Shown here: one piece after another, positions 1 to 44,766 of the stretch | How the letters are laid out: each line of letters starts with the position of its first letter | Numbering within the stretch: position 1 is the stretch's first letter | The notes under the pieces: generated by a model | What the model was told of the DNA's origin: nothing | Databases searched by the model: none | What the model saw: only the letters and a program-made list of their open reading frames with translations | From: a virus | Taxonomy: Duplodnaviria; Caudoviricetes | Strand: one strand, 5' to 3' | IMG/VR virus record: IMGVR_UViG_3300011435_000021 | Coordinates: 1 to 44,766 of that record | DNA length: 44,766 bases | Translations under genes and position numbers: made by a program

Positions 1-1
1 C

Positions 2-1177
2 ATCGATGTCGGCATCGTCGCCGCTGGCTTCCACGGCAATCGCCATCTGCCGGTGCAGGTCTGCTCGATCGGCACGCTGCGCCGCAAGTATCATCTGCTG
101 CCGCGACCGAGGCTGATCGTGTGGGACGAGTGCCATCACACAGCGGCGAAGTCATGGGCGGAGATACACGAGCAGTTCCCCGACGCCGCGCACATCGGCC
201 TGTCGGCGACGCCTGAGCGCCTAGATGGAACCGGCCTCGGCAAGTGGTTTAAGAACCTGATCATCGGTCCGAGCGTCGCCTCGTTGATCGCGGACGGATA
301 CCTGTCGAACTACAAGCTCTACGCTCCGTCGACGCCGGACCTCGACGGCGTGCATACCACGGCTGGCGACTTCAACAAAAAGGAACTCGCCGACGCGATG
401 CGGCGATCGACCGTGACCGGCGACGTGATCGACCACTACCGCAAGTTCGCGGACGGCAAGCGCATGGTGCTGTTCGCCTGGTCGATCGAGTCGTCGATGG
501 AGATGGCCGCGAGGTTCAACTCAGCCGGCATCGTGGCCGAGCACGTCGATGGCAAGACCGACGCGACAGTCAGGATGCAGGCGATGGAGAGATTCAAGGC
601 CGGCAAGACGCTCGTGCTGTGCAATGTCGATCTGTTCTCCGAGGGCGTCGACGTTCCGGCGATCGAGGCCGTCGCGCTGCTGCGTCCGACTCAGTCGCTC
701 GGCCTGTATATGCAGCAGATCGGGCGCGCTCTGCGTCCAGCGCCAGGAAAGGAATACGCCGTTATCCTCGATCACGCGGGGAACTGCCGGCGCTTCGGTC
801 TGCCTGACGACGATCGCGAGTGGTCCCTCGAAGGCCGCAAGCGTGGCAGGTCGAACGACTACAGCGTTCCGATCAAGCAGTGTCCGCAGTGCTACTGCAT
901 CACGTCCGCCGCCGCCGATATGTGCAAGTCGTGCGGACACAAATTCATCACGATGCCGCGCGAGATCGAGGAGGTCGACGGCGATCTTGAGGAGGTCGAC
1001 GTTAGCCTGAAGCGCCACATCGACCGGCAGGAGCAGGCGGCGGCAGAGACGCTGACGGACCTCGTCGCGCTCGGCACGGTGCGCGGATATAAGAACCCGA
1101 AAAAATGGGCCGAGCACGTCTGGAATTCACGCCAGGCGAGACGGATTGCGAAGGAAACAAGGGAGATGTTCAGATGA
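2..1177 (+). CDS. Superfamily 2 (DEAD/DEAH-like) DNA helicase, C-terminal portion (5' truncated by window edge)
   Basis: Frame open from base 2 (IDVGIVAAG...). Motifs DECHH (II), LSATPER (III), EGVDVP (V), QQIGRALRP (VI), C-terminal CPQC..CKSCG zinc ribbon. Walker A is in the ORF at 44644-44766. Confidence 0.93.
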   Translation: MDVGIVAAGFHGNRHLPVQVCSIGTLRRKYHLLPRPRLIVWDECHHTAAKSWAEIHEQFPDAAHIGLSATPERLDGTGLGKWFKNLIIGPSVASLIADGYLSNYKLYAPSTPDLDGVHTTAGDFNKKELADAMRRSTVTGDVIDHYRKFADGKRMVLFAWSIESSMEMAARFNSAGIVAEHVDGKTDATVRMQAMERFKAGKTLVLCNVDLFSEGVDVPAIEAVALLRPTQSLGLYMQQIGRALRPAPGKEYAVILDHAGNCRRFGLPDDDREWSLEGRKRGRSNDYSVPIKQCPQCYCITSAAADMCKSCGHKFITMPREIEEVDGDLEEVDVSLKRHIDRQEQAAAETLTDLVALGTVRGYKNPKKWAEHVWNSRQARRIAKETREMFR

Positions 1178-1644
1178 CGAGAGAAAGTTTGATGCAGGCC
1201 GCGCTAAACACGATCCATCGCACGAGTCACTGCGAGCAGTCGCGCATCACTGCGGCGCAGGCTCTTGAGGCGGCAGGCAAGCTGCCGGCAGCGGAGTGCC
1301 TTAATCGGCTGGCGGCTGAGTGCCACAAAGCAAATGAGACCTGGTGGAAGAACCCGGCGACCGGAGAGCGCATCCAGCGCAACAAGGGAGAACTGCTCAT
1401 GCTGATCGTGAGCGAGGTCGCCGAGGCGATGGAGGGCGAGCGAAAGAACCTGATGGACGATCATCTCCCGCACAGGAGAATGGCGGAGGTCGAGCTTGCG
1501 GACGTTCTGATCCGCGTGTTCGACTACGCGGGAGCCTACGGCTACGACCTCGACGGAGCGGTCGCAGAAAAACGCGCTTACAACGCACGTCGCGCCGACC
1601 ACAGGCCGGAGAATCGCCTGCTGGCTGACGGCAAAAAATTCTGA
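1174..1644 (+). CDS. MazG-like nucleoside triphosphate pyrophosphohydrolase
   Basis: ATGA overlap with helicase stop; ExxE...ExxD pattern (SEVAEAMEG...EVELADVLIR) and KRAYN.RR tail typical of all-alpha NTP-PPases. Confidence 0.85.
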   Translation: MTRESLMQAALNTIHRTSHCEQSRITAAQALEAAGKLPAAECLNRLAAECHKANETWWKNPATGERIQRNKGELLMLIVSEVAEAMEGERKNLMDDHLPHRRMAEVELADVLIRVFDYAGAYGYDLDGAVAEKRAYNARRADHRPENRLLADGKKF

Positions 1645-2037
1645 TGCCGTTCAAGTACACATCGCTGCGCGCCAGGCTGAACGCGAACTCTCACGAGGAG
1701 CCAGCGCCGACCGGCGTTAAGTACCGTCGATTCGAGAAGCCGTGCCGGATATGGAACGGCATGGTCGGCGGATCGATGGAGTACGGCAAGATCACGATCA
1801 GGTCGCGGCTGCGGCGCGCGGACGGACAGAAGATAGTTGAAGCGCCTGCTCGCGCATCGTGTCTCGAAGGCGCTCGATCTCGGCGTCCCTATCTGGAAGC
1901 TGAACTACTGCTGCCATGCGTGTGACAGGCCGGCGTGCATCGAGCCGACGCACATCGACAGCAAGACGCCGAGGGCGAACAACCGCGACACTGTTGCGCG
2001 CGGCAGGCATGCGAGCCAGCAGGGGGTAATGGCGTGA
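1644..2037 (+). pseudogene. HNH homing-endonuclease-like gene split by a +1 frameshift near 1836-1840
   Basis: First frame gives CRIWNG..YGKI; the +1 frame from 1837 gives AHRVS..CHACDRPACIEPTH..NNRD. Together these form one HNH endonuclease. Confidence 0.75.
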
Positions 2038-2216
2038 AACAGGACGGCCAGCCGGAGAACTCCGGACATGAGATCGCGACGCTGTTCATCAGGATTCAGC
2101 AGTACAAGGATCAGTGCTGGAAGGCGCACATCCAGCGCAAGCATCGCGATGCCGCCGAGCTTGCCGCGCTTCTGAAGGCGGCGACCGACGAGCTTGAGAG
2201 GAGACTCGTGTTATGA
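2034..2216 (+). CDS. Hypothetical protein (60 aa)
   Basis: GTGA overlap with upstream stop, GGGG SD-like run, fills gap in the tightly packed operon. Confidence 0.6.
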   Translation: MKQDGQPENSGHEIATLFIRIQQYKDQCWKAHIQRKHRDAAELAALLKAATDELERRLVL

Positions 2217-2446
2217 CGGACATCATCCTGCACGCTCTCGGCGGCGCGCTGATCGCGTTGATCGCGTCGCTCGTCGATCCGTTCTGGACGATCGTGGCGA
2301 TCCCCGTTGCCTTCGCTGCTGGCGTGGCACGCGAGTCCGGACAGCGCGACTGGATCAGTCCTCTGCAGTTCAGCGCGCACGCCTGGCGCGAGGCCGTGGC
2401 GTGGAGTGTCGGCGCTGCGGCGATCGCCGTGCTGGTGCATCAGTGA
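2213..2446 (+). CDS. Small membrane protein (2-3 TM)
   Basis: ATGA overlap, GAGGAG upstream, strongly hydrophobic 77 aa. Confidence 0.7.
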   Translation: MTDIILHALGGALIALIASLVDPFWTIVAIPVAFAAGVARESGQRDWISPLQFSAHAWREAVAWSVGAAAIAVLVHQ

Positions 2447-2931
2447 TCGACGACCTGAACCGCATGGAGTCCGAGGGCGGAATCGTAGAGCCTGACGAGG
2501 ATGTTCGCGGAGAGTCCGAGCGGAAGGTTCTCCATCGGACGATGATCGCGCTGTCGACCGCAGGCGCTCGCGTATTCCGCAACACCGTAGGCATGGCGTA
2601 TCAGGGCAAGGCGCTGCGCTTCACGCAGCCGACCGTCGTGCATGTCGACCAGGGCGACATCGTGATCCGCAAGGCTCGCACGGTGCGCGCCGGCCTGATG
2701 ACCGGCAGCAGCGACCTCGTCGGCTGGAACTCGCGGCTGATCGACGAGTACGATGTCGGCAAGCGCATCGCGCAGTTCGTCGCTTGCGAGGTCAAGACCG
2801 ATCGCGGTACAATCGAACCTGAGCAGCAGCAGTTCCTCGAAGTGGTCCGCGATTCAGGCGGCGTCGCGATTCTGGCGCGCTCAAGCGATGAAGCAGTCTC
2901 CAAACTCAACAACGGCGGAGGACTGGAATGA
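2443..2931 (+). CDS. VRR-NUC (PD-(D/E)XK) nuclease
   Basis: GTGA overlap; motifs FRNTVG, GSSDLVG, ACEVKT, EQQQFL...GGVAILARS. Confidence 0.85.
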   Translation: MIDDLNRMESEGGIVEPDEDVRGESERKVLHRTMIALSTAGARVFRNTVGMAYQGKALRFTQPTVVHVDQGDIVIRKARTVRAGLMTGSSDLVGWNSRLIDEYDVGKRIAQFVACEVKTDRGTIEPEQQQFLEVVRDSGGVAILARSSDEAVSKLNNGGGLE

Positions 2932-3812
2932 AACAGACATACCTCGACATCCCGCTTCGCGGCTCGACGCTCGAAGTGATCAAGACGGTCAACGCGATCG
3001 GCGCGAGATACGCGAAGCAGAACCTCACGATGACGGTGCGCCAGGTGTTCTATCGCCTCGTGACGGTCAACGCGATCGCGAACACGCAGAAGGAATACAA
3101 GCGGCTCGTGAAGATCATCACGGACGGCAGGCTCGCCGGCCTGATCGATTGGGACATGATCGAGGACCGGGCGCGCAGCTTCATCGGGCGCACTCGATGG
3201 GAGTCAGGCGTCCATGTCATGAACGCCGCCGCCGACAACTATCATCGCGATATGTGGGAGGGACAGGACTGCAGGCCGTTCGTGCTGATCGAGAAGCAGG
3301 CGCTCGCTGGCGTGCTCTCGCCGCTGTGCTACAGGTACGACGTGCCGCTGCTCGCCTGCAAGGGCTATCCGAGCGCGTCAGTGCTGCGCGACTTCGCTCG
3401 CGAGCAGATCATGCCGGCGCTCGCGGACGGCCAGCGGTGCATGATCCTGCATCTCGGCGACCACGATCCGAGCGGCATCGACATGACGCGCGACATCGTC
3501 GAGCGCATGACGATGTTCATTGAGATCGAGGACGCGGACGTGAACCGGCTCGCGCTCAACATGCCGCAGGTCGAGCGCATGTCGCTCAAGCCGAACCCGG
3601 CCAAGCAGTCAGACGCCAGGTTCGAGAGATACGTTCGACGATTCGGTCGACGCTGCTACGAGCTTGACGCGATCGAGCCGGAGGATTTACAGGCGCTGGT
3701 TCAGCGTTCGATCGTGGCGCGCATCGACCAGTCCATCTGGAAGCGCCGCGAGCGAGAGATCGAGGCGATGAAAAAGAAAATGAGAAAGCACGCGGCCAAG
3801 TTCAAAGGCTGA
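2928..3812 (+). CDS. Topoisomerase VI subunit A / Spo11-like protein (winged helix + TOPRIM; Mini-A type)
   Basis: TVRQVFYRL (putative catalytic Tyr), IEKQAL (TOPRIM Glu), KGYPS, LGDHDPSG (DxD), YELDAI. Confidence 0.8.
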   Translation: MKQTYLDIPLRGSTLEVIKTVNAIGARYAKQNLTMTVRQVFYRLVTVNAIANTQKEYKRLVKIITDGRLAGLIDWDMIEDRARSFIGRTRWESGVHVMNAAADNYHRDMWEGQDCRPFVLIEKQALAGVLSPLCYRYDVPLLACKGYPSASVLRDFAREQIMPALADGQRCMILHLGDHDPSGIDMTRDIVERMTMFIEIEDADVNRLALNMPQVERMSLKPNPAKQSDARFERYVRRFGRRCYELDAIEPEDLQALVQRSIVARIDQSIWKRREREIEAMKKKMRKHAAKFKG

Positions 3813-3847
3813 TCAGGAGAGTTCCAACATGACTCAGGGGTCATCAC

Positions 3848-4117
3848 ATGGCAACGAAAGACAATCCAGGCGCATTTGACTGCTACGCGAACGCGAAGAA
3901 CGACGAGCCGATGTTCGTGCTGCTTGCGCGCGACAAGGCATCGCCGGCTGCGGTTCGCTACTGGTGCTTAGAGCGCATCAAGACCGGGAAGAATTCGATC
4001 AGCGATCCGCAGATCACCGAGGCGTATCAGTGCGCGACGGCGATGGAGGAGTACCAGGCCAAGCTCGCAGCGCCTAAGCCTGTCGAGGAACCGAAGCCGA
4101 CCGTCGACACGCTGTAG
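3848..4117 (+). CDS. Conserved phage hypothetical protein
   Basis: DCYANA..DEPMFVLLARD..A..VRYW motif recurrent in phages; GC-rich third codon positions. Confidence 0.75.
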   Translation: MATKDNPGAFDCYANAKNDEPMFVLLARDKASPAAVRYWCLERIKTGKNSISDPQITEAYQCATAMEEYQAKLAAPKPVEEPKPTVDTL

Positions 4118-4123
4118 ATCGGC

Positions 4124-6853
4124 GTGATCGACTTTCAGAGCCTCGCTTCGAGGCTGCTGTCACAGGCGCGTTCGCTGCTGCCGTCGTGGTTCCCGGCAGG
4201 GAAGATGCACGGACACGAGTTCTGCGTCGGCGATCTCGCCGGCTCGGAAGGCGAGTCGCTGAAGATCAACGTCGTCACTGGCCGCTGGCAGGACTTCTCG
4301 ACCGGCGACAAGGGCGGCGACCTGATCAGCCTGTACGCGGCGATGCACGGCATCAAGCAGTCCGAGGCCGTCAAGCAGCTTGACGACGGCACGACCTCGC
4401 CGCGCGTAGCGCCAGCGCAGAGTAAGCCAGCGGAGCCGGAGCGCGCCGAGTGGACGCCGGTCATCCCGGTCCCTGCCGACGCTCCTGCGCCGCCTGACGA
4501 GTTCTACCGGAAGATGGCCGGCGAGTGGACGAAGCTCGTCGTGCGCGCTCGCTGGACGTACACGAACGCAGCCGGCGAGCCGGTCGGCCACGTCTGCCGG
4601 TTCGAGTGGTACGACCCTCGCGGCGAGCTTGCTAAGGACGTGATCCCGCAGGTCTACTGCCGCAACGCTGACGGACAGCATCAGTGGCGCTGGCGCGCGT
4701 TCGCGCAGCCGAGGCCGCTCTACAACCTGAAGGAACTGCGCGATCGCCCTGACGCTCCTGTGATGGTCGTCGAGGGTGAGAAGAAAGTCGAGGCGATCCG
4801 CAAGCTCGCGCCGCAATACGTTGGCATCGCATGGCAGGGCGGCGCGAAGGCGTGGCGTAAATCAGACTGGTCGCCGATCAACGGTCGCAAGGTTCTGCTG
4901 TGGCCGGACGCTGATCAGAAAACGGTCAAGACCGAGCGCGAGGCGTCGATCTACAAGACTCCGATCGGCGAGCTTATACCGCAGAACCAGCAGCCAGGCG
5001 TGCTGGCGATGTGGGAGATCGGGCATCACGTCTATAGCAAATGCCCGGAAGTGAAGATCATTCTGCCAGCGGGTAAGCCGGACGGATGGGACGCCGCCGA
5101 CGCGCTCGCTGATGGCATGGATTGGGCGGCGCTCAAGGAATGGGCGCTGCCTCTTGTTCAACAAATAACGGGAGCCACTGATGGACGACAACAAAGCAGT
5201 TCCGGAGTTTCTACGCAACAGGCCGCAGGACGTACCGTTCACGGACGAGCACGCGAAGCAGATGATCGGAAAGGTGAAGCGAGCGCCGATGCTGACGCGC
5301 CTGGCGACGTGGCTGAGAGGCGCGCTCAACGTGCAGCCGGCGAGGATGCAGAGCGCGGTGAACATGGCGATCATCAAGATGGCGAGGGAGGACAGGGCGC
5401 TGATCAACGGCCTGCGCGCGGACCTCAAAGCGACGCAGGATCAGGTGTCGAGGTACGCGATGACGAATCTCGATCTGCAGGGCGAGATCATGCGGATCGA
5501 GCACTATCTCGAACTGACGCGGCGCGGCCTGGGTCAGCGCAACGCGAGGGGTCACGAGCACTACGAGCTAGTGCCGATCGAGAAGCACTTACGCCGGCAA
5601 CCTCGCAAGGGTGGGCGAACCGCTGGCTCGCGCTGAGTCTCGATCGCACAGGCAACGGAGCGCCATTCATGAACCTCACGAACGCGATGCGTGTGCTGAT
5701 GGGCGAGCCATCGATGCACAGCAGGGTCTGGTACGACGAATTCCTCGACCGTCAGATGACTGGTGAGCCGCCGCGCGAGTGGACGGACGATGATGACCTG
5801 CAGGTTCAGCTATTCATGCAGGCTGAGATCGGCCTCTCAAAGATCGGGATGGACGCCGTTCGTGGCGCTGTCCGGATGTTCGCCAAGCAGAACGCTCGCA
5901 ACTGCGTGCGTGACTGGCTGGACACGCTGACGTGGGACGAGCAGCCTCGCATCGATCAGTTCTTCGTCGACGTGTTCGGCGCGGAGGACAACGAATACAC
6001 GCGCGCAGCCGGTCGCAACTTCTGGATCAGCATCGCGGCGAGAGCCTACGATCCAGGCTGCAAGGTCGACAATATGATCGTGCTCGAAGGCGCTCAGGGA
6101 CTCGGCAAAAGCATGGCGCTGCGGATCATCGGCGGAGACTGGTTCGCCGAGCAGCACGAGTCAGCGGCGAACGCAAAGGCGTTCTCGGAGATTCTGAAGG
6201 GCAAGCTGCTGATCGAGATCGCGGAGATGGATGCGTTCAACAGGACCGAGGTCAACACGATCAAAAAGGTCGTCTCGTGCCAGTTCGACCGATACCGCAA
6301 GGCATACGATCGCGAGGCGCGCGATCACCAGCGCCAGTGCGTGCTGGTCGGCACGACCAACAAAGACGACTGGAACCGCGACGAGACAGGCGCACGGCGC
6401 TTCTGGCCGATCCGCTGCGCCGGGCTGGTGCGGATCGACCTAGTGCGCGAGAACCGCGCTGCGCTGTTTGCCGAGGCCGTGGCAGAGTTCAAAGCGGGGT
6501 CGACATGGTGGGAGATGCCGAGCGCGAGCACGCTCAGGGAGCAGAGCGCCAGGTTCGACAATGATCCCTGGCTCAGCGCGATCGAGTCGTTCCTGTCCAT
6601 CGCACGAGAGACGCACATGAACGAGATACTAATCGGATGCCTGAAGTTCGAGCTTCAAAAAGTTGGACGGCAGGAACATAATCGCGTTGCATCATGTCTG
6701 CGTAAACTCGGATGGACGAAAGGCGGCAACGCTCGTCGCAACGGTAGCCAGGTGAGATTGTGGCTCCCGCCGTCGACTGATGCTACCGTAGCAGCAAACG
6801 TCGGACGTAGCAGCGACCCGAAGCAGCAGGAAGAACCGAATCCATTTCAATGA
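4124..6853 (+). CDS. Primase (TOPRIM) fused to VapE-type helicase/ATPase
   Basis: N-terminal W.DF..GDKGGDLISL domain; TOPRIM VVEGEK, WPDAD, GWDAAD; C-terminal LEGAQGLGKS (Walker A), EIAEM, GTTN, TGARRFWP. Confidence 0.9.
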   Translation: MIDFQSLASRLLSQARSLLPSWFPAGKMHGHEFCVGDLAGSEGESLKINVVTGRWQDFSTGDKGGDLISLYAAMHGIKQSEAVKQLDDGTTSPRVAPAQSKPAEPERAEWTPVIPVPADAPAPPDEFYRKMAGEWTKLVVRARWTYTNAAGEPVGHVCRFEWYDPRGELAKDVIPQVYCRNADGQHQWRWRAFAQPRPLYNLKELRDRPDAPVMVVEGEKKVEAIRKLAPQYVGIAWQGGAKAWRKSDWSPINGRKVLLWPDADQKTVKTEREASIYKTPIGELIPQNQQPGVLAMWEIGHHVYSKCPEVKIILPAGKPDGWDAADALADGMDWAALKEWALPLVQQITGATDGRQQSSSGVSTQQAAGRTVHGRAREADDRKGEASADADAPGDVAERRAQRAAGEDAERGEHGDHQDGEGGQGADQRPARGPQSDAGSGVEVRDDESRSAGRDHADRALSRTDAARPGSAQREGSRALRASADREALTPATSQGWANRWLALSLDRTGNGAPFMNLTNAMRVLMGEPSMHSRVWYDEFLDRQMTGEPPREWTDDDDLQVQLFMQAEIGLSKIGMDAVRGAVRMFAKQNARNCVRDWLDTLTWDEQPRIDQFFVDVFGAEDNEYTRAAGRNFWISIAARAYDPGCKVDNMIVLEGAQGLGKSMALRIIGGDWFAEQHESAANAKAFSEILKGKLLIEIAEMDAFNRTEVNTIKKVVSCQFDRYRKAYDREARDHQRQCVLVGTTNKDDWNRDETGARRFWPIRCAGLVRIDLVRENRAALFAEAVAEFKAGSTWWEMPSASTLREQSARFDNDPWLSAIESFLSIARETHMNEILIGCLKFELQKVGRQEHNRVASCLRKLGWTKGGNARRNGSQVRLWLPPSTDATVAANVGRSSDPKQQEEPNPFQ
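5181..5636 (+). CDS. Putative overprinted gene (151 aa, coiled-coil-like) nested in +1 frame of the primase-helicase linker
   Basis: GGAG SD upstream of ATG; GC-rich third positions in this frame; host frame here reads as low-complexity off-frame-like text. Confidence 0.65.
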   Translation: MDDNKAVPEFLRNRPQDVPFTDEHAKQMIGKVKRAPMLTRLATWLRGALNVQPARMQSAVNMAIIKMAREDRALINGLRADLKATQDQVSRYAMTNLDLQGEIMRIEHYLELTRRGLGQRNARGHEHYELVPIEKHLRRQPRKGGRTAGSR

Positions 6854-7025
6854 GTTGCGCCATCTGCTGCGTCTGCTGCTACCTATTCTTATATATAAAG
6901 ACTACTGTAGTAGGAGGAGGGGAGGGATGCACGAGAGCGCACACGGCGGCGCGCGTGCGCGTGCGCGCGAGGCGTGCGGAGACTCTTAGGAAATCGACGC
7001 AGCAGACGCAGCAGCGCAGCAGCGG
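6780..7025. other. Putative replication origin: iteron-like repeats around an AT-rich core
   Basis: CGTAGCAGC at 6787 and 6806; 16-bp inverted repeat 6864-6879 / 6999-7014; TTATATATAA palindrome 6889-6898; directly after primase-helicase gene. Confidence 0.6.
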
Positions 7026-7067
7026 CCTGTTATGTGGCCTGGCGCACATCGGGGTAGGATTGCGACC

Positions 7068-7628
7068 GTGAGCACGACATCAGAGACCACGGCGCGCACG
7101 CGAGACGCGATCGCTGCGCCTGGCGCGATCGACGCAGTGTGCGCTTACATCACAGGCGGAGGGACGCTCGCGGCCTGGTGTCGCGGCCACGAGTTCGAGG
7201 ATCGCGGCAGCTACGTGTTCGAGCTTGTGGCGGCGTGGATCGAGGCCGATGGAGCGCGCCGAAAACGCTACAAGGACGCGCTCGAAGTCCGCGCGCAGCA
7301 TCACAAGGATCGCATCATCGAGCAGCTTGTCGGGATGGTCACTGCCGATCTCACGACTGCGTTCGCGGCGGACGGCACGCTGCTGCCGATCGACCAGATA
7401 CCGCTTGGCGTGCGCCACTGGATCGCCGGCATCGAGGTCGATGAACTGTGGTCAGGCAAGGGTGAGAACCGCGAGCAGATCGGCGTCGTGAAGAAAGTGA
7501 AGTTTTGGGATAAGGTCCGCTCGACAGAACTACTGATGAAGAATCTCAAGATGCTCGTCGAGAGGCACGAGGTCGCCGGCTTGAACCTGGCGGACCTGCT
7601 CGCTGGTGATGAAGGAAAACGATCGTGA
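7068..7628 (+). CDS. terS: Terminase small subunit
   Basis: N-terminal HTH-like region and KVKFWDKVRSTELLMKNLKML motif; upstream of terL. GTG start inferred. Confidence 0.75.
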   Translation: MSTTSETTARTRDAIAAPGAIDAVCAYITGGGTLAAWCRGHEFEDRGSYVFELVAAWIEADGARRKRYKDALEVRAQHHKDRIIEQLVGMVTADLTTAFAADGTLLPIDQIPLGVRHWIAGIEVDELWSGKGENREQIGVVKKVKFWDKVRSTELLMKNLKMLVERHEVAGLNLADLLAGDEGKRS

Positions 7629-7813
7629 GGTACGGCAACGCGGGGTTCCGAGCGATGATGCGGCTGCGCCAGCTTGCGATGTTTGATGTGGCGCTGTCGG
7701 TCAGGCGGGTGGATCAGTGGAGCATTGCCATCCCTCGGAGCGGCAACATGCCGCCGCAGTACGTGAACCTCATGACTGGTCAGGTCGGCATCGTGCGTCC
7801 TGCAGGGTCTTGA
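7625..7813 (+). CDS. Hypothetical protein
   Basis: GTGA overlap, AAGGA upstream. Confidence 0.5.
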   Translation: MRYGNAGFRAMMRLRQLAMFDVALSVRRVDQWSIAIPRSGNMPPQYVNLMTGQVGIVRPAGS

Positions 7814-7815
7814 CC

Positions 7816-8028
7816 GTGCAGCCGTCCGTGTGGCTGCGATACATCTCAGCGCCTGGCGCTGCGCCGGTCGACGCTCGGTTCAATCCGAAGCCTGATCCTG
7901 CGGTGATGGCTGAGTTCCTGAACCTGTGCGCGACTCGCCTCGGCCTCACGCTCGACGACGAGCCTGGCGCGCTGATCGAGGAGCGCGTCAAGCGGGACGG
8001 ACCGCGACTCGCTGAGTACCATCGTTGA
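7816..8028 (+). CDS. Hypothetical protein
   Basis: GTG start after previous stop; codon usage consistent with genome. Confidence 0.5.
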   Translation: MQPSVWLRYISAPGAAPVDARFNPKPDPAVMAEFLNLCATRLGLTLDDEPGALIEERVKRDGPRLAEYHR

Positions 8029-8222
8029 GCGCCGACCGCGACGCTGATCGATTCATCGGCCTGCTCGGAGAGTCAGGTCACACGAAGATGGCGCTGATGC
8101 GTGGCGATGTCGTCGTCGCCACGTACCTGCAGCACGTCGATGGCAAGCTCTGGACTGTCGTGCCGCGCCACGATCGCCTGCTGCCTGGCGCTAACGACGA
8201 AAGGTTCGGGCCAAATGTCTAA
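8025..8222 (+). CDS. Hypothetical protein
   Basis: TTGA overlap; codon usage consistent. Confidence 0.5.
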   Translation: MSADRDADRFIGLLGESGHTKMALMRGDVVVATYLQHVDGKLWTVVPRHDRLLPGANDERFGPNV

Positions 8223-8379
8223 CTGGCGTCCGTGTCCAGCGAAGGCGCAGGACGGAATCTGCGAGCAGCATGAGGCTTGCCTGCATCGCGGAGATCGATG
8301 CCCGTTCGAGTGCGACGGCTGCGGAGACGTGACCGACATCAACGACGAGGGTCTATGCGTGGAGTGTGCTGATGGCTGA
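8215..8379 (+). CDS. Small Cys-rich (zinc-binding) protein
   Basis: 54 aa with CDGCG..LCVEC; overlaps terL start. Confidence 0.55.
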   Translation: MSNWRPCPAKAQDGICEQHEACLHRGDRCPFECDGCGDVTDINDEGLCVECADG

Positions 8380-9895
8380 TAGCGTCGAGATCGCACGAGA
8401 GAAGCTGCGTCGCTGGCGCGACAACGGTGATGGCCTCGTGCAGTTCGCTCGCGAGGAACTGCGCTACGAGCCTGACGAGTGGCAGGTCGACGCGCTGATC
8501 CAGTACCAGACCGGCAAGCCGCGCACGGTGATGAAGGCGTGCAAGAACCCTGGCAAGACGCGCGTGCTCGCGACGATCGCCTGGCACTTCCTCACGGTGT
8601 ACCCGCATCCGAACGTGGCCGCGACCTCGATCACTGGCGACAACCTGCGCGACGGCCTGTGGAAAGAGATGGCGATGTTGCAGCTACGATCGCCGATGCT
8701 GACGCAGGAGTTCCAGTGGACCGCCGAGCGCATCTTCTACAAAAAGTTCCCGGCTACCTGGTGGATGTCGGCGCGCAAGTGGTCGAAGTCCGCTGACACG
8801 GCGATCCAGTCGAACACGCTCGCCGGCTTGCACCAGGACTACATCCTGTTCCTGCTCGACGAGACTGGCGGCATGCCGCGCGCAGTGATGGCTGCTGCGG
8901 ACGCCGCGCTCGGATCAGGCATCGTCGCGCGTCTCGTGCAGGCCGGGAACCCGGAGAAGTTGGAGGGTCCGCTGTACGACGCTTGCACGGCGGAGCGCGA
9001 CCTGTGGAACGTGATCGATGTGACCGGCGATCCCGATGATCCGAAGCGTGCGCCGCGAGTGAAAATCGAGTGGGCGCGCGAGCAGATCAGGAAATACGGC
9101 AAGGACTCGCCGTGGGTTCTGGTCAACGTGTTCGGTCGGTTCCCGCCTGCGTCGCTGAATTCGCTGCTCGGAATCGATGACGTTGAGGCGGCGATGAAGC
9201 GGCATCTGCAACCTGAAGCGTACAACTGGCAGCAGAAGCGCCTCGGCATCGACGTGGCACGGTTCGGCGACGACCTCACGGTGATCGCGCCGCGCCAGGG
9301 TAAGGCGTGGTTCAAGCCGGTCCCGATGTCGCATGTGCGTGACTCAGCGGTCAGCGTCGACATCGCGAATCGCGTGATGCTCGCGAAACAGAGATGGCAG
9401 TCCGAGATCGAGCTATTCGACGACACGGTCGGATGGGCGCACGGTGCTCGTGACGTGATGGTCGCCGCAGGTCACTCGCCGTTCGCGATCAACTTCGCAG
9501 GCAAAGCGCCCGATCCGCGCTACGCGAACATGCGCGCCTATGGCTGGATGCAGATGGCCGAGGACGTGAAGGCCGGCGCATCGCTGCCGAACATCCCTGA
9601 GCTTGTGGCCGAACTGACGACGCCGACGTTCATGTACCACAACGGGAAGTTCCAGATCGAAGATAAGGACATGATCAAGGAACGCCTCGGTCGATCGCCG
9701 AACTACGCTGACGCCTACGCGCTGACGTACATGATGCCGGACATGCCGAGCCAGCTTGTCGGGATGATGGCGATGCACGGCCACGGCAGGCACGCGACGA
9801 CGGAGTTCGATCCGTGGCGCGACGAGGATGCCGAGCGCGGTCGCCGAGCGCAGACCGAGTTCGATCCGTTCGATCCGAGGCGAGACACGCTATGA
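8372..9895 (+). CDS. terL: Terminase large subunit
   Basis: EPDEWQ (Q motif), ACKNPGKT (Walker A variant), FLLDETGG (Walker B), GNP, LGIDVARFGDD nuclease motif, RSPNYADA. Confidence 0.93.
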   Translation: MADSVEIAREKLRRWRDNGDGLVQFAREELRYEPDEWQVDALIQYQTGKPRTVMKACKNPGKTRVLATIAWHFLTVYPHPNVAATSITGDNLRDGLWKEMAMLQLRSPMLTQEFQWTAERIFYKKFPATWWMSARKWSKSADTAIQSNTLAGLHQDYILFLLDETGGMPRAVMAAADAALGSGIVARLVQAGNPEKLEGPLYDACTAERDLWNVIDVTGDPDDPKRAPRVKIEWAREQIRKYGKDSPWVLVNVFGRFPPASLNSLLGIDDVEAAMKRHLQPEAYNWQQKRLGIDVARFGDDLTVIAPRQGKAWFKPVPMSHVRDSAVSVDIANRVMLAKQRWQSEIELFDDTVGWAHGARDVMVAAGHSPFAINFAGKAPDPRYANMRAYGWMQMAEDVKAGASLPNIPELVAELTTPTFMYHNGKFQIEDKDMIKERLGRSPNYADAYALTYMMPDMPSQLVGMMAMHGHGRHATTEFDPWRDEDAERGRRAQTEFDPFDPRRDTL

Positions 9896-10110
9896 ATCAC
9901 TGCTCGCGCTGCTTCTACGCGAAGCGCACGACAGTCACAGACCGGCACGAGTACGTGCTGACGTGCCTGCATCCGTTGTCACGCACGCCGATCGGTCTGG
10001 CTATGGCGTGCCATCAGGCGCGCGAGGCGACATCGTTCTGCGGTCCGACAGGATCAGCGTTCCAGCACGCGAACGGCTCGCCGCAGCCGATCGAGATGTT
10101 CAGGCAATAG
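9892..10110 (+). CDS. Small Cys-rich protein
   Basis: ATGA overlap with terL; CSRC..C.HP..C..R...CGP.G..F pattern. Confidence 0.65.
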   Translation: MNHCSRCFYAKRTTVTDRHEYVLTCLHPLSRTPIGLAMACHQAREATSFCGPTGSAFQHANGSPQPIEMFRQ

Positions 10111-10111
10111 C

Positions 10112-10330
10112 GTGTTCCACCAGCGCAACGCGCCAGGCTACAACGTGCGCGAGATGGCGATCATCGACGGCGTCGAGTACGCCGTGCCGAAGGACTGCGC
10201 GGCGTGCGGCGAGTTCTGGAAGATCAATCAGCAGACGGACGGCGCGAGGTACTTCGTCGATGGGCGCTGGCTATGCGTCGCCTGCCTGGAAAAGAAAACG
10301 CCGGGCGCTGTTGATGGCGTCCGGCGTTAA
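10112..10330 (+). CDS. Small zinc-ribbon protein
   Basis: CAACG..LCVAC; GC-rich third positions. Confidence 0.6.
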   Translation: MFHQRNAPGYNVREMAIIDGVEYAVPKDCAACGEFWKINQQTDGARYFVDGRWLCVACLEKKTPGAVDGVRR

Positions 10331-10458
10331 GGCAAAGCTGGATGAACCATTTTAGGAGGATGTCGGCTTACTTCATCGTCTGATCTCCGTTCTCGTTGAT
10401 ACGTGCAGATCGGATCGTGCTCCTGCTACCCCGCTTAGTGTTCACTTTTAGTAGACGT

Positions 10459-10487
10459 TTGCAGAATCAATGACTTAGGCGTAACCT
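10459..10487 (+). promoter_or_regulatory. Putative sigma70-type promoter for virion genes, with IHF-like site in the spacer
   Basis: TTGCAG-N17-TAACCT, 8 nt before ATG 10496; AATCAATGACTTA (10465-10477) matches WATCAANNNNTTR. Confidence 0.55.
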
Positions 10488-10495
10488 CGCGCGCA

Positions 10496-10990
10496 ATGTC
10501 TCAGGTCTCCGTGCGCGCGGTGTCCTTCGTCGATGTCATCGGCGATCTCCGCCATCTGCTGCTCAGGAACCACGAGGAGACCTCTCCGTTCCCCGGCATC
10601 CCGCTCGACATCGACGCGCATCGGTACATGCGGATCGAGGCGATGGGCGCGCTGCGCTGCTACGTGGCGACGGTCAGTGGCCGCATGATCGGGTACGCCG
10701 CCTTCATCGTTGACGAGCATCTGCATCACAAGGGCGCGGTGTTCGCGACGCAGGACGTGATCTACGTCGAGCCTGAGTCGCGCAAGACGCTGGCCGGCAT
10801 GCTGCTCGTTCGGTTCATCGAGGACGACCTGCGTGACCGTGGCGTGCAGGTCATCATCCACTTCCAGAAAAAGAACCATCCGGCGCTCGGCAAGATGCTC
10901 GCGCGCATGGGGTACAAGGACGACGAGGTCGCATGGATGAAGCGCCTCGACGTGTCCGATCGCAAGATCAACATCGCAAGCGGGGGCTGA
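10496..10990 (+). CDS. GNAT-family acetyltransferase-like protein
   Basis: GRMIGYA..QDVIYVEPESRKTLAGMLL..MLARMGY GNAT pattern. Confidence 0.8.
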   Translation: MSQVSVRAVSFVDVIGDLRHLLLRNHEETSPFPGIPLDIDAHRYMRIEAMGALRCYVATVSGRMIGYAAFIVDEHLHHKGAVFATQDVIYVEPESRKTLAGMLLVRFIEDDLRDRGVQVIIHFQKKNHPALGKMLARMGYKDDEVAWMKRLDVSDRKINIASGG

Positions 10991-10991
10991 C

Positions 10992-11342
10992 ATGGGACTG
11001 TTCGGCGGCGGCGGCGGGTTCTTCGGTAAGGCTCTCAAGATCGTTGGCATAGCCGCAGCGACTTACTTCGGCGGAACTCTCGGCGGCATGCTCGCGGCTG
11101 GAATGATGGGCGCGATGGGCGGCGGACAAAAGCGAGAGGAGCAGGAGCTTCTGATGGAAGCGCCGCCGCAAGCCTCGACGACCGACAACACGAAGCAGGC
11201 CGCTGACGGAGCGGCAAACAGGCAACGCAAGCGCACGTTCGGCGCGTCTGGTCGAGCCGATACGATCAAGACTAGTCCGACTGGCGACATCGGTTCTGTC
11301 GGACCTGGCGGCGGCGAAGTTAAAACCCTCCTCGGCTACTGA
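10992..11342 (+). CDS. Small virion-associated protein preceding portal
   Basis: Gly-rich N-terminus, GRADTIKTSPTG..KTLLG C-terminus typical of the pre-portal gene in this phage architecture. Confidence 0.7.
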   Translation: MGLFGGGGGFFGKALKIVGIAAATYFGGTLGGMLAAGMMGAMGGGQKREEQELLMEAPPQASTTDNTKQAADGAANRQRKRTFGASGRADTIKTSPTGDIGSVGPGGGEVKTLLGY

Positions 11343-13093
11343 TGGCCGGCGCTCGATTCACGCCTTACAAGTCTCCGAACAGCGGCGTCACGCGCCGCCA
11401 GCGGTACGAGATCGCGCGCAATTCGATGTGGCAGGAGCGCGTGACGCACGACGCGCACTTCCGAGACCTGGCCGACTTCATCTGTCCGCGCCGGCCTCGG
11501 TTCTTCTCCTCGGACCGCAATCGTGGCGATCGCCGCAACCAGAAGATCATCGACTCGACCGCGACGTTCGCCAGGCGCACGCTGCAGTCGGGTATGCACT
11601 CCGGCATGACTAGTCCTGCGCGTCCGTGGATGAAGCTGATGACGCCGGATCCCGACCTCAACGAGTTCGCAGCCGTGAAGGAATGGCTGCACATCGTCAC
11701 GCAGCGCATGCTGTCGATCTTCGCGCAGTGCAATATCTACAACGCGCTGCCTACGCACTACGGCGACATGGCGACGTTCGGGACGGCTGCGACCGCGATC
11801 CTCGATGACGATGTCGACCTGTTCCGCGCCTACAACTATCCGATCGGCAGCTACGCGATCGCGACGAACAAGCGCGGCCTCGTGGATCAGTGGGTCTACG
11901 AGTCGCAGAGAACCGTGCTTGAGATCGTCGACGAGTTCCTGGTCGACAAGCGCACGAACATGATCGACTGGTCGAAGGCGTCGCAGACGATCCGCAACCT
12001 GTGGGATCGCGCGGAGTACAACCAGAAGATCGACGTGTGCTGGCTGATCATGCCGAACATCGAGCGCGATCGCTCGTCGCTCGAAGCCGGCAAGTTCATG
12101 CCCTACCAGTCGGTTCACATCGAGAAGGGCCAGGAGAAGGAAGATACGTTCCTGCGCGTCAAGGGATTCAACGAGTTCCCGATCCTCGTGTCGCGATGGG
12201 ACGTGACTGCCGACGACTGGTGGGGAACGGACTGTCCCGGCATGGTCGCGCTCGGCGACGTGAAGCAACTGCAGACTGGTGAGAAGCGCAGCGCGCAAGC
12301 GGTCGAGAAGATGCTTAACCCTCCGCTGCAGGCTCCGGTGCATGTGCGGAACCAGAAGGCGTCGCTGCTGCCTGGTGACATCACGTACACGGACGTTCGC
12401 GAGGGACAGAAGGGCATCCATCCGATTCACGAGATGAACTTCGCGATCGACCAGCACGAACTCAAGCAGCAGTCGACGCGCGCTCGCGTCCAGCGCGCCT
12501 GGTACGAGGACTTGTTTCTGATGCTCGCGTACAGCGACCAGTCGCGCGGAGTGCAGCCGCCGACCGCTACCGAGATCGCCGAGCGCCACGAGGAGAAGCT
12601 GATCGCCATCGGCCCGGTGCTTGAGCGCACGAACGACGAACTGCTCGATCCGAAGGTCGATCGCGTGTTCGCGATGGCCGAGCGCAGCGGCCTGCTGCCG
12701 CCAGCGCCTGAAGAACTGCGCGGCGTCGCGCTGCGCGTCGAGTACACGAGCATCATGAGCCAGGCGCAGAAGATGATCGGCGTCGTGGCGCACGAGCGGT
12801 TCCTGCAGACGGCGACCGCGCTGATGACCGTGTTCCCGCAGGTCAAGCACAAGGTCAACGTGTTCCAGGCGATCGACGACGCAGCCGACATGCTCGGCGT
12901 GAACCCGAACCTCGTCGTGCCGGACGAGGAAGCGCATGCCGGCGCGAAGGCCGAGGCCGATGCGATCAACGCTCAGGTCGCATCCGAGAGCGCGGCGAAC
13001 ATGGCGAAGGCCGGGCGCGACCTGGCCGGCGCTGACCTCGAAGGTAAGAACCTGCTGTCGACGCTGGTCGACGGCGTCGAGGAGACGGCATGA
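11342..13093 (+). CDS. Portal (head-tail connector) protein
   Basis: 583 aa; DSTA..SGMTSPARPW, FGTA, PPLQ, TATEIAERHEEK..LGPVLER-like motifs of T7 gp8-type portals. Confidence 0.93.
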   Translation: MAGARFTPYKSPNSGVTRRQRYEIARNSMWQERVTHDAHFRDLADFICPRRPRFFSSDRNRGDRRNQKIIDSTATFARRTLQSGMHSGMTSPARPWMKLMTPDPDLNEFAAVKEWLHIVTQRMLSIFAQCNIYNALPTHYGDMATFGTAATAILDDDVDLFRAYNYPIGSYAIATNKRGLVDQWVYESQRTVLEIVDEFLVDKRTNMIDWSKASQTIRNLWDRAEYNQKIDVCWLIMPNIERDRSSLEAGKFMPYQSVHIEKGQEKEDTFLRVKGFNEFPILVSRWDVTADDWWGTDCPGMVALGDVKQLQTGEKRSAQAVEKMLNPPLQAPVHVRNQKASLLPGDITYTDVREGQKGIHPIHEMNFAIDQHELKQQSTRARVQRAWYEDLFLMLAYSDQSRGVQPPTATEIAERHEEKLIAIGPVLERTNDELLDPKVDRVFAMAERSGLLPPAPEELRGVALRVEYTSIMSQAQKMIGVVAHERFLQTATALMTVFPQVKHKVNVFQAIDDAADMLGVNPNLVVPDEEAHAGAKAEADAINAQVASESAANMAKAGRDLAGADLEGKNLLSTLVDGVEETA

Positions 13094-13455
13094 ACGAGCG
13101 CGCCGCAGTGTCGAACGCCGCTGACGTGAAGCAGGTCAAGCACGCCGGGCGCAAGGATCAGGAGCGCCGGCAGCTTGAAATCGCGGCGCTGCGCGAGATT
13201 CTGAAGCTGCCGGCTGGTCGCCTCGTGCTGTGGAACGTGCTGACGCACTGCAAGGTATTCGAGTCGATCTGGCATCCGAGCGCGCTGATTCACGCGAACG
13301 CCGGTCGCCAGGACGTAGGTCACTGGCTGCTGGCCGAGATCGCCGAGGCCGACGAGGACGTGATCGTCCTGATGATGCGAGAGGCAAGGGTCGCGAAGAA
13401 ACGCGACCAGGCCGAACGTGAAGCCGTCCAACAAACCAAAAAGGACACCGCATGA
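13090..13455 (+). CDS. Bbp19-like protein
   Basis: GRLVLW..L...NAGRQDVG..L motif; between portal and scaffold. Confidence 0.75.
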   Translation: MNERAAVSNAADVKQVKHAGRKDQERRQLEIAALREILKLPAGRLVLWNVLTHCKVFESIWHPSALIHANAGRQDVGHWLLAEIAEADEDVIVLMMREARVAKKRDQAEREAVQQTKKDTA

Positions 13456-14222
13456 ACCGCACGATTCTAGGCATGGCAATCCGGCAGATTTTCCTCGACG
13501 CGGCTGACGACAAGGGCGGCGGCGGAGGCGGGACAGGTGACGACAAGACAGTCGCCGTGAAGCCGGAGGATGCGCGTGCGTTCGTGTCGGAGTTCGTGTC
13601 CGATCCCGAATCTATCAAGACGCTCGACGATGCGAAGGTCGTCGAGTATCACGGCAAGCTGAAGGGCAAGCTCGACGGCCTAATCAAAACGGAAGTCGAG
13701 AAGGCGAAGGGGGCGTCGACCGCTGAGGCGGCGGCGTTGAAAGAGAAGTGGACGAAAGGTGAACTTAAGCTCGAAGCACCAAAGGACTCGAAGCTCTCCA
13801 AAGCGGACGTTGACGAGATCGCAGCCATTGCGCGCGAGCGAGGATTGTCACAGGAGCAAGCTGCTGAAATGGTCGCAAGCAGGCACGCGGCAGTATCACG
13901 GTTCGAGGCTACGGTGATGGAGAAGATGAAATCGGAGAGGGCTGCATGGGTCGAGTCAATCAAGAACGACCCGGAGATCGGCGGCGATAAGCTGAAGGAA
14001 ACTCAGCGACTCACCATGTTGCCGATCGAGCGGTTCGCGACTCCGGAGTTTCGCTCAGAGCTTCGCGCAAGCGGGTTCGGCGATCATCCTCTGTTTGTCA
14101 GGTTCCTCCTGTCTATCGGGCAAGCGATGTCCGAGGACGATCCGAGCGCCGACAAGGGCGGCGGGGGCGGGGGATCAAAGAAAGACGCCGCGACAGTTCT
14201 GTACGGCGAACCCAAAACCTAA
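13452..14222 (+). CDS. Capsid scaffolding protein
   Basis: ARERGLSQEQA, DPEIGG, GFGDHP..VR..IGQAMSED, C-terminal AATVLYG; immediately upstream of MCP. Confidence 0.85.
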   Translation: MNRTILGMAIRQIFLDAADDKGGGGGGTGDDKTVAVKPEDARAFVSEFVSDPESIKTLDDAKVVEYHGKLKGKLDGLIKTEVEKAKGASTAEAAALKEKWTKGELKLEAPKDSKLSKADVDEIAAIARERGLSQEQAAEMVASRHAAVSRFEATVMEKMKSERAAWVESIKNDPEIGGDKLKETQRLTMLPIERFATPEFRSELRASGFGDHPLFVRFLLSIGQAMSEDDPSADKGGGGGGSKKDAATVLYGEPKT

Positions 14223-14236
14223 TGAAAGGGCAATAC

Positions 14237-15349
14237 ATGAAACGCACTGACTTGCAGTACCTGCCTGTGATCGTGATGCTCGCGGTCGCGGCAGTCCTTA
14301 CCTTCATCGCTCCGGAATTTCAGGCGCTGCTGCCGGTTATCGGCCTGGCGACTATCGGCACGAGCGCGCTCACGCTGACCGATTGGGCGAAGCGGCTCGA
14401 TCCGGACGGCAAGGTTCCGACCGTCGTCGAACTGCTCGCGCAGACCAATGAAATCCTGACCGACATGCTGTGGATGGAAGGCAACTTGCCGACCGGCCAT
14501 CGCACGACTGTCCGGACCGGCCTGCCGACTGTGGCCTGGCGTCTGCTGAACCAGGGCATCACGCCGAGCAAGAGCACGACCGCGCAGATCGACGAGCAGG
14601 CAGGCATGCTCGAAGCGTGGTCCGAGGTCGATGTCGATCTCGCGAACCTGAACGGCAACGTCAACGCTTTCCGTCTCTCCGAGGCGATGGCGTTCCTCGA
14701 AGCCATGAATCAGGAAATGGCGCAGACGCTGTTCTACGGGAACTCCGGCCTTGCGCCGGAAGAATTTACCGGCCTGTCGACGCGCTACTCGGCGATCTCC
14801 GGCGCGACGAACGGCTCGAACGTGATCACTGGCTCCGGCGCAGGCTCGGACAATTCGAGCGTGTGGCTCGTGGGATGGGGCGAGCGTTCGATCTTCGGCA
14901 TCTTCCCGAAGGGCAGCAAGGCCGGCATCATCCACGAGGACTACGGCGTCCAGACGGTGATCACGGCGACCGGCATCGGCGGCGGCAAGATGCGCGCGTA
15001 CCAGGAACGCTGGCAATGGAAGGCCGGCATCGCGCTGAAGGACTGGCGCTATGTCGTTCGCATCCCGAACATCGACATCAGCAACCTGGTGGCGAAGTCC
15101 TCGGCTGCGGACCTGATCGAACTGATGATCAAGGCTACGTACCGCTTGCCGACGCTGAACGGCGTGCGCCCGGTGTTCTACATGAACCGGACGTGCTTGC
15201 AGATGCTGGACATCCAGCGCCGCGACGACGTGATCACTGGTGCTGGCCTGACCTTTGACAACGTCGACGGCAAGCGTCAGCCGTCGTTCCGTGGCATCCC
15301 GATCCGTCTGTGCGACGCGCTGACGGAAGCCGAAGCCACTGTCGCCTAA
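14237..15349 (+). CDS. Major capsid protein (HK97 fold, BPP-1/epsilon15-like) with hydrophobic N-terminal extension
   Basis: TLTDWAKRLDPDG..VELLAQTNEIL, RTGLP..WR.LNQG, WKAGIALKDWRYVVRI, FRGIPIR..DAL...EA; AAAGGG SD before ATG 14237 (ATG 14222 also possible). Confidence 0.95.
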   Translation: MKRTDLQYLPVIVMLAVAAVLTFIAPEFQALLPVIGLATIGTSALTLTDWAKRLDPDGKVPTVVELLAQTNEILTDMLWMEGNLPTGHRTTVRTGLPTVAWRLLNQGITPSKSTTAQIDEQAGMLEAWSEVDVDLANLNGNVNAFRLSEAMAFLEAMNQEMAQTLFYGNSGLAPEEFTGLSTRYSAISGATNGSNVITGSGAGSDNSSVWLVGWGERSIFGIFPKGSKAGIIHEDYGVQTVITATGIGGGKMRAYQERWQWKAGIALKDWRYVVRIPNIDISNLVAKSSAADLIELMIKATYRLPTLNGVRPVFYMNRTCLQMLDIQRRDDVITGAGLTFDNVDGKRQPSFRGIPIRLCDALTEAEATVA

Positions 15350-15392
15350 GCCGGCTGACGGTCCCTTAAACGATTAGAAAAGGAAATCGCAA

Positions 15393-15959
15393 ATGAAAAA
15401 GAAACTTCTGAGCGCCGCCATCGGCGCGATGTTCGCTCGCGGTCCCGCTGTCGCACAGCAGTCCGTGCAGCAGCGGAATTACATGTTCCTCGACGCGCAG
15501 CACCAGTTCTCCGATAGCCAGGCTGTCACGGCTGACGCTGTCGGCACTAACGTCATCGACCTGTCCGCCGACCGGAGCATCGGCAGCGGCGAGCCGATGT
15601 GCGTCGTGTTCGTCGTGGAGGTCGCGGCGGACCAGACGACCGGCGACGAGGACTATGAATTCCACGTCGAGTACGCATCGAACGCCGCGCAGACGACTGG
15701 CCGCAAGCTGGTCGGCATGCGGAAGTTCGAGTCGGGAACGCCGACCGCGCCCTACGAGGATGCCGACCTGCTGGTCGCCGGGTTCAAGTTCATCATCCCG
15801 GTACCGCCTGCCGCGCTGTCGGAGTCCGAGCAGTTCCTCGGCATCCGGTACGACGTGACCGGCACGACACCGACGATCACCGTCTCGGCGTACCTGATGC
15901 CGCTGTCGATGATCGAAGTGGGCCAGGTGTCGTACCCGAAGGGCTTCACGATCTCGTAA
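15393..15959 (+). CDS. Capsid cement/decoration protein (Bbp16-like) with signal-peptide-like N-terminal extension
   Basis: AAGGA SD; core MFLDA..FSDSQAVTA..TNVIDL..LGIRYDV.GT typical of Bbp16-like proteins. Confidence 0.8.
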   Translation: MKKKLLSAAIGAMFARGPAVAQQSVQQRNYMFLDAQHQFSDSQAVTADAVGTNVIDLSADRSIGSGEPMCVVFVVEVAADQTTGDEDYEFHVEYASNAAQTTGRKLVGMRKFESGTPTAPYEDADLLVAGFKFIIPVPPAALSESEQFLGIRYDVTGTTPTITVSAYLMPLSMIEVGQVSYPKGFTIS

Positions 15960-15980
15960 GGGATCGGCTGAAAGACGAAC

Positions 15981-16006
15981 CCCGCGCCTTCGGGCGCGGG
16001 TTTTTT
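15981..16006 (+). terminator. Rho-independent terminator
   Basis: CCCGCGCC-TTCG-GGCGCGGG followed by T6. Confidence 0.92.
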
Positions 16007-16037
16007 CTCAACCGACTATCACACAGGACACACCGAC

Positions 16038-16403
16038 ATGAAAGTCATCGTCAAGGAAAGTCTGCAGGAGCAGTTCATCGGATTCTTCGATCACATCCGG
16101 CGCAGGACGGGCGACGTGTTCGTGATCCCCGACACGCCGCGTCGCGGCTTGTTTCCCGCCGAGAAGAAACTCGTCGACGGAAACGACGAGGCTCGCGCCG
16201 TGTACGAGCAGATCAAGGACAGCGATGGCAATGTTCCGTTGCAGTTCTCGTTCCGCTGGATGGAGCCGGTCGCGGCGAGCAAGGCCGAGAGCACGTCGAC
16301 GGCGCAGCAGTCGCTCGATCGCAAGTCCGAGATCATCAAGAAAGAAAAAGCCGGTGCGCGCGAGATCGCGCTCGGCGGCGGGAAGGAAGCGGACGTTCTC
16401 TAG
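16038..16403 (+). CDS. Hypothetical protein
   Basis: AGGA SD; GF..RRR.GDVF..WME motif seen in post-capsid genes. Confidence 0.8.
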   Translation: MKVIVKESLQEQFIGFFDHIRRRTGDVFVIPDTPRRGLFPAEKKLVDGNDEARAVYEQIKDSDGNVPLQFSFRWMEPVAASKAESTSTAQQSLDRKSEIIKKEKAGAREIALGGGKEADVL

Positions 16404-16463
16404 CGCAGCATCCTGTCGGCGCGCTCGTAGCGCCGCCAGGCTCCTACTTGAAGGGAGATCAGC

Positions 16464-16823
16464 ATGGCAACAATCGCAGCAACCATCGACGCAGTAAAAA
16501 CCTTCGGCGACAGGGCGCACGTCGTCACATGGACGCCTCTCACGTTCTCCGGCCTAGATGCCGGCTCGCCGATCGAGATGCCAGGCTCTGCCGACCGCTC
16601 GGTTCAGATCAGCGGCACATTCGGCGCTGGCGGCTCGATCTCACTCGAAGGATCGAACGACGGCACTAACTACGTGGTCTTGACCGATCCGCAGGGAAAC
16701 GCGCTGACGAAAACCGCAGAAGCGATCGAGGCCATCTCCGAACTCACTCGGTTCGTCAGGCCGCGCGTGACTGCCGGCGACGGAACGACCTCGCTCACAG
16801 TTTCACTCCTGGTCAAGAGGTAA
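16464..16823 (+). CDS. Putative virion beta-sandwich protein
   Basis: GGGAG SD; SVQISGTFG..SLEGSNDGTNY..RFVRP pattern, Thr/Gly-rich. Confidence 0.75.
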   Translation: MATIAATIDAVKTFGDRAHVVTWTPLTFSGLDAGSPIEMPGSADRSVQISGTFGAGGSISLEGSNDGTNYVVLTDPQGNALTKTAEAIEAISELTRFVRPRVTAGDGTTSLTVSLLVKR

Positions 16824-16826
16824 GCC

Positions 16827-17324
16827 ATGCAAAACGAGATCATCAAGGCGTACACGGCGAGCGAGGCTCTGAACGAGATCGAGCGCGCCGGCAGGTTGTT
16901 CAAGGCGTTCGAGAACTCGCATCGCGTGCTCGAATACATGGCGGGGCTGGAACAGCGCGAGCGCGAACTGACCGATCGGCTTGCCTCTCTGGTGCAGCAG
17001 GTCGAGAAGCAAGATTCGGCGCTCGCGACGGCTCGCGACGAAGCTGTCAAGACCGTACTGAAGGCGACAGGCGAAGCAGCCGCGATCGTCGAGAAGGCGC
17101 AGGCTGAAGCTCTCGTCATCCACGACAGGGCAACCTCGGAAGCGACGGAGATGATCAACAACGCGACGGAACTGGCGTCCGGCGCGCAAGCCAAGTGCAA
17201 TGAGGCGATGGACGCCGCCGAGGGCGCTCGCAAAGCGCAGGCCGCTGCCGAGGCCGCTACCGCTGAAGCCGAGGCCAGGCTCGCGACGGCGAGGGCGGAG
17301 ATCGATCGACTGCTGAAGCGGTAG
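16827..17324 (+). CDS. Ala-rich coiled-coil protein
   Basis: GAGG SD; heptad-like A/E/K composition. Confidence 0.75.
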   Translation: MQNEIIKAYTASEALNEIERAGRLFKAFENSHRVLEYMAGLEQRERELTDRLASLVQQVEKQDSALATARDEAVKTVLKATGEAAAIVEKAQAEALVIHDRATSEATEMINNATELASGAQAKCNEAMDAAEGARKAQAAAEAATAEAEARLATARAEIDRLLKR

Positions 17325-17325
17325 C

Positions 17326-17646
17326 GTGATCGTCTCCTCCGACTTCACTGTCGGCCACGCCCAGGCCGATGGCCGCCGCTACGTCACCGAGCGCCACACG
17401 TTCGATGACGGCAGCGTGGAGGTGGTCGAGTACCTCGCCGACAGCAAAGCCGATCACGCCGCGATCATGGCCGCGCGTGCGCTGGTGATTGAAGGCAATC
17501 GGATCGCCTCAACCGAGCGCGAGGCTGAGCAGGCTGCTGCTGAGGGAAAACTGCAGGCCGTGCTCGCCATTGCCGAGAGCAAGGGGGAGATCAGCAGAGA
17601 AGAACTTGAAATGGCTGGCGTGCCGTTGAAGGAAGGGGTGAAGTAA
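17326..17646 (+). CDS. Hypothetical protein
   Basis: Packed between neighbours; GC-rich third positions. Confidence 0.65.
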   Translation: MIVSSDFTVGHAQADGRRYVTERHTFDDGSVEVVEYLADSKADHAAIMAARALVIEGNRIASTEREAEQAAAEGKLQAVLAIAESKGEISREELEMAGVPLKEGVK

Positions 17647-18972
17647 ATGGCGACCCGCTACGTCCGCTCGACCGACGGCAGCGACGCCGACGACGGCTCG
17701 ACCTGGGCGCTCGCCAAGGCGACGCTCACCGGCGTGGCCGCGATTGACACCGCAGGCGACCGGATCTGGGTCTCCGACAATCACGCCGAGACCACGGCTG
17801 GCGCGATCACCATCGCGCTTGCGGGGACGCTGGCTGACCCCACACAGGTGCTTTGTGGCGATGATGCGGCGGAACCGCCGACCGCACTTTCCACCGCTGG
17901 GACAATCTCAACGACCGGCGCCAACTCCATCACGCTCCAAGGCAACGCCTACGTCTGCGGATTGACGTTCTCGGCTGGCAGCGCAGCCAGTAGTGCCGCC
18001 CTAGTTCTGAACAACGTCACTGCCAACATAATGAAGTTTGAGGATTGCGGCTTCGTTCTCAACAATACCAATGGTGGCTCAGCCATCACCCCCGGAGTTG
18101 CCTCATCTATCACGGAATTCATCAACTGCTCATTCAAGTTCGGGGCCGCCGCGCAGACTGTCGACAATCGCGGTCACATCAAGATCAAGGGCGGTCTGTG
18201 GGCGGCTGGCACCGCTGCCCAGACCATCATATTCGAACCTAGCGGTTCAGGCCCACTTCTGGAAGCTGATGGAATCGATTTTTCTAATTTGGGTTCAACC
18301 GTCGATCTTGTAACTGGTGGCGGCATTCCGGCCGGAACACTGCATTTCTTTCGCAACTGCAAGCTGCCAGCCAGTTGGTCAGGGGATTTGGTGTCGTCCG
18401 CCCTGACCAACCCGATCAGCCGGGTGGAAATGTGGAATTGCGACAGCGGCGACACCAACTACCGCATGTGGATCGAGACTTACACAGGCTCGATCAAAAG
18501 CGAAACCACGCTGGTCAAGACCGGCGGTGCGAGCGACGGGGACACGCCGTTGTCGTGGAAGATGGCATCCAACACGATTTCCGAATATCCATTGAATGTG
18601 CTGCGCTCGCCGGAGATTTTCTCCGAGCGCATCACGTCGGTCGGATCGGCCAAGACGATCACCGTCGATATCCTGCACGACAGCGTCACGGCGCTGAAGG
18701 ACGACGAGATCTGGCTCGAAGTCCAGTACCTCGGCACCAGCGGCTTCCCGCTTGGCTTGTTCGTCAATGACGCGAAGGCCGACGTGCTTGCGGCCGGCGC
18801 GAATCAGGCGGCGAGCGGCGCGACCTGGACGACGACCGGCATGGCGAATCCGAACAAGCAGAAGCTCGAAGTCACCTTCACGCCGCAGGAGAAGGGCGTC
18901 GCGATCGTCACGGTGTGCATGGCGAAGGCGAGCTACACGGTCTACGTTGACCGTGTGGCGCAGGTCAGCTAA
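17647..18972 (+). CDS. Putative fibre/spike protein with beta-helix-like core
   Basis: N-terminal YVRSTDGSDADDGSTWALAKATL..GDRIWV motif typical of pectin-lyase-like proteins; F.NC repeats; Thr/Ser/Gly-rich. Confidence 0.7.
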   Translation: MATRYVRSTDGSDADDGSTWALAKATLTGVAAIDTAGDRIWVSDNHAETTAGAITIALAGTLADPTQVLCGDDAAEPPTALSTAGTISTTGANSITLQGNAYVCGLTFSAGSAASSAALVLNNVTANIMKFEDCGFVLNNTNGGSAITPGVASSITEFINCSFKFGAAAQTVDNRGHIKIKGGLWAAGTAAQTIIFEPSGSGPLLEADGIDFSNLGSTVDLVTGGGIPAGTLHFFRNCKLPASWSGDLVSSALTNPISRVEMWNCDSGDTNYRMWIETYTGSIKSETTLVKTGGASDGDTPLSWKMASNTISEYPLNVLRSPEIFSERITSVGSAKTITVDILHDSVTALKDDEIWLEVQYLGTSGFPLGLFVNDAKADVLAAGANQAASGATWTTTGMANPNKQKLEVTFTPQEKGVAIVTVCMAKASYTVYVDRVAQVS

Positions 18973-19145
18973 TGAGCATCACCTATCAGATTCCAGGTGG
19001 GCCGACCGTCAACGTGCCGGAGGACGGCACAGAATACGACTTAGCTGGCTACGGCGTACTTAATCAAAGCGAGGAAATTCCAGAGCCTGAGCCGAGCGGC
19101 ACGGACGACTGGCCTCGCATAGCACGCAGACGGAGGAGTAGATAA
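18972..19145 (+). CDS. Small protein (57 aa) ending WPRIARRRRSR; not in supplied ORF track
   Basis: TAATG coupling upstream, TAAATG downstream; fills the gap exactly. Confidence 0.7.
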   Translation: MSITYQIPGGPTVNVPEDGTEYDLAGYGVLNQSEEIPEPEPSGTDDWPRIARRRRSR

Positions 19146-19754
19146 ATGGCTTCCAAGACCGCAATCGTAAACATGGCGCTCACGCGCATCGGCGTGTCGA
19201 AGCTGCTCGCTAACGTCGACACGGAGACGAGCATCGCCGCGATCACGGCGCGCACAAACTACGAGAACGACATCGACTACGTGCTGCGCGACTTTCCGTG
19301 GCCGTGGGCGACGGCTTACGCGACGCTCGCGCTCGTGGCCGGCTCCGTCAGCGAGAACGCTGTGACCGACTGGCGCTATGCGTATCGGTATCCGACCGAC
19401 TGCCTGTACGCTAGGCGCATCGTGATCTATACGGGTCGCAACGAGCCGAACCCTCCGCCGTTCAGGATCGGGCGCGACAGCGGCGGCAAGCTGATCTATA
19501 CGAACGAAGCCGAGGCCGAGCTTGAATACACCGTCAGGGTGACGGACACGAACGAGTTTGATCCGATGTTCGTGTCGATGCTGGCGTGGAAGATCGCCGC
19601 TGGCCTGGCTCCGTCGCAGTCGCGCATCGAGGGAATCATCGAGGCGTGCCTCGCTGCCTACGAGGTCGAGAAAACGAAGGCCATGAGCCGCGCGCTGAAC
19701 GAGAGCCAACAGGACGCGCCGATCGAAGCTGAAGCCATCCGAGTGAGAGACTAG
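19146..19754 (+). CDS. Tail tubular protein A (adaptor, T7 gp11-like)
   Basis: IVNMALTRIG, PWPWA, WRYAYRYPTDC, FDPMF..LA motifs. Confidence 0.88.
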   Translation: MASKTAIVNMALTRIGVSKLLANVDTETSIAAITARTNYENDIDYVLRDFPWPWATAYATLALVAGSVSENAVTDWRYAYRYPTDCLYARRIVIYTGRNEPNPPPFRIGRDSGGKLIYTNEAEAELEYTVRVTDTNEFDPMFVSMLAWKIAAGLAPSQSRIEGIIEACLAAYEVEKTKAMSRALNESQQDAPIEAEAIRVRD

Positions 19755-19756
19755 CC

Positions 19757-22531
19757 GTGCCGTCGCCTGTCATTCAGAGATCGTTCGCTGGCGGAGAGAT
19801 CGCGCCGTCGATGTACGGTCGCGCCGATCAGACGAAGTATCAGACCGGCCTAAAGACATGCAGGAACTTCCGCGTGCTCAAGCACGGCGGAGTCGCGAAC
19901 CGCAGCGGCTACCAGTACATCAACGAGGTCAAGGATTCGAGCGCAGAGACCTACCTGATGAAGTGGGTCTTTAACGCCGAGCAGACATACGTGATCGAGG
20001 TTGGCAATCTCTACATGCGGTTCTTCCGCAACGGCGCACGGATCACGGTCTCAGGCGTCGCCGCTTACGTCGGCGCGACGCCATACGTTGTCGGCGACCT
20101 GGTCGAGAGTGGCGGCGTGAACTACTACTGCGTCGCGGATACGACCGGCAACGCGCCGCCGAACGCGACGTATTGGTATGCGCTGGACGGATCGATCTTC
20201 GAGATTCCGACGCCGTACCTGACCGCTGACCTGGCGAAGATCACAGCGAACAAGGTGCAGTCGGGCGATGTTGTGACGATCGTGCATCCTGACTACCCGA
20301 CGCGCGAGCTTACGCGCACAGGACACACGACCTGGACGCTGACGCTCAAGGCGTTCGCGCCGAGCGTTGCCGGCCCCACGAACTGCGCCGGGACCGCTGG
20401 CGGCGCTGGCGCGCTCGTGTATCGCTATCGGGTCACGACCGTAAAAGAGGAGACGTTCGAGGAGTCGCTGCCTGGCCTCGGCGCGACGCAGGTGATCTCG
20501 AACATCACGCAGGCGAACCCTGCCGTCCTGACTTACGTCGGCGCTGACAACTTCGAGAACGGCGACGAGATATACATCGACGGCGTCGCCGGGATGACCG
20601 AGGTCAATGGCGAGACGTTCAAGGTCGCGAACGTGAACACTGGCGCAAACACGTTCGAGCTTCAGACCCTGTCGAGCGAGAACGTGAACTCGACCGGCTA
20701 CACCGCATACGGAAGCGTCGGCACGATCGCCGCAAAGCAGATCAGGATCAGCGCCGCCGCAGCGCCCACTGCTGCCGCGCCGCACGTCCTGACGTGGACG
20801 CACGCCGACGAGTGGGGCGAGTACGACATCTACCGAGAGACCTCGCCAGGCAGCGGCACGTATGCGTTCATGGCCGTGGCGAACGGATCGACCTACTCGG
20901 ACACTGGCGGCACGACGCCGGACACAGCGGTCACTCCGCCGATGTCGCGCAATCCGTTCAACGAGGTCGACAGCTATCCGAGCGTTGCCTCGTACTATCA
21001 GCAGCGACTCGTACTCGCGAACGTGAACGCGAACATCGAGAAGGTCTGGACATCGAGGACCGGGCAGTTCGACAACTTCACGGTCTCCTCGCCGCTGCAG
21101 GATGACGACGCCGTCACGTTCTCGATCGCCGGCAAGCAGGTCAACGCGATCCGCGCGATGGTAGAGATCGGCGACTTCGTGATCCTGACATCTGGCGGGG
21201 AATGGGTCGTGCTCGGAGATGCCGATGGAGTGCTGCGCGCGAATCAGCCGCCGAACCTCAAGCAGATCGGCGAGTACGGCTCCGCTGAAGTGGCTCCTGT
21301 GATCATCGGGAACTCGCTGCTGCATGTCCAGGCGCGCGGCACAATCATCAGAGACCTGCGGAACGAAGTGCAGGCGGGAGGGCAAAGCTCGTACAACGGT
21401 CGCGATCTCACTGTGTTCGCCGGCCATCTGTTCAAAAAGAAAACGATCGACCGATTCGACTTCGCGCAGATTCCGGACTCGGTCGCCTGGGCGAAGCGAT
21501 CGGATGGAGTCCTGCTCGGCCTGACGTATCTGCGCGATCACGAGGTATGGGGCTGGCACTGGCACGATACCGAAGGCAAGTTCGAGGACGTGTGCGTCGT
21601 GCCGGAGGGTGACGAGGACGTGAACTACGTGATCGTGCGCCGGTACGTCGACGGCAGCTATCGCCGCTACATCGAGCGCGGTCACGAGACCGGATTCACT
21701 GACATCGCGGTCGACGCGATCTTCATGGACTCGTACCTGAGCTATGACGGCAGGAACACAGGCGCGACCGAGCTTACGCTGTCGGCTGCTGCAGATTGGA
21801 CCGTAGATGACGAGATCACGATCACGGCCACGGCTGGAACGCCGTTCGTTGCCGGCGATGTCGGCAACTGGTTCGTGCTGAACCTTGTCGACGACGACCC
21901 TGACAGCGAGACGTTCGAGGAGATCATCTCGACGGTCACGATCGACGTGACGGCGTTCGACAGCACGACAGTCGTGCGCGGCACGCCGAGCGCCACTGTG
22001 CCGGATGGACTTCAGGGAGTGGCGACAACGAACTGGTCGCGCGCCGTCGACGAGATCGCCGGAGCCGATCATCTGGAAGGGAAGGATGTAGCCTGCTTCG
22101 CCGACGGTCATGTCGTGGCAAGTCCGAACAACGACAGATATACGGTGCTGACGGTCGCCGGAGGCATAGCGACGCTGTCACGACCGTACTCAGTGATTCA
22201 CGTAGGACTTCCGTACCTGGCGGACTTCAGGACGCTAGACCTCGACGTTCAGGGAGAGCAGATCAGATCGAAAGCGAAGAACGTCACGCACATCTCTCTG
22301 CTGGTCGAGGAGACGCGCGGAATCTTCGCCGGCCCTGACTTCGACGACCTGCAGGAATTCCAGCCGACGCCGGTCGCGACGTATAGCGAACCGTGGCCGC
22401 TTGAGAATGGCCTGGTCGAGATGAACATCGCCTCGACATGGGAGGGAACGGGCAGCTTCTGCGTTCGGCAAAAAGACCCGTTGCCGATTACAATCCTTTC
22501 AGCAATACCGTCAACGGCGATCGGGGGGTAA
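19757..22531 (+). CDS. Tail tubular protein B (nozzle, T7 gp12-like) with inserted domains
   Basis: QRSFAGGEIAP, GGVANRSG, YPS..YYQQRL, WHWHDT, IHVGLPY, QKDPLPITIL motifs. Confidence 0.9.
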   Translation: MPSPVIQRSFAGGEIAPSMYGRADQTKYQTGLKTCRNFRVLKHGGVANRSGYQYINEVKDSSAETYLMKWVFNAEQTYVIEVGNLYMRFFRNGARITVSGVAAYVGATPYVVGDLVESGGVNYYCVADTTGNAPPNATYWYALDGSIFEIPTPYLTADLAKITANKVQSGDVVTIVHPDYPTRELTRTGHTTWTLTLKAFAPSVAGPTNCAGTAGGAGALVYRYRVTTVKEETFEESLPGLGATQVISNITQANPAVLTYVGADNFENGDEIYIDGVAGMTEVNGETFKVANVNTGANTFELQTLSSENVNSTGYTAYGSVGTIAAKQIRISAAAAPTAAAPHVLTWTHADEWGEYDIYRETSPGSGTYAFMAVANGSTYSDTGGTTPDTAVTPPMSRNPFNEVDSYPSVASYYQQRLVLANVNANIEKVWTSRTGQFDNFTVSSPLQDDDAVTFSIAGKQVNAIRAMVEIGDFVILTSGGEWVVLGDADGVLRANQPPNLKQIGEYGSAEVAPVIIGNSLLHVQARGTIIRDLRNEVQAGGQSSYNGRDLTVFAGHLFKKKTIDRFDFAQIPDSVAWAKRSDGVLLGLTYLRDHEVWGWHWHDTEGKFEDVCVVPEGDEDVNYVIVRRYVDGSYRRYIERGHETGFTDIAVDAIFMDSYLSYDGRNTGATELTLSAAADWTVDDEITITATAGTPFVAGDVGNWFVLNLVDDDPDSETFEEIISTVTIDVTAFDSTTVVRGTPSATVPDGLQGVATTNWSRAVDEIAGADHLEGKDVACFADGHVVASPNNDRYTVLTVAGGIATLSRPYSVIHVGLPYLADFRTLDLDVQGEQIRSKAKNVTHISLLVEETRGIFAGPDFDDLQEFQPTPVATYSEPWPLENGLVEMNIASTWEGTGSFCVRQKDPLPITILSAIPSTAIGG

Positions 22532-22532
22532 C

Positions 22533-23036
22533 GTGGGAACTGCTGCTGGTGGATGGGCCGGAATGGGGCTGTCTATAGCCGGCTCCCTGATGGGCGCGAA
22601 CGCATCAAAAAAATCTGGCAAGGCGCAAAGGGAAGTCGCCGAGTACAACGCCGAGCTTCAGGAGATCAAGGCCGACGACGCGATCGTGCGCGGCGGAGAG
22701 GCCGAGCACAGGCTGCGCGTCAGTGCTCGCGGGATGATCGGCGCATCGCGCGCCGCGTTCGCCGCCAGCGGCGTCGAGGTCAACGACATCGACTCGACCG
22801 CGACGAACGTACAGGCTGACATTAAATCTCTGTCCGAGGTCGACGCGCTGACGATCAGATCGAACGCGGCGCGCGAGGCGTGGGGATACCGCACCGCTGC
22901 CACTGAGCTACGCAAGCGCGGCGAGATCGCCGAGGAGGAAGGTAAGCAGAAAGCGATCGGCACGCTGACCTCGACTGCCGGAAGCCTGCTGTATCAGAAG
23001 TACGGGTTCGGCTCGACCGGGAGGTTGAAAACCTAA
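22533..23036 (+). CDS. Internal virion (ejection) protein, gp14-like
   Basis: Gly/Ala-rich N-terminus; RAAFAASGV, DALTIRSNAAREAWGY motifs. Confidence 0.8.
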   Translation: MGTAAGGWAGMGLSIAGSLMGANASKKSGKAQREVAEYNAELQEIKADDAIVRGGEAEHRLRVSARGMIGASRAAFAASGVEVNDIDSTATNVQADIKSLSEVDALTIRSNAAREAWGYRTAATELRKRGEIAEEEGKQKAIGTLTSTAGSLLYQKYGFGSTGRLKT

Positions 23037-24802
23037 TGCCTACCGTCAAAAACTACGGCGTACCGCGCGTCGAGAACGAAGGGCTGCGCGGCGGCGAGCG
23101 CACAGCGTTCAAGACCGAGGAAGCCTACGGCGCTGCGACCGGCAAGGCGATGCAGGTATTCGGCCTCAAGCTGCACGAGGACGAGGTTCTGCGGCAAGAC
23201 CAGGTCGCGCTGATGGAAGCGGATCGCAAGCTCGGCGAGTGGGAGAACAACGCTCTTTATCATCCTCAGACCGGCGCTCTCAGCAGGCGCGGCAAGGATG
23301 CGTTCTCCGCGCCCGACGAGGTCAGCAAGAGCATGAAGGCGGCGTCGGAGGGAATTCGAGGCGAACTCAGCAACGATCGCCAGCGCGCAGCGTTCGACCG
23401 CGCCTACATCGCCAGGCAGGGCGACATCAACAAGACGATGTCGCGCCACGTTTTCACTGAGGCTCGCAAGTATGAGGAAGTCGAGACCGAGGCATATGTC
23501 AAAAACGCGCAGCAGTCGGCGATCCTGAACTATCAAGACCCGGAGCGCGTAGGCTTGGAGATCGAGAAGGCGCGCGGCGCTGTGATCGGGTTCGCTCGTC
23601 GCAACGGCCTGGGCGGATCGGAGTACGAGAAGCAGAAGCTGCGCCAGGTCGAGTCCGACGTTCACGTCAACATCATCGAAAGGTATCTGTCGAACGGTCA
23701 AGACCAGTCAGCGCGCCGCTACTTCGAGCAGGCGAAGAAAGACGACCGCATCGCTGGCGACGACATCAAGGGAGTCGAGGCGAAGATCAAGACAGCCGTC
23801 GTCGAGGGCGAAGGGCTGCGCGGATCGGACGACATCTGGCAGCGGCTCGGACCGAAGAACGATGCCGATCCGGTCAACATCGACCAGATGGTGAAGGAAG
23901 CCGAGTCCAAGCACGCAAACAATCCGAGCGTCCTGAAGGCCGTGAAGGATCAGATCAAGGAAAAGGCCGCGCTGCACAATGCGTCGCAGCGCGAGCGCCA
24001 GGAAGCCGCCGCAGACGACGTGTGGAAGGCGATCGAGGGCGGAGCGAGCTTCACGTCCGTCAGGTCAAGACCGGCCTTCAGGATGCTGCCTGGCCGTCAG
24101 CAGAACGAGATCAAGACGTGGATGATCGATCGCGCGGATACGATGAAGAAACGCGCCGAGGGCGATGGCGACGACACGCTGTACTACAACCTAATGACCG
24201 AGGCGTCGACGGCTGCGCTGCAGGACAAGTTCCTGACGACTAACCTGCAGGAGTCGCGCGGCAAACTGTCGAAGCAGCAGTTCAATCATCTCGTCGATAT
24301 TCAGGCGAATCTCCGTAAGGGCGACACGAAGAACGCCGATAAGCTCATGGCGAGTGAGCGCGTGCAGAAGTCGATCGTCGACGAGGCGCTGCTGTCGATG
24401 AAGCTCGACCCGACGCCGAACGAAAAGACGAGCAAGGACAAGGTCGACCAGATCAACGGGTTCCGCCGCTCGGTCCGTGAAGCTGTCAGCGCGCAGGAGG
24501 CGCGCACAGGAAAGAACGCGACGGACAAGGATGTCCAGTCGATCGTCGACGGTCTGATTATCAAAGGCGTCACGGAGAAAGGCGTCCTGTGGGACACGAC
24601 GAAACGGGTCTATGAACTGAAGCCTGGCGAGAACATCACGATCAAGGTGACGGACGTGCCGCGCGAGGAAAGGGCGAAGATCGAGGACACGCTGCGCCGG
24701 AACAAAAAGCCGGTCACTGACGAGACCGTCACGGAACTGTACCGCGCCAAACTGATAAGGCTGCGCGGGTCCGACGCTCCGGATCGAGGCCGCATCAAGT
24801 GA
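23036..24802 (+). CDS. Internal virion (ejection) protein, gp15-like
   Basis: 588 aa helical protein between gp14-like and giant genes; TAATG coupling. Confidence 0.75.
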   Translation: MPTVKNYGVPRVENEGLRGGERTAFKTEEAYGAATGKAMQVFGLKLHEDEVLRQDQVALMEADRKLGEWENNALYHPQTGALSRRGKDAFSAPDEVSKSMKAASEGIRGELSNDRQRAAFDRAYIARQGDINKTMSRHVFTEARKYEEVETEAYVKNAQQSAILNYQDPERVGLEIEKARGAVIGFARRNGLGGSEYEKQKLRQVESDVHVNIIERYLSNGQDQSARRYFEQAKKDDRIAGDDIKGVEAKIKTAVVEGEGLRGSDDIWQRLGPKNDADPVNIDQMVKEAESKHANNPSVLKAVKDQIKEKAALHNASQRERQEAAADDVWKAIEGGASFTSVRSRPAFRMLPGRQQNEIKTWMIDRADTMKKRAEGDGDDTLYYNLMTEASTAALQDKFLTTNLQESRGKLSKQQFNHLVDIQANLRKGDTKNADKLMASERVQKSIVDEALLSMKLDPTPNEKTSKDKVDQINGFRRSVREAVSAQEARTGKNATDKDVQSIVDGLIIKGVTEKGVLWDTTKRVYELKPGENITIKVTDVPREERAKIEDTLRRNKKPVTDETVTELYRAKLIRLRGSDAPDRGRIK

Positions 24803-27800
24803 ACGAATACGATGAACTGCTGACCGGCGCGTCGAAGCCGAAAAACGAATACGACGCCATCGTTCAGGATCAGGCAGGCAACCAGAACACTGTGCTGCGC
24901 GGATCGATGCGCGCCGCGTCGTCGATGGATCCGGATCAGGCGGCGAAGGTCGTCAAGCTCTCCGAGCGCCTGAAGCTGCCGACCAGCGTCGTCGAGAGGA
25001 ACTTCGATTCGCTGTCGAAAAAATACGACCTCAGTGACAGCGAGTACGAGTCGCTGATCCGCGAGAACCCGAAGCTGTCGTCATGGTTGACCGATTCAGC
25101 GAACGCCGCCGTCGCGCGGGACGACCTGCCGATCATGAAGCGGATCGAGAATACGTTTGCGTCGTTCGGGCGTGGATGGTCGAAGGCGTCGACGCAGGGC
25201 GAGCTTGCCGACCTGCTGTTCAAGGAAGTCGACTCCGGCATCGGGCCTGTCGAGCGCGCCAGGCGCGACAAGCTGAAGGGCGACATCAAGTACATGTCGG
25301 AGCAGGACGCCGGCAACGGCGTGCCTGAGTACATCGCCAGCGTGACCGGGTACTCCGCGCGCCAGATGGGAACGTCCCTGATGGTCGCCGGTCAGGGCGC
25401 AGGCACAGGCGGCGCTGTGGGCGCTTTAGCCGGCGCTCCGATCGGAGGAGTGGGGGCAGCGCCAGGCTTCGTCGCCGGAGCCACGGCAGGCGCGCTGACG
25501 GCCTCGGCGAACTACTCCTATCGCATGGAGACCGGGTTCGCGTTCGATCAGTTCCGCGACATGCGCGACGTGAACGATAACCCGATCCCGCTGGACGTGG
25601 CGAAGAACGCGGCTCGCGCGGTCGGCGTCGTGAACGCCGTGATCGAGTCAGGCAGCGACGTGCTGCTCGCGTCGCTCGTGCCTGGCTTCTCGAAGCTGAC
25701 TGCCGGCCTGGGCGGAGAGGCGGCGAAGCGCGCCGTCCAGCAGGCCGCGATGGACGCGCTGAAGGTTCCGACCAGGCGCGCGGCGCTGATGTCGGCGATC
25801 GGGAAGATGGGCGGCGCAGGATCGATCGAGGGACTTGAGGAGTTCGTTCAGAACCTCGTGACGGCAGGCGGACGCGAAGTGGCGCAGGGCGCGAGCGGGC
25901 AGACGTTCAAGCCGGACGACATCACGGACGACATCAGGAAGGCGTCCGGCGAGGCGCTTGACGCTGCTGTCGGTACGTTCTTCACCTTCGCGCCGGTCGG
26001 CGGCGCTCGCTTCTATCAGCTTCACCGCCAGGCGCAGAAGGCGCAGGAGCAGGAGCAGTTCTTCCTCGCGCTAGGGCGCGGCGTGCAGGAGAGCAAGACC
26101 TTCGAGCGCCTGCCGGAGAAGATGCAGGACTTCATCAACACGACCACGAAGGACGGTCCGGTCGATAAGGTGTACGTTCCGGTCGAGCAATGGTCGACGT
26201 ACTGGCAGAATAAGGGCGTCGATCCTGCTCGCGCCGCCGAATCTGTCGGCGTGACGACGATGTACGAGAGCGCGGTTCAGTCCGGCGCGGACATCATGAT
26301 CCCGATGTCGACGTTCGCGACGAAGATCGCGCCGACCGAGCACGGCGCGTTCTTCGCGTCCGAGGCCAGGCTCGCGCCGGACGAGATGAACGCGCGCGAG
26401 GCGAAGGAACTCGAAGCCACGCTCGCGAAGGAACAGCAGAAGGCGGACGCCGAGACGAAGGCCGCGCAGCAGGCGAAGGTTCAGGCGCAAGACACCGACG
26501 CGGTCATGACCAAACTGAAGGACGACATCAAGGCGAAGCTGATCGCCGCTGGCGTCGAGCAGCGGACCGCCGAGGACTACGCCGCCGCTCAGGAGGCCAG
26601 GTTCCGCCAATTCGCCGATCGCGCCGGGATCAGCAGCGAGGCGCTGTTCGAGCGGTTCGTGAAGGGCGACAAGCTGCAGGTTGGCTCCGGAGAGACGCAT
26701 GGCGAGGGCGCGCAGATGATGTCGCAGCGCGCTCGCTTGACCGCCGTGCCGAGCGCAGGATCGCGAGACGACGGCCAGCTTCAGAACCTTGAACTGCGCA
26801 ACGCTCAGGGTCGCGTCGGCGAGGCGCAGATTCACCGGACGACATACGGCGACACTCCTGCATGGTCGATCGCCTTCATGGGACTCGACAAGGAGCATCA
26901 GATGCGCGGCCTCGGACTGCATGCGGTCGACGCCGTGATCGAGCAGATCAGGACCGTAGACCCGCAGGCGACGCACGTGACCGCCGAGGTCATGTCGCAG
27001 AACATCGCCAGGCTGATGATTCATCGTCTCGGACAGCCGGAGATGGTCAGCGACGACATACGCGAATACACCGTCGATGAGGCGCTTGAGAAGCTGCCGA
27101 AGCTGACGCCGGTCGAGAAGGATGGCATCTCTCCTGCCGCTGGCAATCGCATCTTCATGGCCTGGCCGATGCCTGAGCAGCTTGATCAGTCGGCGATAGA
27201 GGAGACAATCAACGTAGACGGTCAAGACCGTCCGACGACGAACTCTAAAGGCCAGCCGATCGCGCAGACCGCCGAGGCGCTGCAGAATTTCTGGCGCTGG
27301 TTCGGCGACAGCAAGGTCGTCGACGCGCAGGGCAGGCCGCTGGTCGTGTATCACGGATCGCCGAAGGCTGGATTCAATGAGTTCCAGCCGAACAAAAAAA
27401 GCAAAGTCGAAGGCTCGTATTTTTTCACGAGCAAACTTCCCGTTGCCGCGACTTACTCAGGAACGCAGAAGGAAGCGATTATCGACGAAGTGTTCGGAGA
27501 GGAGACCGGGCCTGGCGTCTATAGCGCGTATCTGAAGATCGACAAGCCGCACGAGTTCTACTTCGACGGAGCGAATTGGGACGGACAAAAAGACCCGCAC
27601 TTTGACCTGATCAACGAGGACGGAGACGCTTTCGATTCTGTCTACACGATCGCGGAGGCGCAGGACGCCGTAGACAGCGGGAAGGCGGAAAGCTATGAAG
27701 CTGTCGATACTCTGTTCACGTCAACGGATGCAGAGGTTCGCGCCGCGATCCGAATGGGCGACGACGGAGCGGTTCTACGAGATGTCGTCGACGAAGGCGA

Positions 27801-30800
27801 TAAGGCTGGCGGATACGGAGAGCCGTCAGACATTTTCGTCGTGTTCAAGCCGACGCAGATCAAATCCGCTGTCGGCAACCTCGGCACGTTCGACCCGTTG
27901 AGCGCGAGCATCCTGAATCAGCCTGCGTACCACGGATCGCCGCACAACTTCGACAAGTTCTCGACCGATGCGATCGGCACTGGCGAGGGCGCGCAGTCCT
28001 ACGGATGGGGTCTCTACTTCGCCGAGAACGAGGATGTCGCGTCAGGCTATCACTCACGTCTCGCCGGAAATCCGTCGATCATCGAACTGAAGCTAGGCTC
28101 GATGCGGATCGGACAGCACAACGGGCTCAACTACAGCAAGCGCGATAGCGAGAGCGATGTCGAGAACATTCGCGCATCGCTCGCCGAGGATTTGCTAATC
28201 GACGAGACGAAGCTGCTCGCGCACAAGGGCGACATTCAACAGTACGTCCTGAACGTGCTCGATGACAGAATCAAAAACTACTACGACCCTAAGACCGATC
28301 CGCAGATGATCGTCGCGGCGAAGAAACTCTACTCGATGCTGGATCGGCCTGACTCGATCTCGATCAAGCACGAGGAATCGCAGGGCGGCGTCTACAAGGT
28401 CGACATCGACGACAAGGTCGTCGCGCGCATGCTGGATTGGGACGCCAAAATCAGCGCGCAACCTGAAGCTGTGCGGAGTGCTCTTGAACGCATTGTAGCT
28501 GCTGGCAAGTCGGCGGACGCTGAAGGCGCGGCACGTCTTAAGGCTGACGCCGTTGCTGATGTCGGAGATTTGGCGAACGCGATGTTTGTCGGCGGCGCAG
28601 TGGCCGAACACATTTCACGCGATAGCACTGGCGAGCAATTATATGAGGCGATGGTGACTGCTCTGGATGGAGACAATAGGGTCGCGTCGTCGATGCTGTC
28701 CGCTGTTGGGATACCTGGCAACAAATACTCCGACGCCGACAGCAGAACATTGTCGTGGAAAGTTTACGACGCGAAAGGCAATGTTCTAGGGGCGTTCGAC
28801 AATCAAGGTCAGGCAGACAAGCACGCCGCATCTCAGCCGAAGAACATCAAGACAAAAATCGAATACGAAGGCACTCGGAACCTCGTCGTGTTCGACGACA
28901 AGGACGTGACGATCACGCACAAGGATGGCACGCCGGTAACTGCCGAGGAGCGCAAGCAGTATTTCCAGCCGCCCGAACAAGACTCGAAGCGCGGCTCGAT
29001 CACGTTCACGAACGGGCAGAATCGCAAGTTCAAGATCGATCTCCTCGAAGGCGCGGACCTGTCTACGTTCATCCACGAGTCAGGTCACTTCTGGCTCGAA
29101 GTGATGGGCGATCTCGTGCAGGAGCTTCGCGTCGGTCCCGCCGAGAAGTTGAACGAGAAACAGCGCAAGATGGTCGAGGACTACGACGCTCTGCTGAAGT
29201 GGATGGGCGTCGCCAGTCGCGCCGACATCAAGGTCGAGCAGCACGAGCAGTTCGCTCGCGCGATCGAGTCGTACTTCATGGAAGGCAAGTCGCCGAGTCC
29301 GGCGCTGCAAAACCTGTTCGCTCGCGTGCGCTCGTGGATGCTGGCGATCTATCAGTCGCTCTCTAAGCTGAACGTCAGTCTGACGCCGGAAGTGCGCGAA
29401 GTGTTCGACCGGATGCTCGCGAGCGATCAGGAGATCGAGGCCGCGCAAGCCGAGGCGAACGTCGTTCCGCTATTCGCTGACGACAAGACGCTGCTCGAAG
29501 CAGGGTTCACGCCGGAGTTCGTCGCCGCCTACCGCGACAAGGTGCAGAAGGCATCCGACTCGGCGAAGCAGCAGCTAACCGAAAAGGTCATGCGCGCCGT
29601 CACGCGCGAGCGAGAGAAGTGGTGGAAGGAACAGCGAGCCGCCGTCCGCGAGGATGTTGCCGCCGAGGTCAACGCCAGGCAGGAGCAGATCGCGCTGTCG
29701 GTCCTCACGCGCGACGTGATGCCGAACGGCGATCCCCTGCCCTACGACATGCAGCGGATCAAGATGAGCCGCGCCGAGGTCGACGCCATGTACGGCGAGG
29801 CGGCGTGGAAAACCCTGCCGCGCGGCTCTACGGCGACGGACGGCCTGCCACTGCAGGCGGTCGCCGACCTGTTCGGCTACGGCTCCGGCGACGCGCTCGT
29901 GAAGGCGATCCGCCAGGCGAAGCCAGCGAACGCCGTGATCGAGGCCGAGACGGACAGCCGGATGAAGGAAACGCACGGCGACATGCTGGTCGACGGCACG
30001 ATCCACGCCGCCGCGCAGGAGGCCGTGCAGAACGAGGAGCGCATGGCGGTCGTGCAGGCCGAACTGCGGGCGCTGGCGAAGATGCGGGCTGCTGCGGCCC
30101 CTGCCGTGGCTCTGGAACGCAGCCAAGCGAAGCAGGCTAGGTCTCAGGGAGTGCAGGCGCTGCGCGGAGCGGTCCCGCCGCTGGCGGCTGTGCGTCAGAT
30201 GGCGGCGGGCAGGATCGCGCTGACACGTGTCAGCGACCTGACGCCGAACACGTACCTCGTGGCCGCGCGCCGGGCGAGCCAGTCTGCTGTCGAGGCAGCG
30301 GCGAAAGGCGACTACGAGGTAGCTCTCAGCGCGAAGCAGCGCGAGATGATGAACATCGAGTTATTCAAGGCGTCGACGGCAGCGCGCGAGGAGGTCGACA
30401 AGACCGTCGCGTACATGCAAGCGTTCGGTGAAGGAAAGAAACGCGCTCGCATGGCGAAGGCCGGGCAGGACTACCTCGATCAGATCGATGGGTTCCTCGA
30501 TCGCTACGACTTCGCGCAGGTATCACAGAAGGCGCTAGATCGCCGGAAGAACCTTGCCGTATGGGTCGCGCAGAAGGAAGCGGCTGGCGAGCCGGTCAAC
30601 CTGCCGGACGATGTCGTCGTCGAGACTCGGACGAACTACAAGGACATGACGGTCGAGGAACTGCGCGGCGTTCGCGACAGCGTGAAGCACATCGAACATC
30701 TCGCCAAGCTGAAGAACCGTCTGCTGACGGCGAAGAAAAAGGCGACGCTCGACGAGGTCGTCGAGGAGATCGAGACCTCGATCCGCGACAACGCGACGAG

Positions 30801-32814
30801 CTACAAGGGGGTGAAGATCGAGAGCCGTCTGCCGACTGACGAGGCTCTGCGCGCGATCGATTCGTTCTTCGCCATGCACCGCAAGCTCTCGTCGTGGCTG
30901 CGTCAGCTTGACGGCCTGAAGGATGGCGGCGTGCTGTGGGAATACATCATGCGCCCGATCAACGAAGCCGCCGATCGCGAGGCGACGATGAACGCGAAGG
31001 CGATCAAAAAGCTCGCCGACCTGTTCAGCGTCTACAAGGACAAGGATCAGCGCGCCCTGTACGAGCGCCAGGCGATTCCTGAGATCGGCACGTCGCTCAC
31101 GAAGATGGCGCGGATCATGGCGGCGCTGAATTGGGGCAACGACGACAACCGTCAGAAGCTGATGGACGGCTACGGCTGGACGCAGGTTCAGGTCGAAGCC
31201 GTGCTCGCCGGCCTGGACGAGCGCGACTGGAAGTTCGTCCAAGGTGTTTGGGATTACATCGATTCGTACTGGTCACTGATCGAGGCGAAGGAAAAGCGGA
31301 TCAACGGGATCGCGCCGGAGAAGGTCGAGCGCAGTCCGGTCTTGACCCGATTCGGCGAGGTCGCCGGAGGGTACTTCCCGCTGAAGTACGACGATCGCCA
31401 GAGCGCGCAGGCGCACGGCAATCGGGTGAAGGACATCGCCGAGCAGCAGATGAAGGGCGGCTATACGAAGGCGACGACGCGGCGCGGCCACACGAAGGAA
31501 CGGGTGTCGAACGTGAAGCTGCCGATCCGCCTCGACTTCGGCGTGATCGACGAACACGTCAGCCAGGTCATTCACGATGTCACGCATCACGAGATGCTGA
31601 TCGACGTGAATCGCCTGCTCGGAAACAAGACCGTCAGCGGCGCAGCGATCGAGGTCTACGGCGACATCGTCTACAAGCAAATTCAGGGAGCGATCGTCGA
31701 CATCGCTGCCGGGAACATCCCTGCGGTCGGCGCGTTCGAGAAGTCGATCAACTATGCACGGACAGGAACGACGATCGTCGGACTTGGATGGAGCATGATG
31801 ACATCGCTGCTGCAGCCGCTCGGTCTGTTTCAGTCGATGGTTCGCATCGGTCCGAAGTGGGTCGGCAAGGGAATAGCCAGGTGGATCGGCGACGCGGCGC
31901 AGTTCGAGAACACGGCGCGATGGATCCGCGAGAAGTCCGAGTTCATGGCGAATCGCGGTCGCACGCAGCAGCGCGAGATCAACGAGATCAGGAACGAGAT
32001 CGGGATCAACACAGGCAAGCTCTCCGGATGGGTCGACCAGATTCTTCGGACGACTACGCTCGACACGGTGAATCGCCAGGCCGTCGCCGATTCGTACTTC
32101 TGGCTGATCCAGAAGGCGCAGCAGGTTGCCGACATCCCGACGTGGATCGGAGCCTACGAGAAAGCGATGGCTGATCCAGCGAACGACGAGGCCCGCGCGA
32201 TCGCGCTCGCTGACCAGGCAGTGCTCGACTCGCAGGGCGGCGGACAGATGAAGGACTTGGCTGCGATCCAGCGCGGCGGACCGCTGCTGAAAATCTGGAC
32301 GAACTTCTATTCGTATTTCAACGTCACGTACAACCAGTCGGTCGAGTCAATCAAGCGCACGAAGTTCTCGAACCCGATCCATCTCGGCAGGTTTGCGGTC
32401 GACTTCCTGCTGCTCTACACGCTGCCGGCAACGCTCGGCACGCTGATGAAGTCCGCGCTCAAGGGCGATGATGACGATCCCGAAAAGCTCGCGGAGAAGC
32501 TGATTCGGGAAAACCTGTCTTACATGACAGGGATGATGGTCGGTCTGCGCGAGGCCGGAAGCGCGATCCAAGGGTACTCAGGCTACGAGGGTCCGGCAGG
32601 CACGAGGTTCTTCTCCTCGATCGCCAAGCTGATCAAGCAGAGCGAGCAGGGCGAGACCGACGCCGCGTTCTGGAAGGCGCTGAACGACGTGGCCGGCATC
32701 CTACTGCACTACCCTGCCGGCCAGGTGCGGCGCACGGCTGAAGGGCTGGCGGCGCTGATCGAGGGCGACACGAAGAACCCGGCGTCTCTGCTGTTCGGAG
32801 CGCCAAAGCAGTGA
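24799..32814 (+). CDS. Giant internal virion / polyvalent protein (GNAT-like, two ART-like modules, HExxH metallopeptidase)
   Basis: 2671 aa in the gp16 position; FWRWFGDSKVVD..PLVVYHG; YHGSPH.F..F..IGTGEGAQ.YGWGLYFA; STFIHESGH..HEQFA. Confidence 0.88.
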   Translation: MNEYDELLTGASKPKNEYDAIVQDQAGNQNTVLRGSMRAASSMDPDQAAKVVKLSERLKLPTSVVERNFDSLSKKYDLSDSEYESLIRENPKLSSWLTDSANAAVARDDLPIMKRIENTFASFGRGWSKASTQGELADLLFKEVDSGIGPVERARRDKLKGDIKYMSEQDAGNGVPEYIASVTGYSARQMGTSLMVAGQGAGTGGAVGALAGAPIGGVGAAPGFVAGATAGALTASANYSYRMETGFAFDQFRDMRDVNDNPIPLDVAKNAARAVGVVNAVIESGSDVLLASLVPGFSKLTAGLGGEAAKRAVQQAAMDALKVPTRRAALMSAIGKMGGAGSIEGLEEFVQNLVTAGGREVAQGASGQTFKPDDITDDIRKASGEALDAAVGTFFTFAPVGGARFYQLHRQAQKAQEQEQFFLALGRGVQESKTFERLPEKMQDFINTTTKDGPVDKVYVPVEQWSTYWQNKGVDPARAAESVGVTTMYESAVQSGADIMIPMSTFATKIAPTEHGAFFASEARLAPDEMNAREAKELEATLAKEQQKADAETKAAQQAKVQAQDTDAVMTKLKDDIKAKLIAAGVEQRTAEDYAAAQEARFRQFADRAGISSEALFERFVKGDKLQVGSGETHGEGAQMMSQRARLTAVPSAGSRDDGQLQNLELRNAQGRVGEAQIHRTTYGDTPAWSIAFMGLDKEHQMRGLGLHAVDAVIEQIRTVDPQATHVTAEVMSQNIARLMIHRLGQPEMVSDDIREYTVDEALEKLPKLTPVEKDGISPAAGNRIFMAWPMPEQLDQSAIEETINVDGQDRPTTNSKGQPIAQTAEALQNFWRWFGDSKVVDAQGRPLVVYHGSPKAGFNEFQPNKKSKVEGSYFFTSKLPVAATYSGTQKEAIIDEVFGEETGPGVYSAYLKIDKPHEFYFDGANWDGQKDPHFDLINEDGDAFDSVYTIAEAQDAVDSGKAESYEAVDTLFTSTDAEVRAAIRMGDDGAVLRDVVDEGDKAGGYGEPSDIFVVFKPTQIKSAVGNLGTFDPLSASILNQPAYHGSPHNFDKFSTDAIGTGEGAQSYGWGLYFAENEDVASGYHSRLAGNPSIIELKLGSMRIGQHNGLNYSKRDSESDVENIRASLAEDLLIDETKLLAHKGDIQQYVLNVLDDRIKNYYDPKTDPQMIVAAKKLYSMLDRPDSISIKHEESQGGVYKVDIDDKVVARMLDWDAKISAQPEAVRSALERIVAAGKSADAEGAARLKADAVADVGDLANAMFVGGAVAEHISRDSTGEQLYEAMVTALDGDNRVASSMLSAVGIPGNKYSDADSRTLSWKVYDAKGNVLGAFDNQGQADKHAASQPKNIKTKIEYEGTRNLVVFDDKDVTITHKDGTPVTAEERKQYFQPPEQDSKRGSITFTNGQNRKFKIDLLEGADLSTFIHESGHFWLEVMGDLVQELRVGPAEKLNEKQRKMVEDYDALLKWMGVASRADIKVEQHEQFARAIESYFMEGKSPSPALQNLFARVRSWMLAIYQSLSKLNVSLTPEVREVFDRMLASDQEIEAAQAEANVVPLFADDKTLLEAGFTPEFVAAYRDKVQKASDSAKQQLTEKVMRAVTREREKWWKEQRAAVREDVAAEVNARQEQIALSVLTRDVMPNGDPLPYDMQRIKMSRAEVDAMYGEAAWKTLPRGSTATDGLPLQAVADLFGYGSGDALVKAIRQAKPANAVIEAETDSRMKETHGDMLVDGTIHAAAQEAVQNEERMAVVQAELRALAKMRAAAAPAVALERSQAKQARSQGVQALRGAVPPLAAVRQMAAGRIALTRVSDLTPNTYLVAARRASQSAVEAAAKGDYEVALSAKQREMMNIELFKASTAAREEVDKTVAYMQAFGEGKKRARMAKAGQDYLDQIDGFLDRYDFAQVSQKALDRRKNLAVWVAQKEAAGEPVNLPDDVVVETRTNYKDMTVEELRGVRDSVKHIEHLAKLKNRLLTAKKKATLDEVVEEIETSIRDNATSYKGVKIESRLPTDEALRAIDSFFAMHRKLSSWLRQLDGLKDGGVLWEYIMRPINEAADREATMNAKAIKKLADLFSVYKDKDQRALYERQAIPEIGTSLTKMARIMAALNWGNDDNRQKLMDGYGWTQVQVEAVLAGLDERDWKFVQGVWDYIDSYWSLIEAKEKRINGIAPEKVERSPVLTRFGEVAGGYFPLKYDDRQSAQAHGNRVKDIAEQQMKGGYTKATTRRGHTKERVSNVKLPIRLDFGVIDEHVSQVIHDVTHHEMLIDVNRLLGNKTVSGAAIEVYGDIVYKQIQGAIVDIAAGNIPAVGAFEKSINYARTGTTIVGLGWSMMTSLLQPLGLFQSMVRIGPKWVGKGIARWIGDAAQFENTARWIREKSEFMANRGRTQQREINEIRNEIGINTGKLSGWVDQILRTTTLDTVNRQAVADSYFWLIQKAQQVADIPTWIGAYEKAMADPANDEARAIALADQAVLDSQGGGQMKDLAAIQRGGPLLKIWTNFYSYFNVTYNQSVESIKRTKFSNPIHLGRFAVDFLLLYTLPATLGTLMKSALKGDDDDPEKLAEKLIRENLSYMTGMMVGLREAGSAIQGYSGYEGPAGTRFFSSIAKLIKQSEQGETDAAFWKALNDVAGILLHYPAGQVRRTAEGLAALIEGDTKNPASLLFGAPKQ

Positions 32815-32842
32815 ATCTGATAATCTTCCGTAGGGAGAAAAT

Positions 32843-35266
32843 ATGACGATCGGCACGACTTTTAGAAGCGACGCGAGCGGCAACGACGCAGCCACTTCAT
32901 ACCCTTACGGGTTCAAGATTTTCGCGGAGTCGCATCTCAGCGTTGTGGTTCGCAACGTGTCGAACGGCGTCGAGACCGAACTCGTTTACCCGACGCACTT
33001 CTCTGTCACTGGCGTCGGCGCTGCTGGCGGCGGCAATGTCGTTCTGCTCGACACGGACGGAGCCTGGCAGAACGCGAACGGAACTCTGAAAACTGGCTAC
33101 GCGATCTCGATACGCCGCGAGGTTCCTGTTAGCCAAGGCACAGACATACGGAACCAGGGCGGGTTCTTCGCCGACGTTCACGAGGACACGTTCGACTATC
33201 TGACGATGATCCTGCAGCAGCACGAGGACACTCTGCTGCGATCGATCCGATGGACGGAGAGCTTCGACCCTGATGACTTCGACTCGGTTCTTCCGACGCC
33301 GAGCGCGGGAATGGCGCTCGGATGGAACGCTACCGAGGACGGACTCACGAACCTCGTCAGCGTCGGAACGGTCGGCGTCAGCGCGTTCATGGAGACGGTG
33401 CTTGACGACACGACTGCAGCCGGCGTATTCACGACGCTCGGCATCAGCGCCGCTGTGCAGGCCGCGCTGGGCGAGGCGACCGGACCGCTGGCAATCAACG
33501 CTCTTGGCGGATCAGTTGTCCCATCTCCGAGGATGCAAGTCGGCGGGATGAATTTCAACGGGTCGACGACATATCTCGATGGCAATGCGTTGACCGGAAT
33601 CGCGGACGGAAAAGAGTTCACATGGTTCGGTACGGTGCGATTCGCGAACGCGGCATCTGCGATCGAAGTGCTGCACGACGCTACTGGAACCAGGTTCCAG
33701 ATCGCTCGCACGGCGACCGGCGAGCTTCAGGTTAGGGCGGCGAACTCTGCTGCGGTCGAGATTCTGAACCGGACCACGATCACGCTGCCGTGCGCGGCTG
33801 CAGGCACGTACCGAATTCTGCTGTCAGTCGACCTGACAGGAACCACTCCGATGGCGATGTACGTGAACGAGGTCGCGCAGACGTTCAATGCCGGCACGTT
33901 CACTAACGACACGATCGACTTCACGACGACGGAGCACAGCATCGGCGCGACCGTGGCGGGGGCGTCGTTCTTTACGGGTGACTTTTACACTCTCGCTTTC
34001 CTGACCTCCGCGCTGACGCTGTCGCAAGAGGCCGTGCGCCGCAGGTTCTATAGCATCGCCAACAACGACGACGAGTACATGGGCGAGTTCGGGGAGATGA
34101 CAAACCCATCCGGCACTCCGCCTGTGCTGTTCCTTGCCTACGATCGCGGCGCTGGCTGGCCGATCAATAAAGGGTCGGCGACAGGGACGTTCGTGCAGAA
34201 CGGAACGATCGCCACGGTATCGACCGCAACCATCTTCAGGCGCTTCGCCAGGCACGTCCACGGCGGCAACAACCTGATTGGCGGGACGATCGTTCACTCG
34301 CGCTCAGGTAATGCCGAGACGATAGCCGTGAAGCACAAGTCTGGAAACGATCCGTCTGCTCAGTTCCCGGTGTATGTCGTGATGCGCGACCAGGCTGCGA
34401 CCACTGGCGGCTACGTGCTTCGGCCCATCACGGCGGCGCTGTCCATCACCATCGCCAACACGTCTACGATGGGAATGGTCAACAGCATCGCGGCGCGCTT
34501 GTGGTCTGCGATATTCGACGACGCCGGAACTCTGCGACTTGGCGTGATTAACTGCCTCTCGACGACAGCGGGAGTGGGGACCGGAAGGGACGTTACCGCC
34601 CTCTACCCGCTCAAAGCGTTCGGCATTGCATCGAGCACTGCCGAGGGCGGCGGCGCTGCAGATAACGCGCAAGTGTTCTACACGACGACTGCAGTCTCGG
34701 CCAAGCCTTACACGGCGATCGGGTACGCGACATGGGAGTCCGGTCTTGCTGCCATCGGCGTTTGGGATACAGCGCCGTCTAGAATCCAGCTTTTCGGACC
34801 GGGCGTGCCGTTGCCTGGTGAAGTGATCCAGATTCAGCGCAACGCAAACGGGACAATGACAACCGGAGTCACGACAGTTCCGGGTGACAACACTATCCCG
34901 CAGATCACTGAAGGCGATCAGTACCTGTCGCAAGCAATCACGCCAACATCTGCGGCGAACGTGCTTCAGATCGAATCTGCCGCCGCCCTTTCAGCTTCCG
35001 GCGCAACGCCGACCGTTATCTTCTCGCTTCACAAAGGCGGCGTTAACAACGCCGTCGTCTCCGAGATGGTAACGAAAATTACTGGCGGTTTTTCCACTCA
35101 GCGATTGATCCACAAAATGCTCGCCGAAGTTACATCTGCCATCACGTTCTCTGGTAGAGCGGGGGCTATCGCTGCGGCGACAACCACGTTCAACGGCACA
35201 GGCGGCGTTCAGTATTTGGGCGGCGTCCTTAACTCATTCATCGAAGCGCAGGAGATCATGGCATGA
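32843..35266 (+). CDS. Tail fibre protein (T7 gp17-like anchor, LamG/ConA-like middle, distal domain)
   Basis: GGGAG SD; YPYGFKIF..ISIRRE..Q.TD..HEDTFDYLTMILQQ anchor; FNGSTTYL..IGA..FTG lectin-like segment. Confidence 0.85.
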   Translation: MTIGTTFRSDASGNDAATSYPYGFKIFAESHLSVVVRNVSNGVETELVYPTHFSVTGVGAAGGGNVVLLDTDGAWQNANGTLKTGYAISIRREVPVSQGTDIRNQGGFFADVHEDTFDYLTMILQQHEDTLLRSIRWTESFDPDDFDSVLPTPSAGMALGWNATEDGLTNLVSVGTVGVSAFMETVLDDTTAAGVFTTLGISAAVQAALGEATGPLAINALGGSVVPSPRMQVGGMNFNGSTTYLDGNALTGIADGKEFTWFGTVRFANAASAIEVLHDATGTRFQIARTATGELQVRAANSAAVEILNRTTITLPCAAAGTYRILLSVDLTGTTPMAMYVNEVAQTFNAGTFTNDTIDFTTTEHSIGATVAGASFFTGDFYTLAFLTSALTLSQEAVRRRFYSIANNDDEYMGEFGEMTNPSGTPPVLFLAYDRGAGWPINKGSATGTFVQNGTIATVSTATIFRRFARHVHGGNNLIGGTIVHSRSGNAETIAVKHKSGNDPSAQFPVYVVMRDQAATTGGYVLRPITAALSITIANTSTMGMVNSIAARLWSAIFDDAGTLRLGVINCLSTTAGVGTGRDVTALYPLKAFGIASSTAEGGGAADNAQVFYTTTAVSAKPYTAIGYATWESGLAAIGVWDTAPSRIQLFGPGVPLPGEVIQIQRNANGTMTTGVTTVPGDNTIPQITEGDQYLSQAITPTSAANVLQIESAAALSASGATPTVIFSLHKGGVNNAVVSEMVTKITGGFSTQRLIHKMLAEVTSAITFSGRAGAIAAATTTFNGTGGVQYLGGVLNSFIEAQEIMA

Positions 35267-35481
35267 GCCAAATTCGCGTCATCTACTCGACGGAACCGAT
35301 CTTCCCTGCGACCGATCAGCATCCCGATGCCGTTCGCTACAAGGTCGGCAAGCACATCGTCGACGCGATCGGCGGTGAGCCTACGATCGAGGAGATCGAC
35401 GCAGTGCTGAATCCGCCGCCGCCTGAGAAAGCAGTCGGCAGCATGACGCTAACGGAACTCAAGGCGGAGCTTGCCAAGTGA
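35263..35481 (+). CDS. Small protein after tail fibre (possible fibre chaperone)
   Basis: ATGA overlap, GGAG SD, PTIEEID motif. Confidence 0.65.
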   Translation: MSQIRVIYSTEPIFPATDQHPDAVRYKVGKHIVDAIGGEPTIEEIDAVLNPPPPEKAVGSMTLTELKAELAK

Positions 35482-35771
35482 GTGACGCCGATGTCACGGA
35501 GCCGCCGCGCCGCCGATCGAGCGACGAGCGCATCGACCATATCGAAAGAAAGCTGCAAGGGTTCCAGCTTGACATGGGCGAGAAGATGCTCGTCGTTGAG
35601 CGCAAGCTCGACGAGAACACCGCCGCGACAAAGGCGAGCGCAGAGACCGTAAGCGACGTGAAGAACATCCTCACGACGTTCAAGACTATCGGCACGTTCG
35701 CGAAGTGGGCCGGCTACATCGTCGCCGCCGTCGCCAGCGCGATCGCCGCCGTGAAGGGGATGCGCGGGTGA
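35478..35771 (+). CDS. Putative holin-like protein (coiled coil + C-terminal TM)
   Basis: Immediately upstream of lysozyme; hydrophobic C-terminus. Confidence 0.6.
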   Translation: MSDADVTEPPRRRSSDERIDHIERKLQGFQLDMGEKMLVVERKLDENTAATKASAETVSDVKNILTTFKTIGTFAKWAGYIVAAVASAIAAVKGMRG

Positions 35772-36247
35772 ACTTCAGGCAGCGCATTGCAGTCTCCCTA
35801 CTGACGACGAGCGCGGTCGGGTTCGTCGGGCTGATGGGGTACGAGGGCTACTCCGATCGAGCGATCATCCCGATCACCGGAGACGTGCCGACGATCGGCT
35901 TCGGCACGACCGAGGGCGTGAGGATGGGCGACCGCACGACGCCGCCTGAAGCCCTGGCTCGCGCGCTGCAGGACGTGCAGAAGTTCGAGGGCGCGATCAA
36001 GCAGTGCGTGAAGGTTCCGCTGCATCAGCATGAATACGACTCCTACACGCAACTCGCCTACAACATCGGGGCTGATGCGTTCTGCGGGTCGTCGCTCGTG
36101 AGGCGGCTCAACGCTGGCGACTACGTAGGCGCATGCGCCGAGATCAGCCGGTGGGTCAAAGCAGGAGGTCGCATCGTGCGCGGCCTCGAATTGCGCCGAG
36201 CGCGCGAGCGTGCGCTGTGCGAAGGCAAACAGACGGAGGTCTCATGA
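35768..36247 (+). CDS. GH24 lysozyme, probable SAR endolysin
   Basis: Weakly hydrophobic N-terminus then YEG..DVPTIGFGTT, AYNIG..FC.S.L, GL..RR..E..LC. Confidence 0.92.
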   Translation: MNFRQRIAVSLLTTSAVGFVGLMGYEGYSDRAIIPITGDVPTIGFGTTEGVRMGDRTTPPEALARALQDVQKFEGAIKQCVKVPLHQHEYDSYTQLAYNIGADAFCGSSLVRRLNAGDYVGACAEISRWVKAGGRIVRGLELRRARERALCEGKQTEVS

Positions 36248-36681
36248 ATCGACCGGCACTACAGCGCGGCTCTCTGCTGCTGATCTACGTTGTCATCGCC
36301 ATCTTCGTAGCCGCCGCTGGCGGCGCGATCGTCTGGAAATACAACAGCGCGGTCGAGAATGCCGTCAAGCTGGAAGGCGAGCGCGACGAGGCGCTTCGGG
36401 CGAACCAGGAACAGCTTGCCGACAACATGTGGCTTCGAGTCGAGAACACGCGCGTCAATGGCCTGCTGACGGCGCGAGAGGCAGGCAGGCAGGCCGCTGC
36501 AAGGGAACGAGGGGAGATACGTAATGCTCTTGAAAATGTTTACCGTCTCAACAGGGAGGCTCGTTTGTGGGGCGATCAGCCTGTGCCTGGCTCTGTCATT
36601 GACAGCATGCGGCTCAAACCTGCCGAAGCCCTCGTCGACAAAAACCCAAAGGGAGCTTCCGCCGTCAAGCCTGGTCGTTGA
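36244..36681 (+). CDS. Rz: i-spanin (Rz-like)
   Basis: N-terminal TM, coiled coil, W.DQPVP; follows endolysin. Confidence 0.8.
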   Translation: MNRPALQRGSLLLIYVVIAIFVAAAGGAIVWKYNSAVENAVKLEGERDEALRANQEQLADNMWLRVENTRVNGLLTAREAGRQAAARERGEIRNALENVYRLNREARLWGDQPVPGSVIDSMRLKPAEALVDKNPKGASAVKPGR

Positions 36682-36829
36682 GACCGCCGCGCCGGTCGAG
36701 AGCGTCGTACTGAACCGCGATCTCGTGAACCTGGTGATCGACTACCGGGCGGCGCTCAAGTCCTGCAACGACGACAAGGCGAGCTTGCGTATGTGGGCTG
36801 CGGGAGAAGCGGTCAAGACCAATCAGTGA
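36524..36829 (+). CDS. Rz1: o-spanin lipoprotein (Rz1-like), overlapping Rz
   Basis: Lipobox LTAC, Pro-rich segment, CNDDK..LR.W; GGGGAG SD. Confidence 0.82.
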   Translation: MLLKMFTVSTGRLVCGAISLCLALSLTACGSNLPKPSSTKTQRELPPSSLVVETAAPVESVVLNRDLVNLVIDYRAALKSCNDDKASLRMWAAGEAVKTNQ

Positions 36830-37125
36830 CGTGGATCGCCAGGCTTCATGCGCATCGAGCGAAGCTGATCGGCCATCTGCTGATTCTGACGTAGAGCTTC
36901 CATCAGCATCCCGCACACAGCTACCGAGAAGGCGCGCGTAGGCTCGAAGCAGGCCGGCATCTCGTTCTTCGACATCGACTCGATCATCGGCAGCGTCATC
37001 GCTTCCTTGATGCGCTGCATGTCGAGCGCGAACTCGGCTCGATCAGCGGAGCACTTCTCCGCCTGATTGCAGTTCGTCATCCCGAACTCGTCGAGCGGGT
37101 TCCCGCAGGTTTTGCAGGTCTCCAT
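36823..37125 (-). CDS. Hypothetical protein with N-terminal CxxC
   Basis: TGATG coupling; last gene of leftward arm. Confidence 0.6.
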   Translation of the reverse strand: METCKTCGNPLDEFGMTNCNQAEKCSADRAEFALDMQRIKEAMTLPMIESMSKNEMPACFEPTRAFSVAVCGMLMEALRQNQQMADQLRSMRMKPGDPRH

Positions 37126-37349
37126 CAGAGACCTCTCGACGGCGGCACGTAGATCGTCGTCGGTCCGCCCTGGCGCTTCGACTCCTCGCGTAGCTGCCGG
37201 CTGACGAACAGGCAGTATGCCTCGGCGCTGGTCAGGGACTCCGGTCCGTGGCTCGCGATCTTCTGCAGCAGCGTCTCGTTCGATGGCTCCGTGACGACCC
37301 TCACCCTGTTGCCAGGTTCGTCCTCGATCGTGATGGTGATCTTGCTCAT
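37125..37349 (-). CDS. Hypothetical protein
   Basis: GGGGAG SD, coupled to neighbours. Confidence 0.65.
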   Translation of the reverse strand: MSKITITIEDEPGNRVRVVTEPSNETLLQKIASHGPESLTSAEAYCLFVSRQLREESKRQGGPTTIYVPPSRGL

Positions 37350-37588
37350 GATGGTTCGCTCCCCGCGCGGATTGTAGCATTGGCTTCGACGGCCAGCTTC
37401 ACTGGATTGCAGAACGCTCCCGGCCTGAGCCGGCGCGCGACCGTGAGATGCAGGCCGTCAGGTTTCACTGCGATCGGGACCGGATGCTCGACCCATCCGA
37501 TGTACCGGCACTGCCAGGCTCCTGTGATGCCGACGCCTTTGAAACTCGGCACGCCAGGTCTGAACACGAGCACCGCTTCGTAGAGCAT
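37346..37588 (-). CDS. Hypothetical protein
   Basis: GGAGG SD, ATGA overlap downstream. Confidence 0.55.
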   Translation of the reverse strand: MLYEAVLVFRPGVPSFKGVGITGAWQCRYIGWVEHPVPIAVKPDGLHLTVARRLRPGAFCNPVKLAVEANATIRAGSEPS

Positions 37589-37589
37589 G

Positions 37590-37793
37590 CTACCTCCCCG
37601 TTGATTGCTTGATGATGGACTGCGGCGACCGGAGCAGGTTGATCTCGCTGATGACGTGCCTCAGTTCTTGACGAAGAACCTGAAGTCGCATCGTGTCATC
37701 GACCACCAGGCCGGCGACGTGAATCTCCTCCTCGGCGAGCTTCCACTTCCTGCAGTGCAGGATGATCAGCCGCCACCAGCGAGCGATCGCCAT
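37590..37793 (-). CDS. Hypothetical protein
   Basis: TGATG coupling to recT. Confidence 0.6.
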   Translation of the reverse strand: MAIARWWRLIILHCRKWKLAEEEIHVAGLVVDDTMRLQVLRQELRHVISEINLLRSPQSIIKQSTGR

Positions 37794-38635
37794 CAGAGCA
37801 CGTCAGCCGGTGGCTTGCCTGCTCCGGTCTCAGTGCCGGTGACGACCTTCTCGCCGCCGTTAACGACCCTCTGCAGCGGGTCAGGCCGAACTTCAGGCGG
37901 CGGCAACAGCGCGGTCGATGGCGCTGCTTGCGCGCGATCGGCGAACGGAACGAACGTGTCGTCGTCGCTGTCGAGCACGTTGTCGAGGTCGGTCGACTTC
38001 GGCAGCTTTTTCGAGTGACGACGGAACACGGTCTTGCGCGCCATCTCGTCGGGGTCAGTTTTCCACGGACCGTAGTCCTTCGACTTGCTGCGCTCGCGGA
38101 TCGCATTGATCTCGTCGATGCTCATGTACTCGCGCGACGAAGCTCCGTCCTTGAACCTGACGATCGAGTACGCTCCGACCGTCGCGCCGCGATCGGCGAG
38201 CGCCGGCTTGTGAACGATGCGCTCCTCGTCGCCAAGCTGGAAGTCGAAGTGATCGTTCGCCTTCACGACATGAACGCTCGGCGCTCCGCTGATCTCTCCG
38301 GAGAGTCTGAGCTTTTTCATCATGCCCTCGACCATCGGCTGATACTGGCACATCGACTTCCATTCCGGCTTGTCCTTCGTGCCGACGTTCGTGTTGTAGA
38401 CGGTCAAGACCGCTTCCTTACCGTCCGGCAGCAGGCCGTCCTGCGCGGCCTTCATGCACGCGGAGTAAAAGCTGTTGCGGTCGGCTTCGAGGAGCTTGCC
38501 GTTCTGCTGGACCGCCGTGACGGTGATCCTGATGAAGCGGTCGACGTGCTCCTGCGTCGGCATGACGGCCTTGAACTGCGATGCCATCTTGCCGAGGGCG
38601 CTGCGGACTTCGTCGATCGGTTTCTGCTCGCTCAT
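37793..38635 (-). CDS. recT: RecT-family single-strand annealing recombinase
   Basis: AAQDGLLPDGKEA, VHKP, GPW..D.DEMARKTVFRR..K.LP motifs; AAGGA SD. Confidence 0.93.
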   Translation of the reverse strand: MSEQKPIDEVRSALGKMASQFKAVMPTQEHVDRFIRITVTAVQQNGKLLEADRNSFYSACMKAAQDGLLPDGKEAVLTVYNTNVGTKDKPEWKSMCQYQPMVEGMMKKLRLSGEISGAPSVHVVKANDHFDFQLGDEERIVHKPALADRGATVGAYSIVRFKDGASSREYMSIDEINAIRERSKSKDYGPWKTDPDEMARKTVFRRHSKKLPKSTDLDNVLDSDDDTFVPFADRAQAAPSTALLPPPEVRPDPLQRVVNGGEKVVTGTETGAGKPPADVL

Positions 38636-38636
38636 G

Positions 38637-38813
38637 TCAGTCCTTTTTGATGATTATCGCGATGTCGCACGCCGGGATGGTCTCCGGCAGTACGGGTGTG
38701 ACGTGCTGGTCGTATCTCCTCACGACCTTGCCGCCAGTGCCGAACATCGTGCCGATCTTGTTGGCTGCGTCCAGCGCCTCGCGGCGCTGGCCGGTGATGA
38801 CGATCGTGATCAC
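38637..38813 (-). CDS. Hypothetical protein (58 aa, MITIVITGQRR...); not in supplied ORF track
   Basis: GTGA overlap with upstream gene; GC-rich third positions; fills gap before recT. Confidence 0.6.
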   Translation of the reverse strand: MITIVITGQRREALDAANKIGTMFGTGGKVVRRYDQHVTPVLPETIPACDIAIIIKKD

Positions 38814-39043
38814 GGCGTCGTGCCGGGCAGGTTGTCGGTCTGTCCGTCCGCGCTCGCCTTCTCGACCTTGCCGCCAGCTTCGTAGAACGCGGCGACATCG
38901 GACGCGCAGGCCGGCGTGATCTCGTACAGGTTCCGCGTGACGTGGAGCCTGGCCGCTGCCGGCGTGCCGGCCATCACGAGGCGCTTATCCTGCTTGCCGT
39001 CGATCGGCTTGAGCGGTGTTGCAAAGTACGGTCTCTGACTCAT
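38810..39043 (-). CDS. Hypothetical protein
   Basis: AAGGA SD; KRLV.A..PAAA..HV motif recurrent in proteobacterial phages. Confidence 0.7.
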   Translation of the reverse strand: MSQRPYFATPLKPIDGKQDKRLVMAGTPAAARLHVTRNLYEITPACASDVAAFYEAGGKVEKASADGQTDNLPGTTP

Positions 39044-40320
39044 GGTGATTCCTTCCCTTTGATAAAGCCATCTTCGAGGACGAAGCCTACCTTACCGCTG
39101 CCGTCGACGCGCTCGATCCAGACCTGGTAGTCCTGGGCCGTCGCCATCTCCGCCAGCATACGCATCGAATCGTCGTCCAGAAGCGATCCGTCGCGGACCC
39201 TGATAACGCGCAGGGTCGGGTTCATTGCCATCGCCATCGCGATCGACGCGCGAAGCTGCTCGGCGTCAGATGCCTGACTGAAGGGTTCTCCTGCCATCGT
39301 CACGAAGCCGTCGCCGAACGCGAGGCCGTCGACCGGCAGCTTGGCTGCGGCGACGGCGGCTCGCTTCGCCTCGTTGCGCTTCTCGATCTCCGCCGACAGC
39401 GTTGCCGATTCTTCCTTCAGTTTGTTGTAGACCTCGACGTGCTGAAGGTGCAAGTCCTGACGGTCGGCGATCTTGTTCGTCGCAGCGGCCTGGTTGATGC
39501 TGGCGCGGATCGCCGTCGTGTCGATCGGCTCCGGCAGTGGGCCGGCGCTGTTGAGTCGCAGCGTCTCGGCGTTCATCGTCTCCCTGTCGCGCTCGATCGA
39601 CCCCTCGATCGAGGCGATGTCGGACCGCAGCCTTTCGATCTGAGCGTACCTGTCAGTGATCGAGGTTCCGATCCTGTCGATCTTGGCGCGGAGGGCGTCA
39701 CGGTTCGCCTTGCGCGTCTCGATGTCAGTGTTGTGCTGGCCGGCCTTCTCAAGCTCGGCGATCAGCGCCGTCACGTCGACGCGCTGCGGCACGAGGCTCG
39801 TCGGCTTCGTCGAATCTGCCAGCGCCTGCGCGTCCTTCATGCGCCGGTTCACGTTCGCTCTCTTGTCGAAGTCGGCGGCGTTCATCATGTCCGCCTTCTG
39901 GAAGTCGTAGTCAGGCACGAACCGGCGCAGCGTCTCGAACTGCTTGCCGGCGTCCATGCGCGCGAACGCGAGCGGGTCGAACGCCAGCGATCCGAGCAGC
40001 TTGTCGAGCACCGACTGCGGCGAGGAGAACTTCGCGCCTTCCTTGTTCTCGACGCGCAGCGTGCTCGCCTTGCCTTCGCGGAAGATGCGCGTGACGACCA
40101 GGTCGCCGAGGTCGAGCATGACGCGCGCCTCGTCCTTGCCGGTCCGGATCGGCTTCTGCGGTGCTGCTTCGAGGCCGGCGAGCGCGACCCATATCGCGTC
40201 GAGCACGGAGGTCTTGCCGTTGCCGTTCTTCCCGGTGATCTCGACCATGTTGCCGGTCGGCGTGATCTCGACGGCGACCAGGCGCTTAAAGTTCTCCGCC
40301 TGCAGTTTGATGATTTTCAT
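39040..40320 (-). CDS. SMC/Rad50-like ABC ATPase
   Basis: ENFKR, GKNGNGKTS (Walker A), long coiled coil, SQASDAEQ signature-like, IRVRDGSLLD Walker B-like; AGGAG SD. Confidence 0.88.
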   Translation of the reverse strand: MKIIKLQAENFKRLVAVEITPTGNMVEITGKNGNGKTSVLDAIWVALAGLEAAPQKPIRTGKDEARVMLDLGDLVVTRIFREGKASTLRVENKEGAKFSSPQSVLDKLLGSLAFDPLAFARMDAGKQFETLRRFVPDYDFQKADMMNAADFDKRANVNRRMKDAQALADSTKPTSLVPQRVDVTALIAELEKAGQHNTDIETRKANRDALRAKIDRIGTSITDRYAQIERLRSDIASIEGSIERDRETMNAETLRLNSAGPLPEPIDTTAIRASINQAAATNKIADRQDLHLQHVEVYNKLKEESATLSAEIEKRNEAKRAAVAAAKLPVDGLAFGDGFVTMAGEPFSQASDAEQLRASIAMAMAMNPTLRVIRVRDGSLLDDDSMRMLAEMATAQDYQVWIERVDGSGKVGFVLEDGFIKGKESP

Positions 40321-40517
40321 TTGACTCGCTCCTGTTGATATTGATGTTTGCTGATCTGCTCGAACTTCGACTTGCCGCCGATCTCGGCAGCGCGCTCGTG
40401 CGCCATGCGAACGAACCTGTCTCGGTTCCATACGCGATGTTCCTGCACGAACGTCTTGCCGTCCTTGTCCGTGTGCCTGGCGTACAGGTCTGACGGAAGC
40501 TCCATCCGGTCGATCAT
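40317..40517 (-). CDS. Hypothetical protein
   Basis: ATGA overlaps on both sides. Confidence 0.65.
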   Translation of the reverse strand: MIDRMELPSDLYARHTDKDGKTFVQEHRVWNRDRFVRMAHERAAEIGGKSKFEQISKHQYQQERVK

Positions 40518-41491
40518 CGCTTCGCGCCTGTCGGGTTCATCTTGAATCTGCGGAACGCCTCGCGATCGAACGAGACGTGACCGGCCTTCGTGACGCCTAG
40601 ATCGATGTTGTATCCGTCGACCATCGCGCGAGCGGCGTCGCCGGCCTTCATCAGCAGCTTCGCTCTGGCGATCTGCTTGTCCTCTTTCGCAAGCTCCTCG
40701 CGATCCTTCGCGTCCTGGTAGGCGACGACAAGCTCGTTGACCTCCGAGTCGCCGCGCATGTCGGCGACCTTGCCGGCGACCGCGCTGCCGTAGAGTTTGC
40801 ACACAAAGCTCTCGTCGCCAGGGAAGATTGGCGGCGGCGGATTGTCGTCCGCGATCGACTGCCAGAACGCGCGAACCTTCGCCTCGATCGCGTCGCCGAC
40901 CGCTTGATCGTACCGGCGCATGATCACGAATCCTTTGTTGCCGCCGACCAGCACTCCGATCGCGCCCCACTGCACGCCTCGAACGTGCATCTGATGCTGA
41001 AGCTGAATCTCGATGTGGCCTGGCGCGGTGCGCTGACCAGTTCCATCGTCGATCGCCCACTGATCGCGGAACACGCCGTAGTCGACGGCCTTGATCTCGA
41101 AAATGCCGGGACCGAACTCGTTGAGCATCGCCTCAAGGATGCCATTGTCTGCGGCGGGAGCGCCTTGCTCGTGTATCTCGTAGTCGAAGCTCGCGCCCAT
41201 GCGCGCGTCGCCGAGGCTGATGTACTCAGGGATGCGCCGGGTCTTGACCCCGTAGCGCCTGCCGAGCACGGCGGCGATCGAGTCCTGAAGCTCGGTTCCC
41301 CACTCCATGCGTTCATTCTCGTCGATCGTGACGTGAACGCCGTCGCGCTTGCGATGCCATAGCTCGAACATCGTCGAGTACGGAGACATGCCGAACAGTG
41401 CCGGCGACTCCGTGCTCGTGATGTCCTGCAGCCTGAGAGCGTGCCAGGCGGCGTCGTTCGGCGGGATCGTTGCGATGCGGTTCATCATCAT
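40514..41491 (-). CDS. YqaJ / lambda-exonuclease-like recombination nuclease
   Basis: W...R..ITSTE..ALFG.SPY, WG..L, ASFD, EIK, QLQHQM motifs; three tandem ATGs (41491/41488/41485). Confidence 0.92.
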   Translation of the reverse strand: MMMNRIATIPPNDAAWHALRLQDITSTESPALFGMSPYSTMFELWHRKRDGVHVTIDENERMEWGTELQDSIAAVLGRRYGVKTRRIPEYISLGDARMGASFDYEIHEQGAPAADNGILEAMLNEFGPGIFEIKAVDYGVFRDQWAIDDGTGQRTAPGHIEIQLQHQMHVRGVQWGAIGVLVGGNKGFVIMRRYDQAVGDAIEAKVRAFWQSIADDNPPPPIFPGDESFVCKLYGSAVAGKVADMRGDSEVNELVVAYQDAKDREELAKEDKQIARAKLLMKAGDAARAMVDGYNIDLGVTKAGHVSFDREAFRRFKMNPTGAKR

Positions 41492-41679
41492 CTCCTGTTG
41501 AGGTCGTCGGCCTGGCCGCGACGTGGGTCGTCGAGGTCTCGGTCTCTGGAATCTTTCCATGCCTGAATCCGGCGCTCGTTCAGGCAGTCGACGCATACGA
41601 GATCGCCATCGTCCATAGCGGAATCTCCGAGATCGTCGTGAACCTCAGTGCCGCAATCCTCGCAACGGTCCGGCGTCAT
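41488..41679 (-). CDS. Small zinc-ribbon protein
   Basis: CEDCG..VCVDC; ATGA overlaps. Confidence 0.65.
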   Translation of the reverse strand: MTPDRCEDCGTEVHDDLGDSAMDDGDLVCVDCLNERRIQAWKDSRDRDLDDPRRGQADDLNRR

Positions 41680-41963
41680 GCGCGATCCATCGCTTCAGCG
41701 GCCTGCCTGGTCTGCGTGGCCTCGACGATCGTGAACCTGTTGCGCGTCATGCTCTCGATCTCCTCGGTCGAGCGTCCGGCGCAGAAGTTCACGCACGCGA
41801 CCGCGCGCCTGGCGTTCGCCTTTTTCTCGTAGTCCTTGAGCACGACGCTCGTGTTGAACGTCGCGATGATGACCGCTCCGAGGATCGGGTCGTGCGCCCA
41901 TATCCGAGCGCCGCCGCCGTTGTCGGCGTACTGCCAGGTGTGCGTCGTGAATTTGTCGCTCAC
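41676..41963 (-). CDS. Hypothetical phage protein (ANARR..ACVN family)
   Basis: GAGGAG SD, GTGA overlap; ANARRAVACVN motif. Confidence 0.7.
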   Translation of the reverse strand: MSDKFTTHTWQYADNGGGARIWAHDPILGAVIIATFNTSVVLKDYEKKANARRAVACVNFCAGRSTEEIESMTRNRFTIVEATQTRQAAEAMDRA

Positions 41964-42250
41964 GACGGAATCTCCTCGCCTGCCGCCTTGTCGATGTACG
42001 TCCATCCCATCGCCTCGACGACGCGACGGATCGAGGTCTCCGGCCCCATCATGGAGAGCACGCAGATCGCGCGCTTGTTGACCTGGTCGACCACGATCAC
42101 GGAGCCTGAGCGCGGCACGAGCCAGCGTCCCTGATCCCGCAGCAGGGCGAACTGCCGGCGCTGCCACTCGACGGCGTTCGCCATCCCTTCAGCCGTGTCG
42201 AGGTTCCAGTTCGCGGCCTTCGGCATGCCGTGCAGCATCGGGCCGGTCAT
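41960..42250 (-). CDS. Hypothetical protein
   Basis: GGAGG SD, ATGA overlap. Confidence 0.7.
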   Translation of the reverse strand: MTGPMLHGMPKAANWNLDTAEGMANAVEWQRRQFALLRDQGRWLVPRSGSVIVVDQVNKRAICVLSMMGPETSIRRVVEAMGWTYIDKAAGEEIPS

Positions 42251-42672
42251 GCGAACAACCTCCGGCGCGCGGCGATCCCGGCCTCGGACGGCTCGCCCTC
42301 CGGGTCCGCCATGAACGTGTCGAGGTCGCGATCGATCTCGGCCTGCGCGCGGCGTGGCGCTAGGCTCTTGACCGGCTCCTCGCCCTCCGCGTTGTCCTCC
42401 GATGTCGGCAGGATGTCCGCGTGCTCGCGCGCCTCGTCGACCGTGCGCGCCTTGGCGACGCCTTTCATGACCGACCTGGCGTGCGCCATGCTGCCGATCT
42501 CGATGTGCCTGCTCGACGGCTCGTGCATCACGATCCAGCGATGGTCGGCGTCGATGTCGCCTGCGCCGTTCTCGCGATCGTAGATCACGATATGTCCGCC
42601 GAGCTTGCACTTCATCTCGCAGACGTACCCGGCATTGCCGCGATGCGGCTTGCTGTTGGGTCCGAGTTTCAT
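42247..42672 (-). CDS. Hypothetical protein
   Basis: ATGA overlap; GC-rich third positions. Confidence 0.7.
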   Translation of the reverse strand: MKLGPNSKPHRGNAGYVCEMKCKLGGHIVIYDRENGAGDIDADHRWIVMHEPSSRHIEIGSMAHARSVMKGVAKARTVDEAREHADILPTSEDNAEGEEPVKSLAPRRAQAEIDRDLDTFMADPEGEPSEAGIAARRRLFA

Positions 42673-43193
42673 GACGTGGCCTTCAGGATTTTGGCGATGA
42701 CGACCTCGATCGCGTCGTCGCTGTCCATCAGCAGCGCGCCAGGATGAACCGGCGTGCCGTTTCGCAGGAACTCGTGCATCGCGACCAGGATCGCGTGCAT
42801 CTTCGGAGCGGCGTCCGCGATCCGCGCCTGGCGCTGCGATTCCTTGGCCTTCTGGATCAGCGCGGCGTCCTCGATCTTACGCTCCGCGAGCGCCTTGGCG
42901 ATCAAGTTGTCGCGCTCGATCTCCGTCCAGACCTCGGCGACGATCGCGACGTTCCTCGCGACCGTGGCGTCGAGCTTGCGCGTGTTGAAATATCCCGGCA
43001 TGCGGTGATCCATCTCAAGGGAATTTTTGAAGATGACCGGGAAGCCTTCGCCCAGGAACGAACAACCCTCGATCTGGCGCGTCTCGATGTTGAACCAGAA
43101 GTGATAGCGCGCCTCGCCGTCCTGCCAGCCTGCGGCGGCGCGCTTGAAGTCGCGGCTGACGTTGTCGACGTGGATGTTCGTGATGTGGCTCAT
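42669..43193 (-). CDS. Hypothetical protein
   Basis: GAGG SD; ARIADAAP.M motif common in early phage proteins. Confidence 0.72.
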   Translation of the reverse strand: MSHITNIHVDNVSRDFKRAAAGWQDGEARYHFWFNIETRQIEGCSFLGEGFPVIFKNSLEMDHRMPGYFNTRKLDATVARNVAIVAEVWTEIERDNLIAKALAERKIEDAALIQKAKESQRQARIADAAPKMHAILVAMHEFLRNGTPVHPGALLMDSDDAIEVVIAKILKATS

Positions 43194-43399
43194 GACCGCG
43201 CCTCGCTGTTCGAGAGGTATTCCGCGTATGCGTTGATCGCGGCGTCAGCTTGGCGAGTCGTCTTGATTGTCGCGACCGGGAGGGTGTTCGCGATCGTGTT
43301 CGCGCCCTCTCCGTTCACGGTGTTCTGGAAGTGCGCCATCTTGCAGGCTTCGAGGCCGTGCTTCGCTATGGCTCGTTGGGCGTTTCTGCTGAGTGTCAT
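43190..43399 (-). CDS. Hypothetical protein
   Basis: GGAG SD directly downstream of the promoter at 43442-43471. Confidence 0.72.
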   Translation of the reverse strand: MTLSRNAQRAIAKHGLEACKMAHFQNTVNGEGANTIANTLPVATIKTTRQADAAINAYAEYLSNSEARS

Positions 43400-43441
43400 T
43401 TGCGTCTCCGTTGTTCCCGATGCGGCGCATCAGGTGATGTA

Positions 43442-43471
43442 AGAGTAGAGTAAAACTCAACACCGTGTCAA
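43442..43471 (-). promoter_or_regulatory. Leftward sigma70-type early promoter (copy 2 of cassette)
   Basis: TTGACA-N18-TACTCT with A/T-rich UP element and upstream IHF-like GATCAAGGACTTA (43492-43504). Confidence 0.75.
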
Positions 43472-43501
43472 ATTTATTTTTCGGCTTTCCCGATCAAGGA
43501 C

Positions 43502-43741
43502 TTACTTCAGCCTGGAACAGTGGCCGACGTAGGCGCGAGCGGCCATCCAGTACGCCGCCATCGGTCCCTTGTTTTTCTTCCACGACTGAGCCGCGTTGAC
43601 GTGGCACTCGGCGCGCAGTTCCTTCAGCATCTCGCGGAACTGCTCGCGAAGCTCCGGGTGTGCGTCGAGGAAGGTGATCAACTTGCGCGCTGACGAGAGC
43701 TTCATCAGCGGATTGCGAACGAGCAGGCTGTTCGATCGCAT
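43502..43741 (-). CDS. Hypothetical protein
   Basis: TAATG coupling; RNPL..A..SW...KGPMAAYW motif. Confidence 0.7.
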   Translation of the reverse strand: MRSNSLLVRNPLMKLSSARKLITFLDAHPELREQFREMLKELRAECHVNAAQSWKKNKGPMAAYWMAARAYVGHCSRLK

Positions 43742-44181
43742 TAGAAGCTCGGATTCTGTTCGTAGCGATGACCGCGCGTAAGGGACCACGTCCCGCCCTT
43801 TTTGATCCAGCCGCCAGTGAGCTTGCGACGGTAGTAGACGCTGCCGGTGTCCGTCGTGATGATGCGGAAGTTTGGGCCGCTGACCTTGATGATCTTGCCG
43901 TCAGGGTAGCTGTCGCCATTGAAGCCGTAGCTGACCTCGTCTCCTACCTGGGGGCGCTCGATCACGTCGTAGCGCGGCGAGACGTTCGGGCCGCTGTCGA
44001 TCGCGATGTACGGGCAGGCGACGGTCTGGACTGCCGCCTCATTCAGTTCCTTCGCAACCTGCTCGGCGCGCTCCATCGTCGGCCAATCGTTGCGGCTCTC
44101 GTGGCCCTTCCATTCCTGCGGGTACTGCGTCGTCGCCGATACCGCCTTACCGTTTTCGATTTTTACGATGAGCATCTTCAT
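43741..44181 (-). CDS. Hypothetical protein, first gene of leftward arm
   Basis: AGGAG SD (true start may be ATG 44175); GC-rich third positions. Confidence 0.75.
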   Translation of the reverse strand: MKMLIVKIENGKAVSATTQYPQEWKGHESRNDWPTMERAEQVAKELNEAAVQTVACPYIAIDSGPNVSPRYDVIERPQVGDEVSYGFNGDSYPDGKIIKVSGPNFRIITTDTGSVYYRRKLTGGWIKKGGTWSLTRGHRYEQNPSF

Positions 44182-44217
44182 CTCCTGTTATCCCGATGCG
44201 ACGCATCGAGTGACTCA

Positions 44218-44246
44218 AGTGTCTACATTTTTTCAACGCCAGTCAA
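44218..44246 (-). promoter_or_regulatory. Leftward sigma70-type early promoter (copy 1 of cassette)
   Basis: TTGACT-N17-GACACT, T-rich UP element, upstream IHF-like GATCAAGCACTTA (44268-44280). Confidence 0.65.
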
Positions 44247-44287
44247 CAACTATTTTCGACCCTTTTGGATCAAGCACTTACGATCGC

Positions 44288-44316
44288 TTGCGGACTGTTG
44301 AGTTTTCCGATACGCT
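44288..44316 (+). promoter_or_regulatory. Rightward sigma70-type promoter for Cro-like/replication operon
   Basis: TTGCGG-N17-TACGCT, 8 nt before ATG 44325. Confidence 0.6.
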
Positions 44317-44324
44317 CGACGGTC

Positions 44325-44519
44325 ATGAAAACTCCGAAGCAGATCGTCGTCGAGATGTTCGGCGTCCGTGGCACGGCTCGCATCCTGAAGCTGTCGCCTG
44401 GCGCGGTCTCGAAGTGGAACACGGTTCCGTCGTGGCATCATAAGCCGCTGCTCGACGCTGCCAAGGCCGCGAAGAAAAAACTCACGCCTGACATGCTAAT
44501 CCTGGGAGCGAAAACATGA
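44325..44519 (+). CDS. Cro/YdaS-like helix-turn-helix regulator
   Basis: FGVRGTARILKLSPGAVSKW..VP HTH pattern; first gene of rightward arm at the divergent junction. Confidence 0.8.
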   Translation: MKTPKQIVVEMFGVRGTARILKLSPGAVSKWNTVPSWHHKPLLDAAKAAKKKLTPDMLILGAKT

Positions 44520-44647
44520 TTCGAGCCATCGAGATTTTCCTGATCGTCTGCGGCATCGCAGGTGTCGCCGATGTCCTGCTGTTCAAGGGGATCATCGGCG
44601 TGTGGTTGAGCAAGTATCTCGACGTGAGCAAGTTCCTGCCGAAGTGA
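44516..44647 (+). CDS. Small membrane protein (43 aa); not in supplied ORF track
   Basis: GGGAG SD, ATGA and GTGA overlaps, hydrophobic (MIRAIEIFLIVCGIAGVADVLLFKGIIGVWL...). Confidence 0.6.
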   Translation: MIRAIEIFLIVCGIAGVADVLLFKGIIGVWLSKYLDVSKFLPK

Positions 44648-44766
44648 CGCTCGCGCTCCGCCCCTACCAGGTCCGCCAGTACGACGAGGCTCGCGCTCTC
44701 GTCGCGTCCGGCGAGAACTCCGTCCTGATCCAGTCGCCGACCGGCAGCGGCAAGACCGTGCTCACG
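44644..44766 (+). CDS. SF2 helicase N-terminus (3' truncated; continues into base 2 onward)
   Basis: MTLALRPYQ (Q motif) ... QSPTGSGKT (Walker A). Confidence 0.9.
   Translation, partial: MTLALRPYQVRQYDEARALVASGENSVLIQSPTGSGKTVLT

Follow-up and report, generated by a model that had tools for sequence, protein, structure and literature searches.

In the double-stranded DNA phage lambda, Rz1 is a complete gene with its own start, located wholly inside Rz in the +1 frame. In the IncQ plasmids RSF1010/R1162, mobB is a small accessory gene read in another frame and placed between the catalytic parts of the DNA-processing fusion encoded by mobA/repB. Phage T7 carries two ORFs, 4.1 (11635–11757) and 4.2 (12988–13326), within or overlapping the primase-helicase gene 4A (11565–13265), and their coordinates place both of them in the +1 frame by our computation. 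Both are labelled hypothetical, and one paper groups 4.2 with low-essentiality genes (PMC11482910). In polyomaviruses, ALTO/middle T is a second ORF lying over a disordered region of a helicase-containing replication protein, and it is confined to one monophyletic lineage (PMC4446436).

Here we describe a locus of related layout in a tailed phage. Analysis of the whole 44,766-nucleotide stretch of DNA (the window) and of related loci suggests that positions 5181–5636 very probably constitute a conserved gene within a gene, with both frames open, whose product is predicted to be a basic, coiled-coil-like protein that likely binds nucleic acid and assists replication. The first-pass annotation, made from the letters of the window, had proposed a complete +1 gene that doubles as a disordered spacer between the primase and the VapE-like domain, and the comparative data, with both frames kept open, lend this proposal strong support. 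Our literature search, which covered few subscription journals, found no report of a nested gene in the linker of a phage primase-helicase or VapE protein.

The host gene, its spacer and the nested frame

The host ORF (4124–6853; all features described here are on the + strand) is taken from the ORF list, starts with GTG and encodes a protein of 909 amino acids. Its matches suggest a fusion of a DnaG-type primase with a VapE/D5-like SF3 helicase. Pfam reports VapE-like_dom (PF05272) at residues 599–805 with a value of 1.8e-69 that exceeds the cut-off, and PHROG places the protein in DNA helicase/primase families. Structural comparison by Foldseek retrieves PriRep1 (7pds, 3e-21), the SaPI5 primase-helicase and D5/E5 helicases, together with the DnaG primases 2au3, 5vaz and 5w33 (1e-5 to 2e-4). 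No TOPRIM match was obtained from Pfam for the host protein and DUF6371 remained under its cut-off, while PF01751 is listed for two of the homologues.

The primase part (residues 1–350, 4124–5173) is predicted to be folded, with an AlphaFold pLDDT of about 90 except at residues 90–104, and its EGEK and D-x-D columns are invariant in our alignment A1. The helicase part (residues 495–909, 5606–6850) contains the PF05272 match and the Walker A motif GLGKS, and is modelled with pLDDT mostly between 80 and 93. Residues G656, Q658, G659, K662 and S663 are likewise invariant in A1, as are the Walker A G-x-G-K-S columns. The spacer joining the two parts (residues 351–494, 5174–5605) is acidic (pI 5.2) and predicted to be unstructured, with pLDDT of 25–29 and no secondary structure between flanking domains of about 90. 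Only 8 of its 144 residues are hydrophobic. The eight residue types R, G, A, D, E, P, S and Q make up 86% of the host-frame linker, in agreement with its earlier description as Arg/Gly/Ala/Asp-rich.

The nested ORF (5181–5636) coincides with this unstructured region between the two catalytic parts. It is identified from the ORF list, codon-position G+C content and conservation, and consists of an ATG, 151 codons in all and a TGA stop at 5634–5636. It lies wholly within the host ORF on the same strand, at an offset of +1 since (5181–4124) mod 3 equals 1. A TAA stop in the +1 frame (5166–5168) stands directly upstream of the nested ribosome-binding site, a Shine-Dalgarno-like GGGAG (5170–5174) separated from the ATG by a 6-nt spacer, so the GGAG-N6-ATG start described earlier is present as stated. 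At the other end, the host residues R-W-L-A-L, including W501 that is invariant in A1, are encoded ahead of the nested TGA. The host frame remains open and VapE-like sequence returns before the nested stop, as had been noticed.

The G+C content at codon positions 1, 2 and 3 of the host frame is 0.67/0.47/0.81 over 4124–5180 and 0.61/0.44/0.76 over 5637–6853. Over 5181–5636 the host frame gives 0.84/0.64/0.42, which corresponds to 0.64/0.42/0.84 in the nested frame. Across the nested span the codon-position signature is therefore that of the nested frame and not that of the host. The G+C-rich third positions reported for the +1 frame (GC3 0.84) are confirmed, and the per-frame values, a check suggested with them, show the phase switch, host GC3 passing from 0.81 to 0.42 and back to 0.76. 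When 14 long genes of the window were scanned for such switches, a single sustained segment was found, at 5144–5623. A lone stretch of 180 nt in the giant gene was picked up as well, but no ORF spans it.

The stretch is present in a single DNA run, possibly its source, and no RNA run is listed as containing it. Logan contigs of the DNA run match positions 4000–7000 with 0 differences and 0 gaps. As they contain no indel, we consider the assembly sound, and the stop or indel that might have split primase and helicase into ordinary neighbouring genes is absent. The region 3700–7100 contains 0 terminators. The promoter search returned a single promoter-like site (6654–6682), which lies well past the 3′ end of the nested ORF; there was no such site in the vicinity of that ORF.

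Conservation of both frames among related loci

The first-pass annotation had called for homologues with and without the insert, and both kinds exist: 37 of 120 homologues carry linkers of at least 90 aa in a single ORF. Thirty-two of the 37 sit in one clade of 34. DNA was available for six long-linker lineages, namely the window, L084, L085 (with its variant L108), L086, L117 and L119, two of which are cut at the 5′ end. A +1 ORF fills the linker in all six, whatever the linker length (312–699 nt), and linkers of 312, 438, 450 and 699 nt correspond to open frames of 123, 145, 155 and 236 codons. A loose regular expression for the host-frame 'footprint' of the nested start matches 27 of the 37 long-linker and 9 of the 83 short-linker proteins, which is only suggestive.

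The order of a +1 stop (TAA or TGA), a Shine-Dalgarno-like run and an ATG is kept in all five lineages whose start lies on the contig; the runs in the relatives are AGGGG, GGAGG, GGAGG and AGGAAGGG, located 3–7 nt ahead of the ATG. The overlap of a third-frame TGA with the nested ATG (TGATG), which had also been pointed out, is present in the window at 5179–5183, but it is not conserved, being absent from three other complete starts and from L109. We therefore rejected a meaning for TGATG, which the starts of the relatives do not share.

The architecture of the start bears on the possibility that the +1 frame is entered by a programmed +1 frameshift, which would provide the primase with a different C-terminus, a coiled coil, and terminate it short of the helicase. 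Shine-Dalgarno-like runs can stimulate shifting, as in prfB, and here one is located just upstream, with the +1 frame opening just 3–4 codons ahead of the ATG. However, the +1 stop immediately upstream in all five lineages restricts the window for shifting to merely 9–12 nt, and in the start regions inspected there is neither a slippery run common to the lineages nor any in-frame stop or rare codon. Moreover, the ATG is kept in every one of the five, and gene calls on short contigs begin the protein at that methionine. We consider entry by frameshifting very improbable.

Chance openness was assessed by shuffling the codons of one frame and scoring the openness of the other. With host codons shuffled, 4.6% of the trials on the window retained an open +1 frame, as did 3.1%, 10% and 0.06% of those on three relatives; after shuffling of nested codons the host frame stayed open in 2.9% for the window and in 31%, 29% and 2.8% for the relatives. 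Some single-lineage values are unremarkable (+1 open at 0.10 in L085; host open at 0.29–0.31 in L084 and L085). Both frames are held open beyond chance. The relatives share the phase switch, with host GC3 of 0.38–0.56 in the linker, and among 46 distinct two-domain loci the switch occurs in just the five long-linker loci, which represent four lineages.

Pairwise comparison separates the two frames clearly. For six pairs of lineages, local alignments of the nested proteins give z values of 3.1–12.8 against shuffled sequences, whereas the host-frame linker peptides give –1.0 to 2.1, no better than shuffled. Once composition is allowed for, nucleotide conservation peaks at nested position 2 (0.474, with 0.251 expected), with position 1 next and position 3 last, as measured on an alignment of the nested proteins, which itself favours the nested frame. 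L085 and L108 are nearly identical and differ at four sites within the nested span; three of the four fall at nested position 3, where they are silent in the nested frame and change the host amino acid, while 5 of 6 differences in the flanks fall at host position 3. These substitution patterns point to purifying selection on the nested frame, with the amino-acid constraint apparently residing entirely in it. The host-frame linker peptide, by the same comparisons, is conserved solely in staying open, and the annotated frame would here be a mere tether. Identity between lineages is 23–37% for the nested proteins and 48–69% for the helicase domains of the same lineages; the correlation between nested and host divergence was not significant (Spearman 0.41, p 0.12).

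In a held-out test, an HMM trained on four lineages was run against six-frame translations of 62 loci (L117–L178). Its sole matches there were two +1 frames, that of L119 (7e-11) and that of L117 (2.6e-5); in the earlier set of loci it matched the training ORFs only.

It could be argued that the +1 frame is open simply because off-frame stops are scarce in a G+C-rich Arg/Gly/Ala/Asp linker, and that it is not translated. Genes of this kind do often have long open runs out of frame, the +2 frame having runs of 216–330 codons in the helicase part, and in three lineages the host-codon shuffles leave the +1 frame open in 3–10% of trials. However, an unconstrained linker should keep the high GC3 of the genome, and instead host GC3 drops there to 0.38–0.56. 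The contrast between the nested z values and host-frame values near zero, the recovery of the frame in held-out lineages, the conserved start, an ORF length that follows the linker over its more than twofold range and the 26 family representatives with invariant residues (see below) also oppose an origin from composition, which is largely refuted and which we regard as highly improbable.

Some primase-helicase genes contain their own replication origin, N15 repA being an example, so the signal might alternatively come from a nucleic-acid element (an origin, iterons or an RNA structure) instead of a second protein. However, the search for iterons and repeats over 4900–5900 gave nothing notable, the conservation tracks the codon positions of the +1 frame, and the family is detected at the protein level despite saturated third positions. 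An element of this kind is extremely improbable as the source of the signal.

The reverse case, in which the nested gene is real but host read-through is dispensable, would make it a captured gene whose flanking primase and helicase work equally well as separate proteins. In two lineages an open host frame survives about 30% of the nested-codon shuffles, which is compatible with this, and so is the 560-aa form of the host protein in L002, from which most of the primase part is absent. However, all 37 long-linker homologues are uninterrupted ORFs in independent assemblies, and in L086 the host frame stays open over 232 nested codons, for which the chance is the 2.8% given above. A free-standing homologue was found neither in five related genomes nor in 50,697 phage records, and a restart of the helicase is not conserved. 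The first-pass annotation had put forward such a restart at ATG 5669, and the elements are indeed present (GGAG at 5657–5660, N8, ATG; 5657–5671 in the host frame). Yet a methionine occupies that column in only 2 of 22 aligned homologues, and a start with a Shine-Dalgarno-like run near the nested stop has a counterpart in just one of the six lineages. The restart was rejected on this ground, and the primase-only and helicase-only products envisaged with it are speculation. A dispensable read-through is very improbable in our judgement.

The nested protein and its family

The nested protein is basic (pI 10.7), predicted to be soluble and helical, and contains 43 hydrophobic residues in 151. AlphaFold2 with a five-row alignment predicts a long helix at residues 53–116 (5337–5528), with pLDDT of 85–94 over about residues 60–110. 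This agrees with the natural-looking helical protein anticipated from the sequence, although pLDDT is low at both ends and averages just 67. The signature LINGLRADLKA (residues 74–84, 5400–5432) falls within the helix. In our 30-sequence alignment A6, G77, R79 and D81 are invariant and I75, L78 and A84 are at least 90% conserved, so that the core of the family can be written as an invariant G-x-R-x-D (LIxGLRxDL). The C-terminal tail (5559–5633) is basic, with 7 K/R and 2 D/E in its last 25 residues, and contains 7–10 K/R in all relatives. The final codons of the nested ORF run into DNA that also encodes the conserved beginning of the helicase domain (host S496–W501).

Hydropathy gives no sign of a lipobox or transmembrane segment, the maximum Kyte-Doolittle mean over 19 residues being 0.57 in the nested protein. 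A spanin of the Rz1 type or another membrane peptide was likewise rejected, as eight family members reach top 19-residue values of 0.51–0.97 and all are basic and hydrophilic. Two copies of residues 20–135 modelled as a homodimer scored 0.40, the mark being 0.42, a result that speaks neither for nor against a dimer.

Among 1.84 billion representatives, searched exhaustively with an HMM, 26 proteins of 110–232 aa were matched at E<=0.001. According to the contig records, 23 of these are located on contigs of at most 3,076 nt. Contigs of this size leave no room for the complete host ORF, and on them a gene finder calls the nested frame. The other three are on contigs of 16.9 kb, which is a nested locus already known, 26.9 kb (P0141) and 8.9 kb; the 26.9-kb or the 8.9-kb contig may carry a free-standing copy. 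Free-standing copies were not found in five related short-linker phage records, four of them at least 90% complete, nor in six-frame translations of the fetched loci, and a scan of genome contigs returned just distant primase relatives without a helicase match. Since gene finders forbid a same-strand gene wholly inside another, the family (at least 26 clusters) is invisible except on short contigs.

As far as its sequence and predicted fold can tell, the nested product belongs to no known family. It has no Pfam family and no PHROG match, and tblastn with three family members against the 50,697 phage records gave no match. A word-indexed search with the single nested protein found nothing, and with a profile it found the same nested ORFs on short contigs only. 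Profile searches of the PDB gave weak coiled-coil matches only (best E 0.036 and 0.0061). In BFVD, Foldseek found 0 matches at E<=0.001, and the ESM Atlas returned unnamed clusters only (0.90 and 0.77). The language-model 'recognition' values of 1857 and 1512 are below the level reached by 91% of known families, although by its own description this measure says nothing final on the reality of a gene. An intron or intein was also considered and rejected: the ORF takes up the insert, and the nested protein, having no Pfam family, shows no endonuclease domain.

Possible function and comparison with known systems

In the arrangement that we favour, a conserved gene within a gene, frame 0 would yield the predicted unstructured spacer tying the DnaG-type primase to the VapE/SF3 helicase, and ribosomes on the same mRNA would initiate independently at the internal Shine-Dalgarno-like run and ATG. 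The complete primase-spacer-helicase fusion would also be made, with selection removing host-frame stops. The overlap may have arisen just once, in the ancestor of one clade, with subsequent losses. The nested protein likely binds nucleic acid and might assist the replication enzyme that encloses its gene. Judging from its charge, helical shape and position, we tentatively suggest an accessory DNA- or RNA-binding factor of the replisome; a host-takeover or anti-defence protein appears somewhat doubtful, and a regulator unlikely.

A further, quite unlikely idea is that the spacers of replication enzymes serve as gene nurseries, in which a basic nested protein (pI 10.3–11.7 in the family) would bind the acidic spacer encoded by the same DNA and set primase/helicase coupling or DNA loading. 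If true, the locus would hold a self-contained regulator encoded within its own target, one that arose de novo in a single phage clade, as a counterpart to mobB/mobA of plasmids and ALTO/large T of polyomaviruses.

Beyond its function, the locus provides unusually clear-cut evidence of extended dual coding in a double-stranded DNA phage, with two frames kept open over 312–699 nt in lineages whose helicase domains are just 48–69% identical. Single-base changes can silence one frame and yet stay synonymous in the other, which makes it a directly testable system.

Each of the known systems differs from the present one. Rz and Rz1 act in lysis, Rz1 being a lipoprotein, whereas the protein described here has no hydrophobic segment and lies in a replication gene. 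The T7 ORFs 4.1 and 4.2 do not lie in an interdomain spacer and can be likened to the present nested ORF by layout alone. The host enzyme of RSF1010 is a relaxase-primase, in contrast to the primase-SF3 helicase found here, and RSF1010 also makes its downstream domain alone (RepB′), while a helicase-only start is found here in one of six lineages. The nested protein, matching no described family, is set beside MobB by layout alone. ALTO belongs to a eukaryotic virus with spliced mRNAs, and its proteins are unrelated to the phage pair. For polyomaviruses, the frame of large T is described as the ancestral one and has functional motifs (LXCXE; PMC4446436), unlike the phage host frame, which exhibits no constraint beyond openness. 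With these differences, a phage example can now be placed beside the plasmid (mobB) and polyomavirus (ALTO) cases.

The primase-helicase and its linker

The window record is rated complete by CheckV (44,766 bp, 62% G+C). A crude gene map combined with a PHROG scan reveals three gene blocks. The replication module holds the primase-helicase together with an SNF2-type helicase fragment and a DUF2399/topoisomerase-like gene. Packaging, head, tail and lysis genes form a second block, on the plus strand, and a third, on the minus strand, is devoted to RecE/RecT-like recombination. The primase-helicase ORF (4124-6853, plus strand, 909 aa; hereafter the host ORF) encodes a protein of three parts, in which a VapE-like P-loop domain is detected (PF05272, 1.8e-69). 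In the AlphaFold model, the N-terminal part matches DnaG-type primases and the C-terminal part resembles PriRep1, the SaPI5 primase-helicase and the poxvirus D5/E5 helicases. Residues 351-494, in the spacer between them, are modelled without secondary structure at pLDDT 25-29. The spacer is acidic (pI 5.2), with only 8 hydrophobic residues out of 144. The DNA for these residues (5174-5605) is the span of a second ORF of 151 codons in the +1 frame (5181-5636, plus strand; the nested ORF), whose position, length and frame are as described in the first-pass annotation.

The last five codons of the host ORF (6836-6850) read P-N-P-F-Q. P-F is present among the final six residues in 17 of the 22 homologues of our host-protein alignment, mostly as D-[ILV]-P-F-Q, and is preceded by a variable, often acidic tail. 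The bacterial SSB tip is D-D-D-I-P-F, and T7 replication proteins have aromatic C-terminal tips. By analogy with these tips, which it resembles, the P-F terminus may be a partner-docking motif.

A protein search yielded 1,836 homologues of the host protein at E<=1e-10 from 8,000 scored candidates. Among the best 120 of the 1,836, the linker is 90-207 aa long and R/G/A/D/E/P/S/Q-rich in 37 and 8-85 aa long in the other 83. The host frame is uninterrupted in all 37 long-linker homologues, which come from independent assemblies, and the host-frame linker is hardly alignable across the 22-row alignment. In a quick tree (FastTree on the two domains, linker removed), 32 of the 37 fall in a single clade of 34 rows (support 84; core of 30 rows, support 100) and five lie outside. 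Two short-linker proteins, P0019 (59 aa) and P0035 (20 aa), are placed inside this clade and seem to have lost the nested gene secondarily; the topology fits a single origin of the long linker with later losses. The only form encoded by one related phage (locus L002, 2479-4161) is 560 aa long; it lacks most of the primase part, is 52% identical in the helicase part and has a spacer of about 40 residues without a nested ORF.

Evidence for constraint in the nested frame

Analysis of codon-position G+C reveals a phase switch across 5181-5636. Host-frame GC1/2/3 is 0.67/0.47/0.81 upstream of the nested ORF, 0.84/0.64/0.42 inside it and 0.61/0.44/0.76 downstream, so that the flanks are normal in the host frame. 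With codons taken in the nested frame, the inner segment gives 0.64/0.42/0.84, the normal pattern of this genome. This pattern shows which frame is constrained rather than which is older, and so does not discriminate between birth in place and capture of the nested gene. Among 14 long genes of the window, a sustained switch is found only at the nested ORF. An isolated 180-nt anomaly (28459-28638), without a spanning alternative ORF, is present in a 2,671-codon ORF (24799-32814) matching PHROG 9880, of unknown function. In long-linker relatives, host-frame GC3 is 0.38-0.56 in the linkers versus 0.78-0.95 in the flanking domains, and this drop is limited to the five long-linker loci among 46 distinct loci with both domains.

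IMG/VR, JGI/ENA metagenome contigs and GTDB genomes were scanned for DNA of relatives. The long-linker lineages obtained are the window's own (L001/L083); L003/L084/L107, which is a single contig; L085, together with a near-identical variant, L108/L118; L086/L087/L110, whose copies of the gene are identical; L117 and L119, on contigs starting within the linker; and L109/L130, on a contig that stops 42 nt past the primase domain. Each of the six lineages with linker DNA has an open +1 frame extending across the linker. Linkers of 450, 438, 312 and 699 nt hold +1 open frames of 155, 145, 123 and 236 codons, and in the two cut contigs the frame is open for 119 and 197 codons until its stop. The third frame has 6-11 stops across the same span. 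In L086 (4359-5054; also L087 and L110), the nested protein is 232 aa long because its N terminus is extended by about 95 residues, and the linker (699 nt) is correspondingly longer with both frames open.

Off-frame long open runs are also present elsewhere in these G+C-rich genes, so ORF length alone is not the argument. In codon shuffles (20,000 trials; four lineages, window first), the +1 frame stayed open in 4.6%, 3.1%, 10% and 0.06% of trials when host codons were shuffled, and the host frame in 2.9%, 31%, 29% and 2.8% when nested codons were shuffled, the last value of each set being that of L086; some of these single-lineage values are unremarkable taken individually. Because of the joint shuffle values and the 37 uninterrupted long-linker ORFs, both frames appear to be kept open.

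Local alignment scores for six pairs, each compared with 300 shuffles, gave z of 12.8, 6.5, 8.4, 9.0, 4.3 and 3.1 for the nested proteins versus 2.1, 0.1, 1.4, -1.0, -0.4 and 0.6 for host-frame peptides from the same DNA. Between L085 and L108, the gene differs at 10 sites. Of the four changes in the nested span, three fall on nested position 3, where they leave the nested residue unchanged and alter the host one, and the fourth falls on nested position 2; five of the six in the flanks are at host position 3. Identity minus compositional expectation over 81 ungapped codon columns of six lineages is +0.22, +0.11 and +0.05 at nested positions 2, 1 and 3, in an alignment that was built on the nested proteins and leans to their frame. 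Counting against the reading of a real gene, nested proteins are only 23-37% identical between lineages versus 48-69% for the helicase domains, and the two divergences are not significantly correlated. An HMM from four lineages matched the unseen +1 frames of L119 (7e-11) and L117 (2.6e-5); it had no further match in six-frame translations of 62 loci (L117-L178), and among earlier-fetched loci it matched only its own training ORFs.

A family of small basic proteins

An exhaustive search of 1.84 billion representatives with a six-lineage profile (E<=0.001) matched 28 proteins. Two of them (680 and 795 aa) were dropped as they aligned over 28-38 residues only, leaving 26 of 110-232 aa; one of these matches the L086 nested protein at every residue, and an earlier profile search had already turned up two. 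A look-up of 27 small proteins returned contig records for 26: 23 lie on contigs of 556-3,076 nt, and the other three on contigs of 16.9 kb (L087), 26.9 kb and 8.9 kb. Such a bias to short contigs would be expected of a gene that is always nested, since gene callers would then report it only where the host ORF is truncated or where the pipeline tolerates overlap. The protein on the 8.9-kb contig (P0144) is named 'phosphoglycolate phosphatase-like HAD superfamily hydrolase' at its source, which looks like a mis-annotation without sequence support.

A 30-row alignment shows G77, R79 and D81 to be invariant and M1, P8, I75, L78, A84, E107, R114, Y128 and L130 to be at least 90% conserved. Four parts are therefore recognisable: near the N terminus, a short motif built around a proline (SGVPGD or IPEFLRK); the core, LIxGLRxDLxA; a stretch of helix with R-[IL]-E-x-x-L-x-L-x-R at its end; and Y-x-L-x-x-x-P-R-x-x-R-R followed by a basic tail. 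Several members lacking genomic context end in SRAG or SRAGSRGGST...RSRT. In L085, the conserved helicase start Q-V-A-R-W-L-S-W-G-L-D-R-N-G-N-G gives the SRAG-type tail when read in the +1 frame, which hints at an overlap with this host motif in those members too. The two open frames, the pattern of constraint, the start layout shared between lineages and the existence of this family bear out the initial observation and support the first-pass reading of a real gene that doubles as a disordered spacer.

Eight members have a pI of 10.3-11.7 and lack any hydrophobic segment (19-residue hydropathy peaks below 1.0); the final 25 residues hold 7-10 K/R and 0-2 D/E. AlphaFold2 with a five-row alignment predicts two helices, 22-48 and 53-116; pLDDT reaches 85-94 over about residues 60-110, averages 67 overall and is low at both ends. 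ESM Atlas 'recognition' values are low, which counts against a real gene. Our homology searches gave no hint of function. We tentatively favour a nucleic-acid-binding replisome accessory, given that the protein is basic and predicted to be helical, carries a basic tail and keeps a fixed place in a replication gene. A role in host takeover or anti-defence ranks second and seems rather unlikely; a regulator, third, is less probable still. Neither five related short-linker phage records nor phage GenBank records nor the called proteins yielded a free-standing homologue, so birth in place (de novo, in an expanded spacer) is mildly favoured over capture of an existing gene.

Proposed translation and comparison with known systems

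The start layout is identical in all five lineages with the start on the contig: TAA or TGA closes the +1 frame, a single base follows, then comes an SD-like run (GGGAG, AGGGG, GGAGG, GGAGG and AGGAAGGG), and ATG stands 3-7 nt further on. No promoter-like site was found near the nested ORF. Ribosomes would start at this internal SD/ATG on the primase-helicase mRNA, and the full-length primase-spacer-helicase fusion is probably produced too, because the host frame is uninterrupted in the long-linker homologues. The first-pass annotation had also envisaged primase-only and helicase-only products, the latter from GGAG-N8-ATG at 5669. These find no support, as a helicase restart is not conserved among the homologues and lineages compared.

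Among the entries listed by searches of mainly non-subscription literature, none described a gene nested in the linker of a phage primase-helicase or VapE protein. The nested ORF repeats the layout of mobB inside mobA/repB of RSF1010 as outlined in PMC2200642, except that a separate start for the downstream domain is not conserved here. The polyomavirus ALTO/middle-T ORF, placed on a disordered part of large T in the account of PMC4446436, is a further parallel. Phage T7 gene 4 carries the annotated hypothetical +1 ORFs 4.1 and 4.2, and gene 4.2 is listed among low-essentiality genes in PMC11482910. In the T7 record, gene 4.1 (+1, 11635-11757) ends three bases past the annotated gene 4B start (11754), i.e. 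this small out-of-frame ORF stops right at the internal helicase start. With the nested ORF, a principle that is already known is seen in a new host gene and a new protein family.
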